Shown here one piece after another: positions 1 through 64,000 of a stretch of DNA of 64,000 nucleotides. A model generated the notes under the pieces. The model ran no database searches. It was not told the DNA's origin and saw nothing but the letters and a program-made list of their open reading frames with translations. This DNA comes from Candidatus Krumholzibacteriia bacterium (GTDB taxonomy: Bacteria; Krumholzibacteriota; Krumholzibacteriia; JAJRXK01). Numbering within the stretch: position 1 is the stretch's first letter; every line of letters begins with the position of its first letter. The position numbers were made by a program, and so were the translations under genes. The stretch covers positions 15,717-79,716 of the forward strand of contig DATFKK010000087.1 of NCBI GenBank assembly GCA_035268685.1, read 5' to 3'.

Positions 1-16
1 ACGCGCGGTACGAGGA

Positions 17-2884
17 GTGACCGTGCATCTGCTGCAGCTGGACATCCGGGGCTTCGGACGTCTGCGGGGGCGTGTCCAGCTCGATGCCGGTGACGGTGCG
101 ATCGGACTCCTGCTCGAGCGGAACGAAGCCGGCAAGTCGACGCTGGCGGCGGCCCTGCTCGCGGCACTCTACGGTCTCGACGGCGACCGCCGGCGCTTCC
201 GCGGCACGATCACCGACCTCGACCGCTACCGTCCGTGGTCGGAGGGTGCCTACGGGCTCGCACTGACTCTGCGGCACGAGGGCCGGGAGTACACCGTCGA
301 CCGTGACTTCACGCACGGCACGGTGCGCGTGCTGTGCGGTGCCGACGACGTGACCGATCGCTTCCGTCGCGGACACGCGGTGGCCGTGGGGGAGACCTTC
401 ACCGGGCTCCGGCTCGAGCAGTTCACGGCGAGCGTCTTCGTCGGGCAGGGCGATGTCGTCTGGAACGATCCCGAACGCCTGACCGAAGCCCTGCAGCGCG
501 TGGCGGACACACAGTCCGGCCGATCGACGGCGGCGGCTGCGGTCGAGGCACTCGATCGCGCGCTCGACCGCTACGACGGCCTCACGCTGGCACAGCCGGG
601 CAAGGTCGACACCGAGATCCAGCGCTGCGAGGCCGTGATCGCCGAGGCTTCGTCCGAACTCACCGCACTCGAGACGGGTCACGCGGCGCTCGAGGAGCCG
701 CTCGCCGCTCTCGAACGGAGCCGCGCGGCTGCTCTGGAGGACGACCGACGACGACAGCGACTGCGGCTCCGCCGATTGCGCACCGAGCACGCAGCCGTCC
801 GACGCGTGCTCGACGACGACACGGCCGTGGCCGACGAGATCGCGTCGTTGCGTTCCGCTCTCGACACCGCCGCCGAACTCGACACACGGCTGTCCGAGCG
901 CCGTACACGCGTGCAGCAACTGCGGCGCGAGCACGAGCACCGTGCGCACGATCTCGAGCGCGAACACGAGGAGCTCCGCCGCGCCGACGCCGAGATCGAA
1001 GCACAGGAGGCGGCGGTGCGGAACACCGGACTCGCGTACGTGCCTTCCGACGACGAGATCGATCGCCTGCACGACGCCGCGCGCCGGCTCGCCGACGCGG
1101 GCGAGGAGCACGAGACCTACCTGCGGCGTCTCGACGAGGACCGCACGGCGCTCGCTGAGCTCGGTCATGATCTCGACGAGGTCCTGTCGCTGGCGCATGC
1201 CTTCGAAGGTCTGACCGACGCCGACCGCGTGCTCCTGGTGGGCCGCGGCGCCCGGCGCGGTGAACGCGACGCCGCACGGCGTGATCACGACAGCATCCTG
1301 GATCGGGCTGCCCACACGCTCGAAGACGTGGCCCGGGCGCGTTCGCGACGCCGACGTCTGGGGTGGGGTGTGCTCGCCCTGGCCTTCGCGGCGACGGCGG
1401 TCCTGTTCGTCGCCGGTCCCCGGCTTCCGGCACCGCCCGCGGTCCTGCTCGTGGCCGCGGCGTCCCTCGCCGTGGGCGGCGGGGTGATCGGGCTCACTGC
1501 TCCTCGGCACCGTGGGCGCGACGCAACGGTCGCGCGGGCCACGATCGAAGCCGCGTCCGACGCCCGGGAACGACTCGACGCCGAGGAGAGCGAGGAAGAG
1601 CGGCGATGGATCGCCCTGGCCGCTCGTGTCGGCATCGATACCACCGACCTGGCGTCACGCTACGCGACATGGTGTCGTGTCGAGCACTACGCCCGCAGCG
1701 CGTCGGTGCATCGCGCACGCGCCGACGAATGGCGTGCGACGCGGACTCGCGCGCTCGACGCTGCCGGTGGGTTCGAACAGCTGTTCGGCGAGTCCGCCCT
1801 CGAAGTGCGGGTGGAGTCGTGGGTCGATCGTGCCCGGGCCGCACGCGCCGAGAGCGAACGTCTGGACACCGTGCGTCGGCGCGCCGACGCACGCCGGGAG
1901 CAACTGCGGGAGCTGCAGGTGCGGCATCACGAGCACGAAACGGTCCTGCGCGAGGAATGCCGCGCACTCGGTGTCGACGTCGACGGCCGACCACTCGGCC
2001 AGGTGCTGGCGGACTTCGAGACGCTCGTCGAAGACGGGCGTGGGCGGGAGGAGATCCGCGAGCACCGGATCCCCCTGCTCGAACGTCGGCGGCTCGACCC
2101 GGAAGGGCGCCACGCCCACCGGGACCGTCTGCGGGCGATCGAAGCGGAGATCGAGACCCTCGAGCCCGCATTCGTCGACGATGAGGACGCGGAGCGTCCC
2201 CTCGACGCCACCGACTACGAGGAAGCACTGAGCGCGCTCGACGAGAGAGCCCGTCGCAGTCGGTCCGAGGACGAAGTGCGCCGCGACGAGACCCGCAGCT
2301 TCCTCGCCGAATACGAGACGCGCGCGCCCGACCTGCGCGAGCGCATCACCTCGCACGAGCGGGCGCTGCAGCGGGCCCGTGAGCACCGGGCGGCGGTCGA
2401 GCTCGCCCGCGACACCCTCGCTCGTCTCGGGCAGCAGACGCACCGGCTGTGGGCCGCGTCGATCCAGCGGACCACGGGAGACTTCCTCCGCCGGATGGGC
2501 AGTGAGGTCGACGAGGTGCGCTTCGACGAGAACCTGGGCCTGAGGATCCGGCAACACGATCGCGTGTTCACGGGGCACGAGGCGGCGCGTATCCTCTCGG
2601 CGGGAGCGCTCGACGCGGTGTTCCTGGCCGCGCGGTTCGCCGTGGCCCGGTTCCTGGGGGGCGATCGAGACCCTCTACCCCTGGTCCTGGACGATCCGCT
2701 CGCGAACGCCGACGATCGGCGTCTGCTCGACACCTTGCGTCTGCTGATCGAAGCGGTCGCTCCCCAGCAGCAGGTGCTGCTCATGGCCTGCCAGCGCTCG
2801 CGTTACGAATGGGCGGCGTCGCGACTCGAGCGACCCGATTCCCTGCGCGCGCTCGAACTCTCCACCGACGGCGTTCCACGCTGA
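17..2884 (+). CDS. SMC/Rad50-like AAA ATPase (YhaN-type, coiled-coil)
   Basis: N-terminal Walker A motif ERNEAGKSTLAAALLAALYG. Long R/E/A/L-rich coiled-coil middle. C-terminal Walker B/D-loop LVLDDPLANADDRRLLDTL. GAGGAG Shine-Dalgarno before GTG at 17. Upstream partner, if any, is cut off by the window edge. Confidence 0.6.
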   Translation: MTVHLLQLDIRGFGRLRGRVQLDAGDGAIGLLLERNEAGKSTLAAALLAALYGLDGDRRRFRGTITDLDRYRPWSEGAYGLALTLRHEGREYTVDRDFTHGTVRVLCGADDVTDRFRRGHAVAVGETFTGLRLEQFTASVFVGQGDVVWNDPERLTEALQRVADTQSGRSTAAAAVEALDRALDRYDGLTLAQPGKVDTEIQRCEAVIAEASSELTALETGHAALEEPLAALERSRAAALEDDRRRQRLRLRRLRTEHAAVRRVLDDDTAVADEIASLRSALDTAAELDTRLSERRTRVQQLRREHEHRAHDLEREHEELRRADAEIEAQEAAVRNTGLAYVPSDDEIDRLHDAARRLADAGEEHETYLRRLDEDRTALAELGHDLDEVLSLAHAFEGLTDADRVLLVGRGARRGERDAARRDHDSILDRAAHTLEDVARARSRRRRLGWGVLALAFAATAVLFVAGPRLPAPPAVLLVAAASLAVGGGVIGLTAPRHRGRDATVARATIEAASDARERLDAEESEEERRWIALAARVGIDTTDLASRYATWCRVEHYARSASVHRARADEWRATRTRALDAAGGFEQLFGESALEVRVESWVDRARAARAESERLDTVRRRADARREQLRELQVRHHEHETVLREECRALGVDVDGRPLGQVLADFETLVEDGRGREEIREHRIPLLERRRLDPEGRHAHRDRLRAIEAEIETLEPAFVDDEDAERPLDATDYEEALSALDERARRSRSEDEVRRDETRSFLAEYETRAPDLRERITSHERALQRAREHRAAVELARDTLARLGQQTHRLWAASIQRTTGDFLRRMGSEVDEVRFDENLGLRIRQHDRVFTGHEAARILSAGALDAVFLAARFAVARFLGGDRDPLPLVLDDPLANADDRRLLDTLRLLIEAVAPQQQVLLMACQRSRYEWAASRLERPDSLRALELSTDGVPR

Positions 2885-2917
2885 GCCGGTGTGCCCCGCG
2901 ATCCCGGAGGTCGTTCC

Positions 2918-4216
2918 GTGTCTCTTCTCGTCTCCCATTCCAGTGAACACCTCGGCCGCCTCCACGACGATTCTGCCCGGATCGTCGCCGATCCCGCCGT
3001 CCTGGAGGCCGCACGGAGCATCCGCGAGCGTCGTGGTCTCGGTCACGACATGCTCGGGTGGCTCGATCTGCCTTCTCGCCGCGACGACCTGCCACGCCTG
3101 ACGGACACCGCGGCGCGTCTGCGCGAGGAGATCGACACGCTCGTCGTGATCGGCATCGGTGGCAGCTACCTCGGAGCGCGCGCCGTGCTCGAGGCCACGG
3201 CATGGCGCCGCACCGACGACCCCGGTCCGCGCGTGTTCTTCGCCGGCCACCATCTCGAGGCGCACGAACTCGGGGCCCTGCTGCGAGCACTCGAGGGCCG
3301 CGAGGTCGCGGTGAACGTCATCAGCAAGAGCGGGACGACCACCGAGCCGGCCATCGCCTTCCGGCTCCTGCGCAAGTACCTCGAAGACACCTACGGCCCG
3401 GAGAAGGCCGCACGCCGGATCGTGGCCACCACCGACGCCGATCGCGGAGCCCTGCGCACCCTGGCCGAGCAGAAGGACTACACGACCTTCGCCGTTCCCG
3501 ACGACGTCGGCGGGCGCTTCTCGGTGCTGTCGCCGGTGGGGCTGGTGCCGCTCGCGGTGGCCGGATGTGACGTCGAGGCGTTGCTCGACGGCGCGGGAGC
3601 GGAGCTCGTCCGCTGCCTCGAGGGCGACGCCACCGACGTCCCGGCGGTGCGCTACGCCGCGCTGCGTCACGCGGCCTACCTGCAGGGCACGGCGATCGAG
3701 GTCCTGGCGTCGTTCTTCCCCTCGCTCCACCAGGTGTCCGAGTGGTGGAAGCAGCTGTTCGGCGAGAGCGAGGGCAAGCAGGGCCGGGGTCTCTTCCCCG
3801 CGTCGGTCGACTACACCACCGACCTCCATTCCATGGGCCAGTACCTGCAGGACGGTCGACGTCTGTTGCTCGAGACCTTCCTCGACGTGGCCGATCCGCC
3901 CGCGGGCCCGGTGATCCCCAGCGACAGCGACGACCTCGACGGTCTGGAGTACCTGGCGGGTCGCGGTGTGGCCGAGGTGAATCGTGAGGCACTGCCCGCG
4001 GTGGCCGAAGCGCACGCGAGCGGCGGCGTGCCCTCGCAGGTGGTGACGCTTCCCGACCTCGGGGAGTCGAGCCTCGGAAGCCTGCTGGCCTTCTTCGAGT
4101 TCTCGGTCGCGGTGAGCGGGCGTCTGCTCGGTGTGCACCCCTTCGACCAGCCCGGCGTGGAAGCCTACAAGACGAACCTCTTCCGCCGCCTGGGCAAGCC
4201 CGGTTTCGCGGACTGA
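2918..4216 (+). CDS. pgi: glucose-6-phosphate isomerase
   Basis: PGI motifs IGIGGSYLGARAV, SKSGTTTEP, GGRFSVLSPVGL, GESEGKQ. GGAGG Shine-Dalgarno 7 nt before in-frame GTG at 2918 (alternative GTG at 2891). Confidence 0.85.
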   Translation: MSLLVSHSSEHLGRLHDDSARIVADPAVLEAARSIRERRGLGHDMLGWLDLPSRRDDLPRLTDTAARLREEIDTLVVIGIGGSYLGARAVLEATAWRRTDDPGPRVFFAGHHLEAHELGALLRALEGREVAVNVISKSGTTTEPAIAFRLLRKYLEDTYGPEKAARRIVATTDADRGALRTLAEQKDYTTFAVPDDVGGRFSVLSPVGLVPLAVAGCDVEALLDGAGAELVRCLEGDATDVPAVRYAALRHAAYLQGTAIEVLASFFPSLHQVSEWWKQLFGESEGKQGRGLFPASVDYTTDLHSMGQYLQDGRRLLLETFLDVADPPAGPVIPSDSDDLDGLEYLAGRGVAEVNREALPAVAEAHASGGVPSQVVTLPDLGESSLGSLLAFFEFSVAVSGRLLGVHPFDQPGVEAYKTNLFRRLGKPGFAD

Positions 4217-4263
4217 CGCTCCGGCCGGTTGGCCGGGATCCTGCCTGGGGAACGATCGATTCC

Positions 4264-6750
4264 GTGGTCCGCCACGGGAGGTCTTCGCTCCGTCACCGCC
4301 CGGGACCGCTTCCGGGCGGTGAGGGTGTCCGGTTCTGCAAACCGCTGGCAGGGAAACACTTGGCTCCAGAGATCCCTCAGGTGGACAACTCGACGGCGTC
4401 GCCCGCGGCGCGGCGGGTGCGGCCGGTCCGGCTCGGCGGAATCTGCCTCGCCGCCCTGTGGAGTCTGCCGGCCGTGATCGCCGTGCGGAGCGGATCGACG
4501 CCGGATCCCGCTCTGTTGGCCGTCGCCGGCGTGGCGTCGCTCGTCGTGGCGGGTCTCGCGCTCGGCTGGAAGCGGTCCGCGGAGACGGGCCGCGCCGCCG
4601 AGTTCCGCGTGGCCGCCCTCTCCCGTGAACTCGCCGCGGCCCGCGATGCGGCGCGGCTGTCCGACGAGCGCCTGGCCGAACGCAGTCAGGAGCTTTCGAC
4701 CGAACTCCTCCGGGCCCGCCGGGAGCTCGAACGCTTCGAGCGGCAGGACCGTCGCAAGACCGACCTGCTCGGATCCTTCGGAGACTCGGTCCGCACCCCG
4801 ATGCACCGTCTGTTGACCGCGGTCGACGCCATGATCGCCGAGGAGGACGACGAAACCCGCGCCGAAGGTCTGTCGGAGCTGCGACGTCAGGCCGTGACAC
4901 TGCTCGGCTTCTCAGACGACGTCATCGACTTCTCCGAGATCGAGGCCGACCGCCTTTCGCTGCGCGAGGAATCCTTCGCCGTGCGCGATCTCGTGGAAGA
5001 GGCCCTGGACTGCTTCGGCGGGAGCCACGACCGCTGCCACGAGTCGTCCTACGTCCTCGATCCGGATCTGCCCGAGACGCTGCGCGCCGATCCGAACCGT
5101 GTGCGCCAGGTACTGTGTCGGTTGCTCGTCCGGGCGGCATCGTGCACCGACGAGGACGAGCTGCACGTCCGGGTCGAGCCCGTCGATTCCGCGGACGGTT
5201 CGCGTCGAGTACGCTTCGCCGTCTTCCCTCCGTCCGTGGACGGAGCTTCGGAGGACTTCGACACCGAGGCCGGGTCGAGGGAACCGGAGGACGGCGTTCC
5301 GACCGGAGCCGGACTCGGAGTCGCGATCTCCCGCCGTCTCGTCGAGCGGATGGGTGGCAGCCTGGGTTCGGGGCCCGACACCCACGACGGCTTCCCCTTC
5401 TGGTTCACGATCGGCCTGCGGCCGGGCGATGCGGTGAAGACCAGGCGCGTCGAGAAGGAACTCAGCGGTGCGCGGGTGCTGGTGATCAGCGCGTCGAGCC
5501 ACGTGCGTCTCATGTTGATCCAGCAGACACGGCAGTGGAAGTGCGTACCTTCGGCGTCGGCGGACGGCCCGAGTGCGCTGGCCGCGTTGCGAGCGGCGGC
5601 GACGGCCGGAGATCCGTTCCGGGCCGTCGTCCTCGACGTCGACCTCCCGGGAGCATCGGGCGTGCAGCTCGCCGAGAGCGTGCGGGCCGACAGCACCTTC
5701 GGTGGACCGGCGGTCCTGATCATGGCGTCCGGGAGCGACGGGGCGGCGCGCGCCGAGATCGACGCCGCCGGACTTCCGAGGCCGATTCCCAAGCCTGTGC
5801 GTCACGAAGTCCTGCGGGAACAATTGCTGCGGGTGTTGCGGCAGCGGAGTGCACACCCGGCGCCGAGCCACGTCGACGACGCCGTCGAGCGCATCGCTCC
5901 GGCGGTGCAGGCCGCGGCGGCGGACGCCGCGTCGGACTCCGACGACCGTGCATGCACGCGGGACGGGCGGATCCTGGTGGTCGACGACAATCCCGTGAAT
6001 CGCCGCGTGGCCACGCTGATCCTGCAGCGGGCCGGCTACACGCCCGAGATCGCCGAAGACGGCCAGATCGCGGTCGAGAAGATCGAAGCCGAAGAGACCT
6101 TCGATCTGATCCTCATGGACGTGCACATGCCGCGGCTGAACGGCTTCGAAGCCACGGCCCGCATCCGCGCGCTCGACGACGATCGCAAGGTGACGCCGAT
6201 CGTGGCCATGACCGCCAGCGCCATGTCGGGCGACGCGGAACGATGCCTGGAGGCAGGGATGGACGGTTACGTCAGCAAGCCGGTCAAGGCCGATGCCCTG
6301 GTCGCGGTCGTCGAGAGCTGGATTCCCGACACCGATCCCGACGACGAGGTCGTCGACGCGCCCGTGAGCGCGAAGTCGAAGGACCCTCTGGACGACGAGG
6401 TCACGCTCGAACCGGGGGGCCTCGACGAACTGGTGTCCCTGGCCGGCGACGACACGTCGATGCTCGACGAGCTCGTGCAGACCTTCTTCGAGACGGCAGC
6501 GGAGCACCTCGAGACCATGCGGACGTCGTACGCGGACGGCGATCTGCGTCGGGTGGCCGAGTCGGCCCACGCTCTACGCGGAAGCGCGGGAACTCTCGGT
6601 GCGCGTCGACTGCACGGGATGAGCGGTCGGCTGGAGGATCGCGCGCGCGAATCCGGAGCGATGGTCGACGTCGGGGAACTCGACGCGATCGAGGCCGAGA
6701 TCACGTCCGTACGCGCGGCGATCGAGCGACGCCTGGGCGCGCAGTCCTGA
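4264..6750 (+). CDS. hybrid sensor histidine kinase/response regulator (HisKA-HATPase-REC-REC-Hpt)
   Basis: N-terminal TM segment. HisKA region GDSVRTPMHRLL. HATPase_c region. Two receiver domains (ILVVDDNPVNR...LMDVHMP...YVSKP). C-terminal Hpt (HALRGSAGTLGA). Start codon uncertain (GTG 4264 or a downstream GTG/TTG). Confidence 0.8.
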   Translation: MVRHGRSSLRHRPGPLPGGEGVRFCKPLAGKHLAPEIPQVDNSTASPAARRVRPVRLGGICLAALWSLPAVIAVRSGSTPDPALLAVAGVASLVVAGLALGWKRSAETGRAAEFRVAALSRELAAARDAARLSDERLAERSQELSTELLRARRELERFERQDRRKTDLLGSFGDSVRTPMHRLLTAVDAMIAEEDDETRAEGLSELRRQAVTLLGFSDDVIDFSEIEADRLSLREESFAVRDLVEEALDCFGGSHDRCHESSYVLDPDLPETLRADPNRVRQVLCRLLVRAASCTDEDELHVRVEPVDSADGSRRVRFAVFPPSVDGASEDFDTEAGSREPEDGVPTGAGLGVAISRRLVERMGGSLGSGPDTHDGFPFWFTIGLRPGDAVKTRRVEKELSGARVLVISASSHVRLMLIQQTRQWKCVPSASADGPSALAALRAAATAGDPFRAVVLDVDLPGASGVQLAESVRADSTFGGPAVLIMASGSDGAARAEIDAAGLPRPIPKPVRHEVLREQLLRVLRQRSAHPAPSHVDDAVERIAPAVQAAAADAASDSDDRACTRDGRILVVDDNPVNRRVATLILQRAGYTPEIAEDGQIAVEKIEAEETFDLILMDVHMPRLNGFEATARIRALDDDRKVTPIVAMTASAMSGDAERCLEAGMDGYVSKPVKADALVAVVESWIPDTDPDDEVVDAPVSAKSKDPLDDEVTLEPGGLDELVSLAGDDTSMLDELVQTFFETAAEHLETMRTSYADGDLRRVAESAHALRGSAGTLGARRLHGMSGRLEDRARESGAMVDVGELDAIEAEITSVRAAIERRLGAQS

Positions 6751-7642
6751 TCCTTTCGTCGTCGGACGTCGTCTCGTGGACTCCGCCGAGCGCAGCGGGG
6801 ACCAGACCGGCCACCCACACCGCCGCCACGAAGTAGAGAGCGAAGAGGGTCGTCGGCGTGAAGCCGTCGCCGGGTTCGGCGATCCATCGCACCGCCGCGA
6901 CGCCGGCCACGGCCAGAACGACGCGGGGGACAGCCAGCGCCACGGAAGTTCGCTCGGTCCGCCGCTTCCACCCGGCACCCGCGATCGCACCGACCCCGAC
7001 TCCGGCTCCGACTCCCAGCACCACGGCCGTCACTTCGAGGCCTGTCGCCAGGTGTGCCGCCAGTGCCGCGAGCAACCACAGTCCTGCGCGCTCGACCCGC
7101 GGCAGCCGGGCCAGCGAGTCCCCCCATGCACGTTCACCCCACACGAGCAGCACCAGCAGCACCGCTCCGATCAGCGCTCCGCCGCCGACGTCGATCAGGT
7201 CGTGGCGCACCAGGGCCAGCCGGCTGAAGGCGATCGCGGCGACGAGTACGGCGCAGGCCGCGCGCAGCCACGGCGAGCGCGCGTTGGCCGCCACCGAGCC
7301 CCACAGGACCACGGCCATGAGCGTGTGTCCGCTCGGGAAGGCGTGGCTGGCGTAGGCGCCGGGATCCTCGAGGCCGGCGGGCAGGCCGAACTCCAGGGGA
7401 TCGATCCGGGGTCGCCCGATCGCGGCCTTCAGGGCTTCGCTCGTGGTTGCCGATGCGGCGAAGGCCAGTCCCAGCCGTAGCGCCCAGCGCATGGGCGCGA
7501 TCGCGAAGAGCACCGGAAGTGCCACCGCGAAGAAGTCGGCCGAGCCCAGGAAGGCGATCGCCCGCCACAGCTCGTGCCACACCGGATCGGCGGCGCGCGC
7601 CGCGAGGAGGGCGAGGAGCTGCCGGCCGGCGAGTTCTTCCAT
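6701..7642 (-). CDS. PAP2 family phosphatase (membrane)
   Basis: PAP2 signature KAAIGRPRP ... PSGHT ... SRLALVRHDLIDVGGGALIG. Multiple TM helices. 3' end overlaps the convergent kinase gene by ~50 nt. Confidence 0.7.
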   Translation of the reverse strand: MEELAGRQLLALLAARAADPVWHELWRAIAFLGSADFFAVALPVLFAIAPMRWALRLGLAFAASATTSEALKAAIGRPRIDPLEFGLPAGLEDPGAYASHAFPSGHTLMAVVLWGSVAANARSPWLRAACAVLVAAIAFSRLALVRHDLIDVGGGALIGAVLLVLLVWGERAWGDSLARLPRVERAGLWLLAALAAHLATGLEVTAVVLGVGAGVGVGAIAGAGWKRRTERTSVALAVPRVVLAVAGVAAVRWIAEPGDGFTPTTLFALYFVAAVWVAGLVPAALGGVHETTSDDERIRTARPGVARSPRVRT

Positions 7643-7763
7643 GTCGCGTGTCCCTGTCGTGCCGGCTGCGGAGGGCGCAACCGGTCCTTGCCCGCCACTC
7701 GAAGAGCGTTCACGCTACCCTTTCGTTCCCGACTCGGCCACCCGGACCCGCGTGGAGATCCCC

Positions 7764-9494
7764 ATGACCGACGACCTCCGTGAACTCGAAGCCATGGCCC
7801 GCCGATGGATGGACGACGACCCCGACCCCGCCACGCGTGAAGAGACCGCCCGCATGCTCGACGCGGGCGACACCGACGCGCTGCGCGAAGCCTTCGGAGC
7901 GCGCCTGGAGTTCGGGACCGCCGGCCTGCGCGGCGTGATCGGACCCGGTCCGAACCGCATGAACCGGGCACTCGTCCGGCGTGTGACCGCCGGTCTCGCC
8001 GACCATCTTCTCGCCCGGCAATCGCGGGCCCGCGAGATGGGTGTGGTGGTGGGCGGCGACGCACGCCGGCTCTCGCCCGAACTGGCCGAGGACACCGCGC
8101 GTGTTCTCGTGGGCAAGGGAATCCGTGTGCACTTCTTCGAGGACTTCGTGCCCACGCCTGTGCTCGCCTACGCCGTCCGCCGGTTGGGAGCGGCGGCCGG
8201 TGTGATCGTGACGGCCAGCCACAATCCGCCGGAGTACAACGGCTACAAGGTCTACTGGGACAACGCGGCGCAGATCGTTCCACCCCACGACCGTGGGATC
8301 AGCGCGGCGATCGATCGCGTCGACTCGGTGGCCGACCTCGCCATGCCCACGCTCGACGGAGCCCGGGAGCAGGACCTGCTGAGGACGGTGGGCGAGTCGG
8401 TGCTGGAGGACTACTACGCGGAACTGCTCGCCCAGCGGCGGCACCCGGACGTGCCGAAGGAGATCCGGGTGGTCTACACGGCCATGCACGGCGTCGGCGG
8501 CCGCTTCGTGACCGAGGTGTTGCACCGCGCGGGCTACGCGAACGTCCATCCCGAAGCCGCGCAGTACCAGCCCGACGGGGAGTTCCCCACGGTCCGCTTC
8601 CCGAATCCCGAGGAGGACGGGGCCATGGACCTGTCCATGGCGCTCGCGCGCGAACACGGCGCCGACGTGGTGCTGGCCAACGATCCCGATGCCGATCGTC
8701 TGGCCGTGGGGGTCCCGACGGGAGGGGGGGACTACCGTCTCCTGACCGGCAACGAGATCGGATGCCTGCTCGCCTACTACCTGCTCACCGAGAATCCTCC
8801 CGCGGAGTCCGATCCGCTGGTGATGACCACCATCGTGAGCTCTCGCATGTTGCAGGCCATGGCCCACGAACTCGGAGCGCACTACGACGAGACGCTCACC
8901 GGCTTCAAGTGGATCGCCAACGTCTCGCAGCGGCATGCGCGCGAGCGGGGTTGGCACTTCGTCATGGGGTACGAAGAGGCGCTCGGCTACACGGTCGGCC
9001 CGGTCGTCCCCGACAAGGACGGGGTGGGTGCGGCCTTGATCTTCACCGAGATCGCCGCCGTTTGTCGCAGCCGCGGCCTGACCCTCGTCGAGTACCTCGA
9101 ACAGATGGTCCGGCGTTTCGGGTCGTACGTCAGCCATCAGCACAGCCTGACGTTGCCCGGGCAGGAGGGTGCAGCGAAGATCGCGGCGATCATGGACGCC
9201 TTCCGGGCCGAGGCTCCGGATCGCATCGGCGAGCACGCGGTGGTCCGGGTCGTCGACTACGCGGACGGCCACGAGGAACTGCCGCCGTCCAACGTGCTGG
9301 CCTTCGACCTCGAGGGCGGGGGGCAGGTCCTGCTGCGGCCCAGTGGTACCGAACCCAAGATCAAGTACTACTTCGAACTCTCCGAGCAACCGGACGAGGA
9401 CGAGGAGGTCGCACGGGCTCGGGAGCGTGCGACGCGCCGTCTCGACGCTCTGGTGCAGGCCTTCCTGGCGCTCGCGGAGGAGCGGGTGCGATGA
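7764..9494 (+). CDS. phosphoglucomutase/phosphomannomutase family phospho-sugar mutase
   Basis: Active-site TASHNPPEYNGYKV. Metal-binding DPDADRLAV. ATG at 7764 (MTDDLRELEA); the longer ORF-track start at 7443 has an implausible N-terminus. Confidence 0.8.
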   Translation: MTDDLRELEAMARRWMDDDPDPATREETARMLDAGDTDALREAFGARLEFGTAGLRGVIGPGPNRMNRALVRRVTAGLADHLLARQSRAREMGVVVGGDARRLSPELAEDTARVLVGKGIRVHFFEDFVPTPVLAYAVRRLGAAAGVIVTASHNPPEYNGYKVYWDNAAQIVPPHDRGISAAIDRVDSVADLAMPTLDGAREQDLLRTVGESVLEDYYAELLAQRRHPDVPKEIRVVYTAMHGVGGRFVTEVLHRAGYANVHPEAAQYQPDGEFPTVRFPNPEEDGAMDLSMALAREHGADVVLANDPDADRLAVGVPTGGGDYRLLTGNEIGCLLAYYLLTENPPAESDPLVMTTIVSSRMLQAMAHELGAHYDETLTGFKWIANVSQRHARERGWHFVMGYEEALGYTVGPVVPDKDGVGAALIFTEIAAVCRSRGLTLVEYLEQMVRRFGSYVSHQHSLTLPGQEGAAKIAAIMDAFRAEAPDRIGEHAVVRVVDYADGHEELPPSNVLAFDLEGGGQVLLRPSGTEPKIKYYFELSEQPDEDEEVARARERATRRLDALVQAFLALAEERVR

Positions 9495-10420
9495 ACGATG
9501 CATCGTCGTCCGCGGGAACCGATCCGGCCACCGCTCCGCACTTCCTCGACGCCGAGCCCTCGACCCTGGAAGAGGCCGATGCCGCGGTGCTCTCGGTTCC
9601 CTACGAGGGTACGGTCAGCTTCGGCACCGGTACGGCGCGGGGTCCGGCAGCCGTGATCGGAGCGGGTCCCCACCTCGAAACCTTCGACGAGGAACTCGAG
9701 TGGGAATCCGACGGAGCGCTGAAGGTGGTCACGCTCCGGCCGATCGAGCCCGCGAGGGGCGAGCGCCCCGAGAGTTTCATGGGCCGGCTCAAGAACGCGT
9801 GCATGGGCTTCGGACTGGGGCCTCCGTTCCCGTTGACCTTCGGGGGCGAGCACTCGATCACTCCGGCCGTGCTCGACGGGATCCGAGACGACCTCTCCGA
9901 CGTCACGGTCGTCCAGATCGACGCCCACGCCGACCTGCGCGACAGCTATCACGGAAGCCGGAACAACCACGCCTGCGCCATGCGCCGGGTGCTCGATCTG
10001 GGCGTGAGGCGATTGATCGCGGTGGGAATCCGTAGCTGCACGGCCGAGGAGTTCGCGATGGCTCGCGACGACGGTCGCATCGACACGCTCTATGCGCACC
10101 AGATGCACGACGCGTCGCGTTGGCAGCACCTGCTCGACGATCTACGGGCTCTGGACGGGCCCGTCTACCTGACCGTCGACATCGACGGGCTCGACTGCAC
10201 GCTCTGCCCGGGCACCGGCACCCCGCAGCCCGGTGGCCTGAGCTGGGAACAGGCGCTCGACGTGGTACGTGCCACCGTGCGGGAGAGCAATGCCGAGGTC
10301 TTCGGGGCCGACGTGGTCGAGGTGGCGCCCATGGGGCAGAGCCAGGTGAACGAGATGGTCGCCGCCAAGCTCGGATTCAAGATCCTGGCGTACCGTTTCG
10401 CGCCCGGCCGGGGGCGTTGA
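9491..10420 (+). CDS. speB: agmatinase (ureohydrolase family)
   Basis: Arginase/agmatinase motifs GGEHSIT, IDAHADLRD, DIDGLD, PGTGTPQPGGLS. Start overlaps the upstream stop (ATGA). The track ORF 8762..10420 is over-extended. Confidence 0.8.
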   Translation: MNDASSSAGTDPATAPHFLDAEPSTLEEADAAVLSVPYEGTVSFGTGTARGPAAVIGAGPHLETFDEELEWESDGALKVVTLRPIEPARGERPESFMGRLKNACMGFGLGPPFPLTFGGEHSITPAVLDGIRDDLSDVTVVQIDAHADLRDSYHGSRNNHACAMRRVLDLGVRRLIAVGIRSCTAEEFAMARDDGRIDTLYAHQMHDASRWQHLLDDLRALDGPVYLTVDIDGLDCTLCPGTGTPQPGGLSWEQALDVVRATVRESNAEVFGADVVEVAPMGQSQVNEMVAAKLGFKILAYRFAPGRGR

Positions 10421-10837
10421 GATCGGTCCGCGCCGCGGCGGACTGATCCGGGCGAAGTGCAGTCCCAGCGTCATCAGGGCCACGGCCGTCCAGAGCAGGA
10501 GACGCAGGACGTTGGTGGAGCGCAGCACGCCCGAGGCTGCGTAGCGAGGACGTCCCCGACTTCCGCGCTCGACGGCCTTCCAGAGTTGCAGCACGGCCAG
10601 TACCGACGCCACCGTCACCAGGACCAGGGGAGTCCGCGCGGGACTCGCCCAGGGGCTCAGGGCGAGCGCGGCCAGCGCGATGTCGGCGACGGCCAGCGTG
10701 CGATTGTGCGCGTGACTCCAGGCGGTCGTGCGGCGGCGGGCCGTGCCGAGCAACAGCGCCAGGGCCTCGCTCACGGTCAGTCCCGCGGCGAGCAGGTTCA
10801 CGGCTGGCAGGAACTGGATCACGAAGAACATGGGCAC
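10142..10837 (-). CDS. hypothetical small membrane protein (3' third overlaps agmatinase antisense)
   Basis: First ~139 aa are strongly hydrophobic with ~4 TM helices and fill the agmatinase/next-gene gap exactly. The remainder is antisense of speB. No stop until 10142. Confidence 0.3.
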   Translation of the reverse strand: MPMFFVIQFLPAVNLLAAGLTVSEALALLLGTARRRTTAWSHAHNRTLAVADIALAALALSPWASPARTPLVLVTVASVLAVLQLWKAVERGSRGRPRYAASGVLRSTNVLRLLLWTAVALMTLGLHFARISPPRRGPISTPPAGRETVRQDLESELGGDHLVHLALPHGRHLDHVGPEDLGIALPHGGTYHVERLFPAQATGLRGAGARAERAVEPVDVDGQVDGPVQSP

Positions 10838-10942
10838 CTCGGGCGCAGGCGTCGAAGGGATGCGGTGGAGGGCGGGAGCTCACGCGCGGTGCGGTCGACG
10901 TCGTGGGGCCGGCCCTGTCGATCGCGGCGATGCCCCTGGCGG

Positions 10943-11416
10943 TCAGCGCACCCAGTCCCGGACCTCGGGGTCCTCCTGTGCGACCTCGTCGTAGAGCCGT
11001 GCCGATCGGTCGAAGTAGGTGAGCTTGGCCGCGACCATGAGCGCGCCACCACCGACCGTGAGCACCGGGTCGAACAGGATCGCGCCGCTGATCATGACGA
11101 TCGTCCCGATACTGCCCGCGATCGCCAGAAGGGTGGTCAGCCACTTCTGGCCGGAGTCGACGTCCCAGCGGCCGCGGGCGGCCCGGACGCGTTCCCCGAA
11201 GGTCGCGCGCGAGACCCAGCTCGCCGTCGATGCCGGCGGCGGGATCAGACGCGGGGCCGCGATCGACCAGCCCAGGAGCACCAGCAGCGCCAGCAGGTAC
11301 CAGGGGTCGAACCACTGGCGCGACCACAGGGCCGCGGCGAAGAGTGGAAGGGCGGCCAGACGCGACCACACGGTTGCCGGATGGGCTCGGCGTTCCCAGA
11401 CCTCTTCGGTGCTCAT
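10943..11416 (-). CDS. hypothetical membrane protein
   Basis: Start MSTEEVWERR overlaps the upstream cupin stop (ATGA). Three or four predicted TM helices. Confidence 0.45.
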   Translation of the reverse strand: MSTEEVWERRAHPATVWSRLAALPLFAAALWSRQWFDPWYLLALLVLLGWSIAAPRLIPPPASTASWVSRATFGERVRAARGRWDVDSGQKWLTTLLAIAGSIGTIVMISGAILFDPVLTVGGGALMVAAKLTYFDRSARLYDEVAQEDPEVRDWVR

Positions 11417-11778
11417 GCGTCCTCCGGGTCGCGGTGCACGGTCTCGGGGGAGAAGGCCGGCAGACACACCGCGATGTACTCGGCGCCCTCCGGCGTGCTG
11501 TAGCGGATCCATTCACCCGGTGCGGTGATCACGGCCTCGCCGGCGCGGACCTCCAGGCGGCCACCCTCGTACTCGACGTGCACGGCGCCGTCGAGGACCA
11601 CGGTGATCTCCTCGAACTCGGGGCGCTGTCCCGGTTCGATCCAGCCCGCCGGTGACTTCATGCGGGCCACGCTGACGGCGTCGTGGCCGCTGTTCACGCG
11701 ACCGGCGAATTCCTCGATCCGTTTCGGCTCGGTGCCGGCGGCTTCGATCACGGTGGGTGCGTCGATCTTGCGAGGCAC
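11413..11778 (-). CDS. cupin domain protein
   Basis: ~120 aa beta-barrel-like sequence (VVLDGAVHVEYEGGRLEVRAGEAVITAPGEWIRY). Translationally coupled to the downstream membrane protein. Confidence 0.55.
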   Translation of the reverse strand: MPRKIDAPTVIEAAGTEPKRIEEFAGRVNSGHDAVSVARMKSPAGWIEPGQRPEFEEITVVLDGAVHVEYEGGRLEVRAGEAVITAPGEWIRYSTPEGAEYIAVCLPAFSPETVHRDPEDA

Positions 11779-11808
11779 GGTACGGACCTCTCGTGAGGGG
11801 GAGCGGGG

Positions 11809-12849
11809 TCAGTCGTCGTCGACCAGGCCGGCCAACAGGTCGCGGGGGCCGAAGACCAGTTCGAACTCCTCGCACACCACGTCCATGTTCGGCGAGAAGT
11901 GGCGTCCGGACGCCGCGAGGACGCGTTCGTAGTACGCCTGGTGGTCGCGTCGCCAGTTCTCGAGGCTGCCGTCGCCCTCGCCCTCGCGACCGGCGAACGC
12001 ACGGGTGACGTGCTCGAAGGCACACACCCGAACCCTCGTGGTGCGCACGATGGCCCGGGCGACACCGCGGCCGTCGAGGACCACGGTGTGGTCGCCCACG
12101 CGTGGTAGGGGTCGTCCGGTGGCCTCGAGTTCGGCCACGCTGGGCGCCGTGGCGCGCTTGCGGCCGGTCAGGATCAGATTGCAGAGTTCGTCGGCGAGCT
12201 CCTGGCTGTCGCCGAAGCGATCGGCCGTGAAGGTCCAGGGGGTGTGCGCGGGGTCCTGGTCGTTCCGCTCGAGATAGGTGTTCCAGAGCGCGCGGATCGA
12301 AGGGTCGACCCGTTCCCGCCCGGCGCCCGGGTCCACACGGACGTACTCGCACTGTAGCAGCCCGTTCGGATGGCGGTCGACTCCGGCGAGCTCGAAGTGG
12401 TGTTCACAGGCCGCGCCGTCGAAGAGGGGACGCCCGCTCCCGAGCACGATCGGATGGATCGCCACGCGCAGCTCGTCGATCAGGCCCGCCGCGAGGAAGG
12501 ACGCCGCCAACTCGCCGCCCCCGACCAGCCAGAGATGGCCGCCCGGGGCGTCGCGCAGAGCTGCGACCACCGACTCCGGGGTGTCGTCGAGGAAGCGAAC
12601 GTGTTCGTCGACCTCGCCCGCGCGGGTTCGGCTGAACACGTAGCCCTTCTTGTCGCCGTAGGGGTAGTCGCCGAATCCGAGGACCTGCTCGTAGGTTCGC
12701 CGTCCCATGAGCACGGTGTCGACGGTGTCGCAGAAGGCCTCGAAGCCGAGGTCCTCGTCGGTGGAGAGCCAATCGACGGCTCCGTCCTCACGGGCGACGA
12801 AGCCGTCGAGACTGGTGGCGACGTAGTAGACGACCCGGCGATCGTGCAC
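11809..12849 (-). CDS. dihydrofolate-reductase-family (RibD C-terminal-like) / ASCH domain fusion protein
   Basis: N-terminal VVYYVATSLDGFVA...VLMGRRTYE...WLVGGGELAASFLAAGLIDELRVAIHPIVLG matches the DHFR/RibD_C fold. C-terminal half resembles an ASCH domain. Confidence 0.6.
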   Translation of the reverse strand: MHDRRVVYYVATSLDGFVAREDGAVDWLSTDEDLGFEAFCDTVDTVLMGRRTYEQVLGFGDYPYGDKKGYVFSRTRAGEVDEHVRFLDDTPESVVAALRDAPGGHLWLVGGGELAASFLAAGLIDELRVAIHPIVLGSGRPLFDGAACEHHFELAGVDRHPNGLLQCEYVRVDPGAGRERVDPSIRALWNTYLERNDQDPAHTPWTFTADRFGDSQELADELCNLILTGRKRATAPSVAELEATGRPLPRVGDHTVVLDGRGVARAIVRTTRVRVCAFEHVTRAFAGREGEGDGSLENWRRDHQAYYERVLAASGRHFSPNMDVVCEEFELVFGPRDLLAGLVDDD

Positions 12850-12896
12850 GGCTCACTCCTCCCGAGGGACGAGGCTCGTGCCGATCGCCGCGATGG

Positions 12897-13862
12897 TCAA
12901 GACTCGCTGGCCTCGGTCTCGGCCGTCAGGATGGCCACGCGGACCTCGGGGGGTGACTTCCTGCGGTCGATGCTGACCACGCGCACGGGGATCTCCTGTC
13001 CCACCTCGTAGTAGGCGCCGGCATCGGGTACGAAGCCGCGGTTCATGTCCTTCACGTGCAGCAGGGTCTTGGCGTGCTGATGCAGGTCGAGGAACACCCC
13101 GTACTTCTTGACCGTCTGCACACGGCACTCGACCACGTCGCCCACCTCGGGGAGGTCGATCGACTCGGGGTCGATGGGTTCCGGTGCCATGCCCGGTTCG
13201 TATTCGTCGTCGTACTCGTCATCGTACTCGTCGTACTCGTCGTCGTATTCGTCTTCGTACTCGTCGTCGTACTCGTCTTCATCGGCGGCTGCCCTCGAGG
13301 GGGCTTGGGCCTGGGTGCCGTTCTCGCGCCGCTCCCGCGGCTCTGGCGGACGTTTGTCGCTCTCGACTGCGTCGCGCAGGTCGTTGAGGTCGATGAAGTT
13401 CACGCCGACCTGCTGTCGCAGTTCCACCGCCACGTTCTGGGGCGTGGCGGCCACCATCACGCGCTTGCCCCGGCGTTGCAGGGTCTCGAGGAGCGGGACG
13501 AAGTCGCTGTCGCCGGTGACGAAGACCGCCGTGTCGTAGTGGTCGGCCTCGCTGAGTGCGTCGATCGCCAGTTCGATGTCCAGGCTGCCCTTCATGTGGT
13601 AGGTGCCCGACGTCCGGTCGAAGACCTGCTTCAGCACCTTCTTGCGGATGGAGAATCCGATCAGGGTCAGGTGGTGCAGGAAGCGCTCCTGCTCGGGTTC
13701 CGGAGTGCGGTTGTAGGCCTGGTACCAACGCGCCGCCACCAGCTCACGGCCTTCACGCATGGCCGCGAGGAATCGCGGCCATTCGATCCACCAGCCGAGT
13801 GCTTCCTTCTGGGCGAAATAGACGTTGGCGCCATCGACGAAGATGGCCACACGTTCGGCCAT
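12897..13862 (-). CDS. NYN-domain (LabA-like) nuclease fused to S1 RNA-binding domain, acidic (DEY)n linker
   Basis: NYN signature VAIFVDGANVY ... VFVTGDSDFVPLLETLQRRGKRV. C-terminal S1-like GDVVECRVQTVKKYGVFLDL. Linker EYDDEYEDEYDDEYDEYDDEYDDEYE is encoded by tandem nucleotide repeats. Confidence 0.65.
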   Translation of the reverse strand: MAERVAIFVDGANVYFAQKEALGWWIEWPRFLAAMREGRELVAARWYQAYNRTPEPEQERFLHHLTLIGFSIRKKVLKQVFDRTSGTYHMKGSLDIELAIDALSEADHYDTAVFVTGDSDFVPLLETLQRRGKRVMVAATPQNVAVELRQQVGVNFIDLNDLRDAVESDKRPPEPRERRENGTQAQAPSRAAADEDEYDDEYEDEYDDEYDEYDDEYDDEYEPGMAPEPIDPESIDLPEVGDVVECRVQTVKKYGVFLDLHQHAKTLLHVKDMNRGFVPDAGAYYEVGQEIPVRVVSIDRRKSPPEVRVAILTAETEASES

Positions 13863-14138
13863 GGGAACACCTCGTTCCGACTGTGTTCGTGGACGAGGGG
13901 TCGGGAGCCGGCCACGAACGTTCTCGTAGAGCGAAGAGGAAGGAGGTTCGACACTCGATTCCAGTTCGCGTGCTGTTGCAATGGGCCCACGACGCGATGA
14001 CGTCGTTCGCGGGCCGGGGTCGCGGATCGTTCCGCGCGGTGTCGATCAGTCCCTACGTTCCGGCCCGTCGGGCCCTCGACGCGTGAGAAGTCCATTGCGA
14101 CGACGTCGGGGCCGTTGCCCATGCAATCGCAGGACAAG

Positions 14139-15194
14139 CTAGTCGACGCGAACCAGCGTGCCACCCCGGCGCTCGACGGTGCCGATCCGTGCAGCCTGCT
14201 CGTAGCCGGCCGCGCGGAGTGCCCGCAGGGCGTCTTCGGCCCGATCCGCGGGAACGCTCGCCACGAGGGGGCCGGAGGTCTGTGGATCGTGCAGGAGTTC
14301 GGCCCGTTCCGCCGCGAGTTCGCGCGTGATCTCCATGCGCTCGACGGCGTGGCGCGTGTTGGCCTGTGCGCCGCCGCACGTGAAGCCCTCGGCCAGCATC
14401 TGCAGCGCACCCGGGAGCTCGGGAATGGCCTCGTGGTCGAGACACAGCGTCACGTCGCTGGCCTCGGCCATCTCGGCCATGTGTCCGCTCAGGCCGAATC
14501 CTGTGATGTCGGTCGCGGCGCGGGCCCCGTGGGCGCGGGCGATCTCGGCGGCCGGGCCGTTCGAGGTCGTCATGCCTCGGACGAGGTTCTCGAACCAGGG
14601 GTCGTCTTCGCCGAAACGTCCGCTCTTCAGCGCGGTCGACAGGGCCGAGGTGCCGATCGCCTTGTTGATCAACAGCACCTCGCCCGGTCGGGCATGGCGG
14701 TTGGTCAGGAGCTCGTCGGGGTGGATCTCGCCGACCACGGCCAGTCCGAACTTGAGCTCGGAGTCCTTCACCGTGTGGCCGCCGAGAACCGGGCACGACG
14801 CGGCGAGCGAGGCCTCGCTCGCACCGGCCAGCACCTCACGCAGGGCCTCGGCCGGGATCTTCGGAGAGAAACACGCCACGTTCAGGGCCATGAGCGGCCG
14901 GGCGCCCATGGCGTAGATGTCGCTGATCGAGTTGGTGGCCGCGATGCGCCCGAAGGTGAAGGGATCGTCGACGATCGGTGTGATCACGTCGACCGTGAAC
15001 ACGATCGCGCGGTCCTCGCTCACACGATAGACGGCGGCGTCGTCGGCGGGCTCGAGCCCGACGAGAATGCGGTCGTCGTCCGGGATCTTCGGCAATCCCT
15101 GCAGCACGATCTCCAGGTCCCCCGGAGCGAGCTTGGCCGCTCAACCGGCGGCGCTGGCGTACTGCGTCAGACGGATCCGTTGCTCGTCACTCAT
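14139..15194 (-). CDS. selD: selenide, water dikinase (selenophosphate synthetase), Sec-containing selenoprotein (in-frame TGA at 15143..15141)
   Basis: N-terminus MSDEQRIRLTQYASAAG-U-AAKLAPGDLEIVLQGLP aligns with E. coli SelD [23 protein letters not shown], with TGA at the Cys17 position. Downstream AIR-synthase-like domain motif DITGFGLSGH. The ORF track starts at the internal Met at 15107. Confidence 0.8.
15111..15127 (-). promoter_or_regulatory. candidate SECIS-like hairpin 14 nt downstream of selD UGA
   Basis: mRNA CUCCGG-GGGAC-CUGGAG forms a 6-bp stem with a 5-nt loop just 3' of the recoded UGA. Consistent with, but not diagnostic of, a bacterial SECIS. Confidence 0.3.
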
Positions 15195-15213
15195 GGCTCA
15201 CCCCCTTGCGTGG

Positions 15214-16479
15214 TCAGAACGTGAAGGTGTCCTCGAACACGAAGACGTCCTCGCCGTCGTCGGTACGGGCCCACTCGAAGCGGAAGTTCCGCGTGTTGAA
15301 GTTGAAGTGCAAGCCCAGCCCGGAGCTGAAGCGGACTTGCTGATCGGCGAGGTCGGCGTCGTGCGCCCACGAGGTTCCCCGGTCGTGGAAGGCGTGCACG
15401 CCCACGCCGATGGTGCGGCCCTCGCGCAGCGGGAGCAGCAGCAGGGGACGCCGCAGCTCGACGCTCGCGCGCCAGGCCTCGTCGCCGACGAGACTGCCGA
15501 AGTCGACACCCCGGAGACTCATCGGTCCCCCGAGGTAGACCTTCTGGTAGAACGGAAGCGCGGTGTCGGTGGCCCGGAAGGCGCCGTTCACGCCCAGCAC
15601 GGTCGCCACGAGCGGCAGCGTGCGGAAGGCCGACAGCGAGATCGAACCGATCGTGTAGTCCTCCACGCCGTTGCTCATTCCACCGCGGAGGAGCTCCCCG
15701 CGGCCGTGGAGGCCGTGTCCCGGGTAGTAGCGCACGTCGCGACTGTCGTGGACCAGTCCGAGTGCGACGGCCGGGTCCTGGTCGATGCCGGCCCCTTCGA
15801 GCTCGAGCTCGCGCCAGCCGACCCGTGCCCGGACCGTCACCCACGGGTCGAAGGCGCGCCACACGCCCGCACTCGCGCCCCAGTCGGTGAACTCGTCGCG
15901 GGGGTCGATCGCACCGAGCTCGTATTCCCACTCGTACTGTTGCCAGTGGGCGGCGACGAACACGCCGAGACGCGCGGGGCCGAGGATCCACGGGTTCTGC
16001 CACACGATCCGGGCGCCACGCCGTGACCACGCGCTGACTTCCAGGTCCACGCTCTCGGCCCGGCCGGTCAGATTCAACCAGCCCAGGCGTAGCGTGCCCA
16101 GGAAGGATTCTCCGTAGCGCCGGCTGTACTCGAGTCCGGGCGCCCAGCGGAAGCGGGTGTCCTCTTCCACGCGCACGACCAGCTCGACGCGTGTGGGATC
16201 GGGGCGGATGGTCTCGATCTCGACGTAGGCGATGAAGTCCAGCGCCTCGAGGCGTTCCCAGGCTTCGCCGACGCGTTCGGGATCGTACTCGTCGCCGGCC
16301 TCGATCCGGAACGTGCGCTGCAGGACGTAGTCGCGGGTGATCTCGTTGCCGACGAACTCGACGCGTTCGACGGTCCTCTTGCCGCGGTTCTGCAGGAAAG
16401 GGTTCTGTGCCCCGGCCGGTGGGACGGGCAGGAGCAGGGCGACGATGAGCAGTGCGTAGAGCGTGTGCCGCAGGGACAT
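15214..16479 (-). CDS. Omp85/BamA-TamA family outer membrane protein (POTRA + beta-barrel)
   Basis: Signal peptide MSLRHTLYALLIVALLLPVPPAGAQ. POTRA-like VERVEFVGNEITRDYVLQRTF. Barrel ends with C-terminal ...FEDTFTF (terminal Phe). Confidence 0.7.
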   Translation of the reverse strand: MSLRHTLYALLIVALLLPVPPAGAQNPFLQNRGKRTVERVEFVGNEITRDYVLQRTFRIEAGDEYDPERVGEAWERLEALDFIAYVEIETIRPDPTRVELVVRVEEDTRFRWAPGLEYSRRYGESFLGTLRLGWLNLTGRAESVDLEVSAWSRRGARIVWQNPWILGPARLGVFVAAHWQQYEWEYELGAIDPRDEFTDWGASAGVWRAFDPWVTVRARVGWRELELEGAGIDQDPAVALGLVHDSRDVRYYPGHGLHGRGELLRGGMSNGVEDYTIGSISLSAFRTLPLVATVLGVNGAFRATDTALPFYQKVYLGGPMSLRGVDFGSLVGDEAWRASVELRRPLLLLPLREGRTIGVGVHAFHDRGTSWAHDADLADQQVRFSSGLGLHFNFNTRNFRFEWARTDDGEDVFVFEDTFTF

Positions 16480-16552
16480 GGACCGATCCCGGTGGGTCGG
16501 CGCACCGCCGTCCGGACGACGGGTGCGGGTCGCGCCGATGCGTGGCGGCAGT

Positions 16553-17308
16553 CTAGCGACGGGCGCCGGGCGTGGCCAGCGCGGAGGCCGGTGTCGCACT
16601 CGCCCCGCGAGTGGGGGTCTCGACGCGGGTCAGCTCGAGCTGTTCGATCCCCAGACCCACCGCCGACAGCGAATGTTGCAGGAAGTCGGTCCCGAGCACC
16701 GCCAGCCGACCGCGGTCGGAACCGATCCTCTCCACGTCGTCGGTGTCCTGTTCGAGGGCCTGCCCGAGCCCTGCCTCGACCAGCGTCGTCACCACCCGGT
16801 CGAAGTCCTGGGCACGCAGGTCCTCGGTGCAGCGCAGGAACGAGTCGTGGAAACGCACGGGATCGTACACGGCCAGGCGCGCGGCGCCGGTCATCTCGAG
16901 TGGCACGGCGCCGTGCCGACGGTCGTGGAAGAGCACGGGCGCATCGGTCCCGAACTCGAGGGGTACCAGCGATTCCGTGGCCACGAAGACCAGGTCGGCC
17001 GTGGTCGCCACGAAACGCGTGCGCCGCTTCAGACGGTCGGCTGCGTCGACGTCCACCCGCATGCGCGCGGCGAACTCGCGTCGATCGATGTCGCCAGGGT
17101 CCTCGCCTCGACGCAGGACGTGCACCGGGTGGCGGCCGGGAAGCATCGCGGCGACGACCTCTCCGTCGTCGCGTACGAGCGCGACCTCGCCCGTGTCGAC
17201 GGCCACGTCGACGCGTTCACCGGCCCAGGTCTGCAGGGACCGCGGCATGGCGAAGACCTCGCCGCGCTCGGCACCGCCCCAGGCGACGTGGGGGATCGAC
17301 GTGTCCAT
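16553..17308 (-). CDS. SPFH/Band-7_1-like (YdjI-like) protein
   Basis: Segment FGTDAPVLFHDRRHGAVPLEMTGAARLAVYDPVRFHDSF...GLGIEQLELTRVETP parallels the B. subtilis YdjI C-terminal pattern. Weak similarity recalled from memory. Confidence 0.4.
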   Translation of the reverse strand: MDTSIPHVAWGGAERGEVFAMPRSLQTWAGERVDVAVDTGEVALVRDDGEVVAAMLPGRHPVHVLRRGEDPGDIDRREFAARMRVDVDAADRLKRRTRFVATTADLVFVATESLVPLEFGTDAPVLFHDRRHGAVPLEMTGAARLAVYDPVRFHDSFLRCTEDLRAQDFDRVVTTLVEAGLGQALEQDTDDVERIGSDRGRLAVLGTDFLQHSLSAVGLGIEQLELTRVETPTRGASATPASALATPGARR

Positions 17309-17320
17309 GGAAGCCTCCCG

Positions 17321-17848
17321 TCACACGAGAAGAGATTGAGCCTCGCGCGTTCCGTCGTCGAGCAGCACGCGGTTGCGCCGCTCCAGGCGATCGTTCAGGT
17401 GCTGGAGTCGCTCGGCCATGTCCGCCGCGCTGTGCTCGAGCCAGCGATGGGCGACCGCCGGTGTGCGGAGGTCGCGCATGAGCTGCGCGCCTTCCTCCAG
17501 CAGCGCGATGATCCCGGCGTCGGCACGGGCCAGCGACTCGCGACGCGTCGACTCGTCGTCGTCCACGAGCACGGGTCGGAAACGATTGAGCTGGTCGAAC
17601 AGGTCGGCGATCCCGCCGAGCAAGACGTCGACGGCGTGCATCTCCGAGCGGGTCAACGGGGTGTCCGCGTGCTCGGCGGCGTCGAGCAATTGGTCGCCCC
17701 AGGACTTGATCACCCGACCCAGGGAGATCCGGAAATCGGATTCGCGGGACTTCACGACGTCGTGGTCGTCGTAACCCGAATACTCGGGCACGTGTTCGAA
17801 GACGTCGACGAGCACATCCGGAACGATGGCGGCGGAACGCGCGGACAT
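17321..17848 (-). CDS. hypothetical helical protein
   Basis: ATG at 17848 (MSARSAAIVPDVL). No recognisable motif. Sits between the Hsp20 and SPFH-like genes. Confidence 0.35.
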   Translation of the reverse strand: MSARSAAIVPDVLVDVFEHVPEYSGYDDHDVVKSRESDFRISLGRVIKSWGDQLLDAAEHADTPLTRSEMHAVDVLLGGIADLFDQLNRFRPVLVDDDESTRRESLARADAGIIALLEEGAQLMRDLRTPAVAHRWLEHSAADMAERLQHLNDRLERRNRVLLDDGTREAQSLLV

Positions 17849-18078
17849 GGTGTGGACCCCAGGGATGTTGCCGCGATCTCGCGAGCGCGCTGATGGTTTC
17901 GTGACCCGGGACGGCGTTCGGGGCCGTCCGGGGGGCAGAACGCGCAATCTCCGGGCCAGACACGACGAGGGGGCCCGTGCGCGGCACGAGCCCCCGATGG
18001 TTCCGGCGGAGTGGCGGTCACAGCGAGCCCGGATCCTGTCGAACACCTGCTCCGCCGGTCCCTCGTCGTTCCGTGTCG

Positions 18079-18507
18079 TTACGCGACGTTGATTCGACGC
18101 GGAAGAGCCTGCTCCTTCTTCGGCACGGTCAGCCGCAGCACGCCGTCGGCGAAGCGAGCCTCGATCTTGTCGGGTTCGACCTCGCGGCCCAGGGTGAAGC
18201 GGCGGACGAAGCGTGCAGACCCGGCACGTTCGAGGTGCACGCCGTGCAGATCCTCACCGTGCTCGCTCTTGCGCTCGCCCTCGATGCTCAGGACGTTGCG
18301 CTCGACCTCGACCTTCAGGTCGTCCTTGCGGATGCCCGGCAGGTCGGCCTCGAGTACGTAGTCCTTCTCGCTCTCGAAAACGTCGACCCGCGGTCGCAGG
18401 GTCACCGGCTCCTCGGTGTCGCCGTTGCGGTTGGCGGTCGGGGCATTGCCCCACATGCTGTTGAAGACTCGATCCATCTCGTCGAACTTGGTGATCAGGT
18501 GGTTCAT
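18079..18507 (-). CDS. Hsp20/alpha-crystallin small heat-shock protein
   Basis: Alpha-crystallin domain VDVFESEKDYVLEADLPGIRKDDLKVEVERNVLSIEGER...GVLRLTVPK. Strong GGAGGAACC Shine-Dalgarno before ATG 18507. Confidence 0.8.
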   Translation of the reverse strand: MNHLITKFDEMDRVFNSMWGNAPTANRNGDTEEPVTLRPRVDVFESEKDYVLEADLPGIRKDDLKVEVERNVLSIEGERKSEHGEDLHGVHLERAGSARFVRRFTLGREVEPDKIEARFADGVLRLTVPKKEQALPRRINVA

Positions 18508-18757
18508 CGAGGTTCCTCCGTCGTGGTCTCGAAACTGTCCTCGTGGCAGTTGCCGGGGCTCGATCCCCCGTGGTTCTCGTCTCGCTGCCTCCGCCCGACG
18601 CACAACCAAGTGCGATGCCAGGCTCCGACGTGGTGGTCCGAACGTGAGCAAGTCGTTGCAGAGCAGGGATTTGCGGTGTCGTCCACGAAGCCTTCGGGGC
18701 GAGGGTGCCTGCCAGCCGCCCCAGGGCCGACAGGGGATAGCTGCCAAAAGGGCAGTC

Positions 18758-20437
18758 TTGTCGCGGAGATTTCTGCCAGCCCTTCGGGGTACGTGGCAGA
18801 TCGGAACGATTCTCGTGGCTGTCGCCCTCGTCGCCCTCGCCGCCGTGCCGGCGGCACGCGCCGCGACGGAACCGGGCGGAGTGATCGTCCGGGACGTTCG
18901 CATCGAGCGGTCGCCGATCTTCGACGAAGAGGACCAGGAGCGCTTCGGGTGGCTCCCCCTGTCCCTCGTCAACGATCTGCACGTCGACACCCGCCAGGGG
19001 GTGATCGAGCGGGAACTGTTGTTCGCCGAGGGCGAGCCGCTCGACCCGGAACACCTGCAGGAGAGTGAGCGAAAGCTGCGCGGCCTGGGGATCTTCACCG
19101 CGGTCGAGGTCGAGGCGCGGGCCGCTCCGGGTGACTCGGTGGACGTCGTGGTGCGCACCCAGGAGGTGTGGAGCACCTCCGTCGACGTCGGCTACGAGAG
19201 CTTCGAGGACGAGCGCGTCTGGAGCCTGTCGCTGAGCGAGCGCAATCTCCTGGGCACCGCTCGGCGTGTCGACCTGCAGCTCGACTCGGGGGTCGACCGG
19301 TCGAGCTGGGCGGTGGGGCTGAGCGATCCGCAGCTGTTCGACGGCAGATGGAACGGATCGGTGTCCTGGCGGGACGCCGACGACGGCAACGCCATCCAGT
19401 GGCGACTGGCGCGTCCCTATGTCTCACTGACCGACCGTGCCACGTTCGGTCTGTCGTTCTCCGACCGGACGGCCTCGCCGCGGTACTACATCGCCGACGG
19501 AGCCTACGTGCGTCCGCAGGGTGAGTTCACCGACGTGGGTGTCGAACTCGGTCATCGGGTCGGGACCACGGCGTCCCGCGTGTGGCGCGGCGTGGTCGGA
19601 TTCCGCCTGCACAGCCAGGACCTGAGCTCGGAGGGAAGCCTCGCCATCGAGACCCCTCGCGGCACCCTCGACCGTCGCTACGAATTCCCCCGTGACGTTC
19701 CCGAGAACGAGTCGTGGCGCACGGTGTACCTGGGTGTTTCGCAACGCACGCGGATCTACGAAGAGCTGCGCTTCGTCCGGGGTATGGGCAAGGTCGAGGA
19801 CATCGCCTTCGGACCGGAGTTCGACCTGCGTCTGGGCTGGACCACGCGCGCGCTCGGGAGTACCGAGAGCGGGCTGTGGGTCGATCTGCGCTCGTCGTGG
19901 TTCGGACGCAGTGGCCGTGGCTGGTTGCACGCCGCGTCGATCTCCTCGAGCGGCCTGGTCACGGGTGACGGCGGACGCGACCTGCGCGTCGTGGCCGACC
20001 TGCAGGGGTATCATCGTCTGCGCGACGGACTGACCTTCGCGAGTGGCTTCCGTGCCGGTGCGATCAGTCAGGCCGACCGGCATCAGGTGTTCTCGCTCGG
20101 ACTCGAATCCGGGCTCCGTGCGGCGCGCTTCCGCGAGTTCAACGGCGACCGTCTGTTGCGGGCGAACATGGAGCTGCGCGCCGTCTACACACCCGGCCTG
20201 CTCGACACCTTCGTGCCGGGCGTGACGCTGTTCGCCGACACCGGTGTCGCCTGGTTCGAGGACGGGCGCGACTTCAGTCCCGAGGATCTGCGGGGCGCCT
20301 ACGGCATCGGGCTGCGATTGGGCTTCGTACGCGCCGCCGACGATCTTCCCGTACGGCTCGACCTGGCCTGGCCCGCGCTCTACGATCTCGACCGCAGCAG
20401 CCCCGTGATCAGTGTGGGGACGGGCCAGGTCTTCTGA
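18758..20437 (+). CDS. Omp85/BamA-family outer membrane protein (second paralogue)
   Basis: Signal-like ILVAVALVALAAVPAARA. POTRA-like VRDVRIERSPIFDEED...RELLFAEGEPLD. Barrel ending ...ISVGTGQVF. Start uncertain (TTG 18758 suggested). Confidence 0.65.
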   Translation: MSRRFLPALRGTWQIGTILVAVALVALAAVPAARAATEPGGVIVRDVRIERSPIFDEEDQERFGWLPLSLVNDLHVDTRQGVIERELLFAEGEPLDPEHLQESERKLRGLGIFTAVEVEARAAPGDSVDVVVRTQEVWSTSVDVGYESFEDERVWSLSLSERNLLGTARRVDLQLDSGVDRSSWAVGLSDPQLFDGRWNGSVSWRDADDGNAIQWRLARPYVSLTDRATFGLSFSDRTASPRYYIADGAYVRPQGEFTDVGVELGHRVGTTASRVWRGVVGFRLHSQDLSSEGSLAIETPRGTLDRRYEFPRDVPENESWRTVYLGVSQRTRIYEELRFVRGMGKVEDIAFGPEFDLRLGWTTRALGSTESGLWVDLRSSWFGRSGRGWLHAASISSSGLVTGDGGRDLRVVADLQGYHRLRDGLTFASGFRAGAISQADRHQVFSLGLESGLRAARFREFNGDRLLRANMELRAVYTPGLLDTFVPGVTLFADTGVAWFEDGRDFSPEDLRGAYGIGLRLGFVRAADDLPVRLDLAWPALYDLDRSSPVISVGTGQVF

Positions 20438-20445
20438 ACGGGAGC

Positions 20446-21909
20446 GTGTCCTTGGCCAACGGCCGCACCATTGCCCGCAACAGCGCCTTCCTCGGGCTCG
20501 CCTTCGCGATCTCCAAACTCTTCTCGATCGGTCTGACGGCGATCGCCGGTCGTGTGCTCGGTGCCACCGGCTTCGGTCTGTACGCAACGGGCGCGGCACT
20601 GGTCGAGGTGGGGCGGATCGTCGGCGGTGCCGGCCTGGACTATCTGGTCGCGCGCGAGGTCGCGAGTGCGCCGGAGCGGGCCGACCGCGTGGCGCGTCAC
20701 GCGGCTGCCCTGAAGCTGGCGGCCGGCGCGGTGATCTACCTCGCCCTGCTCGCCATCGTCGTGTGGATGGACTACCCGCGTCCGGTCCTCGGGGTGGTCC
20801 TGATCGTCGGGACCGCTCTGTTCCTCGAGAACCTGAGCGACACGCTCGACGCCGTGTTCCAGGGCGTCGAACGCATGCACGTGACGACGATCGCCTTCGC
20901 CACCAGCTCGGCCTTCGTGTTCGTGAGCGGTGCGGCGGCATTGCTGGGCGGGCTCGGCGTGCTCGGCTACGCCGCGTGCTTCGCCGCCGGATTCGTCGTG
21001 CGCTTCGCGGTCATGCTGCGCGCGGCCACGCGGGACGGCCTGGTGTCGTCGCGATGGCGGGGGCTCGAACGCGGCGAGTCGGTGCGTCAGCTTCGGGCGG
21101 CGGTTCCACTGCTCGGCGCCACGGTCCTGGCCGTGGTCTTCCATCGCATGGATCTGCTCATGCTCGGTCGCATGGAGGCTCCCGAGCAGGTCGGGCTGTA
21201 CGCGGCGGCGGTCCGGATCGTCGACGTCGTGGTGCTCCTGCCGCGCATCCTGGCGACGGCCGTCTATCCGACCCTGCGCAAGCAGCTCGACGTCGACGCC
21301 ACGCGGCTCGGTGCGATGGTCGCCGACGCCACCCGTGTCTCGCTGGTGTTGTGTTCGCTGGCGGGCCTCGCCGTGTGGTTCCTCGCCCCGGTGGCCCTTC
21401 GGTGGATTCCCGGACCCGAGTTCGTTCCCGCGACCGACGCCCTGCGCCTGCTCAGCTGGGGCATCGTCCTGCAGGGCGGCGCCCACATGATCGCCCGGCT
21501 GCTGCTGGCCATCGAGGCCGAGCGCGATTTCGCCCTGGTGGCCGGAGCGTCGCTGCTCGTGAACCTGGGGCTGAACCTGTGGTCGATCCCCCGCTTCGGG
21601 ATCGAGGGCGCGGCCTTCGCCACCCTCGCCGCCTACGGCGTGAACCTCGCCCTGTACTTCGTGGTGGCGGCACGGCGCGGTCGTCGGATCCCTCTGGGTC
21701 GCTCCGTGATCGGGCCGATCGGTGCGGTGGTCGCGGCCTTCGCCGTCACGGTGTGGATGAGCGACGCCGCGTCGTGGGTCCAGGTCGCCACGGTGGCCGC
21801 TGGTTGGGCGATCGTCCTGGTCGGGCTGCGTGGCGTGCGCGGAATGGACCTCGATCGGATCCGCAAGTTGATCCGGCGCGACGCCGATGGTGCTTTCCGA
21901 GAGAGTTGA
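20446..21909 (+). CDS. MOP-superfamily polysaccharide/oligosaccharide flippase (Wzx/MurJ-like)
   Basis: ~12-14 TM helices. Typical flippase layout (N-terminal KLFSIGLTAIAGRVLG, internal RMDLLMLGRM). GTG start at 20446. Confidence 0.7.
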   Translation: MSLANGRTIARNSAFLGLAFAISKLFSIGLTAIAGRVLGATGFGLYATGAALVEVGRIVGGAGLDYLVAREVASAPERADRVARHAAALKLAAGAVIYLALLAIVVWMDYPRPVLGVVLIVGTALFLENLSDTLDAVFQGVERMHVTTIAFATSSAFVFVSGAAALLGGLGVLGYAACFAAGFVVRFAVMLRAATRDGLVSSRWRGLERGESVRQLRAAVPLLGATVLAVVFHRMDLLMLGRMEAPEQVGLYAAAVRIVDVVVLLPRILATAVYPTLRKQLDVDATRLGAMVADATRVSLVLCSLAGLAVWFLAPVALRWIPGPEFVPATDALRLLSWGIVLQGGAHMIARLLLAIEAERDFALVAGASLLVNLGLNLWSIPRFGIEGAAFATLAAYGVNLALYFVVAARRGRRIPLGRSVIGPIGAVVAAFAVTVWMSDAASWVQVATVAAGWAIVLVGLRGVRGMDLDRIRKLIRRDADGAFRES

Positions 21910-21937
21910 ACGGGCCCGTCGGCGCTGCGCACGAACC

Positions 21938-22711
21938 TCAGCGGCGGTCGCCCGAATCGAACTGCCCCGGCAACTGACGCCACCGGGAACGCAGTCGTTC
22001 TCGGGCCACGGCACCGGGGAACAGCCAGCGCAGAGCCACGTAGCCTCCGACGAGCCCGCCGATGTGCGCCCAGTAGGCCACGCCCCCCGACTGTCCGGGC
22101 ACCAACAGGCCGAACACACCACCGAGCACCTGTAGAGCCGTCCACACCGAGATCAACAACAGGGCCGGTACCTGCAGGAACTGCACGAAGAACCCCAGGA
22201 ACAACAGCGAAGTGATCCGGGCCTTCGGGTAGAGCACGACGTAGGCACCCAGCATGCCGCTGACGGCACCGCTGGCTCCGATCACCGGCACGATCGAATC
22301 GGGATCGGTGGCCACGTGGGCGGCGAGGCCGACCAGGCCGGTGACGAGATAGAACCCCAGGAAGCGCACCGGGCCGAGGAAGTCCTCGACGTTGTTCCCG
22401 AAGATCCACAGGAAGTGCATGTTGAACAGCAGGTGCATCCAGCCACCGTGCAGGAACATCGACGTGACCGCGGTCAACGGCAGGAACGACGGTCCTTCCA
22501 CGTGCACCAGGGGCATGCCCTGCACGCGTCCGACGAGATCCACGAGGCTGGTGAGTTCGTAGGGCGTCGCTCCCCAGCGCGCGATGAAGAAGCCCATTTC
22601 GGCGCCGGCGGCGAGTTCGCGCACGAACACCAGCAGGTTCAGCGCGATCAGACCCAGCGTGATCACGGGGAACCGCTCGGTCGGGTTGTGGTCGCGCAGC
22701 GGAACGATCAT
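21938..22711 (-). CDS. rhomboid family intramembrane serine protease
   Basis: Catalytic GASGAVSG and downstream AHIGGLVGG (Ser-His dyad). Six TM helices. Confidence 0.8.
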   Translation of the reverse strand: MIVPLRDHNPTERFPVITLGLIALNLLVFVRELAAGAEMGFFIARWGATPYELTSLVDLVGRVQGMPLVHVEGPSFLPLTAVTSMFLHGGWMHLLFNMHFLWIFGNNVEDFLGPVRFLGFYLVTGLVGLAAHVATDPDSIVPVIGASGAVSGMLGAYVVLYPKARITSLLFLGFFVQFLQVPALLLISVWTALQVLGGVFGLLVPGQSGGVAYWAHIGGLVGGYVALRWLFPGAVARERLRSRWRQLPGQFDSGDRR

Positions 22712-22714
22712 GGA

Positions 22715-23329
22715 TCAGTCGAACCAGTTCGACACGCGATCCCAGAACGAGACCGATCGCTCCACGCGCAACGGCAGGGCATCGGCATTGCGCTTGGGCC
22801 AGACGTCGCCCTCGTTGCACAGCTGCACGCCGAGACCGTAGCGCTCGTGGGGCAGCGGCTCGACCGTGCCCTCGCGGAAGCGCGGATCGACGGCCACCTC
22901 GAAGTGCCCGAGGATCAGCGGCGCGTCCGGCGGCTGCCGATCGCAGCCCAGGAACAGGATCTCGGCGCCCTCGCCGAAGATGATCTCCTTCTCCTGCAGG
23001 CCCTCGAGTGGTTTCCACACCACCGGTCCGGCCGGCTCGAGGAAGTCGGCCATCTCGATGCGCAGCACCATGCCGCTGAACTCGATCGCCGGATCCCCGC
23101 GGATCCCGAGGTAGCAGGTGAAGGTGTCGTCGTCATCGTCCAGACGGATCGCGCGCGAGCTCCCCTCGGGATCGGCGTAGAGGCCGATCGTGTAGTCGCC
23201 GACGTCGGGGTCGGGATCGGAACCGAGGTTCTGTGCCGCCGCCCGGACCGGACCGAGTGCGGACACGAGGACCAGGAACACGAAGAAGAAGGACGCCACC
23301 GGGCGCTCGCGGTCGATTGCTTTGCTCAT
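22715..23329 (-). CDS. secreted hypothetical protein
   Basis: Signal peptide MSKAIDRERPVASFFFVFLVLVSALGPVRAAAQ. Lies between DUF2064 (stop overlaps its start) and rhomboid. Confidence 0.45.
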   Translation of the reverse strand: MSKAIDRERPVASFFFVFLVLVSALGPVRAAAQNLGSDPDPDVGDYTIGLYADPEGSSRAIRLDDDDDTFTCYLGIRGDPAIEFSGMVLRIEMADFLEPAGPVVWKPLEGLQEKEIIFGEGAEILFLGCDRQPPDAPLILGHFEVAVDPRFREGTVEPLPHERYGLGVQLCNEGDVWPKRNADALPLRVERSVSFWDRVSNWFD

Positions 23330-24069
23330 GACTCGGGCAGGTCGATGCCGGGACGGGGGTCGAGTTCGGGCCGGTCGCAACGGACGAGCCAATCCCGGGT
23401 GATCTTCGCGCGCCCTGGGTGCTCGCGCAAGCGGGTGACGAGCGAACGCAGGTCGTCGGGCGTGTCGACGTCGAACCAGCCGCGCGTCTCGGACCGCTCC
23501 AGGCCCAGGGCGTCGGCACGATTCCGCAGGGCTTCTCCCGTCCTCGGACTGCTCCACGGCAACGCGTCGAACAGCCCCGGCACGCGCCGACCCACGCCGA
23601 TGCACCACACGCCCCCGTCGGCCGCGGAACCCAGGACCAGGTCGGCGCCGTGGGCGAGGGCATCCAGGGCGGAGCCGAGGTGCCCGGCCGGGAGGTCCGG
23701 ACTGTCGGTCCCCACGATCAGCAGCGGCAGTTCCCCGCGCCCGTCGGCCTCGTCGACGGCTGCGCTCAACCGGTCGCCCAGGTCGCCCGCGGACTGCGGG
23801 CTGCGGTCGAGACGACCGGATCGCTGGGCCTGGCGCAGGGTCACGCGGAAGGGGGCCGATGCGTAGGTCTCGGGTCCCGACCCGTCGAGCCAAAGCCGGC
23901 AGTGGCGGGCAGCCGACCCGAGTGCGAGGTTCACGGTGTCCTCGACGAAGGCCTCGTACAGGGACGCGGCCCCGTCGGGGCCGAGCAAAGGGATCAGACG
24001 CGTCTTGGCGGTGCCGGGGCGCGGCGCCTTCGCGAAGATCCCGAGACAGGCATCGATGGGTGAGGTCAT
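23326..24069 (-). CDS. DUF2064 family protein (TIGR04282-like putative nucleotidyl/glycosyl transferase)
   Basis: MTSPIDACLGIFAKAPRPGTAKTRL ... LLIVGTDSPDLPAGHL ... ADGGVWCIGVGRRVPGLFDALPWSS ... DVDTPDDL. The 645-aa track ORF is over-extended upstream. Confidence 0.7.
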   Translation of the reverse strand: MTSPIDACLGIFAKAPRPGTAKTRLIPLLGPDGAASLYEAFVEDTVNLALGSAARHCRLWLDGSGPETYASAPFRVTLRQAQRSGRLDRSPQSAGDLGDRLSAAVDEADGRGELPLLIVGTDSPDLPAGHLGSALDALAHGADLVLGSAADGGVWCIGVGRRVPGLFDALPWSSPRTGEALRNRADALGLERSETRGWFDVDTPDDLRSLVTRLREHPGRAKITRDWLVRCDRPELDPRPGIDLPES

Positions 24070-24520
24070 GCGCGAAACCGGGGAAGAGGGCACGGAACGT
24101 CGCGCCCTCCCATGGTACCGCAAGCGGGTCGACTCGCTGCTGAGAATCGCAGACGAGGCACGGGAACGCATGCACGCGGTCGCGCGGGTCCGCCGCCTGC
24201 CGCGCCGGGCCCAGGTCCTGAACGCCTTCGACGGCGCCGCCACCGTGTTCTGGATCGAGGACGGCCGGGTGCGGCTCTCGCGCTTCGAGGCCGACGGCTC
24301 GGAGACCGCGGTGGCCATCCTGGAGCGCGGCGAGGTCTTCGGGATCGACACCTCGGTGGGACCCGGTGAGGTGCGAGCGGCCACGGCCGAGGCCCTCGAG
24401 ACGAGCACCGTCCTGGCCTTCGAGCCCTCCGACCTCCGTGCCCTGCAACGCGACGAACACCTTCGCGACGTGGTGTCGGCCCTGGCGCCTCCCTCGACGT
24501 CCACGGGAGCCGCAGCGTGA
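24068..24520 (+). CDS. cyclic-nucleotide-binding (Crp effector-like) domain protein, no HTH
   Basis: AFDGAATVFWIEDGRVRLSRFEADGSETAVAILERGEVFGIDTS matches a cNMP-binding beta-roll. Start ambiguous: ATG 24068 overlaps the divergent DUF2064 start; alternative ATG 24170. Confidence 0.45.
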   Translation: MRETGEEGTERRALPWYRKRVDSLLRIADEARERMHAVARVRRLPRRAQVLNAFDGAATVFWIEDGRVRLSRFEADGSETAVAILERGEVFGIDTSVGPGEVRAATAEALETSTVLAFEPSDLRALQRDEHLRDVVSALAPPSTSTGAAA

Positions 24521-25254
24521 GTCGGATCTTCGTGGTGATCCCCGCTCTCGACGAGGAGGCTTCGATCGGTCACGTGCTCGAGCCCGTCGCCGACCGCCCG
24601 CGGGTCGAGGTCGTGGTGTGCGACAACGGGTCGACCGATGCCACGGCCGACGTCGCCCGCGCGCACGGAGCCACGGTCGTCCGCGACGAGCGACGGGGCT
24701 ACGGCCAGGCCTGTCTGACGGCGCTGGCCGAGGTCCGCTCCCGCGGGCCCGCCGCCGACGACGTGGTCTGCTTCCTCGACGCCGACTTCAGCGACGATCC
24801 CACCCAGCTGCCCGAGATCGTCGGACCCGTCGAACGCGGCGAGGCCGACATGGTGATCGGTTCCCGTGTGCTCGGCCGTCGTGAGGCGGGTGCCCTGCTG
24901 CCCCAGGCCCGCTGGGGGAACTGGTTGGCCACCCGGGCCATCGCGTGGATCACCGGTGTCCGCTTCACCGATCTCGGCCCGTTCCGCGCCATCCGCTGGT
25001 CGACGCTCGAGGCCGCCGCGATGGAGGACCGGGCCTATGGCTGGACGGTCGAGATGCAGCTCAAGGTGGCGGCCGCAGGCGCGCGCTGTATCGAGGTTCC
25101 GGCCCACTACCGCAAGCGCATCGGCCGCAGCAAGGTCACGGGGACCATCCGCGGAACGGTCCTGGCCAGCGTGACCATTCTGTCGATCCTCGGCCGGTGG
25201 GCGTGGCACCATACGCGGGGCCGCGGTCGTCTGGTCACCGACACACCGTCCTGA
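24517..25254 (+). CDS. glycosyltransferase family 2 (DPM1/GtrB-like)
   Basis: IFVVIPALDEEASIGHVL...VVVCDNGSTDAT...FLDADFSDDP...RRGYGQA...GFRAI-type motifs. C-terminal TM helix. GTGA overlap with the upstream stop. Confidence 0.75.
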   Translation: MSRIFVVIPALDEEASIGHVLEPVADRPRVEVVVCDNGSTDATADVARAHGATVVRDERRGYGQACLTALAEVRSRGPAADDVVCFLDADFSDDPTQLPEIVGPVERGEADMVIGSRVLGRREAGALLPQARWGNWLATRAIAWITGVRFTDLGPFRAIRWSTLEAAAMEDRAYGWTVEMQLKVAAAGARCIEVPAHYRKRIGRSKVTGTIRGTVLASVTILSILGRWAWHHTRGRGRLVTDTPS

Positions 25255-25500
25255 CGCATCCACGGCACGCGATCGCGTCTTGCCAATCCTGTGCGATGGA
25301 ACTAAACCTCGCCCGACCGATTCGGTCGTCGAAGCTTCGTCCAGAGAGGCGAAGCCCCGGCCGCGACTCGCTCGATGGGGACGGAGCCCTTGGTCAGAAG
25401 ATTGATCGGTTTCACCGGAGTCCTGTTCACGCTGATCCTGCTCGGGATCGGTCTCTCCGCGCTCTGAGTCGGGGCGCGGAGCCGCGACGGATCGCTCCGG

Positions 25501-25986
25501 TCAGCGAATCGCCCAACGTACCACCGTGCGCCACTGGCTCTCGTCGGGCTCCCAGGCCGGGTCGGTGAGATAGATCTCCCACGGGGCGCCGCTCGGCTCC
25601 ATCCCGTTCTGCATCATGTGCACCTGCAGGGCCAGGTAGGCGGTCGACAGCGTGTCGAGCTTGCCCTGGTGCACCGTGGTCGCGACGCGACCACCCGGAA
25701 GGGTCCCGGCCTTGACCGGATCCTCGGCCTCGACCTCGTCCTCCACCGGAAAGCCGCAGATGAGCCGCCACGGCGTGGGCGGAGGGATCTCGTCGTCCAG
25801 ACGCTGGATCTGCGGCACGACACAGATCGGCGGCCCGGCCGGTATGACCCCGGCCGTGTCCAGGAGACTCCACACCTCGGTGAGGGTCTGTTCGACCCGG
25901 GTCTCGAATTCATCGGGCATGCACTCGAACTCGAAGCCCACGTAGGGCTGTTCGATGCCTTCCTCGACTTCGACCTGGTACTCCAC
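25501..25986 (-). CDS. GyrI-like small-molecule-binding domain protein
   Basis: VEYQVEVEEGIEQPYVGFEFE ... TTVHQGKLDTLSTAYLALQVHMMQNGMEPSGAPWEIYLTDP is the typical GyrI-like pattern. Start (GTG ~25986) uncertain. Confidence 0.55.
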   Translation of the reverse strand: MEYQVEVEEGIEQPYVGFEFECMPDEFETRVEQTLTEVWSLLDTAGVIPAGPPICVVPQIQRLDDEIPPPTPWRLICGFPVEDEVEAEDPVKAGTLPGGRVATTVHQGKLDTLSTAYLALQVHMMQNGMEPSGAPWEIYLTDPAWEPDESQWRTVVRWAIR

Positions 25987-26194
25987 TTGACCGCCTCGGA
26001 GGTCTGCGCGCTGGCCGCCGTGTCCGGCGCGGATCGCGAAGCCTAACACGCATCTTTGCCGGCTTGAATGCCGCGTTGTCGGTGCGGAGTGATGGAAAAG
26101 CATCAGGGTCCGGAATCGGTATATCAATTACCTTTTGCTATGGAATGGATCGGGGTACCGTGTCCGCGATTCGCCACTTGCCAAGGAGGAAGCC

Positions 26195-26527
26195 ATGCGA
26201 CGCGCCTCACGACGGCCGGGCGAACGTCCGGCGTACGAACGCCGTACAGAACTGCGGATGAGCACCGCGCTGCGTGGTGGTTCGGTCTCCGAGGTCGAGG
26301 CCACGTGCCAGCGCATCGCCGACTACCTGATCGAAGTGTCCCGTGATCAGGAACTCGAGCCGGCGCTGCACGCGTTCCTTCGCGCCTTCGATCTCGGGTG
26401 CAAGAGACTCGATCCCGAAGCGCGCGCGCGCAGCGAGCAGGTCTACGAGTCGGTCTACCGTCACGGGTTGGCCGCCTCCGAGGGGCGGACTCCTCGCGAG
26501 GGCTGCGATCCCTACTTCTGGGGGTGA
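26195..26527 (+). CDS. hypothetical protein
   Basis: AAGGAGGA Shine-Dalgarno immediately before ATG 26195. 110 aa, no known motif. Confidence 0.4.
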   Translation: MRRASRRPGERPAYERRTELRMSTALRGGSVSEVEATCQRIADYLIEVSRDQELEPALHAFLRAFDLGCKRLDPEARARSEQVYESVYRHGLAASEGRTPREGCDPYFWG

Positions 26528-26622
26528 CTCCTCCGACTCCGGTCGATCCCGAACGGGGCGGGGGTTCCCGTCCCGCTCCAGCGCCCTCCGGATCGAACGG
26601 GGGGCGCGTTCTCGTGTCCGGT

Positions 26623-27582
26623 TCACGGAGACGAGATCGTCATCGACGCGGGTGCGCCCTGCACGCTGCGTTCGGCCAGGGTCTCCACGGCCTTCATCGC
26701 CCCCGCGGCGACGGCGGCGAGGAAATCCATGGCCACGTCGAAGTCGTCCTCGAGCACGTCGAAGAGCGCTTCGTGATTCCCGCGCAACGTCGTGACGTCG
26801 GTCCGGGCCACGGGGGTGTACCAGCGCTCTCCCCGGGCCAGGGTCTCGAGGTTCCCCAGCGGGTAGCCGCGTCCTGCTTCGAAGGTGCCGCCGTCGGGAA
26901 GACGGCACTCGACCTCGCCCTCGAGGATCACGAGCAGATGATCGGCCGTCTCGCCGGGCCGCCACAACTCGGTTCCACCGGTCCAGCGTTCCTGCCGCAT
27001 GGACGTCGCCATCAGCATGAGCGCCTCGAGCCCCAGGTTGCGGAAGATGTTCCCGCGTCTCAACAGCACGAGGCGTTCGACCGCGTCGAGCGATCGCTTC
27101 GGCAGGCTGACGGCCTCGCCGGTCCACGGCACACGGCTCGATCCCGCCACGATCCGCGGCATGATCTGCAGATGGTACGACGCCACGTTGCGCAGCAGGT
27201 TCTGCAGCAGACGGAAGTTCTCCTCGAGCGCGGCCACGATGGCATCGAGTTCGAACACGAGCGCGACGCCCTCCGTCGCCGCCCGCGCCTCGAAGTTCGG
27301 TTCCACCCGCGAGAGCGCGGGGATGATTCCCACGTTCTCACCGCTGCCGCACGAGACGATCTCCCGGCCGTGGCTGAACACGGCGACCTGGCCGCTCACG
27401 ATCACGAAGAAGCGATCGACGGGTTCGCCCTCGCGCAGTACCAGGTCACCTCGACGCAACACGACCTCTTCGGCCTGGCGCGAGAGCGCGGTCAGGTCGC
27501 GGGTCGCGATGCCCTGCAACTGCGGAAGCGTACGCAGGTAGAGCAGGCGATCGATCGGTCCGACGAAGCGTGGATCACTCAT
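26623..27582 (-). CDS. tandem cyclic-nucleotide-binding domain protein
   Basis: Two cNMP-binding beta-roll units (RGDLVLREGEPVDRFFVIVSGQVAV... and HLLVILEGEVECRL...). Start MSDPRFVGPID at 27582 overlaps the end of the upstream gene. Confidence 0.65.
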   Translation of the reverse strand: MSDPRFVGPIDRLLYLRTLPQLQGIATRDLTALSRQAEEVVLRRGDLVLREGEPVDRFFVIVSGQVAVFSHGREIVSCGSGENVGIIPALSRVEPNFEARAATEGVALVFELDAIVAALEENFRLLQNLLRNVASYHLQIMPRIVAGSSRVPWTGEAVSLPKRSLDAVERLVLLRRGNIFRNLGLEALMLMATSMRQERWTGGTELWRPGETADHLLVILEGEVECRLPDGGTFEAGRGYPLGNLETLARGERWYTPVARTDVTTLRGNHEALFDVLEDDFDVAMDFLAAVAAGAMKAVETLAERSVQGAPASMTISSP

Positions 27583-30352
27583 GTCCGAGCAACTCCGTCT
27601 CGGGTTGATCGAGCAGTACCAGCGCGCGGGCCACGACCTGCTGTTGCACCAGGGGCGGCTCGTCGCGCAGGGCCAGGAGGGCGTCGCGGAACGACGTGAG
27701 CCCCAGTTCACCGATGTGGTGGATCGTGATGCACCGCATGCCCAGGCTTCCCTGTTCCAGGAACGACGCGAGCGTTTCCTCGTAGGTCCACGGACGCGGC
27801 GTGTAGAAGGCCAGACCGCGGCGGAGCCGCTCGTCGTCGGGAAGGTCGTCGACGAAGCCGAGCAGTCCGTCGCGGAGCGGAGCCTCGAGTGTGGCCGCGA
27901 TCAACTCGTGCGCACTGGCGTGGTCCTCGGCCCGGTCACTCTCCAGGCCGTTGTAGATTCGTAGCCAGTCCTCTTCGGGCAACAGCAGATCGAGCAGACG
28001 GAACATCCGTTCGCGGGCGTGCGCCTCCTTGTGCTCGAGCGTGTGCAGCAGCAGTTCGTGGACCGCCGTCGCCCGCCGGGGGGCGGTGCGGGCTCCCTCG
28101 CGCAGGGCGGCACGCCAGTCGAGCAATCGGAACGCGCCCGACAGTGTCAGCTCGAGCGCCTTGCGCAGCGTGTGTCCGTCGAGTCGCAGATCGCGGTCGA
28201 GTCGGCGCAGCGACCCCAGTCCCCGCAGGATCTTGAACCGCACCAGGCCGTCGCGGACGGTCAGCAGATGGCGCATGAGCACCGACGCGGCGGACTCCGG
28301 ATCGAAGCGGGAGATGGTGCGAGGTACGTGGCGGCGGACGTTCTGGGCCCTGGTCTCGTCACCCAGGGCACGGTCGAGGGCTTCGAGGGCCGGATCGCCG
28401 ATCGAGACGAGGGCGGCGCGGGCTTCGCTCCGGACGTCGCGTACCGGGAGCATGGCGATCAGAGGTTCGATGAACTCCTCGCTCCCGACCGCGCGCATGG
28501 CGATCGCCGTCTCGCGGCGGACCTCGCGGTCCTGCTTCTGTGCGAACTCGATCAGCAACGAGGTGTGGATGGGATCGGGCTGGTCCTGGATCGAGAGCAC
28601 GAGTGCCCGCGCTTCGACGTCGTCGGCGTCCTTGGCGATGTTCCGCAGGACGGTAGCCGCGTCGTCGCCCTTGATCCAGCCCGCGGCCACCAGGGTGACC
28701 AGGGCCGTGGCCCGCACGACGGGCGAGGGATCGTCGAGGTAGGCGGAGAGTTGGCGATTCACGTCGGGGGCGAGGATCGCACGTGCTCGCAGGACACCGC
28801 CACGAATGGCTGCGTCCTCGTGGTCGGCGATACGCTCGAGGATCGGGAGGGCCTCCTGGCGTCGCGTACGCGCGAAGAGGTGCAGGGCGCGGGTGACCAC
28901 CGTCTTCGACGGGTGGTACAGGATCAACGCGGGGATGAGGTGCACGCGGTCCTGTTCGGCCAGCATGTCCATCGCCGCGACGACCTCCGAGTCGTTCACG
29001 CTGTTCAGACGTTCGATCAGTTTCTCGAGCGAGGCCAGGTCGAGCTCGGGGAATTCGACCTCCGACAACACGTCGCGTTCGCTGAGGGTCGTACGGAACA
29101 GGTCGAGGTAGTGCCGGCGGATGTCGCGGGCGAGGCGGATCCACGACACGCTCAGCGCGATCACGCCGGCGGCGAGGACCATCTCCGAGCCCGGGAGCGC
29201 GACGGCCACCAGGATCACCAGCGAGGCGACCGCCTGTCCCCCCCGCTGGCCGAGCACGTCGACGAAGGTCTTCACCTGCTCGCGGACGGTGCGCGAGAGC
29301 GGCACGTAGAGCGTCTCGATCGAGGTGCGGTGCAGCGAATGGCGCAGCGACCCGTCGACCACCTTCAGCACCAACGCCGGCACCAGCAGGATCAACGGCG
29401 AGATCGTGTAGACGATCATCAACAGGCCCGCCCCGACCACCAGCAGCGCCGGGGTCAGACCCAGCACCCGGTTCAACCCGAAGCTCCGGAGCAGGACGCT
29501 CACCAGCGTCAACTGGAACAGCAGCGACAGCAGGTTGAGCCCCAGGTAGGTGGTCGCGAAGAAGCTCGCCAGATCGGAGCCTTCGAGCTGACTGGCCACG
29601 ATGCTCTTGAACAGGTAGTCGGCGAAGGTCAGCGCGATCGTCGACACCACGACGAGCCCCAGCAGTCTCTTCACGTAGGGGCGGTGCAGGATCGTGCGCG
29701 TGGCCTGTTTCCAGTGCAGCGCATGCGAGGGGTGGCGGTGTTCGGCGTCGCGTCCGCGGGCCTCCTCCGCGGTGCGCAGGAGGGCCATGGGCAGCAGGCC
29801 GGTCAGGCCGAGGATCCCCGACGCGACCAGCAGGAAGTGGCGCGGCTCGACGATCTCGCTCAGACCGCGCGCCAGGCCCGACCCCACGATCGCTCCCAAC
29901 ACGCTCCCCGCGCCGATGATCGCGAACACGCGCTTGGCCTGGGTGACGGTGAAGACGTCCTCGACCACCAGCCAGAAACGCGTCACGACCATGGTCGCGA
30001 AGACACCCGCCCACACGTACAGCACGTACAGGACCCACGGTGGGGGCGCGGCTCCGAGCAGGGCCCACAGTCCGGCCGTCACCACCGCCGAGCCCAGGAC
30101 CAGGACCGCCAGCACCAGACGGTTGCTGCGCGCGATCGGATACCGGGCCTGCCATTGCATGAGCCCGATCGAGGCCAGCGCGATCAGCAGGTAGACCCAG
30201 GGGAGCTGCGACGCGGGGAGTCGACCGAGGAACAGCGCGTCGCGCGCGGTCTCGAGCAACGCGTGACCGGCCAGGATGCCGAAGAGCGTGATCGTCGCCC
30301 CGAACACGAGACGGCGTTCCGCGGGACGGACCGTCGCCTTCAGTTGGATCAT
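27575..30352 (-). CDS. polytopic transporter (TLC/MFS-like, ~12 TM) fused to C-terminal HEAT-repeat domain
   Basis: N-terminal 440 aa are hydrophobic with ~12 TM helices. C-terminal ~480 aa show periodic Ala/Leu/Arg-rich HEAT/PBS-like helices (ALVLSIQDQPDP..., AIAMRAVGSEEFIEPL...). Confidence 0.6.
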   Translation of the reverse strand: MIQLKATVRPAERRLVFGATITLFGILAGHALLETARDALFLGRLPASQLPWVYLLIALASIGLMQWQARYPIARSNRLVLAVLVLGSAVVTAGLWALLGAAPPPWVLYVLYVWAGVFATMVVTRFWLVVEDVFTVTQAKRVFAIIGAGSVLGAIVGSGLARGLSEIVEPRHFLLVASGILGLTGLLPMALLRTAEEARGRDAEHRHPSHALHWKQATRTILHRPYVKRLLGLVVVSTIALTFADYLFKSIVASQLEGSDLASFFATTYLGLNLLSLLFQLTLVSVLLRSFGLNRVLGLTPALLVVGAGLLMIVYTISPLILLVPALVLKVVDGSLRHSLHRTSIETLYVPLSRTVREQVKTFVDVLGQRGGQAVASLVILVAVALPGSEMVLAAGVIALSVSWIRLARDIRRHYLDLFRTTLSERDVLSEVEFPELDLASLEKLIERLNSVNDSEVVAAMDMLAEQDRVHLIPALILYHPSKTVVTRALHLFARTRRQEALPILERIADHEDAAIRGGVLRARAILAPDVNRQLSAYLDDPSPVVRATALVTLVAAGWIKGDDAATVLRNIAKDADDVEARALVLSIQDQPDPIHTSLLIEFAQKQDREVRRETAIAMRAVGSEEFIEPLIAMLPVRDVRSEARAALVSIGDPALEALDRALGDETRAQNVRRHVPRTISRFDPESAASVLMRHLLTVRDGLVRFKILRGLGSLRRLDRDLRLDGHTLRKALELTLSGAFRLLDWRAALREGARTAPRRATAVHELLLHTLEHKEAHARERMFRLLDLLLPEEDWLRIYNGLESDRAEDHASAHELIAATLEAPLRDGLLGFVDDLPDDERLRRGLAFYTPRPWTYEETLASFLEQGSLGMRCITIHHIGELGLTSFRDALLALRDEPPLVQQQVVARALVLLDQPETELLGHE

Positions 30353-30433
30353 CGAGGGCCTCGTGGGCAGGGAACTCGTCGCCGGGTCACGTCCGAAAGT
30401 CTAGGTCTTCGCACGTCGGGCGCGAGGGGGGGC

Positions 30434-31474
30434 TCAGGCCACGTCCTCGCGGTCGAGCCGGATCCGACGGGCCGCGGTCCAACCGCTCAGGAAGGCTCCT
30501 TCGACCCGGGCTCCCGCCGGACAGCCGTCGCCGGCCACGGCGAGTTGCCAGTCCTCGTCCCACAGACAGGGTTCCTCGGCCGACATCGTCGGCAGGGCGT
30601 AGCGCCAGCGATGCGCCCGGACCAGGTCGGGGGTCGGGAGTTCGTGCCCGATCGCCTCGGACAGGGCCACGAGGAGGGCGTCGGCCACGTCCTCCGGCGT
30701 GTCCTCGAGATGGGCGTAGGACCACTCGGGGGAGCCGTGCAGGACCCACGATTCGCCCGGTGCTCCGTCCGGATTGCGTCCGGGCTTCGAGTCGTTGTCG
30801 GCGATCCAGCTCAGCGGGGAGCGGTCGACGAAGGCTCCACCGTAGTCCTGTTCGAGCGAGCGTGGGAAGTGGACCATGACCGTCCAGCAGGGGGCGTAGC
30901 GCATGGCGCGCAGCCGGTTGCGAAGTGGCGCCTCGTCGGGGAGCAGGGCCAGGGCCTGCGCGGCCGGAGCGGTGATCACCAGGGCTGCGCCCCGGGCGAG
31001 CTCGGCGTCTTCCTCGTCCACGAGGATCCAGGTGTCGTCCTCGCGGCGGCAGGTGTGGACACGGGTCGAGTAGAGGGTGCGCACGGGCTCGGCCAGCGCA
31101 CGGGCCAGACCGTTCATGCCGGGCTGGCAGACGTAGCGTTCGGTGTTCTCGCTGCGCGCCCGGATGGTTCCGGATTCGATCGAGACGATCGAGGTGTCCC
31201 AGGTCCGGACCACCGGCTCGTCACCCTCGCGAAAGGGCGCGAGGAACCGTGCGAACTCGGGGTCGCGCACGGTGAAGTACTGGGCTCCGTGATCGAAGGT
31301 CAGGTCGTGCTCGCCCAGGGTCTCGCGGCGGGTCGACTGTCGGCCGCCCGGGCCCCGTCCCTTCTCGAGCACGGTCACGTCGATCCCGTGGGTCTGCAGG
31401 CGGTGCGCGCAGATCAGGCCGGCGAGGCCGGCACCGACCACCAGCACCCGATCCGGAGCTCCCTCGGAGCCCAT
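30434..31474 (-). CDS. FAD/NAD(P)-binding oxidoreductase (renalase/amine-oxidase-like)
   Basis: Rossmann dinucleotide motif RVLVVGAGLAGLICAHRL. Confidence 0.7.
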   Translation of the reverse strand: MGSEGAPDRVLVVGAGLAGLICAHRLQTHGIDVTVLEKGRGPGGRQSTRRETLGEHDLTFDHGAQYFTVRDPEFARFLAPFREGDEPVVRTWDTSIVSIESGTIRARSENTERYVCQPGMNGLARALAEPVRTLYSTRVHTCRREDDTWILVDEEDAELARGAALVITAPAAQALALLPDEAPLRNRLRAMRYAPCWTVMVHFPRSLEQDYGGAFVDRSPLSWIADNDSKPGRNPDGAPGESWVLHGSPEWSYAHLEDTPEDVADALLVALSEAIGHELPTPDLVRAHRWRYALPTMSAEEPCLWDEDWQLAVAGDGCPAGARVEGAFLSGWTAARRIRLDREDVA

Positions 31475-31547
31475 GACATCCTCCCCGACACGTGGCTGGG
31501 CGCGCGTCTCGGCGCCGTTCGGTCGTTCTGCCGGGACCTTATCAGAA

Positions 31548-31600
31548 AAGACGCGGGGCGAGGACCACGGCCCTCGCCCCGAAAACGGTAGGGGCGGGAG
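31548..31600 (-). terminator. putative intrinsic terminator pair downstream of lipoprotein gene
   Basis: On the minus strand: GGGGCGGG...CCCGCCCC hairpin, then GGGGCGAGG-loop-CCUCGCCCC followed by a U-rich tract (GCGUCUUUUCU). Confidence 0.35.
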
Positions 31601-31731
31601 GCCCCCTTTTCCCCCCGCCCCCTGCGAACCGACGCTCAACCGTCGGCCCACCTCGTGCGGATCGGTGGCGTTCGCCCCGATCCCGAGCTGTTCGCGCGGC
31701 CCTGCCGTCGGGCTTCCGCCGCGCTCGCCTC

Positions 31732-32895
31732 CTAGTTCGGAGCGGGTACGGGAGCGGATGCAGAGAGAATCCGGGATCTTTCGAGAAATTCCGACCGGCC
31801 GCTCCGGGGGCCGGGTCCGCCCCGTGAGCCCAGGCGTCTCCGCAGCCAGGTCGCGCGTGCGGGGGGCGCCAGGCCCTCGGTCCGGCCCACCGCGATCAGG
31901 ACCGACCACACGTGGACGGGCTGTCCGGAGCGGATCGCCTCGCGGCGGGCCTCGGTCAGGGCCAGATCGGCCGGCACCCCCCGGGTGACGAGCTCCATCC
32001 AGGGACGCACCAGGCGCCCGAGCGCGGAGCCGGCCACCGGCCAGGAGCCGACGACCACCAGCGCGGGTCCGATCCCGCCGCTGGCCAGGGTGCTGGGCGC
32101 GAGCACCGGCCGGCTGCCCGGATCGAGGCCCCCCGGAAGCGTCCAGACCACCGCGCCGGGCAGGGCTCCGAAGGCGGGACGCAGGGTGGCCAGACCCCGG
32201 GGCGTGGCCCGGAGCCAGACCCAGGCGTGCTCGTCGTCCTCGAGGGTCCGGCGCAGTGCGGGAGCGTCACTGTCGTTGCGGGGGAGCAGGTCCACGTGCG
32301 CGACGGCGGCCCGCAGGCCGTGTCGCAGGGTGTCGGGGTCGTCCCGGTGTGGAGCGACACCTTCGCGGAAGGGCGCCACCAGCAGCAGACGGTCCCCCCT
32401 GGCCCGAGGGTCGGTCCGTGGCACCGGCGCTGCCAGATCCGCGGGCCAGTCGAGCCGGACGGTGTGGTGCGCGGCGACCGGCTGGTCGCGGTGCCAGGGC
32501 AGGATCCAGGCGGGGAGTGTGGCCAGGGAGCCGGGGACGGGATCGGTCCCGGCGCCGCGCCAGACCCAGCGCGGGGCGTCGCGCAGGGCCTGCTCGATCG
32601 GTTCGAGGAGCGCGCGGCCCACCCGGGCCCGCAGCGCCGGATCGTCGCGGCCCGTCGCGAGAACGGCGCGCAGCTCGTCGAGGGTATCGGCAACGTCCGC
32701 GGGCAGCGGTTCGTCGAGACGCAGGTCTTCGCGCTCGGCCACGAGGCGCTGCGCGTCGAAGTCCACCGTCACCCGGGCCTCCGGTCCCGCGGGCAGTTCC
32801 GGGGGATCCGAGCCACAGCCGACGGACAGGAGCACCGCCGACAGCAGCAGAGCGGTCGTGGTCGACCGGTGGCTCGTGGCTTCGTTCGCGATCAC
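31732..32895 (-). CDS. hypothetical lipoprotein
   Basis: Signal peptide with lipobox (ALLLSAVLLSVGC). No known domain recognised. Confidence 0.45.
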   Translation of the reverse strand: MIANEATSHRSTTTALLLSAVLLSVGCGSDPPELPAGPEARVTVDFDAQRLVAEREDLRLDEPLPADVADTLDELRAVLATGRDDPALRARVGRALLEPIEQALRDAPRWVWRGAGTDPVPGSLATLPAWILPWHRDQPVAAHHTVRLDWPADLAAPVPRTDPRARGDRLLLVAPFREGVAPHRDDPDTLRHGLRAAVAHVDLLPRNDSDAPALRRTLEDDEHAWVWLRATPRGLATLRPAFGALPGAVVWTLPGGLDPGSRPVLAPSTLASGGIGPALVVVGSWPVAGSALGRLVRPWMELVTRGVPADLALTEARREAIRSGQPVHVWSVLIAVGRTEGLAPPARATWLRRRLGSRGGPGPRSGRSEFLERSRILSASAPVPAPN

Positions 32896-32942
32896 TGCGC
32901 GGCGTCCTATCGTGTCGGGCGACCCCGCGACCGAGGTGCGCC

Positions 32943-33509
32943 ATGTCCGAGACCTACACGTTGCTGCTCCGCTCCGACGCCCGGCACACGCGTGCGGCGG
33001 AGCGCGAGGGTCTGATCGCCCATCTCACCCGCATTCCCGGCGTCGTCGAGCGCGGGCCCGACCGCTACGTCTTCGGCGACGAGGACGAGCACGGGATCAT
33101 GGAGCTCGACGTGTTCGTACGCCGCGACGGCGCCCGCGTCGAGCCCGAAGACGTGCGCGACGACGAGGCCGGGACGGTTCACGAGGTCGAGGTGCGTTTG
33201 CCCCGTCCGTGGGTCATGGAGCGCGGACCGCGCGTGTTCGCGCTGGTGTTCATGCTCGCCGAATGGGCCGACTGGGAGGTCTTCGATCCCCAGATCGACG
33301 ACCGCCTGCAGAAGGAAGCCGTGCTGTCCGGCCTGGTCGCCATGCGACAGGCACAGCGCGAACAAGAGGCGCGGAAGGCGGGTGAGAGCGAGCAGCTCCC
33401 CGGCGACCCGCCGCCCCTGCACTCGGACTACCAGCCGTCGACCCCGCCGCCGTCGGAGACGAACGGCGGCGCGAAACCGCGCCGCCGTCCGTGGTGGAAG
33501 AAGGGTTGA
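32943..33509 (+). CDS. hypothetical protein
   Basis: ATG 32943. 188 aa with a basic Pro-rich C-terminal tail. No recognisable motif. Confidence 0.4.
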   Translation: MSETYTLLLRSDARHTRAAEREGLIAHLTRIPGVVERGPDRYVFGDEDEHGIMELDVFVRRDGARVEPEDVRDDEAGTVHEVEVRLPRPWVMERGPRVFALVFMLAEWADWEVFDPQIDDRLQKEAVLSGLVAMRQAQREQEARKAGESEQLPGDPPPLHSDYQPSTPPPSETNGGAKPRRRPWWKKG

Positions 33510-33513
33510 GCGC

Positions 33514-34236
33514 TCAGGCCGCCTCGACCTGCTCGTGCAGGCGGGCCACCAGTCCCTCGTCCAGGCCCAACCGCGCGCGCAGCATGGCCAGGTAGGCCTT
33601 CTCGGCCTCGGTGTCGATCTCGATCGCCAGCAGCGCGGCGGCGTAGACCTCGGCCTTGAGCTCGTCGGTGGTCGCCGACTGCACCAGGCGGTCCATGTCG
33701 ACGGGCGAGCGCAGTTCGTCGAGCAGACGACTGCGGCTCTCGGGATCCAGGTCCAGCTCCTCGGCGTGCCCGAGCACGCGGTTCATCTCGTCGCCGTCGA
33801 GCTTCCCGTCGGCGCGGGCGGCGGCGATCATCGAGCGCAGGATCAGCAGGCCCTGTTCGTTCGCTGCGTTCGTGTCGGACGCCGGGGCGAAGCCGCTGTC
33901 GGGCGGCGGCGGGGCCAGCTCCTGGGCGGACGGTTGCGTGGCGCCGGTCGGGGCGCCGGCGGGCGGGACCGTCCCGGTCGCCGGCTGGCCCGGTACGGCC
34001 TTGCTCTGCTGGTGCTGCTTGTAGGCGTTGTAGGCCAGGGCGCCGACGGCGGCGATGCCGCCGTACTTCAGGGCCTTCTTGCCCATCTTGCGTCCGCCCT
34101 TGCTGGTGAGCATGCCACCGGCGAGGCCGCCGGCGAAACCCGAGGCGGCGGGGCTGCCCAGAAGCTGGCCCAGGATCTTGTCGGCGTTGAACACGTCGGC
34201 CTCCGTCGTCGTGGGGAGCGGTCCCGGTCGCGACAA
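33514..34236 (-). CDS. DUF533/TerB-like (YebE-like) inner-membrane protein
   Basis: N-terminal LGQLLGSPAASGFAGGLAGGMLTSKGG, a Gly-rich TM segment, and a C-terminal TerB-like helical domain (DGKLDGDEMNRVLGHAEEL). Confidence 0.55.
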   Translation of the reverse strand: MSRPGPLPTTTEADVFNADKILGQLLGSPAASGFAGGLAGGMLTSKGGRKMGKKALKYGGIAAVGALAYNAYKQHQQSKAVPGQPATGTVPPAGAPTGATQPSAQELAPPPPDSGFAPASDTNAANEQGLLILRSMIAAARADGKLDGDEMNRVLGHAEELDLDPESRSRLLDELRSPVDMDRLVQSATTDELKAEVYAAALLAIEIDTEAEKAYLAMLRARLGLDEGLVARLHEQVEAA

Positions 34237-34267
34237 TCTAGCGGCGCCGGCGGTGGCCGCCGCTCCC

Positions 34268-35449
34268 TCAGAACGCGTCCTGTCCCGTGAGCCCGCGGCC
34301 GAGGATCAGGGTGTGCACCTCGTGCGTGCCCTCGTAGGTGTAGACGCTCTCGAGGTTCAGCATGTGCCGCACGGCGGCGAACTCCACGCTGATGCCGTTG
34401 CCGCCGAGGATCGACCGGCAGGTACGTGCCGTCTCGAGCGCCATGGCCACGTTGTTCCGCTTGCTCAGCGAGACCTGGAAGGGACTCACGCTGCCGTGCT
34501 GGTCCTTCAGGCGCGACAGGTGGAGCATCAGCACCTCGGCCAGCGCGATCTGCGTGCCGGAGTCGGCGAACTGCTTCTGGATGAGCTGCTTCGAGGTGAT
34601 GGGCTTGTCGAAGACGATGCGCTGGTTTCCGTAGTCCAGGGCCTCGTCGAAGCAGGCCTTGGCCGCGCCGATCGCTCCCCACGCGATGCCGAAGCGGGCC
34701 TGGTTCAGGCACGCCAGCGCGCTGCCCAGTCCCTTGGTGCCCGGCAGGATGGCGCTCTTCGGCACGCGCACGTCGTTCAGCGTGATCTCGCCGGTGTGGC
34801 TCGCGCGCAGGCTCATCTTGTGGTGGGTGGTGGGACACTCGACGCCGTCGATGCCCGTCTCGACCACGAAGCCGCGGATGGACTTCGGATCGTCGCTGTC
34901 GACCTTCGCCCACACGATGCACAGGTCGGCGATCGGCGAGTTCGTGATCCACATCTTGGCGCCGTTGAGCACGTAGTCGTCGCCGTCGCTGCGGGCCATG
35001 GTCTTCATGGCGCCGGGGTCGCTTCCGGCATCGGGCTCGGTCAGACCGAAGCAGCCGATGAGCTCGCCCGCGGCCATCTTCGGCAGGTACCGTTCCTTCT
35101 GCTCGTCGCTGCCGAAGCGGAAGATCGGGTACATGCACAGCGCGCCCTGCACGCTCACGAAGCTGCGCAGACCGCTGTCGCCGTACTCGAGCTCCTGGAG
35201 GGCCAGGCCGTACTGCACCGTGTTCATGCCGGCGGCGCCGTACTCTGTGGGGAGCGAGCCGCCGAGCAGGCCGAGGTCGGCGATCTGCGGGATCAGCTCG
35301 TTCGGGAACTCGCCCTTCTCGAACCACTCGCCCGCGTGCGGGAGGTAGCGGTCGCGCACGAAGCGGCGCGTGGTCTCGCGCACCAGCCGTTCCTCGTCGG
35401 AGAGCTGGCCCTCGATGGCGATGAGTTCGTCGAGGGAGATGGCGTCCAT
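34268..35449 (-). CDS. acyl-CoA dehydrogenase (glutaryl-CoA dehydrogenase-like)
   Basis: ACAD motifs GCFGLTEPDAGSDPGAM, NGAKMWITN, YEGTHEVHTLILGRGLTG. ATG at 35449 (MDAISLDEL). The track ORF is over-extended. Confidence 0.8.
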   Translation of the reverse strand: MDAISLDELIAIEGQLSDEERLVRETTRRFVRDRYLPHAGEWFEKGEFPNELIPQIADLGLLGGSLPTEYGAAGMNTVQYGLALQELEYGDSGLRSFVSVQGALCMYPIFRFGSDEQKERYLPKMAAGELIGCFGLTEPDAGSDPGAMKTMARSDGDDYVLNGAKMWITNSPIADLCIVWAKVDSDDPKSIRGFVVETGIDGVECPTTHHKMSLRASHTGEITLNDVRVPKSAILPGTKGLGSALACLNQARFGIAWGAIGAAKACFDEALDYGNQRIVFDKPITSKQLIQKQFADSGTQIALAEVLMLHLSRLKDQHGSVSPFQVSLSKRNNVAMALETARTCRSILGGNGISVEFAAVRHMLNLESVYTYEGTHEVHTLILGRGLTGQDAF

Positions 35450-35565
35450 GGCACGGATCCTTTCGGGGCGGACGGCTCCGCCGGGGGCGGTTCGGCGCGG
35501 CATCTCGGCCGGCGGCGGCGCAGGGCAAGATGCGCGCGCGGTGGGGGCACGGCAAGGCACACGGC

Positions 35566-36258
35566 TCAGCCGGCGGCGCGGTGACCTCCGTGCATGCGCG
35601 GCGACACCGGCAGCGACTCGATCGTTGCCGCTTCGATCTCGCTGCGGCGGGCCAGCTCCTCGCGCACGACCTCGGGGTCGAAGTAGCCGTCGGCCAGGGC
35701 CACGAACATGTGCGCATGGCCACTCTCGCTGCGGGCCAGGCGCTCGTAGAACGTCGCCAGGTCCTCGCCTCCCTCCACGCGACCCGCGAAGGGGCCGCGC
35801 AGGCCGCGCGTCAGCGCCAGGAAGCGCTCGCAGGATCGGGCTTCGATCATCGCGCACACGAGCAGGTCGTCGAGCAGCGCGAAGTCACCGCCGCGCCGGT
35901 CGCGGGCCATGCCCTTCATGTAGGGATTCGGCAGCGGGCGCGAGGGAGATCCACCGCGGTCGAGCAGGACCTGCCGGACCATGCGGTAGTGGACCATCTC
36001 CTCCTTGGCCAGGCTCGCCATGCGGCGCACCAGCTCGTCGTGCTCGGGAAAGCGGCCGACGGTGGCCAGGGCGTTGGTGGACGCCTTGAGTTCGCACTGT
36101 GCGTGGTCGTCGAGCAGGACGTCGACGGCGGACAGGGCGGCCTCGACCCACGTGTCGCGGGTGGGACAGCCGAGCGGAACGGAGGCGGTCACCGTGGCCA
36201 GAGTACGTTCGTGTTCGGCCAGGGCGACCACGTCGGGATGCGAAATCGGAGCGTTCAT
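35566..36258 (-). CDS. miaE: tRNA-(ms2io6A37)-hydroxylase
   Basis: Ferritin-like di-iron motifs HAQCELKASTNAL, EEMVHYRMV, EARSCERF, ESGHAHMF. ATG 36258 (MNAPISHPD). Confidence 0.7.
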   Translation of the reverse strand: MNAPISHPDVVALAEHERTLATVTASVPLGCPTRDTWVEAALSAVDVLLDDHAQCELKASTNALATVGRFPEHDELVRRMASLAKEEMVHYRMVRQVLLDRGGSPSRPLPNPYMKGMARDRRGGDFALLDDLLVCAMIEARSCERFLALTRGLRGPFAGRVEGGEDLATFYERLARSESGHAHMFVALADGYFDPEVVREELARRSEIEAATIESLPVSPRMHGGHRAAG

Positions 36259-36363
36259 GCGTCCCAGGGTAGCACGAAGTCTCCCGAGCGCCGCTTGCGT
36301 GGCCGGCCTCGGGTGGGCATCCTCTCGACTCGTCCGCCACGACCCCACTCCCGAGGTACGTCC

Positions 36364-37263
36364 GTGATCGATCCCACCGCGCTCGCCCCCGATGGCTGGA
36401 CCCTGGGCGGCGACTTCGCCGATCGCCTCCACGCCGCCACGTCGCATCTGCACGAGAGGGGAATCACGGGAGGCCGTGTCGGGCTCGTCCTCGGCAGCGG
36501 TCTCGGCGGTCTGATCGACCGCACCGAGGCGGTGGCGTCGGTCCCCTTCGCGGGCATCCCGGGATTCCACACGGCCTCGGTGGCGGGCCACTCGGGCCGT
36601 GTGGTCCAGGCCCGGCGCGGCGGGGCGGAGTTCGTCGTGCTACAGGGTCGACTGCACGCCTACGAAGGACTGGACCTGAGCAGCGTGATCCTGCCGGTGG
36701 TCGTGCTGCGGGCGCTGGGCTGCGCCACGATCGTCCTCACCAACGCCGCCGGCGGTCTGCAACCCGACATGCGTGCGGGTGACGTGGCCGTGCTCACCGG
36801 CCTGATCGACCTGCACCTGCGGGACCCGCTGCGTGGAATCCTCGTCCCCGACGGTGCCGTTCCCTCGGGACTGGCCGCCCGCGGGGCGACCCCCGGCCCG
36901 GTCTTCGACCCCGGTCTGGCCGCACAGTTGCGCGCGGTGGCCGCCGAAGAGCGCATCGCGCCGCACACGGGAACCTACGTGTCGCTGTGGGGTCCGAACT
37001 ACGAGAGTCCCGTCGAGATCGGTCTGTTGCGCCGTCTGGGTGGCGTGGCGGTCGGGATGTCCACCGGGCCCGAAGCGGTGGCGGTGCGGGCACTGGGCGC
37101 GCGGGTGGCGGGGGTGTCGCTGATCACCAACGTCGCGGTCGAGGCCGGCGGTGGTGTGGTCACGCACGACGAGGTCGTCGAGGTGGGAGCCGCCCGGCGC
37201 GACGCCATGGAGGCCCTGTTGCTGTCGACGGTCGACCGGCTCGCGGTCGTGGAGGACGCATGA
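36364..37263 (+). CDS. purine nucleoside phosphorylase (PNP-I family)
   Basis: VGLVLGSGLGGL, VGMSTGPEAVAV, LITNVAVEAGGG motifs. GTG start 36364. The track ORF is over-extended upstream. Confidence 0.8.
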   Translation: MIDPTALAPDGWTLGGDFADRLHAATSHLHERGITGGRVGLVLGSGLGGLIDRTEAVASVPFAGIPGFHTASVAGHSGRVVQARRGGAEFVVLQGRLHAYEGLDLSSVILPVVVLRALGCATIVLTNAAGGLQPDMRAGDVAVLTGLIDLHLRDPLRGILVPDGAVPSGLAARGATPGPVFDPGLAAQLRAVAAEERIAPHTGTYVSLWGPNYESPVEIGLLRRLGGVAVGMSTGPEAVAVRALGARVAGVSLITNVAVEAGGGVVTHDEVVEVGAARRDAMEALLLSTVDRLAVVEDA

Positions 37264-38675
37264 TCCGGAACCTGCTCGCCGTCCTGCTGTCCGCACTGGT
37301 CGTGGTTCCGGCAGCGCGGGCCCAGGAGCGTCCGAACCTCCTGATCCTGTCGATCGACACCCTGCGTGCCGACCACGTGTCGTGCTACGGATACGAACGA
37401 CCCACGACCCCGTCGATCGATCTGGTCGCCGCCAACGGAACCCGCTTCGCCGCGGCACGGTCGGTGGCGCCGTGGACCCTGCCGAGCTTCGCGAGCATGT
37501 TCACCGGTCGCTACCCGACCCGCCACGGGGCGGGGGCATCGGGTCCGGTGCGCAACGTCGCGACCGAGCCGCCGCGCATGCTCGCCGCGCGGGTCCCAAC
37601 GTTGGCCGAGGTCCTGCGCACGGCCGGCTACCGCACGCACGCGATCACCTCGAATCCCTACCTGCGTCTCGGTCCCGTCCGTGGCTTCGACGATCCGGTG
37701 GTCAAGGCGGTCCGTGCCGACCGGATCGGTGCGCTGAGCCGCGAATGGCTCGGTCGCCACGGCGACGACCGGCCGTGGTACCTGTGGGTCCACTTCAACG
37801 ATCCGCACGAGCCGACACGGGCCGCCGACGCGCAGCTCCGCGCGATCGGCGTCGACGAGGCCGTGCTCGACGACCCGCACCGTGGCGCACTGGAGCGCTG
37901 GGGCGACCGCGACGCCGGCACCTACCTCGGCAATCGTGCGAGCGAAGCCGAGGTCCGCGACATGCTGCGGACCAAGATCGCCCTCTACGACGCGACCATC
38001 CGGCAGGTCGATCTGGAGATCGGTCTGATCCTGGAGCTGCTCCAGCGGCGGGACCTGCTGCGCGACACGCTCGTGGTGATCGTCGCCGACCACGGCGAGG
38101 AGTTCCTCGACCACGCCGAGGAGGGTAGGGCCTGGAACCACGACCCGCGCGGCATCTGGGGGATCGGGCACGGCCACACGCTGTTCGAGGAGCAGCTCCA
38201 CGTTCCCCTGGTCCTCATGGGTCCGCGCGTCCGACCGAACCAGGTGATCGCCGAGCAGTTCCCGCTGACCGAACTGATGCCGACCGTGCTCGGCCTGCTC
38301 CGCGTGCGCGCACCCGAGGACATCGACGGCGAGAACCGCGTCGAGTGGATGCGCGACCGCCAGCGCGCGCCGATTCCCATGGCCGCCGAGAGCCTGGCCT
38401 ACGGCCCCGACTGGGTCGCGTGGATCGACGGCCGGTACAAGCTGATCGCCGATCGCCTGGGGCACGTCCAGGCCTTCTACGATCTCGAGCGCGATCCCTA
38501 CGAGCTCCACGATCTCGTGGCGCAGGTCGACAGCCTCGATGCCGGGATTCGTCTGCAGGAACGTCTGCGGGACTGGAACGACCGGGTGATCGCCGAGGCA
38601 CCCCCGGCCACCGCGGCCGGTGAACTCACCGACGAGATGCGCGAGGGTCTGCGCAGTCTGGGCTACGTGCAGTAG
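37260..38675 (+). CDS. sulfatase-like hydrolase/transferase (alkaline-phosphatase superfamily), secreted
   Basis: Signal peptide MIRNLLAVLLSALVVVPAARA. NLLILSIDTLRADHVSCYGY and VIVADHGEEF motifs. ATGA overlap with the PNP stop. Confidence 0.7.
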   Translation: MIRNLLAVLLSALVVVPAARAQERPNLLILSIDTLRADHVSCYGYERPTTPSIDLVAANGTRFAAARSVAPWTLPSFASMFTGRYPTRHGAGASGPVRNVATEPPRMLAARVPTLAEVLRTAGYRTHAITSNPYLRLGPVRGFDDPVVKAVRADRIGALSREWLGRHGDDRPWYLWVHFNDPHEPTRAADAQLRAIGVDEAVLDDPHRGALERWGDRDAGTYLGNRASEAEVRDMLRTKIALYDATIRQVDLEIGLILELLQRRDLLRDTLVVIVADHGEEFLDHAEEGRAWNHDPRGIWGIGHGHTLFEEQLHVPLVLMGPRVRPNQVIAEQFPLTELMPTVLGLLRVRAPEDIDGENRVEWMRDRQRAPIPMAAESLAYGPDWVAWIDGRYKLIADRLGHVQAFYDLERDPYELHDLVAQVDSLDAGIRLQERLRDWNDRVIAEAPPATAAGELTDEMREGLRSLGYVQ

Positions 38676-38679
38676 TCGA

Positions 38680-39066
38680 TCACACCGCGACGGGGTGCAG
38701 CTCACGGCTCAGGTGATCGAACAGGCGCTGCGCTTCGTCCATGTGGAAGGGCTTGCGCAGGCACCGGTGCGCCCCGCGCTGGAAGGCACGGTCGACCAGC
38801 CCGCTCTCCGAGAAGCTGCTCGCGGCGACGATCCGGGTGTTCCCGGCCAGGTCGAGCATGAACTCGCTCAGGGCGAAGGCGTCGACCTCGCCGGGCAGGT
38901 GCAGGTCGAGGATCACGACCTCGGGCTGCTCGCGTTTGAAACACTCGATCGCGTCGGATGCGCGTTCCACGGGTGGGAGGACCCGGAATCCCCTGGACTC
39001 GGCGGCCGCGATCAGCAGGTGCCGGTAGGTCGGATGGTCGTCGACGATCAGGACCCGGGTCTTCAT
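38680..39066 (-). CDS. stand-alone response-regulator receiver (CheY-like)
   Basis: MKTRVLIVDDHPTYRHLL...VVILDLHLPGE...CLRKPF. No output domain. Confidence 0.65.
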   Translation of the reverse strand: MKTRVLIVDDHPTYRHLLIAAAESRGFRVLPPVERASDAIECFKREQPEVVILDLHLPGEVDAFALSEFMLDLAGNTRIVAASSFSESGLVDRAFQRGAHRCLRKPFHMDEAQRLFDHLSRELHPVAV

Positions 39067-39279
39067 CGGAGGCGCGCTCCGCGCGGCGGGAGGGGCGACG
39101 GGACGTGTCGCCTGCGGCCCGAGCAACCAGGATGCCCGGAGCTACCCGGCCGTCACGGGGCGCGTCGCGGAACGTCGAGGAGTGAGTCGCCGGCCGGCGC
39201 GCGGAAGAGGGGACCGGGTCCGCTGCATTCCGCAACTTCCGGCGCCGGACCGGCACGGACGACTCGCACGGCGGGTTCC

Positions 39280-40362
39280 TCAGTTGCCGCCCTCGACGGT
39301 GCGGAGCTCCAGGGAGTCGAGGGTCATCGACGGCGGGCGGTAGCGCAGCAGACAACCCACACCACCCACGCGGTCGAGGCGATCGTTGCCGCCGACGAAC
39401 TCGACGGTGCAGCCGCGGCGCTGGGCAGCACGCAGGATCGGCTCGCGGCCGTCGGTGTCGTAGTCGTGCGCCATGATCAAGAGGTCGGCCTGGTCGTGCT
39501 CGAGCGCGGCGAGGCATCGGCGTGCACCCACCACGGCGAGCCCGTCGCGGTACAAGGCGTCGAAGAGAGCGTCGACCAACGACAGCGACTCGCGCTGTTC
39601 CTCCTCGACGAAGGTGGACAGTGTCGCGGTGACGACGTCCTCCACCGACGTCCGGCCGCTGGCCGGGAGCTGGTCGATCACGATCTCGCGGAGTCGCCCG
39701 GGAAGAGCATCGCGGACCTGCGCCAGGAGCCGCGGCACGCCGGCGAGCACCAGGTGCTGGTAGCCGCCGGTGTCCGTCCGTGCCTCGAGGACGCCGATCA
39801 TCTCCTTCACGAAACGCTGTGTGCGATCGCGTCGATGATTGCGGTAGTGCTCCCGGGTCCACTCGCGGCCGACACGACGGCGGATCTCGGGCCGCTCCTT
39901 CCAGATCTGCCGGGTCACCGCGCCCAGGTGTACCTCGAGGATCCGCATGCTGTCCTCGGTGCAGAGCAACACCACGTAGCGATGGAAGGCATCCTTGAGT
40001 GCGCACAGGTCGTACACGCTGGGCAAGGTGTCGACGACGACCGCCTCGCGGGACATCTCGACACGGAACTCCAGCGGCAGGAAGACGGGGTCACCGCCTC
40101 CGCGGGCGTAGACGACGGCGCCGCGGGTGTCGGCGGCCAGGTCGTCGTCGATCCAGCGCTCGATCCGGGTCCGGGCTTCGTCCAGGCTGTGCCGGCGATC
40201 GGCGGGAAGGTCCGTCAGGACGGGCCGGATCCGCTGCTGCAGGCGCTGGCGGATCGCCGACCGACCCCCGGTGCAGTCGAGAACGGCGGTGATGAGGTGG
40301 TCGTCGGTTTCGTCGAGCGTTGCGATGTGGCGCAACGACTGCTCGAGGTCTTCGATTCTCAT
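39280..40362 (-). CDS. bacterial aeRF1/Pelota-like release-factor-family (baeRF) protein
   Basis: C-terminal eRF1-domain-3-like GLAVVGARRCLAALEHDQADLLIMAHDYD ... GCTVEFVGGNDRLDRVGGVGCLLRY (compare the eRF1/Pelota GGIAAILRY end motif). Central VVYARGGGDPVFLPLEF. Confidence 0.55.
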   Translation of the reverse strand: MRIEDLEQSLRHIATLDETDDHLITAVLDCTGGRSAIRQRLQQRIRPVLTDLPADRRHSLDEARTRIERWIDDDLAADTRGAVVYARGGGDPVFLPLEFRVEMSREAVVVDTLPSVYDLCALKDAFHRYVVLLCTEDSMRILEVHLGAVTRQIWKERPEIRRRVGREWTREHYRNHRRDRTQRFVKEMIGVLEARTDTGGYQHLVLAGVPRLLAQVRDALPGRLREIVIDQLPASGRTSVEDVVTATLSTFVEEEQRESLSLVDALFDALYRDGLAVVGARRCLAALEHDQADLLIMAHDYDTDGREPILRAAQRRGCTVEFVGGNDRLDRVGGVGCLLRYRPPSMTLDSLELRTVEGGN

Positions 40363-40375
40363 GGGTCCTCCCCGA

Positions 40376-40735
40376 TCAGCTCTCGGCCGCGGGAGGTTCC
40401 TGGACGGTCACCGCACGTGGGCGGCGCTCGAAGAGTCGTCGCCGGGTGAGCTCGTCGCGCACACGGCGTGCGGCCCGGCGGGAAGCAACGGCGGCCGAGG
40501 CCTCCGCATCTACGCCCTGCGCCTCAACGTAGAGCTTCGGCCCCGACCGCAGGTCCACTTCGACGAGGCATCGATGATCGATGCCGCCTCGGGGACCGTT
40601 CTCGTCGTTCACCTTCACGGTGACGGTCGAGATCCGATCGGCGAAACGTGCCAACGCGAACTGGATGCGCCGTGTCACGATCTCCTGCTGCCGTCCGTCC
40701 GACGAAACCCCGTGGATGTGCAGGTCGATCCGCAT
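40376..40735 (-). CDS. HPF/RaiA/YfiA-like ribosome hibernation factor (short form)
   Basis: MRIDLHIHGVSSDG..RIQFALARFADRISTVTVKVNDENGP...LVEVDLRSGPKLYVEAQGVD parallels the HPF pattern (M.I.I.G..V.....R...KL..L.R.F.RI..V.V....E). Confidence 0.55.
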   Translation of the reverse strand: MRIDLHIHGVSSDGRQQEIVTRRIQFALARFADRISTVTVKVNDENGPRGGIDHRCLVEVDLRSGPKLYVEAQGVDAEASAAVASRRAARRVRDELTRRRLFERRPRAVTVQEPPAAES

Positions 40736-40835
40736 GGCCTCCGCCCCGTGGGGGCGCCCCTGACGGGACGTCGCGCCGGCGACCGTTCCGCCGTCGCAAG
40801 GGCAGGATAGTGCGGATCCTTCTTCGCGGTAGTAG

Positions 40836-40890
40836 ATAATTCGACACCGAATGATAGGTCTGGCCAATAGTCGAACGAGAGGGCGACGGC
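40836..40890 (+). promoter_or_regulatory. divergent promoter/LysR-box region (TTCGAC-N24-GTCGAA palindrome, AT-rich)
   Basis: Locally AT-rich. Inverted repeat ttcgac...gtcgaa lies between the divergent LysR and HPF-baeRF genes. Confidence 0.3.
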
Positions 40891-40891
40891 G

Positions 40892-41797
40892 ATGCTCGAG
40901 CTCAACTACCAGCACCTGTACTACTTCTGGGTGGTGGTGCGCGAGGGGACGGTGACCGCGGCGAGTCGACGCGTCCACCGTTCCCAACCCACCCTCACCG
41001 CCCAGATCCGTGCGCTCGAGGAGCAACTCGGCGAGCCGTTGTTCGAGCGTCAGGGGCGGCGCCTCGTGCCCACGACCACCGGTGAGACCGTGTACCGCTA
41101 CGCCGACGAGATCTTCTCGCTCGGTGCCGAGCTGGTCGACGCGGTGCGCGGCCGGACGGGCGACGTGCGGCAGCGCCTGCACGTGGGGGTGAGCGACGTG
41201 TTGCCGAAGTTGATCGCGCACCGTCTGCTGACGCCCGCGCTGCGCATGGAATTCCCGGTGAGCCTGGTGTGCACCGAAGGTCCTCCGCGCGAGCTGCTGG
41301 GACGACTGGCCGTCCACGAACTCGACCTGGTGCTGACCGACGCTCCCATTGGTGCCGATGTGCACGTGCGAGCGTACAACCACCCCCTGGGTGAGTGCGG
41401 CGTCACGGTCTTCGGCACGCGGGATCTGGTCGATGCTTTCGGGGCGGGCTTCCCGGCGTCGTTGGACGGGGCGCCGTTCCTGTTGCCGGTCGACGGGTCG
41501 ATGCTCCGCCGCGGTCTGCAGCGGTGGTTCGACACCCACAACCTCGCCGTCGACGTGGTGGGCGAGTTCGCCGACAGCGCGCTCATGAAGACCTTCGCGC
41601 AGCAGGGCGTCGGGCTCATGGCCGGGCCTTCGGTGATCGAGTCCGAGATCTGCGGACAGTACGGGGTCGGGGTCGTGGGGCGAACCGGCGAAGTCCGCGA
41701 ACGCTTCTACGCGATCTCGGTCGAGCGCAAGGTCACGCACCCGGCGGTGCTGGCCGTCACCGAGCGCGCGCGCGAGGAGCTGTTCGCCGCGTCGTGA
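40892..41797 (+). CDS. LysR-family transcriptional regulator
   Basis: N-terminal HTH LNYQHLYYFWVVVREGTVTAASRRVHRSQPTLTAQIRALEEQLGEPLFER plus a LysR substrate-binding domain. Confidence 0.85.
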   Translation: MLELNYQHLYYFWVVVREGTVTAASRRVHRSQPTLTAQIRALEEQLGEPLFERQGRRLVPTTTGETVYRYADEIFSLGAELVDAVRGRTGDVRQRLHVGVSDVLPKLIAHRLLTPALRMEFPVSLVCTEGPPRELLGRLAVHELDLVLTDAPIGADVHVRAYNHPLGECGVTVFGTRDLVDAFGAGFPASLDGAPFLLPVDGSMLRRGLQRWFDTHNLAVDVVGEFADSALMKTFAQQGVGLMAGPSVIESEICGQYGVGVVGRTGEVRERFYAISVERKVTHPAVLAVTERAREELFAAS

Positions 41798-41807
41798 CCG
41801 GTCGGTC

Positions 41808-43046
41808 TCAGAGCATGATCCCTGCGATCGCCGCGGTCATGCTGGAGGCCAGCGCGCCGCCCATCATGGCCCGCAGGCCGAGGCGCGAGAGGTCGTGTCG
41901 ACGGTTCGGGGCCAGGGCACCGATCCCGCCGATCTGGATCGAGATCGAACTGAAGTTGGCGAAGCCGCACAGCGAGTAGGTGGCGATGGTGATCGCCCGC
42001 TCGCTCATGGCACCCTCGGCGACCAGACGACCCAGCTCGGCGAAGGCCACGAACTCGTTGATCGCCAGCTTCTGCCCCAGCAATCCGGCGACGGCGAAGC
42101 AGTCGGCGGCGGGCACGCCCAGGCTCCAGGCCACCGGCCAGAGCACGTAGCCGAAGATCTCCTGCAACGAGGCCGGCCACGCGGTCAGGCCGACGGCGGC
42201 CATCCACGAGGCCAGCGAACCGAGGAGTGCGTTCACGAGTGCCACGAGGGCGATGAAGGCCAGCAGCATGGCGCCGACGTTCAGGGCGAGCTTCAGGCCC
42301 TGCGATGCGCCATCGGCGGCGGCGTCGATCACGTTCACGGTCTCGCGTTCGTCCCGGATCTCGACGCCGCCCTTGGTCAGGCTGGTCTCGGTCTCGGGGA
42401 TGAGGATCCGCGCCATCACCAGCGCCGCCGGCGCACTCATCACGCTCGCGGCCAGGAGGTGCCCGGCGTCGACACCGAAGGCGATGTAGCCGGCCAGGAC
42501 GCTGCCCGCGATGGTGGCCATGCCGCCCGTCATCAGGACCATGAGTTCGGCGCGGGTCATCCGGGCGATGTAGGGGCGCACCACGAGGGGAGCCTCGGTC
42601 TGGCCGATGAACACGTTCGCCGCCACCGACAGCGACTCCGAACCGCTCACTCCCATGAGCCGTTTCATGCCCCGCGCCAGGAACAGCACCAGACGTTGCA
42701 TGATGCCGAGGTGGTACAGGACGCCCATCAGCGCGCTGAAGAACACGATCACCGGCAGCACACGGAAGGCGAAGACGAAGCCGACCGGACCGTCCGCCTC
42801 CATGAGGGGGCCGAACAGGAAACGGCTGCCGTCCTCGGTGAACGACAGCAGGGTGACCGCTCCGTCTCGGATCAGCTCGAGGATCCGCTGCCCCGGTGGG
42901 AACAGATGTACGAACGCAGCGAAGATGATCTGCAGGGTCAATCCGGCGCCGACGAGGCGCCAGTCGATGCGGCGACGATTGGTGCTGAAGAGGACGGCGA
43001 TGCCCACCAGGACACCCAGCCCGAGCACGCTGACGAGACGTTCCAT
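41808..43046 (-). CDS. nupC: NupC/CNT-family concentrative nucleoside transporter
   Basis: CNT-family layout and motifs (GQTEAPLVVRPYI, ATYSLCGFANFSSI). ATG 43046 (MERLVSVLG). Confidence 0.8.
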   Translation of the reverse strand: MERLVSVLGLGVLVGIAVLFSTNRRRIDWRLVGAGLTLQIIFAAFVHLFPPGQRILELIRDGAVTLLSFTEDGSRFLFGPLMEADGPVGFVFAFRVLPVIVFFSALMGVLYHLGIMQRLVLFLARGMKRLMGVSGSESLSVAANVFIGQTEAPLVVRPYIARMTRAELMVLMTGGMATIAGSVLAGYIAFGVDAGHLLAASVMSAPAALVMARILIPETETSLTKGGVEIRDERETVNVIDAAADGASQGLKLALNVGAMLLAFIALVALVNALLGSLASWMAAVGLTAWPASLQEIFGYVLWPVAWSLGVPAADCFAVAGLLGQKLAINEFVAFAELGRLVAEGAMSERAITIATYSLCGFANFSSISIQIGGIGALAPNRRHDLSRLGLRAMMGGALASSMTAAIAGIML

Positions 43047-43168
43047 CCGGCCAGAGTCCGCCAAGCTCGTGCGGGCGTCAAGCACCCGCGTTGACGACCG
43101 CCACCCGGCTGCGTAGCATGGCGGGAATCGTGCCGCCGCCCGAACCGCTCACCGCGGAGATCGAAACC

Positions 43169-43849
43169 ATGGACCACGCCTCCGTCCAACCCGTCGTCAT
43201 CGGTATCGCCGGAGGCTCGGGCAGTGGGAAGACCACGGTGGCCCTGCGGGTCCAGGAGCGTTTCCCGCAGCGGACCGTCGAGATCATCCACCACGACAGT
43301 TACTACCACGATCACCCCAACCTCGACGACGAATCCCGGGCCGCGATCAACTACGATCACCCCGCGGCCTTCGAGACCTCTCTGCTCGTCTCCCACCTCG
43401 ACGATCTACGGGCCGGGCGCGAGGTCGAGCGCCCGATCTACGACTACTCCACGCATCGTCGTCGCTCCGAGTCCGAGGTCGTCCACCCGGCCGACATCGT
43501 GTTCGTCGAGGGGATCCTCGTGCTCGAGAACGCGGATCTACGCGCCCGCATGGACATCCGGCTCTTCGTCGACGTCGACAGCGACGAGCGTTTCATCCGT
43601 CGCCTGGGTCGCGACATGGAGGAGCGCGGCCGGTCGATCGGATCGGTCATCGAACAGTACCGCGACACGGTGCGTCCCATGCACCGGCAGTTCGTCGCCC
43701 CGAGCAAACGCTGGGCCCATGTGATCATTCCCGAGGGCGGCCACAACGTGGTCGCCATCGACATGATCTGCGCCAAGATCCACGACGTGCTGCGGCAGCG
43801 TGGACGTGCCGAAGGCACACCCGCCGGCCGTGAAGGAGTCTCCCCGTGA
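43169..43849 (+). CDS. udk: uridine kinase
   Basis: P-loop VVIGIAGGSGSGKTT. Udk motifs HDSYYHD, NYDHPAAFE, DIVFVEGIL. Start ATG 43169; an alternative upstream start exists. Confidence 0.8.
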   Translation: MDHASVQPVVIGIAGGSGSGKTTVALRVQERFPQRTVEIIHHDSYYHDHPNLDDESRAAINYDHPAAFETSLLVSHLDDLRAGREVERPIYDYSTHRRRSESEVVHPADIVFVEGILVLENADLRARMDIRLFVDVDSDERFIRRLGRDMEERGRSIGSVIEQYRDTVRPMHRQFVAPSKRWAHVIIPEGGHNVVAIDMICAKIHDVLRQRGRAEGTPAGREGVSP

Positions 43850-44397
43850 GCCACGACGACCTCGAGATCGTCGAGCGCGACCCGCTCATCGAGCGCGTGC
43901 TCGTCTCGTCCGACGACATCCAACGCCGGGTCGCCGAGCTCGGTCGCGAGATCAGTGTGGCCTACCAGGGACGCACGCCGATCCTGGTCAGCATCCTGAA
44001 GGGAGGCGTGGTCTTCCTGGCCGATCTCATGCGGCGGATCAGTGTGCATCACGAAATCGACTTCATGTCGATCAGCAGTTACCAGGGACGGCAGAGCACG
44101 GGCGTCGTGAAGATCAACATGGACCTCAAGGGTTCGATCTCCGAGCGCGACGTCCTGATCGTCGAGGACATCGTCGACACGGGCTACACGCTCGACTACC
44201 TGCAGGAGATCCTTTGGGCGCGACGCCCGCGGTCGCTCGAAGTGTGCTCGCTGTTGAACAAGGCGGACGCCCGCCGCAAGGAGGTCTCGATCGACTACGT
44301 CGGCTTCGACATCCCCGACGAATTCGTGATCGGCTACGGGCTGGACTACGACGAGAAGTACCGGAATCTGCCGTTCATCGCGGTGATGAAGGGCTGA
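43846..44397 (+). CDS. hpt: hypoxanthine(-guanine) phosphoribosyltransferase
   Basis: PRPP-binding VLIVEDIVDTGYTL. HPRT N-terminal pattern. GTGA overlap with the udk stop. Confidence 0.85.
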   Translation: MSHDDLEIVERDPLIERVLVSSDDIQRRVAELGREISVAYQGRTPILVSILKGGVVFLADLMRRISVHHEIDFMSISSYQGRQSTGVVKINMDLKGSISERDVLIVEDIVDTGYTLDYLQEILWARRPRSLEVCSLLNKADARRKEVSIDYVGFDIPDEFVIGYGLDYDEKYRNLPFIAVMKG

Positions 44398-44440
44398 TCC
44401 GGGCCGCTCCGGAGCACGCCGAGAAGGGCCTCGAACGGGC

Positions 44441-44474
44441 CCCGGAGGAGCCCCTCCGGGGCCCGGGTTTTTTT
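44441..44474 (+). terminator. rho-independent terminator after hpt
   Basis: Perfect 8-bp stem cccggagg/cctccggg with a 4-nt loop, followed after 7 nt by a T7 run. Confidence 0.5.
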
Positions 44475-44582
44475 CTTGCATCGGCCGGTCGGCATCCTTA
44501 ACTGTCGGCGTCCGCGCGATCCGTGACCCCGCCCGGACTCCCCGTCCACCTCCCACTCAACTCGAGCCCCGGAGTTGAACCC

Positions 44583-44828
44583 ATGGATCACGAGCTCGAC
44601 CCCCGCCTCCTGCTCGCGGCCGACTACGACGACGACGACTACGAGGACGACTTCGAGGACGACACGACCGAGGACGAGGATCTCGACGCGGTCGCGTTCG
44701 ACGCCGACTTCGACGAGGACGCGGTGGTGGACGACGAAGACGATTCCGAAGACCTCGACGACGACGACGACGACGACTTCGACGACGACTACGACGACGA
44801 CGACGATTTCGACGACGACGAGTACTGA
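44583..44828 (+). CDS. highly acidic (Asp/Glu-rich) small protein
   Basis: MDHELDPRLLLAADYDDDDYEDDFEDD...DDDEY, 81 aa of which >60% are D/E. GGAG Shine-Dalgarno. Follows the terminator and a weak promoter-like TTGCAT-N16-TTAACT. Confidence 0.4.
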   Translation: MDHELDPRLLLAADYDDDDYEDDFEDDTTEDEDLDAVAFDADFDEDAVVDDEDDSEDLDDDDDDDFDDDYDDDDDFDDDEY

Positions 44829-44853
44829 TCCTCGGAATCCGGCCCGGGAGTGC

Positions 44854-45528
44854 TCATCCGAGGTCGAGCAGCTGGGTCAACCGTTCCGAAGTCGCACTCA
44901 GGTCGGCCACCACGTGGTCGGCAGCGCTGAGTTCACTCTCCCCGTGAGGGCCCGTCCGTACCGCCATCACGCGGCACCCTGCCGCCCGCGCCGCTTCCAC
45001 GTCGTTCACCGTGTCCCCGATCACCCAGACCTCGGCGGGGTCGAAGTCCACGTCGTAGTGGGAGCGGGCGTCGTCGAGTGCGGCGCGCACCAGATCGGCC
45101 CGGACCTCGTGGTCGCCGCCGAATCCCCCCACCGGGAAGTACCGGTCCAGCCCGAAGCGCGCGAGTTTCACGTAGGCACTGTCGCGGATGTTGCCCGTGC
45201 CCAGGGCCAGGGCCGCGCCCTGGTGTCCGTGCAGGGCCTCGACGAGTTCGCGGGCCCCGGGGAGCACGTGGGGGCCTTCGGCCGTGGCGTAGTGGTCGCG
45301 CATGCGCCGGGTGAATGCAGCCGCGAAGGCGTCGAAGTGGCGCTCGTAGTCGACGTCGGCGCCGAGCATGAGGCGGAAGATCCCCCGGTCGGTGTTGCCG
45401 TGGAAGCGCACCGTGTCGGATTCGGGCTCGCGGCCGACGACCTCGGCGAAGCTCTCGCCGAAGAGGCGACGCGTGATGGGTCCGTTCAGCAGGATCGTGC
45501 CGTCGATGTCGAAGACGATCAGTCGCAT
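44854..45528 (-). CDS. HAD-superfamily hydrolase
   Basis: Motif I MRLIVFDIDGT. Motif IV VWVIGDTVNDVEAARAAG. ATG 45528. Confidence 0.7.
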   Translation of the reverse strand: MRLIVFDIDGTILLNGPITRRLFGESFAEVVGREPESDTVRFHGNTDRGIFRLMLGADVDYERHFDAFAAAFTRRMRDHYATAEGPHVLPGARELVEALHGHQGAALALGTGNIRDSAYVKLARFGLDRYFPVGGFGGDHEVRADLVRAALDDARSHYDVDFDPAEVWVIGDTVNDVEAARAAGCRVMAVRTGPHGESELSAADHVVADLSATSERLTQLLDLG

Positions 45529-45617
45529 GGTGCTCCGTCGGGCGGGGGCAACGTCGGCATGGTAGGCTCGGGTCGGGTCTTCGGCATCCCGCGGGCCGGT
45601 TCGCGACGAATCGGGGT

Positions 45618-47357
45618 GTGGGGTCCCGACACCCAGGAGTCCCGATGATCCGTCTGCCCTGGCGAGAATCCGGCTGGAGTGCCCACGAGGCGGCTGCCCA
45701 CCTGCTCGAGCGCTGTGCGTTCGGGCCGCGTCCGGGCGAGGTCGACGCCGTCGCGGCGCGCGGCCCCGCGGAATGGCTGGGTGGACAACTCGCCGGTGGA
45801 CTCGCATCTCCACGGCTCGATCGGTTCCTCGAACGCGCGGCGACGCTCGATCTCGACAATCACGCGATCGTCACGACCTACCCCACCCTCGGCGAGGTCC
45901 GGCGCGCAGCCGTGCGCCACGGTGTCCTTCCCGAGGACGTGGACGACGATCCCACGCTGTACCGGTCGACTCTCCGCGAGTTCATGCGGCGGCGGGGACA
46001 GCGTCCGCAGCGCGAACTCTTCGCCGAGACCCTGGCCGCGAAGCTGTTGCGCGTGCTCCTCGACGAGAACCAGGTACGCGAGGTGCTCGTCGACTTCTGG
46101 TCGGACCACCTCTACGTGAGCGGTGCCGACCCCCGCGCGCGCCGCTTCGTCGGGACCTACGAGCGCGACGTGATCCGCCCGCACGTCCTCGGTCGCTTCG
46201 GCGACATGCTGCGTGCCAGCGCACGACATCCGGCCATGCTCCTGTACCTGGACACTGCCGGGTCGAGCCGGGCGCGCCCCAACGAGAACTACGCACGCGA
46301 GCTGCTCGAACTGCACACCCTCGGTGTCGAAGGCGGCTACACCGAGGACGACGTGCTCGAGGTCGCGCGGGCCTTCACCGGCTGGACGATGCTCCCCTTC
46401 GGCGAGGAGCGCGAAGGGGTCGAGCGCCGCGCGACCGGCCGACGTGCCCGGACCGCCGGCACGGTCGTCGACGGGGACTTCCTCTTCCGTCCCGACCGGC
46501 ACGACACGACGGCGAAGACGGTCCTGGGTCGGCGCCTCCCCGCCGGCCGGGGCATCGAGGACGGCGACGACGTCCTCGAACTGCTGTCGACGCATCCGTC
46601 CACCGCGCGCTTCGTCAGCGCGAAACTCGCGCGGCGGCTCGTCCACGACGACCCCCCGGCCTCACTGATCGGGTCCATGGCCCGGACCTGGGAACGGACG
46701 GCGGGGGATCTCGGAGCGGTCACGCGAACCCTGCTCCGGTCCGAGGAGTTCTGGGACCGGTCGGTGCGGGCGGCCAAGATCAAGTCGCCGCTGGAGCTCG
46801 TGGCGAGTGCGGTGCGCACGACAGGTGCCACCGTGACCCGGCCACGGTCGCTGCACGAGCGGATCGCGCGCATGGGTCAGCCCCTGTACCGTTACCCGGC
46901 TCCCACGGGTTTCCCCGACCACGCCGAGGCGTGGGTGAACGCCGGTTCGTTGCTGCAGCGCATGAAGTTCGGGCTCGACCTGGCCGCGGGTGCGATCGAA
47001 GGGGTCGGTCTCGACCTGCTCGCCCTGAACGACGACCACGAACCCGCCGACCTGCGCGACGCCCTCCTCCACTACGGCGAACGTCTGCTGCCCACGCGCG
47101 ATCTGTCCGGCGCGCTCGACTCGCTGGAGCGCGTGGCCCGCGACACCGGCCTGGTCGAGAAGATCGACGAGCGTGCCGCCCAGTCGCCGGCGCCTGCCGG
47201 CGAGGCAGCGGAGGTCGGCCCCCTCGACGGGACCCGGGAGACCAGCCGGGCCGAGCCGCTCGCGGCCGATGCCGACGCGACGACGGCTCCCGCCCCTGCG
47301 GCGCTCGCGCGCGCCGTGGGCGTGCTCCTGGGCAGTCCGCAGTTCCAGCGTCACTGA
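45618..47357 (+). CDS. DUF1800 family protein
   Basis: Conserved pattern VDFWSDHLYVS...LDTAGS...NENYARELLELHTLGV. Alternative start at 45645. Confidence 0.7.
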   Translation: MGSRHPGVPMIRLPWRESGWSAHEAAAHLLERCAFGPRPGEVDAVAARGPAEWLGGQLAGGLASPRLDRFLERAATLDLDNHAIVTTYPTLGEVRRAAVRHGVLPEDVDDDPTLYRSTLREFMRRRGQRPQRELFAETLAAKLLRVLLDENQVREVLVDFWSDHLYVSGADPRARRFVGTYERDVIRPHVLGRFGDMLRASARHPAMLLYLDTAGSSRARPNENYARELLELHTLGVEGGYTEDDVLEVARAFTGWTMLPFGEEREGVERRATGRRARTAGTVVDGDFLFRPDRHDTTAKTVLGRRLPAGRGIEDGDDVLELLSTHPSTARFVSAKLARRLVHDDPPASLIGSMARTWERTAGDLGAVTRTLLRSEEFWDRSVRAAKIKSPLELVASAVRTTGATVTRPRSLHERIARMGQPLYRYPAPTGFPDHAEAWVNAGSLLQRMKFGLDLAAGAIEGVGLDLLALNDDHEPADLRDALLHYGERLLPTRDLSGALDSLERVARDTGLVEKIDERAAQSPAPAGEAAEVGPLDGTRETSRAEPLAADADATTAPAPAALARAVGVLLGSPQFQRH

Positions 47358-47375
47358 CGCTCCGGGAGGCCCGAC

Positions 47376-48581
47376 GTGCGACGCCGACACTTCCTGCAGT
47401 CCATGGCCGCCGCCGCGGCCGTCGCCGCGTGGCCCGGCGCGTGGATGGCCTTCGCCCGCGGCGCGGTGCGGCCTCCCGTGCTGGTGTGTGTGTTCCAGCG
47501 CGGCGCGATGGACGGGCTCATGGCCGTGCAGCCGCGGGCCGAAGGAGACCTGCCCCGTCTGCGGCCGCGTCTCGTGCTCGATCCCGCCCACGCTCCGGCA
47601 CTCGGCATCGACCACCGGCTGCATCCCGCGCTGGCGCCCTTGCGCGCGTGGTTCGACCGCCGCGAGCTGGCGGTGGTGCACGGCGTGGGATCGCCCGATC
47701 CGACCCGCTCGCACTTCGAGGCCCAGGACTTCATGGAGACGAGCACACCGGGCGTGAAGAGCACCACGAGCGGTTGGTTGGCGCGCACCGTCGCCGCCCT
47801 CGGAGGCACGCCCTCACCGTGGCGTGGGCTGGCCTTGACGTCGGCGCGACCGCGGGCCTTCCACGGGGACACTCCGACGCTCTCGGTGGCCGACCTCGCC
47901 GAGTTCTCGCTCGGCGATCTTCCGGGCGCGGCGGTGGCGACACGAGGCTTCGAGTCCTTGTACGCCCGGACCACGCAGGAACTGCTGCACGACACCGGTC
48001 ACGAGAGCTTCGACGCCCTGCGCGCGCTCGATCCCGCGCGTGTCCGCGCCTATCGCGCGGCTCCCGAGGCCGCGTATCCGAACACGCGTCTCGGTCTGGC
48101 ACTGCGCCAGATGGCGATGGTCGTGAAGGAGGACGTCGGCCTGCGCGTGGGCTTCGTCGAGAGCCAGGGATGGGACACGCACGTGAACCAGGGGGCCGAC
48201 CAGGGCGCCTTCGCGCGCAGCGCCGACGAACTCGCCCGTTCGATCCACGCCTTCCGCACCGATCTGGGCGAGCACGCCGACCGCGTGGTCGTGTGCACCA
48301 TGACCGAGTTCGGCCGCACCGTGCACGAGAACGGCAACGCAGGGACCGACCATGGCCGTGCCTCCTGCTTCTTCGTGCTCGGTCCGCGGGTGCACGGCGG
48401 GCGCGTGCTGGGCGAGCTGCCGGAACTCGTACGGGCGGAACTGGAAGCCGGCCGCGACCTGCCCGTCACGACCGACTTCCGTGCCGTCTTCGCGGCCCTG
48501 CTGCGCGACCACCTGGGCGTGTCCACCGTCGACACGGTGCTCCCGGGCTACGCCGGTGGCGCGCTGCCGTTGTTCGCCTAG
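47376..48581 (+). CDS. DUF1501 family (sulfatase-like) protein with Tat signal
   Basis: Twin-arginine motif RRRHFLQSMAAAAAVAAW. WDTHVNQG and TMTEFGRT motifs, the classic partner of DUF1800. Confidence 0.75.
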   Translation: MRRRHFLQSMAAAAAVAAWPGAWMAFARGAVRPPVLVCVFQRGAMDGLMAVQPRAEGDLPRLRPRLVLDPAHAPALGIDHRLHPALAPLRAWFDRRELAVVHGVGSPDPTRSHFEAQDFMETSTPGVKSTTSGWLARTVAALGGTPSPWRGLALTSARPRAFHGDTPTLSVADLAEFSLGDLPGAAVATRGFESLYARTTQELLHDTGHESFDALRALDPARVRAYRAAPEAAYPNTRLGLALRQMAMVVKEDVGLRVGFVESQGWDTHVNQGADQGAFARSADELARSIHAFRTDLGEHADRVVVCTMTEFGRTVHENGNAGTDHGRASCFFVLGPRVHGGRVLGELPELVRAELEAGRDLPVTTDFRAVFAALLRDHLGVSTVDTVLPGYAGGALPLFA

Positions 48582-50399
48582 TCGAGCTCGCGCGCGATCG
48601 GGACGCGCTTCCACGCGCGGTCGAAGTAGGGCGTGCGCTCGTAGAAGAAGTTCAGCCGTGCACGCGGGTTCTCGGCGAACTCCGGATCCTGCAGACGCTC
48701 CTCGAACTCCTCGTTCAGCGCGGGATCCTCGGCCAGCATCTCGCGCGCCATGGGCTCCATGGCGTAGCTCTCGAAGTACTCGGTGCGCTGCAGCACCTCG
48801 AGCATGAAGCCCCACTGGAACACGCCGTCGGGCGACTGTGGCTCGAGCAGGAGCATGGCGAGGGTGCCGCGGTCCTGGTCGGTGGGCACGCGCAGCGAGC
48901 CCGGCCGGAACTCCACGGTGTCGACCTCGACGGTGGGTTCGCCGGCGTCGACGCGGGCCATGCCCTCGTAGGGACTCTCGGCCATGGTGGCGTCGGGGAA
49001 GCGCATCCGCTGCACCTCGAGCGAGCGCTCGGTGTCGATCCGCTCGTAGCCGACACCGTGCAGGTCGAGCAGCTCGGCGAGGTGGTTCCACTCGGCGGGG
49101 ATCCAGTAGGCGGCCGGCCGGTCGACGAAGGTCACGCGCTCGGCGTTGCCCAGGATCGGGATCTCCACGGTGTGGGGCTCGCCGGTCCAGCGGACGACCT
49201 CGGTTCCGGTGACGTCGGACGGGGCCATCTCGCTGCGGATCGCGCGGAAGTCGATGGTGCCCAGGGGTTCGGGCGAGCGCGCGTAGTCGAGGTGCACGCG
49301 CTGCGGTCGGGCGGCGCGGTCGGCGGCGATCGCCTCGCGCAGACCGTCGAAGTGGTCGGCGGCCGCTCGCAGGTTCGCCTCGAGGAACACGTAGGTGCCC
49401 AGCACGCGGCGGCGGTAGGGCTTCAGCGAGTGGTTCTCGAGCAGCACCGTGGGCAGGTGGCGCGCGTCGCCGTAGCCGTTGCTGTACCGCGGGCCCGCGG
49501 TCCACTGGTACATGCCCCGGGTGATGTCGGTGCGGTCGACGGTGAAGATCAGCGGCCCCGGCACGTGGCCCGCCTCGTCGAGGGCGCGGTCGACGGCGCG
49601 GCGGTAGGGGCCGTCGAGCCAGGCGGCGATCGACGGCGACCAGCCGTGCGTTCCGTTGAACCCGTAGGTGATGTCGTACTGGTAGTCGGCTCCGTCGGTC
49701 ACGTGCAGGTCGAGGTACAGGTCGGGGTCGCAGGCCTCGAGCGCGCGCAGCAGGTGCTGGGTCTCCAGTGCGCGCGCCTTGGCGTAGTCGCGGTTCAGGT
49801 TGAGGTTGCGCGCGTTCGTCCGCCATCCCTGCACCGTGGGCCCGCGCTGGTTCATGCGGTTGTGCTCGCCGCGGCGCTCGTGGCCGTCGACCGAGAAGAT
49901 CGGCAGGAGGACCAGGTTCACCCGGTCGAGCAGGTCGCGCTTCGTCCCGAGCACCGTCATGTCGCGCAGGAGCATGAAGCCGGCATCCTTGCCGTCGATC
50001 TCGCCGCTGTGGATGCCCGCGTGGGCGAAGACCAGCGGGCGGTCGCTCGCGCGCAGGGCCTCGAAGGTGAACGCGCCTTCGCCCGAGGCGACGATCGCCT
50101 CGATCGGCCGTCCCTGCGGGCTGTCGCCGATCGAGACCATCGTGAGTTCGTCGGCCGCGTCGACCAGGCGCCGGGCCCAGGCCATGGTCGTCTCGTAGTC
50201 GGGCGAGGCGTAGCCGCCGCTCTTCTCGAAGTCGGTGGCCCACTCGTGGTCGGGTTCGAGCATCAGCTGGATGCTCGCCCCGTTCCAGGTCTCCACGGGC
50301 GGCAGGTGGTCGATGTGGTGGACGTCGAGGTCGGGGTCCTGCGCGGTGGCAGTGACAGCCAGGGTCAGGAGCAGGACGAGGGAGGTGATCGCTCGCATG
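48578..50399 (-). CDS. M14-family zinc carboxypeptidase, secreted
   Basis: Signal peptide MRAITSLVLLLTLAVTATAQ. Zinc-binding HAGIHSGEIDG (HxxE). ATG ~50399. The track ORF is over-extended. Confidence 0.7.
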
Positions 50400-50549
50400 G
50401 TGCACTCCGGGTCGGGGACGCGCCCGAAGATGCGCCCGTCCTCGGACGCGGTCAATGCCGGCGCGACCGCGCGGGTGACGGATCGGGGGGCTGCGGCTAA
50501 GTTGGGCCCTTCGACGTTTCCCCCCGCACCGACGATCCCGGAGGCAGCC

Positions 50550-51398
50550 GTGGCCGCGACCACGACCCCGGCGGTGTCTGCAGGCGCCTCGCTCGAACTC
50601 GACCTCACCCCGGCCCGCTGGGGCCTGCTGTCGAGCTTCGCGGCAGCCACCTTCCTGCTGATCCCGCTCGAGCAGTTCCTGATCGGGGGAGCGTTCTTCG
50701 TCGCGTCCCTGGTGCTGGTCGTGCGTGACGGGAATCCGGCCCTGCGCCGGCGCATGGGAGTGCTGCTGGGCTGCATCGCCCTGCTGGCGGTCACGCCGAT
50801 CAACACCCAGCTCGAGCCGATCAAGTTCCTCACCCTGGGCGGACCCTTCCTGCTGGTCATCATCGTCCCGGCCGTGATCCTGGCCCGCACCGACCCCGGA
50901 GTGATCCGCTACCGCTTCTGGCCCACGCGCTTCCGCTGGCTCGATCTGTTCTACGTGGCGCTGTCGATCCCGCTCGCGGCCTTCGTGCTCGACTGGTACT
51001 TCGACGTGAATCCCTTCATGCCCTTCCAGTGGCCGCTGCCCGAACAGCAGGACGACAGCAAGATGACCATGCTGTTCTGGGGCATCAACGGCGTGGGCGT
51101 GTGGGACGAGCTGTTCTTCGTGAACACGGTGTTCGCGGTGTTCCGCAGTCTGTTCCGCTTCCGCGTGGCGAACGTGTTCCAGGCCGTGGTGTACATGTCG
51201 GTGCTCTACGACATGGCTTTCATCGGGATCGGCCCGGTCCTGGTGTACCTCTTCGCGCTCACCCAGGGCTCGATGTTCGAGGAGAGCGAAAACCTGCTCT
51301 ACGTGCTCGTCGTGCACCTGATCGTGGACTACTTCCTGTACTGGCAGATCGTCATGGGCCACTACCCCGGCTACGTGCAGCAGGGGATCCTGCACTGA
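50550..51398 (+). CDS. polytopic membrane protein (possible CPBP-like)
   Basis: 6-8 TM helices. WDELFFVN...VVHLIVD are weakly reminiscent of CPBP motifs. GTG 50550 with a GGAGG Shine-Dalgarno. Confidence 0.45.
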   Translation: MAATTTPAVSAGASLELDLTPARWGLLSSFAAATFLLIPLEQFLIGGAFFVASLVLVVRDGNPALRRRMGVLLGCIALLAVTPINTQLEPIKFLTLGGPFLLVIIVPAVILARTDPGVIRYRFWPTRFRWLDLFYVALSIPLAAFVLDWYFDVNPFMPFQWPLPEQQDDSKMTMLFWGINGVGVWDELFFVNTVFAVFRSLFRFRVANVFQAVVYMSVLYDMAFIGIGPVLVYLFALTQGSMFEESENLLYVLVVHLIVDYFLYWQIVMGHYPGYVQQGILH

Positions 51399-51405
51399 CC
51401 CGGAC

Positions 51406-52170
51406 TCAGCCCGAGCCGTTGCCCGTCGCGAGCACGTCGAGGGCCTCGCGGTAGCGGCGCGACAACCGAAGTTCCTCGCCGGTGTCCAGTCGGAGCTTCC
51501 AGTCGCCCTGCGGAGTCGGCTGCATCTCGCGGACGCGCTCGACGTTCACCACGGCCGAACGGTGGATCCGCACGAAACGGTGAGGGTCCAGACGGCGAGC
51601 CAGGCGGCTGATCGGCGAGCGGTAGAGGTGGCGACGGCCGTTCCGGTGCAGCTCGACGTAGTTGCCGGCGGCCGCGATCCACTCGACGCCGTCGAGGTCG
51701 ACGATCTCCACGCGGCCACTGCCGCGGATCGCCAGGCGCTCGACGTGGTCCGGTCCGCGGGCCTCGGCCAGGAGGACCTCGAGCGCGGAACGCTGATCGA
51801 CGGCCTGGGTGGCGGCGGCCCGGTCGATGCCCGCCCGTATCTCGTCGTCACCGGCCGGGATCGGCAGCGGGACGAAGCCGTGGGCGCGCAGCGGACCCCG
51901 GGTCGTCTCGTCCTCGGTCGCGCAGAACACCACCGCGGGCCAACGCCGGGGGGGCAGAGCGCGCAGGACGTCGTAGCCGTCGAGCTCGGGAAGGCCCGGT
52001 TCCACGAAGACGAGCTGCGGGCGGGACTGTTGGATCACCTCGAGAGCCCTCACGCCGTCGGAGGCCTCGCCCACCAGGCGCAGGTCGGCCCGGCCGGCCA
52101 GGGCCCGACTCAGGGCGCGACAGGTCGGGTCGTCGGCCACGGCGAGGACCACCGAACGCGGGGCGCTCAC
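51406..52170 (-). CDS. LytTR-family two-component response regulator (REC + LytTR DNA-binding)
   Basis: REC VVLAVADDPTCRAL...LVFVEPGLPELDG. LytTR ...RIHRSAVVNVERVREM. Confidence 0.8.
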   Translation of the reverse strand: MSAPRSVVLAVADDPTCRALSRALAGRADLRLVGEASDGVRALEVIQQSRPQLVFVEPGLPELDGYDVLRALPPRRWPAVVFCATEDETTRGPLRAHGFVPLPIPAGDDEIRAGIDRAAATQAVDQRSALEVLLAEARGPDHVERLAIRGSGRVEIVDLDGVEWIAAAGNYVELHRNGRRHLYRSPISRLARRLDPHRFVRIHRSAVVNVERVREMQPTPQGDWKLRLDTGEELRLSRRYREALDVLATGNGSG

Positions 52171-52335
52171 GAGCGGCCTCCGCGGCCGGACCGGAACACG
52201 GGACGATGAAGGGAACAGGGCACGGGGAGCCTCCCGGGGTGTCAGGCTCCGTCAACGTACGGAGACGCGACGGCCGCGGACAAGTGGACGACGCGGCCGT
52301 TCGCGCCTTTGTTGCAATCGCCGCGCGGAGCAGGT

Positions 52336-53872
<1,537 letters not shown>

Positions 53873-53876
53873 CCCC

Positions 53877-55004
53877 ATGGACGGGCGCTCCCTCCCCGAT
53901 CCCGCGCAGGTGCTCGACCGGGCGCGGGCGGCGGGCTTCGACGCCGCCGGCATCGCACCCGTTTCGGTGCCCGAACACGAGGAACCCCTCCGCGCGTGGT
54001 TGGCCGCCGGCCACCACGGCGGCATGGAGTGGATGACGCGCAACACCGAGGTGCGCGTCGACCTGCGCACGCGCTTCTCGTGGGCGCGCAGCGCGATCGT
54101 GGTGCTGCGCTCGTACCGAGTCGATCCCGGTCGGAGCGGACTCGCGCGCTTCGTGTCGAGCTACGCGCAGGGGGTCGACTACCACGACGTCCTGCTCGAG
54201 CGCCTGCACGATCTGGAAGCGGTGTTGCGCGCCGACGATGCGGGTTTGCAGTCCCACGCCTACGTCGACACCGGCCCCGTGCTCGAACGCCAGCTCGCCG
54301 AGGCGGCGGGCCTGGGCTGGACGGCGAACAACACCTTGTTGCTGCACCCGCAGCACGGCAGCCGCTTCTTCCTGGGTGTGCTGATCACCGACCTGCCGCT
54401 CGAACCCACGCCGGCGAAGTCCGGATCGTGCGGGACCTGCCGCGCCTGCCAGCCCGCGTGTCCGACCGGTGCTTTCGTCCGGCCCGGTGTGCTCGATGCC
54501 CGTCGTTGCATCAGCTACCTGACCATCGAACACCGCGGTCCGATCCCGCGCGCGCTGCGCCCGGCCATGGGGCAGTGGTTGTTCGGCTGTGACCTGTGCC
54601 AGACGTGTTGTCCGTTCGAGATCGGTGCTTCCGATGCCGGCGATCCGGCCTTCGAGGGGTCGGAGGCGTTGCTCGAGGTGTCGTTGTCGTCCTTGCTCCG
54701 CCTGGACGATGCGGAGTTCCGCGCGCGCTTCCGCAGGACGCCGTTGTGGCGCCCACGGCGGCGGGGACTGCTGCGCAACGCGTTGATCGTGGCGGCGAAC
54801 GGCGAGCACTTCGACTGCGTGCCGGCGGCGGTGGACCTGCTCGGCGACGCCGAGCCCGTGCTGCGGGAGGCCGCGAGCTGGATGCTGGCGACGTTGGGCG
54901 TCGAGGATGCGCGGCCGGCGATCGCGACGGCGCGGGGGTGTGAGGACGAGGAGTGGGTCGTGGCCGGGATGGACGAGGATCTCGGGCGGTTGGGTGTGCG
55001 GTGA
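53877..55004 (+). CDS. queG: tRNA epoxyqueuosine(34) reductase
   Basis: CGTCRACQPACPTGAF and CDLCQTCCPFE 4Fe-4S motifs. QueG N-terminal pattern and C-terminal HEAT-like tail. Confidence 0.85.
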   Translation: MDGRSLPDPAQVLDRARAAGFDAAGIAPVSVPEHEEPLRAWLAAGHHGGMEWMTRNTEVRVDLRTRFSWARSAIVVLRSYRVDPGRSGLARFVSSYAQGVDYHDVLLERLHDLEAVLRADDAGLQSHAYVDTGPVLERQLAEAAGLGWTANNTLLLHPQHGSRFFLGVLITDLPLEPTPAKSGSCGTCRACQPACPTGAFVRPGVLDARRCISYLTIEHRGPIPRALRPAMGQWLFGCDLCQTCCPFEIGASDAGDPAFEGSEALLEVSLSSLLRLDDAEFRARFRRTPLWRPRRRGLLRNALIVAANGEHFDCVPAAVDLLGDAEPVLREAASWMLATLGVEDARPAIATARGCEDEEWVVAGMDEDLGRLGVR

Positions 55005-55019
55005 TGCGGGGAGGGCGGG

Positions 55020-55160
55020 GCGCGTTCATTCCCTGGAGGGCGCGTTCGTTCCCTGGAAGCCGCGCTCATTCCCTGCAAGCCGTGTTCGTTCCCTGGAAGT
55101 CGCGGTCGTTCGTCGGTCGACGGTTCGATTCCGGGAGACTCGGGCGATTCGTTCCTCGTG
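55020..55160. repeat. degenerate 20-bp tandem direct repeat (~6-7 copies), core GTTCRTTCCCTGGAA
   Basis: Units GGCGCGTTCATTCCCTGGAG / GGCGCGTTCGTTCCCTGGAA / GCCGCGCTCATTCCCTGCAA / GCCGTGTTCGTTCCCTGGAA / GTCGCGGTCGTTCGTCGGTC / GACGGTTCGATTCCGGGAGA. No spacers. Lies in the convergent gap after queG. Confidence 0.5.
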
Positions 55161-55720
55161 GGTTTCCGGGCGGAACTTCCCCGACGGGTCCTTCTGGTGT
55201 GGGCGCTTCCGCGGCGGAAGTGGGGTGTGCGGTGGAGTCTCGTCGTCGGTCTCTCGTTCGCCGGTGATCCCGACAACGCGGCTCGTCGCCCCGTCGGCGT
55301 CGATCGAGACGAGTTCGACGTCCATCTGCCCGTGCAGCACGTGGACCGCGTCCGCACTCGGCCCATACGGTGGGCGTCGCCGAGCAGGACTCCTTCGCCG
55401 ATCTCGGCGCTGCGCCAGCGCAGGCGGGTGTCGATCGGGGCGCCGCCTGGGACCGAAGGAATCATGCGGACGGGGGAGGTTTCGAGCAACACCCGCGGGA
55501 ACGGCGGCGATTGGCGATGATGTCACTTCCGGTGCGGAAGTCGGAGTTCCCGCGCGGAACATCCCCATCGGACCTCCTTCCGACCACGTCCGCGGCGGAA
55601 GTGAGCGTGGTTGGCCGCGTGCTCGACCTCCGCCGCAGCGACCACGGTCTGGATACCGCCGACGACGAAGCCCGGCCGCTACGACGAGCGACCGGGCCGT
55701 GGGTTCCGACCGGAACGCGT

Positions 55721-57766
55721 TCACTTCAGCAGCGTGATCTTCCGCGTCCTCACCTCACCGGCACCAGTGGCCTTCACGAAGTAGACACCCGACGAGACCG
55801 ACGATCCGTTCGCATCCCGACCGTTCCACGTCACCGTGTGCTCACCGGCCGTGTGGTGGCCGTGGGCGAGCGTCGCGACGACGCGGCCCCGCGGGTCGAT
55901 CACGTCGACGCGCACGGGTCCGGCCTCGGCCAGGCCGAAGCGGATCTGCGTGCGCGGGTTGAAGGGATTCGGCACCGCGTTCTCGAGCGTCAGTGCGCGG
56001 GCGACGGTGGCGCTCGGCGCCGAGGTGGACGTCGCGCACGACTCGAGACCCTCGCGCACGAGATCGCGGAACAACTCCTGGGTCACGTCGAACAGGCGCT
56101 GGGTGTCGATCGCGTCGTCGAGGAACAGGCCGAAGACGTAGTCACGATCCGAGAAACGGCTCCGCACGCATTCGGGGATCTGGATCGTTCCCGCCACCGA
56201 GACGAACTCCTTGCCGTTCAGCGTGTAGCCACCGGGCTTCCACGCCCATTCCATCTCGTCGAGATAGGTCGCGGCCAGGTGCGAGACACCGGTCGCGTTC
56301 GCCTCGTCGACGACCATCTGCTGGATCTGGTTCGTCAGCCACCACTGGTCGGTCGCGGGCGTCAGGTGGCTCTGCATGGTCTCGTAGAACCCGGTCCGCA
56401 CGGTCGAGAGCGCCGCACCGTTCACGATCTGCTCGTACAGGTTGCCCGCGTCGCGCAACGTGAGTTCGTTCGGAGCCGTCACCGCCGGCGTGCCGCAGCC
56501 CAGCGGCGCGTGGTTGAGATCGCTGTCGGTGCTGACGCCGCCGAAGGTGCGCACGGAGTTCATGATGTCGAACTCGCCGTAGCGGGCCCGGATCGCCTCG
56601 GTGGCGGGGTTGTCCGAGTACCACATCATCAGGCGCGTGGTGTCGTACAGGCTGCGTGCCACGGTCGGGCTGCCACCGGCCGGACAGCTGTTGCCGATGA
56701 TCGTCTCGTCGTAGGAGATCAGGCTGTTCGTCTGGTCGACACCGGTCGCGATCATCCGCCACGCGTGGAAGTGGTGGAAGATCTTGATCGTGCTCGCCGG
56801 TTCGAACCGGAAGTCCGGATTGAGCGAAGCCAGGGTGGGCCCGTTGAGCTGTCGCAGGTACAGGCCGGTGGTTCCGTCGCTTCCGTAGCCGAGTTCCTCG
56901 GCCAGGCGCGTGGTGAGCGCGTTCGCGTTGTTGGTCAGGGCGACGGCGTACCGCGTGCCGCTGACGGTCGCATAGGGCTCGATGTCGACGATGCGGGATC
57001 CCGTCTGGTTCACGAGGTCGGTGACCCCACTCGCGGTGAATCCGTAGTACCACCACCAGTTCGACTCGGGTGGCATCATGATCACGTCGAAGCGTGTTCC
57101 GTCGGCCGCACCTACGACGTCGAGGTCGACGACGCGGTATCCCGTCTCCTGGATCTGGGCCGTGACGAAGGCCTCGTCGACGTTCACCCACCAGTACCAG
57201 CCACTGGCGTCGTTGCCCGTGTTCTCGACCATGATGCCGTCGTAGAGGGTGCCGCCGGCCGTCCCGCGCGACTCGATGTCGATCAGACGCGCGCCGTTCT
57301 GGTCGAGCAGGCTGCTCATCTGCGACACGGTGCGGCTGGTGTACCACCACCACGTCTTCTCTTCGGCGCCGGTGTTGTTCACCATGATCACCGCGAAGCG
57401 GTCGTCGGCGTAGCGCTCGATGTCGATCAGCCGGGCCTGGTTGGTGTCGAGCAGGTTGCCCACGTCGGTGAAGTCCGCGCCGTAGTACCACCACCAGCTC
57501 GACACCTGGTGCACGCCAGCGTTCTGGACGAACGCGGCGGAGAAGCGCAGGGGATCGGCCGACTGGACCTCGATGTCGATCAGCCGGGCGCCGGTGTCGT
57601 CGATGAGGTCGGTGACCTGCTGCGGCGTGACGTTGTGCAGCCAGTACCACTCCGACGGCGTGCCGTCGAGGCGCTCGCCGGGAGCGGGGATCGCGTGGGC
57701 GGTGGTGGTCTGCAATACGAGCAACAGACTGACCAGGGTGGCGACACGGGAGAGCATGCGGCGCAT
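55721..57766 (-). CDS. secreted protein: five W-rich ~47-aa repeats + class-A beta-lactamase-like serine hydrolase domain + C-terminal FlgD-Ig/Por-type sorting domain
   Basis: Signal peptide MRRMLSRVATLVSLLLVLQTTTAHA. Repeats ARLIDIE...WWWYYG (x5). STIK (SxxK), YSDN (SDN) and KPGG motifs. C-terminal NPFNPRTQIRFGL...GVYFVKA...RKITLLK. Confidence 0.6.
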   Translation of the reverse strand: MRRMLSRVATLVSLLLVLQTTTAHAIPAPGERLDGTPSEWYWLHNVTPQQVTDLIDDTGARLIDIEVQSADPLRFSAAFVQNAGVHQVSSWWWYYGADFTDVGNLLDTNQARLIDIERYADDRFAVIMVNNTGAEEKTWWWYTSRTVSQMSSLLDQNGARLIDIESRGTAGGTLYDGIMVENTGNDASGWYWWVNVDEAFVTAQIQETGYRVVDLDVVGAADGTRFDVIMMPPESNWWWYYGFTASGVTDLVNQTGSRIVDIEPYATVSGTRYAVALTNNANALTTRLAEELGYGSDGTTGLYLRQLNGPTLASLNPDFRFEPASTIKIFHHFHAWRMIATGVDQTNSLISYDETIIGNSCPAGGSPTVARSLYDTTRLMMWYSDNPATEAIRARYGEFDIMNSVRTFGGVSTDSDLNHAPLGCGTPAVTAPNELTLRDAGNLYEQIVNGAALSTVRTGFYETMQSHLTPATDQWWLTNQIQQMVVDEANATGVSHLAATYLDEMEWAWKPGGYTLNGKEFVSVAGTIQIPECVRSRFSDRDYVFGLFLDDAIDTQRLFDVTQELFRDLVREGLESCATSTSAPSATVARALTLENAVPNPFNPRTQIRFGLAEAGPVRVDVIDPRGRVVATLAHGHHTAGEHTVTWNGRDANGSSVSSGVYFVKATGAGEVRTRKITLLK

Positions 57767-57921
57767 GGTGGTCCTTTCGGGTTCAGGGGCCGGCAGAGGC
57801 CTGGTTTTCATGAGAACGCGCGATGACCGTGCAACCGCACAGGTGAAGTTCCGAGATCTCCGATGGAGCCTCGGGACGATCGGTCCGGATCGTGGCTCTC
57901 GGCCGGTGCAGGACGCAGGAC

Positions 57922-58299
57922 TCAGGGGACGACGGAAAGCGTCGCCTCGGCGCTCCAGTGATTGAGCAGCGTGTCGCCCTTCACGAAGGCGAAGACCAGA
58001 CGGTTCACCTTCGGGGTCTCGATCTCCACGAATCGCTCGTCGTGGGTGGCGTCGTACTCGAACACATAGCCGGTCCACGGCGTCCCGGTGTCCTGTCCCA
58101 TGTCCATCTCGAAGTCGCGGTGGGGGGCTCCCAGACGGACACGGACGTCGGCGATGGTCATGCCGACCTCGAGCGCTCTGATCTGATCGTCGGAGAAGGG
58201 GCGGTACTCGATCCGCGGTCCCGTCGTGGCGCAGGCGGTGAGACCGGTCGCGGCCAGGACGGCGAGAACCACACCGGCGGTGTTTCGCATGGCCTTCAT
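57922..58299 (-). CDS. BamE (SmpA/OmlA)-like lipoprotein
   Basis: Lipobox LAATGLTAC. IEYRPFSDDQIRALEVGMTIADVRVRLGAPH parallels the BamE pattern. ATGA overlap with the upstream protease stop. Confidence 0.55.
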   Translation of the reverse strand: MKAMRNTAGVVLAVLAATGLTACATTGPRIEYRPFSDDQIRALEVGMTIADVRVRLGAPHRDFEMDMGQDTGTPWTGYVFEYDATHDERFVEIETPKVNRLVFAFVKGDTLLNHWSAEATLSVVP

Positions 58300-59717
58300 C
58301 GCTGTCCGACCTCCAGTTCGGCCAGCCGGCTCCGGCGTGACCAGTAGTAGGGCTCGAAGTCGGCCCAGATCTGCTCGACGGTGTCGCGACGGAGCCGGAT
58401 CCGCAGCCGTTCGTCCGTCTCGGAGGTCAGGACGTGGAGCACGAGCTCGGGCCAGGTGCCATCGTCGTTCGGCGCGAAGATCGCGGGGTCGTAACGGTAC
58501 TGTCCGGCGCGAACGCGATTCGCTCCCGGCTCGGACGACTCCTCGATACGGCGTGTGGCCATGTCGAACTCGATCCACGACATGTCGCGGTCGAGCTCCT
58601 CGACCGACTCGCCGTCGCGGAAGAGCACGAAGCGCTCGAGTCCCTCCTCGAACCGTGCCGACACCTCGCCCGTCCATACGGACCGGGACACGTCGAGTTC
58701 GGGGAAACCCATGATGTCGACGGTGGGCTTCCACGCTCCGAGGTCCTCGTTCCATTCCTTCAGGTCCCCGAACCCCGCATCCGTGGTCTCCCCGGCCGAT
58801 GTCGGCGCCGCGTGATCGATCTGTCCCCTCTTGCCCATGTGATAGCGATGCGGTGGCGTCGTCACGTAGATCCTGAACCTCGGCATGTAGACGGGGTGCG
58901 CCGTGGATTGTGAATCCGCCGAGGCCCGCACCCACCGGGGCGCGTCGGGGCTCGCGACTTCATACGGTGTGTCGGGCCGATCCTTCTGGAGAGCAGCGAA
59001 CCGCAGGTGTGGCAACGGGAACGAACCTGCAGGGTACGGCTGCAGCAGCCGGTCGGACGGCACGTCGTCCGGATCGAGTGCCCGGAGGGCGTCGTCGAGT
59101 TCCCGCGTGACGACGTCGGCGCGGATCACGCCGGCCAGTCCCGCCCCCACCGCCGCGACGTCACCGAAGGTGCTGATGCCGAGCACTTCTCCGGCGGTGT
59201 TGAAGACGGGACCACCCGAACTCCCCGGATTGATGTTCAGATCACAGATCAGAGCATTCGAACTGGTGCGGCTGACCACTCCGGTGGTCAACGCGCGCTC
59301 CTGGTGGAGCGGACTGCCGATCGCGATCACCCGCTCCCCGGTCACGGCCAGTTCGTCGTTCCGACGGAACGTGACCACTTCGAGCCCTTCGACGACGGAG
59401 GGATGGACACGCAGGAATGCGACGTCCCTCTCCCGGTCGATGTGCGCGATCGTCGCCTCGACCCTGCGCTCGTCGTCGAGACGCACGCGGATCCAGTCCC
59501 CGTTCTCCACGACGTGGGCATTGGTGGCGATCAGCCCCTGCGCGTCGACGAGGAAACCGCTGCCGCGCGCGAATTCGGCGTTGACGGTGAACGTGCTGGG
59601 CGCGAAGCGGTCGAAGACCGCGGCCTCGGCGCTGATCTCGCGTTCCTGGGCGAGGGCCGGTACGGTCATCAGTGCGGCGATCAGCAAGGCTCCGCGGTGG
59701 GTGTGGAAACGTGGCAT
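58296..59717 (-). CDS. trypsin-like (S1/DegP-type) serine protease with C-terminal extension, secreted
   Basis: Signal peptide MPRFHTHRGALLIAALMTVPALAQE. GSGFLVD..GLIATNAHVV (His), DVAFLRV (Asp), NPGSSGGPVFN (Ser). GGAGGAAGA Shine-Dalgarno before ATG 59717. Confidence 0.75.
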   Translation of the reverse strand: MPRFHTHRGALLIAALMTVPALAQEREISAEAAVFDRFAPSTFTVNAEFARGSGFLVDAQGLIATNAHVVENGDWIRVRLDDERRVEATIAHIDRERDVAFLRVHPSVVEGLEVVTFRRNDELAVTGERVIAIGSPLHQERALTTGVVSRTSSNALICDLNINPGSSGGPVFNTAGEVLGISTFGDVAAVGAGLAGVIRADVVTRELDDALRALDPDDVPSDRLLQPYPAGSFPLPHLRFAALQKDRPDTPYEVASPDAPRWVRASADSQSTAHPVYMPRFRIYVTTPPHRYHMGKRGQIDHAAPTSAGETTDAGFGDLKEWNEDLGAWKPTVDIMGFPELDVSRSVWTGEVSARFEEGLERFVLFRDGESVEELDRDMSWIEFDMATRRIEESSEPGANRVRAGQYRYDPAIFAPNDDGTWPELVLHVLTSETDERLRIRLRRDTVEQIWADFEPYYWSRRSRLAELEVGQR

Positions 59718-60032
59718 TCTTCCTCCGCTGGCGGCAGAAGGGGCCTTCGCGGTCGATCGTATGGGCCGATCGGCCGGGGGCCCTCCGAGACCGGGAGGCC
59801 GCCGGGGGCATCGCGCACCGATCCGCGGCCGGACATCCCAGGAAGGGGCGAACTCCTCAGCTCCTTCTTCGGTAGACGAACGCTTTCGCCGAACCGAACG
59901 TGCCCGCGCACGGTCGCGACGGATTCCGGGTCGATTGGCGAACAACTCGTATTGATTTCGTGATACATTCAGGGGCATCTGCGCCCAACAGATCACGAAG
60001 CCCCCGACCGCTCCCGGAAAGGCTCTAGCACA

Positions 60033-62642
60033 ATGCGCTCGCAGTGGACCCGATGGTTCCTCCTGTCCACTCTTCTCATCGTCGTCTCCGGGGAGACGGC
60101 GCACGCCCAGTACTCCGAGGCCGATACCCTGGCGGCCGTGGCCCCCGGACTCGTCTACCGGGAGTACTCCCGGATCATGACCGGCAACGATTGGCGGGTC
60201 ACCGACCCGGACGCGCCCTTCGAAGGGCCGTCGTACAACTCACCGTCGACCTTCCTTCCGAACCCCGAGTTGGAGCTCACCGTGGATGACCTCCAGGGGG
60301 CGATCCGCGCCGTCGCGGTGATCGACGTCTGGGGGGGGCACGTCGGGACGATCGGCAAGCAATTCCGGCTGAACGACAGCACCTGGATCGACGTGCCCGA
60401 CATCGAGAACACGCCGAGTTCTCCGGAGTGCTACGTGCATCAGGTGTCGCTCGAGGTGGAGGTGCCGCTGGAGCACCTCGTCGAGGGCATGAACGTGCTC
60501 GAAGGCACATCGGGGCCGCAGACCTGCTTCGATTTCGGCTGGGGCCAGTGGGGCTGGTACGGGTTCATGCTGCGGATCTACTACGACCCCTTGCAGAAGG
60601 CGGCTCCGGCCGGGAACATCGTGTCTCCGGCCGACGGCGGAGTGCTGCGCGAGAATCCGATGTTCGAGATCGAGGCCATGAGTCCCGTGGGAGTCACCCG
60701 GGTCGACCTCGTCGGTCTGTACGACGCCTACGACGCCGACGGCGACGGCGTGTACCGTGAATGGCAGCAGAACTACCACCGCCCGACGAAGAACGATCCC
60801 TCGATGGTCGTGCGCGACCACATGGGAACCGCGACCACCGCGCCGCACCGGGTCACATGGGACACCCAGTGGATCCCGGATCAGGACCCGGAATCGATCG
60901 AGGCCGTCGCGCGCATCCGCGACTCCAGTGGACTGTGGTTCGTGACCGACCGGGTGACCGGGCTGTCCCTGGACCGCCCCGGAGTGGATGTCCGTCTGTA
61001 CCGGCCGAGCGACGTTCCGAGGAGCTACTGGGTCAGGGCCGGGCGGACGAGATCGAGCACCGTCCAGATCGCCTCGTCGCACGATCTGACCGACGTCCAG
61101 ACCGCCCGCCTGCTCACCCGGACCTGGAACGGAATCGCGGGGCAGTCCGAGCCGGGCGAGGACCACTGGACGCGCGTGAACGGGTGGACCACGCCGACCT
61201 ACGGCGTAGACCACTTCTACGCGTTCGATCAGGTGGAACTGCCGGTGGGAATCCTGGCGAACGGGACCAACCAGATCGAGTACTACGCCGAGTCGACGCA
61301 CCACGGCGTCGAGGTGCTCTGGCCGGGCCCGGCCGTGGTCGCTCGCTTCGAGGATTTCTCGGACGTCGCCGCGTACGTGTCCGACGCTCCCGACGACGCC
61401 ATGGTGGTCGAGGGTCAGTCGGCGACGTTCTCGGTGAGCACGCTCGGTGCCGAGCCGACCACCTACCAGTGGCAGCGCGACGGAGTGGACATCGAGGGCG
61501 CCACCGACCCGACGTTCACGACTCCGCCCACGACCGCGGCGGACGACGGCGCGCGTTACCGGTGCGTGGTGTCCAACGCCTTCGGGGGCGAGTCCAGCCC
61601 CGAGGCGACGCTGACGGTTCTCGTGCCCGGCCCGCGGGTGACCGACGGACAGCTGGTCCTCTACACGTTCGAAGAGGCCGGTGGCGACACGGTGTTCGAC
61701 CGCTCGGGAACGGAGAGCCCGGCGGATCTCGTGATCGAGGACACCTCCGCCGTGACGTGGTCCGATGGTGCCCTGACGGTGGACGGTTCCACCGTGATCT
61801 CGACGTCGGATCCACCCTCGAAGGTCATCGACGCGGCGCGAGCGAGCAACGCCTTCACCATCGAGGCCTGGATCGAGCCTGCGAACACCTCCCAGACCGG
61901 TCCGGCGCGCATTCTCACGCTGTCTTCGGGGCCCTTCGCGCGCAACTTCCTGCTCGGGCAGGGGGTGTTCGGGGGAGCCTCCGACGTGTTCGACGTGCGG
62001 TTCCGGTCGACCGGGACCGATGCGAACGGACAACCCTCGCTGACGTCTCCCGAGGGATCCCTGGAGACACTCGCGAGCCACGTGGTCTTCACGCGTCGCC
62101 CGAGTGGGACGACGTCGATCTTCGTCGATGGCGTGGAAGTCGCCCGCGGCACGAACCCGGGTGACCTGTCGAACTGGGACGAGACCTTCCGTCTGGCGCT
62201 CGGCAACGAACTCTCGGGCGACCGGCCGTGGTCGGGGACCTTCGACCTGATCGCCCTCTTCGGTCGGGCCCTCAGCAGTGAGGAAGTCGTCCAGAATTTC
62301 GCGGCGGGTCCCGCACCGACCGGGCAGGCGACATCGACTCCGCCGGCGCGTGGCTTCGATCTCGCCATGAACCGCCCGAATCCGTTCAACCCGCGTACGT
62401 CGATCTCCTTCGAACTTCCGGCCGCGGCAGAGGTCTCGCTCGCCGTCTTCGACCTCCGTGGTCGTCGGATCATCGATCTCGTTCGCTCTCGGCGCGAGGC
62501 GGGCGTACACCACGTGGTCTGGGACGGGCGCGACGCGCGCGGCAGTGGTGTTTCCAGCGGCGTCTATCTCTACCGGATCGACGCGGTGACCGATGACGGG
62601 CGCACCTTCCGTCATGCGCGGCGGATGACCCTGCTCGAGTGA
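60033..62642 (+). CDS. large secreted protein with Ig-like (I-set) and LamG/concanavalin-like domains and C-terminal FlgD-Ig/Por-type sorting domain
   Basis: Signal peptide MRSQWTRWFLLSTLLIVVSGETAHA. Ig-like YQWQRDGVDIEGATDP...ARYRCVVSNAFGGESSPEATLTV. LamG-like AFTIEAWIEP...GTFDLIALFGRALS. C-terminal NPFNPRTSISFELP...GVYLYRI...RRMTLLE. Confidence 0.65.
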   Translation: MRSQWTRWFLLSTLLIVVSGETAHAQYSEADTLAAVAPGLVYREYSRIMTGNDWRVTDPDAPFEGPSYNSPSTFLPNPELELTVDDLQGAIRAVAVIDVWGGHVGTIGKQFRLNDSTWIDVPDIENTPSSPECYVHQVSLEVEVPLEHLVEGMNVLEGTSGPQTCFDFGWGQWGWYGFMLRIYYDPLQKAAPAGNIVSPADGGVLRENPMFEIEAMSPVGVTRVDLVGLYDAYDADGDGVYREWQQNYHRPTKNDPSMVVRDHMGTATTAPHRVTWDTQWIPDQDPESIEAVARIRDSSGLWFVTDRVTGLSLDRPGVDVRLYRPSDVPRSYWVRAGRTRSSTVQIASSHDLTDVQTARLLTRTWNGIAGQSEPGEDHWTRVNGWTTPTYGVDHFYAFDQVELPVGILANGTNQIEYYAESTHHGVEVLWPGPAVVARFEDFSDVAAYVSDAPDDAMVVEGQSATFSVSTLGAEPTTYQWQRDGVDIEGATDPTFTTPPTTAADDGARYRCVVSNAFGGESSPEATLTVLVPGPRVTDGQLVLYTFEEAGGDTVFDRSGTESPADLVIEDTSAVTWSDGALTVDGSTVISTSDPPSKVIDAARASNAFTIEAWIEPANTSQTGPARILTLSSGPFARNFLLGQGVFGGASDVFDVRFRSTGTDANGQPSLTSPEGSLETLASHVVFTRRPSGTTSIFVDGVEVARGTNPGDLSNWDETFRLALGNELSGDRPWSGTFDLIALFGRALSSEEVVQNFAAGPAPTGQATSTPPARGFDLAMNRPNPFNPRTSISFELPAAAEVSLAVFDLRGRRIIDLVRSRREAGVHHVVWDGRDARGSGVSSGVYLYRIDAVTDDGRTFRHARRMTLLE

Positions 62643-62982
62643 TCCTTCGACTCTTCGTCAGACCGAGAAGGGCCCGGCCATCGGCAGATGGTCGGGCCTT
62701 CGTCTGCCGGTCGGGTGACCTTGCATGGGGTCGGTGCCTCCACCGCGTCTTCGGCGTCGTCGGGGTCGTGCCCGGAGGGGCGGGCCTGGGCAGAACCCCG
62801 ACCGTCTTCCGGCCGCTGCTCCGGGACATCGGCGAAGTGGTCTCGCGTGCTGCGGAGCGCTCGCGGACGGCGGCAGCCACCCTGGACACCCCGCCCACCC
62901 TTGACTAGCCTCACCGGATCGCCGGCGCCGACCCCACACGCCGGCCGCGCACCCACGACGCCCGCAGGCGGGAGCCCGATCC

Positions 62983-64000
<1,018 letters not shown>

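Follow-up and report, generated by a model that had tools for sequence, protein, structure and literature searches.

The selD locus and its reading frame

The window, meaning the whole stretch of 64,000 nucleotides analysed here, carries on its minus strand a selD gene of 351 codons plus a stop codon (14139..15194). Read from the sequence, the frame opens with ATG (15194..15192), closes with TAG (14141..14139) and contains a single in-frame TGA (15143..15141), the putative selenocysteine (Sec) codon 18. From the ATG, 17 sense codons (MSDEQRIRLTQYASAAG) lead to the TGA, after which translation in the same frame continues with AAKLAPGDLEIVLQGL; past the TGA the frame reads AAKLAPGDLEIVLQGLPKIPDDD and so on until the TAG. 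The translation, the TIGR00476 and NF002098 profiles and a match to the structure 3u0o all support this full-length coding sequence. An earlier note on this DNA had described an in-frame UGA in selD that the list of open reading frames overlooked, and the frame, the position of the TGA and the codons upstream of it are as it described them. The listed gene, which starts at GTG 15107 and encodes 322 aa, is the portion of selD that lies 3' of the TGA. Its GTG (15105..15107, minus strand) is a false start shared by the list and by public gene calls, the 322-aa product being called on 8 public contigs; in the real protein this codon is Val30.

The true start is the ATG at 15192..15194 (minus strand), the sole start codon between an in-frame stop (15200..15198) and the TGA. 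Since this in-frame stop, also a TGA, lies one codon 5' of the ATG, ATG 15194 is the only possible start of the extension. A Shine–Dalgarno (SD)-like AAGGGGG (15201..15207, minus strand) ends 6 nt upstream of it, with GGAGG or GGGGG at the same place in relatives from the clade, and the equivalent ATG is kept in five related loci (L007 and L092-L095). The BamA/TamA-like gene upstream stops at 15216..15214, 19 nt ahead of the selD ATG. Directly downstream of selD lies a gene for a protein with NYN and S1 domains (12897..13862, minus strand), which contains a long acidic repeat tract, DEYDDEYEDEYDDEYDEYDDEYDDEYE.

Codon usage points to translation of the extension. Under a log-odds model trained on 19 annotated genes from the same contig, the 18-codon extension of selD scores 0.43 per codon; real genes here score about 0.3–0.5 and non-coding frames are negative. 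When every TGA in the window was scanned in all six frames, 3 sites only had coding signal on both sides, and the selD site is the strongest by far (0.44/0.50). The other two proved to be a gene-start overlap and an antisense frame, neither of them a credible Sec site. Of the 53 complete genes called in the window, 45 end in TGA, which is therefore a normal stop codon here and has not been reassigned genome-wide. The in-frame UGA of selD is real and stands above chance.

Identity of the product and the catalytic position

For profile scoring, Cys was substituted at the TGA of the 351-aa protein. TIGR00476 (SelD) then gave 331.1 bits against a cutoff of 125, and NF002098 gave 303.4 bits against a cutoff of 299, with residues 4-344 placed on profile positions 3-338. 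Because this second match begins at residue 4, the N-terminal extension belongs to the family model. The best match among solved structures is E. coli SelD (3u0o, E=7e-62; residues 4-346 against chain residues 3-341). Query residue 4 thus pairs with chain residue 3, which places the TGA (residue 18) on Cys17 of the E. coli AGCGCK motif and Lys21 on Lys20.

The N-terminal loop G-[C/U]-x-x-K is present, as AG-U-AAK in the window compared with AG-C-GCK in E. coli, and the motif was found in all 86 related loci examined. The AAG codon of Lys21 (15132..15134, minus strand) follows from the alignment of AGCAAK with AGCGCK; across 74 sequences its AA is invariant and its third base is A or G, which gives Lys in every case. 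The corresponding E. coli Lys20 is a residue whose catalytic role we take from established knowledge of SelD. The Asp-rich segments are aligned and conserved relative to E. coli, and a PurM-like two-domain architecture, AIRS plus AIRS_C (PF00586 and PF02769), is recorded for the called product. These family matches support the identification of the gene as selD, whose product would be selenide, water dikinase (selenophosphate synthetase). Both the assignment to SelD, for which the earlier note had suggested a TIGR00476 check, and the placement of the TGA at the E. coli Cys17 position hold up, the latter through the 3u0o alignment and the conserved Lys three residues further on.

Integrity of the sequence across assemblies

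Six contigs from differing samples, assemblers and archives were compared with the window: four ENA assemblies, the NCBI MAG GCA_964585125.1 and the Logan assembly of SRR5210210. The 1122 bp compared take in the intergenic region, the ATG, the TGA and the hairpin described below; five of the six contigs are identical to the window there, and the sixth has one synonymous change outside the hairpin. The TGA at 15143..15141 is the same in all six. Given this agreement among independent assemblies, an assembly error or frameshift at 15141-15143, which had been named as a finding that would overturn the reading, is ruled out.

Alternation of Sec and Cys codons in relatives

Related selD loci were gathered by scanning one genome per GTDB species. 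This returned 80 loci, and the motif was located in 77 of them; the homologous codon is TGA in 73 and TGT or TGC in 4, and the upstream peptide ..RLT....AG is conserved. Across 86 related selD loci the counts are 78 TGA and 8 TGT/TGC. By record titles the loci cover at least ten phyla, and the titles include Acidobacteriota, Spirochaetota, Thermodesulfobacteriota/Syntrophia, Chloroflexota (Dehalococcoidia), Verrucomicrobiota, Lentisphaerota, Armatimonadota, Zixibacteria, Marinimicrobia and Firmicutes. This alternation of TGA and TGY at one codon, together with the alignment and the six assemblies, is the basis for reading the UGA at 15141..15143 as a probable Sec codon equivalent to E. coli Cys17, and it agrees with the earlier statement that Sec occupies this position in known Sec-containing SelDs.

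Closer relatives retain the whole arrangement. Four more members of the window's own clade, at 58-74% identity, keep the order POTRA/Omp85, selD, NYN/S1, and they also keep an SD sequence and an ATG 17-18 codons 5' of the TGA with the peptide MS..ERIRLT[QE]YA..AG-TGA-AAK. Over the range of 58-89% identity, clade relatives retain the SD and ATG, the peptide, the TGA, the hairpin and the synteny. The adjacency of selD and NYN/S1 is likewise kept down to 58% SelD identity. Outside the clade, the closest SelD found in the GTDB genome collection has about 47% identity.

The pattern of variation in the codons around the TGA is that of a protein. Across the 78 TGA-type genes, the first, second and third codon positions have entropies of 0.74, 0.71 and 1.65 in the ten codons 5' of the TGA; in the codons 3' of it the values are 0.74, 0.57 and 1.23. 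The excess at the third position 5' of the TGA is the signature of translated sequence.

The SECIS-like hairpin

Downstream of the UGA the transcript can form a hairpin with a 7-bp stem and a GGA loop (CUCCGGG-GGA-CCUGGAG; 15111..15127, minus strand). Its stem starts after a gap of 13 nt, on the 14th nt 3' of the UGA (15127), and its loop starts 20 nt after the UGA. The stem-loop first noticed, CUCCGG-GGGAC-CUGGAG, gains a seventh pair, G-C, which closes the GGA triloop; if this closing pair is open the loop has 5 nt. The free energy of the hairpin (15127..15111) is -9.2 kcal/mol.

The published consensus for bacterial SECIS elements (bSECIS) has a loop of 3-9 nt, an upper stem of 4-16 bp, a UGA-loop spacing of 16-37 nt and a minimum free energy of -7.5 kcal/mol or lower (PMC13188914, Fig. 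2 legend). Within its first two positions the loop has a G, most often as GG or GU (PMC13188914). The selD hairpin falls within all four limits, with its GGA loop, 7-bp stem, 20-nt spacing and -9.2 kcal/mol. Taken as a single sequence, a 62-nt fold is no more stable than its shuffles (z=-0.39), and a 161-nt fold is marginal (z=-1.82). Since the hairpin is unremarkable when considered alone, it was tested comparatively.

For the covariation test, 74 TGA-type genes were aligned without gaps in codon register (A1); in this alignment the named stem pairs columns 20-26 with columns 30-36. RNAalifold returned an empty consensus structure for this 74-sequence alignment, and the named structure was therefore tested instead. 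In the named stem 88.3% of cells are paired; sliding the 3' partners by 1-3 columns lowers this to 21-52%. Covariation in the named stem is 0.365; the slid controls do not exceed 0.172, shuffles give 0.201±0.013, and none of 500 shuffles reaches 0.365. Individual pairs change in a compensated manner across the 74 genes: no sequence leaves pair 25-31 unpaired (GC in 52, AU in 15, GU in 4), and pair 26-30 is AU in 21, CG in 18, GC in 13 and GU in 3. The changes in these two pairs fall on the synonymous first position of the Leu codon (CUG/UUG) and on a wobble position, so they are not explained by the protein sequence. The window hairpin itself differs from the majority by a double change, with an outermost C-G pair instead of G-C, where GCU (Ala) and GAG (Glu) replace AGU/GGU and GAC.

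The stem lies over codons for a peptide motif, S/A/G-P-x-x-L-D/E, that Cys-type enzymes share, and Cys-type selD therefore served as a control, one of 8 sequences only. On average 6.24 of the 7 stem pairs form in the 78 Sec-type genes, compared with 3.75 of 7 in the 8 Cys-type genes; at least 6 of 7 pairs form in 76% of the former (n=78) and 25% of the latter (n=8). The two Cys-type genes that retain the stem come from Acidobacteriota-type MAGs, as do many Sec-type genes. In Sec-type loops the first base is G in 83%, and the next is G or U in 90%. These comparisons support the view that the hairpin is specific to Sec-type genes, against a Cys-type control of 8, and that it has probably been kept by selection on RNA structure. 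The fit to the published bSECIS model, the covariation and the contrast between Sec-type and Cys-type genes bear out a stem-loop where a bacterial SECIS is expected, as the earlier note had proposed.

Several features near the hairpin are less general. A lower-stem extension pairing columns 14-19 with columns 39-44 forms 5 of 6 pairs in the window, and was rejected as a common feature with 17-41, 18-40 and 19-39 mostly unpaired in relatives. A hairpin in a shifted register, a few nt 5' and of the type AGGUCC-GGNG-GACCU, is seen in Spirochaetota and other Sec-type selD genes (e.g. L015, L025, L028, L056 and L062), and by eye it explains many of the unpaired outer-stem cells of the main register. 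A second local hairpin, GGGAUU-GCCGAA-GAUCCC (about 15098..15081, minus strand), lies 3' of the SECIS-like stem; it is found in the window and in L007 (89%), and not in distant relatives.

Searched with Rfam, the whole window matched no family at gathering thresholds, and 14900..15300 matched no SECIS family even at E<=10; near the site, the matches at E<=10 are two chance sRNA matches on the opposite strand. The Rfam models evidently do not cover the short SelD hairpin, and this result has no bearing on SECIS function.

Sec machinery and other candidate selenoprotein genes

No tRNA was found anywhere in the window by ARAGORN, and Pfam showed no SelA, SelB, SelU or YqeB/C among the 54 called window genes. 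Flanking sequence, about 7 kb to the left and about 1 kb to the right of the window, likewise held no selA, selB, selC or other selenium gene. The genes selA, selB and selC are often unlinked to selD, and they would be expected elsewhere in this genome. In three relatives a tRNA-Sec with anticodon TCA lies within a few kb of a TGA-type selD: an Acidobacteriota MAG (L046, 12970..13066), Lawsonibacter faecis (L059, 16327..16421) and an Armatimonadota MAG (L064, 1272..1361). This proximity gives circumstantial support for the Sec machinery. In a further relative (L098), a Cys-type selD (301..1374) is followed 75 nt downstream by selA (PF12390 and PF03841), which starts at 1450; there selD is tied to the Sec pathway and is not itself a selenoprotein.

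Codon-usage scoring and the six-frame TGA scan revealed no further split selenoprotein gene in the window. Gene pairs lying in the same frame and split by a TGA were considered, and they proved to be unrelated neighbouring families.

A 360-aa protein encoded elsewhere in the window (39280..40362, minus strand) matches baeRF_family10 and baeRF_family2, bacterial homologues of the archaeo-eukaryotic release factor, and its gene lies just 5' of a stand-alone response-regulator receiver gene (38680..39066, minus strand). A release-factor-like protein in a genome that recodes UGA is a curiosity, and nothing links the baeRF gene to recoding. tRNA-modification genes in the window comprise MiaE (tRNA ms2io6A hydroxylase; 35566..36231, minus strand) and QueG (epoxyqueuosine reductase; 53877..55004, plus strand), and no selenouridine synthase (SelU/YbbB) was found there.

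Proposed decoding and competing explanations

The selD product is very probably a selenoprotein, with Sec inserted at the UGA by the standard bacterial recoding mechanism. SelB-dependent decoding and the activity of the Sec-containing enzyme are what the sequence leads us to infer. In this model translation would start at ATG 15194, and the hairpin at 15127..15111 would recruit SelB·GTP·Sec-tRNA(Sec) through its apical GG loop, so that SelB could deliver Sec to the UGA (15143..15141) in the ribosomal A site. The Sec would then sit in the N-terminal G-U-A-A-K loop, where Cys-type enzymes have Cys, with Lys three residues later. The resulting 351-residue SelD would make selenophosphate from selenide and ATP, and selenophosphate would be the selenium donor for SelA. 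Because the synthesis of Sec-tRNA(Sec) needs selenophosphate, expression of selD would depend on its own product, a circularity already known for Sec-type SelD.

The TGA might instead be a genuine stop, with selD starting at GTG 15107 and the 87 nt upstream forming an untranslated leader or a tiny uORF. Every automated gene call gives the GTG start, TGA is the usual stop codon in the genome, and no Sec machinery lies in the window. However, a protein beginning at residue 30 would have no G-C/U-x-x-K catalytic loop, a part of the protein that SelD profiles cover from residue 4. Moreover, the 17 upstream codons are conserved as protein, with variability concentrated at the third position and with the SD and ATG, in the 58-89% relatives and in at least ten phyla; homologues have Cys codons exactly at the position of the TGA; and by eye there is no evident SD-like sequence 5' of GTG 15107. 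We consider a true stop here highly improbable. Scarcely conceivable is that the TGA arose by an error of assembly or sequencing, or that a nonsense mutation has recently turned selD into a pseudogene: the 1122-bp region shows 0-1 mismatch in the six contigs, none of them at the TGA, the TGA recurs in 78 related loci, and the rest of the gene is undamaged, with scores that exceed the family cutoffs. What speaks for it is the apparent absence of a GenBank protein accession, which resembles a pseudogene call.

Readthrough of the UGA as an amino acid other than Sec, by near-cognate insertion of Trp or Cys or by local SelB-independent recoding, is also very unlikely. What speaks for it is that both the Sec machinery of the genome and the identity of the inserted amino acid are deduced. 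Against it stand the agreement of the hairpin with the SelB-binding bSECIS model (loop sequence, size and spacing), its loss from most Cys-type genes, and a tRNA-Sec near TGA-type selD in three relatives. In addition, the site is the catalytic Cys/Sec position, and Sec forms of this family are amply documented (PMC13188914). Insertion of Sec is the preferred reading.

Comparison with known systems

SelD ranks second among prokaryotic selenoprotein families in how widely it is distributed, with Sec in its N-terminal loop (PMC1794560, PMC9312934, PMC13188914), and FdhA and SelD have the widest distribution among bacterial selenoproteins (PMC1794560, PMC9312934). That SelD can contain Sec and is then cut short by gene callers is textbook knowledge (PMC1794560, PMC9312934, PMC13188914). 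Like the Sec-containing bacterial SelD genes, the window gene has a UGA in frame within its N-terminal loop and a hairpin directly downstream. It differs from them only in its lineage and context, lying between the BamA/TamA-like gene and the NYN-S1 gene and not beside sel genes.

The SelD of Aquifex aeolicus (PDB 2yye/2zod) belongs to the same family and has the same AIRS plus AIRS_C architecture as the window SelD. Chain 2yye reads SSGCAAKVGPGDL, and its motif (SSG-C-AAKVGPGDL) is near-identical to that of the window (AAG-U-AAKLAPGDL); the native residue at the Cys of this motif is Sec. The E. coli enzyme (3u0o) shares the LTQY..AG-[C/U]-x-x-K N-terminus and the DDAAVY, Asp-rich and TD(I/V)TGFGL segments. 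It differs in having Cys (TGY) at position 17, where no recoding signal is needed, whereas the window gene has a UGA followed by the SECIS-like hairpin. The prototype bacterial SECIS is that of E. coli fdhF. Relative to the bacterial SECIS consensus (the bSECISearch model), the window hairpin conforms, but it is short and simple, has a triloop and belongs to no Rfam family.

Public annotation and significance

Public gene calls all shorten this SelD to 318-322 aa, and the 351-aa sequence with X or C at position 18 is absent from a collection of 15 billion proteins. Among the best 120 homologues listed there, 37 have Cys in the G-C/U-x-x-K motif and none has U; the remaining 83, all 65 closest among them, are without the motif. 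Neighbouring proteins of the window are exact matches to NCBI entries of a Candidatus Krumholzibacteria MAG, among them HKK71258.1 (PGI), HKK71261.1 (phospho-sugar mutase), HKK71271.1 and HKK71304.1 (IMP dehydrogenase). The genes flanking selD carry the consecutive accessions HKK71266.1 (NYN domain protein) and HKK71267.1 (BamA/TamA), and this numbering suggests that the GenBank record of the MAG is without a selD protein. Presumably the gene was flagged as a pseudogene or left uncalled.

The immediate consequence would be a correction of the annotation: the true selD product has 351 residues with Sec18, not 322. It would also mark this Krumholzibacteria lineage as a user of selenium and selenocysteine, which implies selA, selB and selC and probably other UGA-interrupted genes elsewhere. 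A search of the available literature library found no report linking Krumholzibacteria with selenium utilisation. The listed homologues also show that the miscalling of Sec-type SelD is systematic. When a Sec-type SelD is called without its catalytic N-terminus, selenium surveys based on proteomes misjudge such enzymes as truncated or inactive. The understanding of Sec decoding and of SelD is unchanged by these results. What is new is modest, namely the lineage, public records without the full-length protein, and one hairpin register common to Sec-type selD across many phyla.

A broader claim, to which we give about even chances, is that Krumholzibacteriota are an unrecorded Sec-decoding phylum in which SelD possibly sustains the trait, and that one hairpin, locked to a codon register over the S/A/G-P-x-x-L-D/E codons, is common to Sec-type selD in at least ten phyla. 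If this is true, the hairpin could serve as the basis of one covariance model or annotation rule that restores the N-termini of the many SelD calls that are truncated in public metagenome catalogues (83 of the best 120).

Elsewhere in the window, a 925-aa protein (27575..30352, minus strand) combines a membrane domain resembling TLC ATP/ADP transporters and MFS proteins with C-terminal HEAT repeats, and the 3' end of its gene is overlapped by one for a cNMP-binding protein.

Follow-up and report, generated by a model that had tools for sequence, protein, structure and literature searches.

A DUF2064 protein and a DPM1-like glycosyltransferase form a conserved gene pair in Krumholzibacteria, with a possible role in envelope modification

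Organization of the locus

The stretch of Krumholzibacteria DNA analyzed here (64 kb; hereafter, the window) contains a gene for a 247-aa DUF2064 protein (positions 23326–24069, minus strand), which is matched by the TIGR04282 and PF09837 profiles, and a divergently oriented gene for a 245-aa GT2 glycosyltransferase (24517–25254, plus strand; PF00535, 81.1 bits, E = 1e-22). Between the two lies a small gene on the plus strand for a cyclic nucleotide (cNMP)-binding protein of about 150 aa (PF00027, 47.6 bits), which ends at 24520 and, as judged by N-terminal alignment, starts at 24068 or 24056. The first-pass annotation of this DNA had placed all three genes correctly, and their matches are far beyond chance. 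Public gene calls for four other contigs carrying the same sequence agree on the gene ends.

The stop codon of the cNMP gene overlaps the GT2 start in a GTGA, and its start codon overlaps the divergent start codon of the DUF2064 gene, so that the window has no intergenic region at this point. Upstream of DUF2064, neither a Crp box nor a shared palindrome was found to be conserved across 9 orthologous loci. The cNMP protein carries PF00027 alone, with no HTH_Crp_2 domain, and its reading frame ends at the GT2 start; it thus lacks the two-domain architecture of Crp/Fnr regulators. Its orthologues in 3 related loci (L007, L008, and L010) are Crp/Fnr regulators of about 232 aa that include HTH_Crp_2 (CRP model, 110 bits).

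On the other side, an ATGA overlap translationally couples the DUF2064 gene to g18 (22715–23329, minus strand), which encodes a secreted protein of 204 aa with a signal peptide and 2 invariant cysteines. No Pfam or NCBIfam family matches g18, and sequences of its type, around 200 aa in length, make up only 48 clusters among 5.8 billion proteins; the named members are all from Krumholzibacteria, where g18 follows DUF2064 in every locus examined. Its AlphaFold2 model (pLDDT 82.9) finds cohesin modules as the best Foldseek matches (E = 2.5e-5; target-normalized TM-score [TMt] 0.65). The predicted nine-stranded β-sandwich and the extracytoplasmic location would be shared with cohesin modules (PDB 2VO8 and 5M2S), from which g18 differs in being a stand-alone 200-aa protein; sequence identity is about 10%, and no dockerin partner was identified. 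A rhomboid-family intramembrane protease gene (21938–22711, minus strand; PF01694, 113.7 bits) begins 3 bp downstream of g18 and is probably on the same transcript; it occupies the same position in L007–L010 and is missing from L005 and L006. The convergent neighbor of these genes, in the window as in all Krumholzibacteria loci examined, encodes a Wzx/MOP-type polysaccharide flippase (20446–21909, plus strand; PF01943, 75.2 bits, with weak matches to Wzx_EPS and WzxE).

Elsewhere in the window lies selD (14139–15197, minus strand), which scores 331 bits against TIGR00476 (cutoff 125) when its selenocysteine (U) is replaced by C. The in-frame TGA at 15141–15139 (SAAG[U]AAKLAPG) falls at the catalytic Cys/Sec position, and Sec is kept in the orthologues of L005, L006, and L009; the earlier statement that this genome uses selenocysteine thus holds. 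A SECIS-like hairpin just downstream of the UGA does not reach significant stability (z = −1.5), and no tRNA or Rfam family was found in the window. The distance from selD to the DUF2064 gene is 8.1 kb and is occupied by genes for Omp85, Band_7, a hypothetical protein, HSP20, and a second Omp85, followed by the flippase, rhomboid, and g18 genes; we treat selD as context and do not count it as a member of the module. Much of the conserved order of the flippase, rhomboid, and Omp85 genes could be phylum-level gene order devoid of functional meaning.

The DUF2064 protein and its predicted fold

The proposed assignment of the DUF2064 protein to TIGR04282 was borne out by the profile search, if narrowly: it scores 144.1 bits (E = 4e-42) against a curated cutoff of 134, and its PF09837 domain scores 84.4 bits (E = 7e-24). 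On these scores, we regard it as a marginal member of the family. Orthologues in the Krumholzibacteria clade score between 130.7 and 165.3 bits, with one sister orthologue, at 130.7 bits, under the cutoff, and members elsewhere score 150 to 207 bits. The protein shares with canonical TIGR04282 members the invariant residues G19, K22-x-R24, and Q92, as well as the GDLGxR, GTDSPDLP, DGG, and WxDxD motifs, and differs from them after strand 6, where the family-wide DGG-Y-Y-L is replaced by DGG-V154-W155-C156, the same VWC being present in all members of the clade. The Y, Y, and L positions are conserved at 97% to 100% in 32 ArsS-type loci and at 79% to 95% in other loci; these loci were partly chosen by motif patterns, and the split between VWC and YYL is also seen in unselected homology-search matches. 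A 429-aa protein considered as a DUF2064 fusion (P0026) was rejected, its gene call being over-extended across a Crp gene on the opposite strand.

The AlphaFold2 model of the DUF2064 protein has a pLDDT of 95.4, and the closest sequence match in the PDB is 3CGX (E = 7e-19). The same entry heads the Foldseek matches of the model, followed by 7P97, 6BWG/6BWH, and 2I5E and then by KdsB, IspD, and UGPase/sugar-1-phosphate nucleotidylyltransferases; no Leloir glycosyltransferase is found among the top 50 matches. Entries 7P97, 6BWG/6BWH, and 2I5E are 3-phosphoglycerate, phosphoenolpyruvate, and 2-phospholactate guanylyltransferases (CofC/FbiD) and represent the closest characterized fold neighbors (Foldseek E = 2e-10 to 4e-8; TMt 0.73–0.75). 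In its model, the protein thus resembles a CofC/FbiD-like nucleotidylyltransferase rather than a glycosyltransferase, and the corresponding chemistry would join an NTP to a phospho-compound, yielding an NMP-linked product and PPi. At the sequence level, CofC is a weak second match (TIGR03552, 29.6 bits, far below the cutoff of 105). No F420 genes (CofD/FbiA or CofE) occur near the DUF2064 gene or anywhere else in the window, and the partner enzyme downstream is a GT2 here, in contrast to the CofD-type transferase that acts after CofC/FbiD.

We know of no substrate, product, or activity established for any DUF2064 protein. Our literature search found no paper mentioning DUF2064 and only passing mentions of TIGR04282, and papers combining Krumholzibacteria with arsenic contained nothing informative.

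A DPM1-like GT2 partner

The first-pass annotation had tentatively equated the GT2 protein with TIGR04283 and had named a score below the trusted cutoff of that family as the first of 2 observations that would count against this equivalence. The cutoff is 182 bits, of which the protein reaches 38.4, and its match is confined to the N-terminal 86 residues; orthologues score 27 to 46 bits, and the genuine TIGR04283 partner in another locus (L086), used as a positive control, scores 266.5 bits. Judged by its sequence, then, the GT2 is not a TIGR04283 protein; compared with the canonical partner, it belongs to another subfamily, the 2 being 27% identical over the N-terminus only.

The description of the protein as DPM1-like has fared better. 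Its best NCBIfam matches are all polyprenyl-phosphate sugar synthases, including AglJ (TIGR04182, 106.9 bits; cutoff 325), Dol-P-hexose transferase (72.3; cutoff 375), PpgS (45.4; cutoff 370), and ArnC (22.5; cutoff 529), although every score is far under the respective equivalog cutoff and does not establish orthology to any characterized polyprenyl-phosphate glycosyltransferase. A profile built from the orthologues spans the full catalytic domain of DPMS (PDB 5MLZ, E = 2e-14, positions 3–210) and of ArnC (positions 2–207), and a DxD-type motif, D88-A-D90, is invariant among them. This full-length homology, together with the DxD motif, points to a polyprenyl-phosphate-type enzyme of the DPM1/AglJ/ArnC kind, probably with the fold of DPM1/DPMS (5MLZ), ArnC (9HWJ, 9BHC, and 8VXH), AglJ, PpgS, and GtrB. 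The GT2 is shorter (245 aa) and has a single conserved C-terminal hydrophobic helix (residues ~213–229), by which it is predicted to be anchored in the membrane, whereas DPMS, GtrB, and ArnC have 2 to 4 membrane helices. A GpgS-like role in compatible-solute synthesis was considered and rejected because GpgS aligns with the nucleotide-binding half only (N-terminal 108 positions), whereas DPMS and ArnC align with the whole catalytic domain. A phmmer search with the C-terminal half of the GT2 by itself found no relative in the PDB.

Conservation of the gene pair

In 9 independent Krumholzibacteria loci, in which the DUF2064 proteins share 46% to 80% identity, DUF2064–g18 is divergent from Crp–GT2, with the flippase gene adjoining. 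Outside this set, the same GT2 orthogroup is found next to DUF2064 in a different arrangement in L011, where the 2 genes are co-directional and overlap (54% GT2 identity); in L071, a MAG from Dehalococcoidia, it is separated from DUF2064 by 1 kb (40% identity). The independence of L011 from the Krumholzibacteria clade is indicated by an NJ tree and by its DGGYY motif.

Inherited gene order could by itself account for such adjacency, the DUF2064 and GT2 proteins then acting in unrelated processes, each with its own neighbors. The pair does sit on opposite strands, in separate transcription units, and within a block of about 20 kb that is syntenic across the clade and includes the unrelated HSP20, Omp85, and selD genes. 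Yet the pair stays intact where this block is interrupted, by transposase fragments in L007 or by inserted genes, and the alternative arrangement in L011 and the proximity in L071 also count against this reading. In addition, the DUF2064 and GT2 genes of the canonical branch, with TIGR04282 and TIGR04283 as partners, are as a rule adjacent or fused. Because the pair is kept in the 9 loci, recurs in L011 and L071, and has adjacent or fused canonical counterparts, we read it as functional, beyond inheritance, and consider gene order on its own an unlikely explanation. The module would then be specific to the Krumholzibacteria lineage, as a variant of the widespread 2-enzyme pair of DUF2064 and a small GT2; the pair itself amounts to a modest variant of known biology.

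Relationship to arsenosugar and selenium metabolism

NCBIfam currently names both TIGR04282 and TIGR04283 "arsenosugar biosynthesis glycosyltransferase," and a public protein identical to the one studied here is accordingly called [quoted passage not shown] The older name given at first pass is still in use at JGI, where homologues are labeled "rSAM/selenodomain-associated transferase 1." The association with a radical SAM protein also proved sound for canonical loci: in L012, TIGR04282 accompanies a protein with Radical_SAM and PF12345 domains, and among 72 GTDB loci, the neighbors of TIGR04282 include ArsS in 15 and a TIGR04283-type protein in 25. The pair described here is similar to the TIGR04282/TIGR04283 pair of the ArsS (TIGR04167) cluster in combining a DUF2064 (PF09837) protein with a GT2 of roughly 230 to 250 aa. 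It differs in having no ArsS, ArsM, VTT, or DUF547 protein nearby and in its additional partners, namely g18, the Crp/cNMP protein, and the flippase.

The DUF2064 protein might nevertheless belong to an ArsS/ArsM-dependent arsenosugar pathway, in which case the genes for ArsS, ArsM, and a true TIGR04283 protein would lie in other parts of the genome, and the GT2 would be unrelated or perform an extra step. It does pass the TIGR04282 cutoff, and dispersal is normal in this family: in 39 of the 72 GTDB loci, the TIGR04282 gene is solitary and distant from any ArsS, and high-scoring TIGR04282 genes (150–207 bits) often have neither ArsS nor TIGR04283 within 10 kb, so that missing ars neighbors do not prove genome-wide absence. 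The genome also uses Sec, and TIGR04167 is among the families known to include selenoproteins (PMC13188914). Against these points stand the marginal score and the sister orthologue that falls below the cutoff, the VWC found in place of the YYL that is virtually invariant after DGG in ArsS-linked members, and the retention of a different kind of GT2 partner in the 9 Krumholzibacteria loci and 2 others.

The ars-cluster genes are, moreover, absent from the window and from every related locus. In tblastn searches of the window with ArsS, ArsM, TIGR04283-type GT2, VTT/pyr-redox, DUF547, LpxR, and MBL queries, nothing was found at E < 1, and the DUF2064 query produced the sole match. A radical SAM/selenodomain gene, intact or split by a UGA, was likewise not found in the window by tblastn, by Pfam analysis of the larger genes, or by a six-frame scan for CxxxCxxC, all matches of which lie in noncoding frames, and no ArsS-type radical SAM, ArsM, VTT, or TIGR04283 gene occurs within 8 to 10 kb in the 9 related loci. 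Judged by the window and the related loci, an arsenosugar role for the protein appears improbable to us. The public name is probably misleading on 2 counts, the predicted fold being that of a CofC-like nucleotidylyltransferase and not of a glycosyltransferase, and the clade lacking arsenosugar partners nearby while having a GT2 partner of a different kind; as a consequence, annotation pipelines would wrongly credit Krumholzibacteria with arsenic (formerly selenium) metabolism.

In a selenium-linked pathway, the pair would build a selenosugar or selenolipid from selenophosphate supplied by the nearby SelD. The spacing of about 8 kb is maintained in several relatives; the link to selD is one of conserved synteny, with 8 or 9 unrelated genes intervening. 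In L008 and L010, ABC-transporter genes replace selD and the module persists; the pair occurs in L011 and L071 without selD nearby; and no SenB-, SelU-, or YbbB-like genes were seen. Such a link is accordingly very improbable.

A putative envelope-glycoconjugate module

We favor, at a probability of roughly 45%, a role for these genes as a Krumholzibacteria envelope-glycoconjugate module, in which a group is activated and then loaded on a lipid carrier, over a role in arsenic or selenium chemistry. In the first step, the CofC/FbiD-like DUF2064 protein would convert an NTP and a phosphorylated small molecule or sugar-1-phosphate into an unusual nucleotide-activated donor, most likely for use by the GT2. 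The activated group would then be moved onto polyprenyl phosphate by this DPM1/ArnC-like enzyme, whose C-terminal helix would keep it at the membrane. The lipid-linked product would be flipped, the adjoining Wzx-like flippase being the candidate for this step, and used outside the cytoplasm, where the co-translated, cohesin-like g18 and perhaps the rhomboid protease would act. Finally, expression or activity may be tied to a cyclic-nucleotide sensor, present as a full Crp protein in relatives and as the sensor domain alone in this species. The practical importance of an uncharacterized envelope-modification module from an uncultured phylum is modest, and the interest lies rather in the existence of 2 kinds of DUF2064–GT2 pair, TIGR04283-type and DPM1-like, which provide a handle on the role of DUF2064.

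A broader and more speculative proposal, which we think unlikely to hold in full, concerns the whole DUF2064 family, whose members would be nucleotidylyltransferases and not glycosyltransferases. Their substrates, activated for transfer by a partner GT2, would be 5-substituted ribosyl or phospho compounds of an unusual kind, possibly derived from SAM. Krumholzibacteria and at least 2 other lineages would have swapped that GT2 for a DPM1-like enzyme, giving rise to an undescribed polyprenyl-phosphate-linked envelope modification that involves a clade-specific secreted cohesin-like protein and cyclic-nucleotide sensing. In Latescibacterota, a TIGR04282 gene is associated with a SAM hydroxide adenosyltransferase, and the links of TIGR04282 to this enzyme and to ArsS hint at precursors of the 5′-deoxyadenosine type.

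Organization and conservation of the DUF2064 locus

Gene calling by codon-position G+C, with which public gene calls concur, placed in the window (70% G+C) a DUF2064 gene (23326-24069, minus strand; PF09837, E = 7e-24), a small cNMP-binding protein gene (24068-24520, plus; PF00027, E = 2e-12), and a family 2 glycosyltransferase (GT2) gene (24517-25254, plus; PF00535, E = 1e-22). Beyond DUF2064 lie g18, encoding a secreted protein of 204 aa (22715-23329, minus), a rhomboid gene (21938-22711, minus), and a Wzx-like flippase gene (20446-21909, plus), followed toward selD (14139-15197, minus) by genes for proteins that, in order from selD, are Omp85/POTRA, Band_7, hypothetical, HSP20, and Omp85. 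On the other side, GT2 is followed by genes for a GyrI-like protein, a protein with 2 cNMP domains, an MFS/TLC-HEAT transporter, and an amine oxidase. The first-pass annotation had located and described DUF2064, GT2, the cNMP protein, and selD correctly. Window genes are also present on contigs from ENA, JGI 3300007633, and GCA_964585125.1. The finding is real, and public databases already carry an annotation for the DUF2064 protein, an identical copy being named [quoted passage not shown].

The core of the locus, namely flippase, (rhomboid), g18, and DUF2064, then divergent Crp/cNMP and GT2 genes, is kept in 9 independent related loci: six metagenomic ones (L005-L010) and three in GTDB genomes, labelled in part Krumholzibacteriota (L014, L016, and L017). 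L015 duplicates the L007 contig and adds no further locus. DUF2064 homologues form a close clade at 46-80% identity and then fall to about 43% or less. Mere synteny of DUF2064 and GT2 is a rather unlikely explanation of this arrangement: evidence that the pairing is functional comes from the sequence of locus L011 (on a 1.29-Mb contig), where a DUF2064 gene is overlapped at its start by a co-directional gene for a GT2 with 54% full-length identity to that of the window; from a Dehalococcoidia MAG (L071), in which the distance between DUF2064 and a GT2 of 40% identity is 1 kb; and from the canonical branch, in which the two genes are neighbours or fused. The L011 DUF2064 protein falls outside the Krumholzibacteria clade and retains DGGYY. 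The locus is a variant of the DUF2064-GT2 pair specific to its clade, in which the GT2 partner has been swapped and the accessory genes are new.

The two enzymes of the pair

The DUF2064 protein scores 144.1 bits on TIGR04282 (curated cutoff 134), and its sole PDB relative by sequence is 3CGX. Its AF2 model (pLDDT 95.4, pTM 0.91) matches 3CGX first, then 7P97, 6BWG/6BWH, and 2I5E (3-phosphoglycerate, PEP, and 2-phospholactate guanylyltransferases), and later KdsB, IspD, and UDP-glucose and GDP-mannose pyrophosphorylases; the named enzymes matched by the predicted structure are all nucleotidylyltransferases. The invariant residues K22-x-R24, GDLGxR, GTDSPDLP, DGG, and WxDxD are kept. The Krumholzibacteria clade has V-W-C for Y-Y-L after DGG and T/L for V177/T181, substitutions that would fit a changed substrate pocket.

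The GT2 was ruled out as TIGR04283, reaching 38.4 bits where the cutoff is 182, with a match confined to the N-terminal 86 residues; the proposed TIGR04282/TIGR04283 equivalence does not hold for this protein. Seven GT2 orthologues scored 27-46 bits or under the listing threshold, and a true TIGR04283 gene overlapping a TIGR04282 gene (L086), our positive comparison, scored 266.5 bits. Identity to the canonical Zhongshania partner is 27%, over the N-terminal 146 residues only. The best NCBIfam matches (AglJ, Dol-P-hexose transferase, PpgS, and ArnC) are all far under their cutoffs. Against the PDB, a nine-orthologue profile placed DPMS 5MLZ at the top (E = 2e-14, positions 3-210) and aligned full-length with ArnC, whereas GpgS aligned with the N-terminal half only. 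Given these 5MLZ and ArnC matches, and the DAD motif and C-terminal hydrophobic helix conserved among orthologues, "DPM1-like" is a fair label for a protein that is the orthologue of no named enzyme.

Search for a radical-SAM partner

TIGR04282 and TIGR04283 were formerly termed rSAM/selenodomain-associated transferases 1 and 2, and a missing radical-SAM/selenodomain partner had been proposed; none was found in the 64-kb window or within 8-10 kb in relatives. The canonical Zhongshania locus (L012) comprises Radical_SAM+PF12345 (ArsS), VTT/pyr-redox, LpxR, DUF547, GT2, DUF2064, MBL, and ArsM-like methyltransferase genes, and tblastn of all of them against the window matched DUF2064 only. No CxxxCxxC motif occurs in a coding frame of the window, scanning most of the larger window genes against Pfam revealed neither radical SAM nor ars genes, and the 9 related loci carry no ArsS, ArsM, VTT, or TIGR04283-type gene within 8-10 kb.

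Among 72 GTDB loci collected with the patterns DGGVWCIG and G[ST]DSPDLP[AH], arsenosugar markers occur in 28 (ArsS in 15, TIGR04283-type GT2 in 25), a DPM1-like GT2 in 5 (4 Krumholzibacteria-type, 1 Dehalococcoidia), and neither marker type in 39. Absence of ArsS from the neighbourhood is not proof of its absence from the genome, because marker-free loci still score 150-207 bits on TIGR04282 in unrelated contexts, e.g., QueC-FolE2 (Geobacter relatives), TolQ, and UGDH. An arsenosugar pathway dispersed over the genome, which such loci leave room for and to which the searched neighbourhoods contribute no further gene, seems improbable to us.

In Geobacter/Desulfuromonadales relatives (L020:7725-10585, also L024, L033, and L041), TIGR04282 genes of ~200 bits directly follow QueC and the GTP cyclohydrolase FolE2, with both GT2 and ArsS absent within 10 kb. 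A Latescibacterota TIGR04282 gene (L029:10001-10600, 180.8 bits; L030 duplicates this locus) overlaps at its start with a gene for a SAM hydroxide adenosyltransferase (9075-10001; PF01887, 185 bits; PF20257, 77 bits). Because this adenosyltransferase family, like ArsS, acts at C5' of SAM, the arrangement suggests that the substrates of DUF2064 proteins are adenosine or ribose compounds derived from SAM and substituted at the 5' position.

g18 and the cyclic-nucleotide genes

The g18 start sits inside the DUF2064 stop codon (ATGA). Its product has a signal peptide and 2 invariant Cys, matches nothing in Pfam or NCBIfam, and is represented among 5.8 billion proteins by just 48 clusters of about 200 aa; the predicted fold is a cohesin-like beta-sandwich (pLDDT 82.9; Foldseek E = 2.5e-5).

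DUF2064 and the cNMP gene diverge from overlapping start codons (CATG, 24056-24070), leaving no intergenic region, and each promoter must therefore sit within the opposite gene; a conserved operator was sought and not found. Deeper relatives encode a full 232-aa Crp/Fnr regulator with an HTH (L007:7217-7924, L008:7259-7957, and L010:7265-7960). The regulator in the window (24068-24520), L014, L005, and L006 is about 150 aa long and lacks the HTH, and this DNA-binding domain has been lost in the subclade holding them. The cNMP gene stop overlaps the GT2 start (GTGA); such translational coupling of a GT2 to a cNMP sensor that stands alone is unusual.

A gene for a protein with 2 cNMP-binding domains (26623-27582, minus) overlaps that of a 925-aa MFS/TLC-like transporter with C-terminal HEAT repeats (27575-30352, minus), a gene pair kept beside the module in Krumholzibacteria loci; including the small cNMP protein, 3 cyclic-nucleotide-related genes lie within 6 kb. 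In L011 (10294-11600), 1.6 kb downstream of the GT2-DUF2064 operon, are genes for a cNMP-binding protein and a class II cyclic-nucleotide phosphodiesterase/MBL (PF02112, Apyc1-like), a second, independent cNMP association, which may or may not be meaningful.

selD and selenocysteine

As the first-pass annotation held, selD contains Sec: an in-frame TGA (15141-15139) lies at the catalytic position (...SAAG[U]AAKLAPG...), the product reaches 331 bits on TIGR00476 when its U is read as C, and the UGA is conserved in the L005, L006, and L009 orthologues. A hairpin downstream of the UGA does not stand out statistically (z = -1.5), tRNA-Sec was not found in the 64-kb window, and neither selA nor selB was seen among the window genes scanned. 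This selenoprotein gene invites the idea of a selenium-linked pathway, which we consider very improbable, since 8 to 9 unrelated genes separate selD from the module and L008 and L010 lack selD at that position and still have the module. Of interest given a Sec-decoding genome, a 360-aa protein (39280-40362, minus) matches baeRF_family10 (bacterial archaeo-eukaryotic release factor-like) with 63.9 bits.

A possible role in the envelope

From the folds, families, couplings, and conservation observed for the module, we infer substrates and an order of steps, a reading to which we assign a probability of roughly 0.45. DUF2064, as a CofC-like nucleotidylyltransferase, would make a nucleotide-activated donor; the DPM1/ArnC-like GT2 would load the activated group onto polyprenyl phosphate; and the neighbouring Wzx-like flippase would export the lipid-linked product for use in the envelope, the presumed site of action of g18 and perhaps also of the rhomboid, with the whole module coupled to the cyclic-nucleotide sensor. 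The main value of the finding is that it flags a probable over-annotation and offers a testable idea of DUF2064 function.

Other genes in the window

A long spurious ORF overlaps a purine nucleoside/MTA phosphorylase-family gene (36322-37263, plus; PF01048, 133 bits), which is 12 kb away from the module and has syntenic counterparts in L009 and L010. An 81-aa protein (44583-44828, plus) consists nearly entirely of Asp/Glu/Tyr/Phe repeats (DDDDYEDDFEDD...), which the DEYDDEYEDEY linker of an NYN+S1 RNA-binding protein (12897-13850, minus) resembles.

Follow-up and report, generated by a model that had tools for sequence, protein, structure and literature searches.

The closest described counterpart of the locus analysed here is the Balon system, whose description dates only from 2024. 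Balon and RaiA co-occupy one ribosome, Balon enters the A site independently of mRNA, Balon genes most frequently adjoin raiA, and the homologues Msmeg1130 and Rv2629 are translation inhibitors (Helena-Bueno et al., Nature 2024, PMC10901736). The same paper describes hypoxia induction for the mycobacterial homologues, citing work on DosR. A conserved neighbourhood of HPF and baeRF (bacterial aeRF1-like) genes was already reported by Burroughs & Aravind in 2019 (PMC6514570). The pairing itself is therefore known and not a discovery, and with these two papers the statement in the original prediction that no functional link between HPF and bacterial aeRF1-like proteins had been described is wrong. 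In the case of E. coli, NhaR occupies the rmf promoter, is reported to bind the rsd promoter as well, and its deletion alters the formation of 100S ribosomes (PMC10003395). This deletion raises RMF; hence, NhaR there represses rather than activates a hibernation factor (PMC10003395).

The window, a stretch of 64,000 nucleotides (64 kb) taken from an uncultured metagenome contig, contains the four genes listed below. All four sets of coordinates were reproduced when genes were called independently on the source contig; together with the Pfam domains, this confirms the four genes as first proposed.

40376..40735, minus strand: RaiA/HPF-type short hibernation factor, 119 aa, Pfam PF02482
39280..40362, minus strand: Balon-type bacterial aeRF1 homologue of baeRF family 10, 360 aa, without GGQ or NIKS
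38680..39066, minus strand: stand-alone CheY-like receiver (REC), 128 aa, Response_reg 61.9 bits, ATG at 39066
40892..41797, plus strand: NhaR-type LysR-family regulator, 301 aa, HTH_1 and LysR_substrate domains, divergent from the HPF-baeRF pair

Between the HPF stop codon (40376-40378) and the baeRF ATG (40362) lies a 13-nt spacer with a GGAGG ribosome-binding site; the two genes had been thought to overlap at this junction, an arrangement (4 nt) that exists in the relatives L082 and L083. HPF-like genes flank the baeRF relatives in about 16 of 80 genomes, and also in L082 and L083, so the adjacency is not peculiar to this genome; both the HPF-baeRF and the LysR-baeRF adjacency are far from chance. 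The conserved adjacency and an aeRF1/Balon-like structure prediction support the earlier proposal of a regulated ribosome-hibernation module. We consider it likely that the HPF-like and Balon-type genes constitute one NhaR-linked hibernation operon, whose factors are able to share one ribosome. The two genes would be transcribed together as a single operon encoding two hibernation factors. Family and fold of the four proteins, the kept gene order and the conserved non-coding elements are observations, whereas ribosome binding, inhibition of translation, co-transcription and NhaR control with its signal are predictions drawn from homologues. Compared with the short HPF/YfiA(RaiA) factors encoded in the rpoN-hpf cluster, the HPF-like protein is encoded here beside a Balon-type gene, and a RaiA/HPF-type gene likewise adjoins in the Balon system.

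The HPF-like protein is only borderline for Pfam PF02482 (24.4 bits, barely over the cut-off of 23.7), and its family profile matches A. baumannii 7m4z_v (6e-15) and P. urativorans RaiA 8rd8_D (3e-7). These are its two best solved relatives, the former a 70S-bound factor and the latter determined in complex with a ribosome that also carried Balon. The AF2 model (pLDDT 84) has the topology E-H-E-E-E-H and superimposes on HPF/RaiA/pY structures in Foldseek with TM scores of 0.7-0.87. Strands beta2 and beta3 are joined by an invariant loop, D-x-NGPRGG-x-D-x-x-C, which corresponds to the loop marking the Moraxellaceae RaiA proteins; this extra beta2-beta3 loop is common to the P. urativorans and A. 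baumannii RaiA-type proteins, whereas the insertion is absent in E. coli HPF. Helix alpha2 (residues 77-103) presents a basic face (R86, R87, R90, R91, R93 and R98-R100), in which R87 and R90 are nearly invariant across the family; this face is the predicted contact to 16S rRNA, as in the HPF/RaiA family. By analogy, the HPF-like protein would be situated on the 30S subunit, in the path of mRNA and tRNA at the decoding region.

The neighbouring baeRF protein has baeRF_family10 (PF18854) as its best Pfam family, with 63.9 bits against a gathering cut-off of 27.1; Msmeg1130 (Balon) reaches 124.7 bits on the same model. A family profile built from 53 relatives has its best match in Msmeg1130 (8v9j_z) at 8e-14 and also matches Rv2629 at 5e-11, both over the full length, whereas aRF1 and Pelota are matched over the C-terminal half only, comprising the central and C-terminal domains. 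In hhalign, the protein aligns with Msmeg1130 over 335 columns with a probability of 97.7%. The AF2 model (pLDDT 82) displays a three-domain aeRF1-like architecture (N, middle and C), and the top Foldseek match is Balon 8v9j_z (4e-20), followed by aRF1/eRF1 and P. urativorans Balon 8rd8_B; the release-factor fold foreseen for this protein is thereby borne out. The GGVGCLLRY motif was also recognised correctly, but it occupies residues 333-341 and is not the extreme C-terminus of the protein. Nevertheless, the protein shares only about 18% identity with Msmeg1130, and its scores on the NCBIfam equivalog models fall far below the cut-offs (MSMEG_1130 family, 38.1 bits versus 480; Rv2629 family, 31.8 bits versus 320). 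By these scores, the protein is a distant relative and not an equivalog of the MSMEG_1130/Rv2629 families.

The overall fold and the C-terminal L7Ae-like domain with GG-x-x-x-LLRY/F are common to the baeRF protein, aeRF1 and Pelota/Dom34. Compared with aeRF1, both the NIKS stop-codon motif and the catalytic GGQ motif are missing: none of GGQ, NIKS or NIK occurs anywhere in the 360 residues, and NIKS is found in none of the 53 relatives. In this respect the protein resembles Balon (8RD8; Msmeg1130, 8V9J; Rv2629, 8V9K), in which the three-domain aeRF1 fold likewise lacks GGQ and NIKS. Furthermore, unlike the archaeal and eukaryotic aeRF1 genes, the baeRF gene is bacterial and coexists with a normal RF1/RF2 system (PMC6514570). 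Because it lacks GGQ, the Balon-type protein would be expected to block translation rather than to release the peptide.

An active rescue or release factor, entering stalled ribosomes and hydrolysing peptidyl-tRNA or splitting ribosomes in the manner of Pelota/Dom34 and with the HPF-like protein acting afterwards, would share the same fold and the C-terminal GGVGCLLRY of aRF1 and Pelota. Loop 147-180 is conserved and basic, which would suit such a factor, and family 10 is among the few bacterial baeRF families with a conserved catalytic-loop glutamine, which makes them possible hydrolases (PMC6514570). In the clade of the window's protein, however, the AGQ of Msmeg1130 is replaced by an invariant loop motif, GREWT-x-EHY-x-NHRRDR, and the Gln aligns in hhalign with a nearly invariant Arg (GREW), an alignment that is uncertain since the loop has a pLDDT below 50. 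The missing GGQ also speaks against catalysis. To our knowledge, Hbs1 and ABCE1, the partners of Pelota-type splitting, are absent from bacteria. Moreover, the experimentally tested proteins of family 10 (Msmeg1130 and Rv2629) act as hibernation factors (PMC10901736), and the nascent chain is left intact by P. urativorans Balon. We judge an active factor to be very improbable.

As a hibernation factor, the baeRF protein would differ from Msmeg1130 in several details. It has no His-Pro dipeptide, and the position of the Msmeg1130 IHPL, which may be the published HP motif, is occupied by YDL (clade consensus, Y-H/P-L). Msmeg1130 has about 33 extra residues in the C-domain, which we infer to be the published EF-Tu-binding beta-hairpin. 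There is no insert at this site in the baeRF protein, where the AF2 model contains only a short loop (residues 299-305), so the recruitment of EF-Tu may differ or be absent; half of the clade carries a CxxC...CxxC zinc ribbon at the same site. Such a divergent Balon clade, with its own invariant loop motif and no C-domain insert, could indicate which features of Balon are essential.

Downstream of the pair, the gap between baeRF and REC is 213 nt in the window, 1 nt shorter than first given, and ranges from 213 to 283 nt across the genomes keeping REC. The identification of the gene as a stand-alone CheY-like receiver stands, with the canonical acidic pocket (DD), the phospho-acceptor D54 and K104. 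Two conserved elements are located in the spacer:

39186..39256, minus strand: structured element of about 70 nt, a 19-bp outer helix around two invariant small hairpins
39123..39136, minus strand: sigma-54-type -24/-12 element GGCATCCTGGTTGC, 57 nt upstream of the REC ATG

The structured element begins 23 nt past the baeRF stop codon and is conserved in four genomes. RNAalifold assigns 28 pairs to it, 7 with compensatory changes; none of 500 shuffles equals it, and 97% of the cells pair, compared with at most 54% when the partners are slid. It has no match in Rfam, and its covariance model R1 retrieves only these four copies. In the sigma-54-type element, GGCATC and TTGC are invariant in the four genomes with variable flanks. 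It shares GG at -24, GC at -12 and the spacing with the sigma-54 (RpoN) consensus TGGCAC-N5-TTGC. Because GGCAY-N5-TTGC has two matches in the 64-kb window with 0.6 expected by chance, so that a chance match is not rare, the weight of the element rests on its conservation. No gene for an enhancer-binding protein is present in the 64-kb window.

Both elements argue for a separate REC transcript, and REC seems, from the alignment, to be served by a conserved sigma-54-type promoter of its own. The minus-strand trio, which had been taken as three consecutive genes of one unit, is thus probably two transcription units. A three-gene unit would be expected if REC were a working part that, once phosphorylated, binds the hibernation factors or the ribosome and gates hibernation. 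REC carries the phospho-acceptor residues for such a role and is kept directly downstream of baeRF in four genomes (the window, L001, L082 and L083), even where the next gene changes, as in L082 with oxaloacetate decarboxylase genes; in addition, non-orthologous single-domain REC genes flank the baeRF relatives in about 8 other loci. Against this, besides the spacer with its two elements, no REC orthologue occurs at the other 79 genome loci, and the literature examined on Balon and RaiA gave no receiver protein acting on either. A gating REC appears unlikely; within the hibernation-operon reading, the gene would be a lineage-specific companion under its own sigma-54-type promoter.

On the opposite side of the pair, the divergent LysR protein scores 243.1 bits on the NCBIfam NhaR model (NF008284), above the cut-off of 219, and thus passes the model of E. 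coli NhaR, the LysR-type activator of nhaA in response to Na+ and alkaline pH. NhaR-type orthologues lie beside the baeRF relatives in 23 of 80 loci (that of the window and 22 others) with at least seven phylum labels, nearly always divergently. All 23 linked regulators have NhaR as their best match, and the linked orthologues score above 230 bits to the window's protein, whereas other LysR families score about 50-70 bits. Such a regulator beside a hibernation operon in many phyla is apparently a previously undescribed part of the system. In contrast to the mycobacterial Balon homologues and their hypoxia induction, the neighbouring regulator here is of the NhaR type. The E. coli work is a precedent for an influence of NhaR on a hibernation factor; there the effect on RMF is negative, and the putative regulated factor here is Balon/RaiA, not RMF. 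In related genomes, nhaA (PF06965, 489 bits) is situated within the cluster (L010, L012, L049 and L051) or follows the baeRF gene at a distance of 15-75 nt (L049, L051 and L067), whereas none is present in the 64-kb window.

The divergent NhaR-type regulator would control the HPF-baeRF pair via sites in the intergenic region, where the following features are located:

40736..40891: divergent control region, 156 bp, separating the start codons of the nhaR-like and HPF-like genes, with invariant blocks
40833..40857, minus strand: operator-like box CTATCATTCGGTGTCGAATTATCTA, pattern CTAT-N3-TC-N8-AT-N2-TCTA, abutting the -35 position
40804..40809, minus strand: putative -10 hexamer TATCCT of the HPF-baeRF promoter, placed from the alignment
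40840..40875: palindrome TTCGAC-N24-GTCGAA, arms at 40870-40875 and 40840-40845

The invariant blocks emerge from the alignment with five orthologous regions. The operator-like box is invariant in the window, in L001 and in a further four orthologous loci, of which at least three are from Planctomycetota. It occurs once in the 64-kb window even when one mismatch is allowed (0 expected), and among 81 loci at orthologous sites only, counts that refer to a pattern derived from the same sequences. The box is a candidate site of NhaR activation. TATCCT is aligned with TATAGT, TACAGT, TATAGA and TATATA in the orthologous regions, with an invariant TA. A generic sigma-70 scan gave no promoter, a blank that would fit an activator-dependent HPF-baeRF promoter.

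The same blank can be read in favour of a regulator that is a mere neighbour, governing its own expression or that of a different gene, for instance the nucleoside transporter at 41808..43085, while stationary phase or stringent control switches the pair on. LysR regulators are the most abundant regulator family and frequently adjoin unrelated genes. The lack of nhaA in the window points the same way, as do the 57 of 80 related loci without an NhaR-type regulator in the flanking DNA, 12 of which have an upstream sigma-54 response regulator instead. Mere neighbourhood hardly accounts for the recurrence of the same, nearly always divergent orthologue by baeRF in 23 loci, a conserved cross-phylum pairing that involves baeRF and not the transporter, whose gene is convergent in the window. 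The boxes of the shared region are, furthermore, kept between lineages in which the baeRF proteins share only about 45% identity. We regard a mere neighbour as unlikely.

With the NhaR-type protein as the regulator of the hibernation operon, the likely signal for the pair would be ionic, namely Na+ or alkaline-pH stress. A wider reading, which we put forward tentatively and hold to be somewhat less probable than its negation, places the operon in the NhaR (Na+/alkaline-pH) regulon of many uncultured bacteria, with an ionic trigger, co-transcription of Balon and nhaA in some of them, and the sigma-54 receiver and the structured RNA as a second input in the lineage of the window. If this is true, it is ionic stress that parks the ribosomes, not starvation or hypoxia, and ion/pH homeostasis is tied to ribosome hibernation in environmental bacteria; the structured RNA at the 3' end of the operon would then be a previously undescribed element. 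The linkage of NhaR with Balon and the clustered nhaA in several genomes make this a concrete, testable hypothesis.

The palindrome in the shared region, noted in the original prediction, is present. As a conserved operator it does not hold, since the alignment reveals no conservation in the nearest relative, L001; the conserved element is instead the operator-like box. The palindrome is one of 13 inverted repeats of six to nine nt within 221 nt, and by this count it is, taken alone, no more than the chance expectation. Its left arm (TTCGAC) is positioned 16 nt upstream of the nhaR-like ATG, and a TTCG-N7-CGAA box of the T-N11-A type is located 9-17 nt from this ATG in seven orthologous loci.

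The four genes of the original prediction (an HPF-like gene, an aeRF1-like or baeRF gene and a stand-alone receiver, REC, divergent from a LysR gene) are all present in the window, where the GC content is approximately 70%, and the source contig's own gene call concurs:

40892..41797, + strand: LysR gene (Pfam HTH_1 and LysR_substrate)
40376..40735, - strand: HPF-like gene, 119 aa (Pfam Ribosomal_S30AE, 24.4 bits, cut-off 23.7)
39280..40362, - strand: aeRF1-like gene, 360 aa (Pfam baeRF_family10, 63.9 bits, cut-off 27.1)
38680..39066, - strand: receiver gene, 128 aa (Pfam Response_reg)

The HPF-like and aeRF1-like products thus exceed their Pfam cut-offs in the HMM check proposed earlier. The two genes had been read as overlapping; the aeRF1-like ATG is situated 13 nt past the HPF stop and is preceded by a GGAGG site, and a 4-nt overlap of hpf and baeRF exists in each of two added relatives, L082 and L083. 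Such an HPF–baeRF gene pair is already known as a kind, and the window adds another example. Burroughs & Aravind 2019 (PMC6514570) reported a conserved neighbourhood of several baeRF-1 families with HPF and proposed non-catalytic A-site blockers. Helena-Bueno et al. 2024 (PMC10901736) described the mRNA-independent A-site occupancy by the hibernation factor Balon, which can share one ribosome with RaiA, and the inhibition of translation by its mycobacterial relatives Msmeg1130 and Rv2629. In view of these papers, the statement that an HPF–baeRF link is undescribed no longer holds, and the ribosome-hibernation reading is supported, but by homology and with the literature preceding it. The linkage of an NhaR-type regulator and nhaA, a divergent insert-less Balon clade, and a REC gene specific to this lineage, along with its promoter and structured element, appear to be undescribed.

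A PDB search with the single aeRF1-like sequence missed Balon and returned nothing useful, and the HPF-like protein was matched only weakly in this way; hence, profiles were needed for both proteins. A 53-relative aeRF1-like profile matches Msmeg1130 (8v9j_z, 8e-14) and Rv2629 (8v9k_z, 5e-11), both over the full length; the match of the same profile to aRF1 and Pelota is limited to the central and C-terminal domains. With hhalign, the aeRF1-like profile aligns to Msmeg1130 with 97.7% probability over 335 columns. Furthermore, Msmeg1130 scores 124.7 bits on Pfam baeRF_family10, so that the window protein shares its Pfam family with an experimentally validated hibernation factor. The AlphaFold model of 39280..40362 (pLDDT 82), corresponding to the structural check suggested beforehand, is Balon-like: Foldseek places Msmeg1130 best (4e-20), then aRF1/eRF1, then P. 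urativorans Balon (2e-14), with TM scores of approximately 0.45–0.5, a range in keeping with the flexibility of a three-domain protein.

By these homology criteria, the aeRF1-like protein is a distant member of the Balon family. Its identity to Msmeg1130 is approximately 18%, it falls far under the cut-offs of the NCBIfam hibernation-factor equivalogs, and it contains no His-Pro dipeptide. Neither GGQ nor NIKS was found in the 360 residues, and the alignment places a near-invariant Arg of the window clade, within the motif GREWT-x-EHY-x-NHRRDR, at the position of the Msmeg1130 AGQ. Msmeg1130 possesses an insert of approximately 33 residues in the C-domain, at a site where neither the window protein nor its closest relatives carry one. 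In about half of the baeRF clade (e.g., L005, L007, L010 and L039), the same site carries a CxxC...CxxC zinc-ribbon insert (columns 369–400 of A1, the alignment of baeRF relatives), and the insert and insert-less variants both accompany NhaR and HPF.

The HPF-like relatives share an invariant D-x-NGPRGG-x-D-x-x-C loop. The best matches of the family profile are ribosome-bound proteins, namely that of A. baumannii 7M4Z (6e-15) and chain D of 8RD8 (3e-7), followed by ordinary HPF and YfiA proteins; 8RD8 chain D is RaiA of P. urativorans, from a structure in which Balon occupies the same ribosome. According to a 2025 preprint, an extra loop in Moraxellaceae HPF anchors the protein to the decoding site, and non-canonical hpf genes often adjoin Balon genes. 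The HPF-like gene has a presumed 5' leader (40736..40800, - strand) that is GC-rich and contains overlapping palindromes (GGGGCGCCCC) immediately ahead of the ribosome-binding site; the palindromes are kept between the window and the related locus L001 and could form a translational control structure. In L036 (Haliangiales), two NGPxGG-type HPF-like genes (4534..4953 and 9695..10219) flank the baeRF and NhaR genes.

Conservation of the neighbourhood was surveyed by scanning one genome per species for baeRF relatives; 252 were returned and 80 loci were kept, all from metagenome-assembled genomes of many phyla. An NGPRGG-type HPF-like gene lies near the baeRF gene in approximately 16 of the 80, mostly directly upstream on the same strand, so the predicted adjacency is conserved among related genomes. 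In 23 of the 80 loci, the sequence around the baeRF gene includes a LysR gene whose product matches the window regulator at more than 230 bits, nearly always in divergent orientation. For all 23 proteins the NCBIfam NhaR model is by far the best (lowest E-value 2e-81, versus at most 2e-27 for other LysR families), and the window protein itself exceeds the NhaR cut-off (243 vs 219 bits). The NhaR-linked loci bear at least seven phylum labels, including Planctomycetota, Acidobacteriota, Myxococcota, Thermodesulfobacteriota, Pseudomonadota, Binatia and Eisenbacteria. In three loci nhaA, the gene of a Na+/H+ antiporter (PF06965, 489 bits), begins 15–75 nt past the baeRF gene, and the nhaA loci yield '<nhaR baeRF> nhaA>' arrangements:

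L049 6105..7316, L051 2597..3769, L067 2165..3577: nhaA, directly downstream
L010 1..1225, L012 8143..9348: nhaA, elsewhere in the cluster

None of the consulted papers brings up LysR or NhaR when discussing Balon. An E. coli study (PMC10003395) reported binding of NhaR to the rmf promoter, and more RMF and 100S ribosomes in an nhaR deletion mutant. Other recurring baeRF neighbours are TerC, tandem Usp, CNNM, an Ion_trans channel, HtpX, a P-type ATPase and an M50-CBS protease. Across the 80 loci the baeRF relatives sit in a mosaic 'stress island': upstream stands a regulator of the NhaR type or a sigma-54 response regulator, and downstream the neighbours just listed occur in combinations with a weak carbonic-anhydrase-like protein, Zn_ribbon_TFIIB, DUF302 and small REC proteins. 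Within the window, nhaA, TerC, Usp, HtpX, CNNM, a second HPF gene and a sigma-54 activator were sought and none was found.

The nhaR–hpf intergenic regions of the window, L001 and four more orthologous loci, at least three of the four from Planctomycetota, were aligned. At these loci, baeRF identity to the window is only approximately 40–47%. In the alignment, the blocks CTAT-N3-TC-N8-AT-N2-TCTA are invariant, and after them comes a -10-like hexamer that contains TA. The composite pattern is unique within the window even allowing one mismatch, and among 81 loci it occurs at orthologous sites only, a count that is not an independent test since the pattern was derived from the same sequences. 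A dyad of T-N11-A type, TTCG-N7-CGAA, precedes the regulator ATG by 9–17 nt in seven further NhaR-linked loci. The TTCGAC-N24-GTCGAA palindrome proposed for the window does exist, but 13 short inverted repeats, itself included, occur within 221 nt; with so many repeats and no conservation in L001, it was rejected as the operator. Its left arm stands at the dyad position, where the partner half-site is degenerate. Neither sigma-70 promoters (generic scan) nor intrinsic terminators were found in 38400..42000. The regulator would bind beside its own start, and also at a box directly adjoining the -35 position of an hpf promoter that depends on activation.

REC orthologues are missing from 79 of the 80 genome loci. 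L082 (baeRF identity 59%) and L083 (54%), found by exact-protein look-up, have the same order '<nhaR hpf> baeRF> REC>', the gene set beyond REC differing in L082. The spacer before REC, 213–283 nt long, is not neutral and contains:

39186..39256, - strand: 70-nt conserved structured element, 23 nt past the baeRF stop (also in L001 at 5240..5310, L082 and L083)
39123..39136, - strand: sigma-54-type -24/-12 element GGCATCCTGGTTGC, 57 nt upstream of the REC start

In the latter, GGCATC-N4-TTGC is invariant in 4/4 genomes between variable flanks and fits the sigma-54 -24/-12 spacing; no enhancer-binding protein gene was found in the window. Within the structured element, GGCGCCGGAAGTTGC was considered as a sigma-54 site and rejected on inspection, the spacing being one base too long.

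Folded by itself, the complete 213-nt spacer gives no significant RNA structure (z = -1.07); only the comparative analysis is informative. An invariant 27-nt core, GTTGCGGAATGCAGCGGACCCGGTCCC, folds as two small hairpins enclosed by a 19-bp helix, in which seven pairs show compensatory changes among the four genomes, a count attained in 0/500 shuffles. In 97% of cells the bases pair, a share that reaches 54% at most once partners are slid, and the G-U pairs are consistent with the sense strand only. Rfam gave no matches in 38000..42500 at E up to 1, and the covariance model R1 of the element found no further copies among 84 sources, so that it was seen in four genomes of the lineage only. Two metagenome scans for the core gave 0 and then 1 match (L084), the latter probably due to chance, adjoining a sulfatase without a baeRF or REC gene. 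Provisionally, from four sequences, the element may be the 3' end of the hpf–baeRF mRNA or an enhancer site. Given the conserved sigma-54-type site and the structured spacer, REC would most simply be a separate RpoN-dependent transcript.

In addition, nucleoside-salvage genes are situated on both sides of the module (36358..37263, +; 41808..43085, -; 43091..43849, +; 43846..44397, +), comprising a purine nucleoside phosphorylase, a nucleoside transporter, a uridine-kinase-like gene and a phosphoribosyltransferase; synteny of the LysR-side transporter, kinase-like gene and phosphoribosyltransferase is kept in L082 and L083. Beyond them, a small ORF (44523..44828, +) encodes an extremely acidic, Asp/Glu-rich low-complexity product (...DDDDDDDFDDDYDDDDDFDDDEY), of which the source contig gene call has a 77-aa version.
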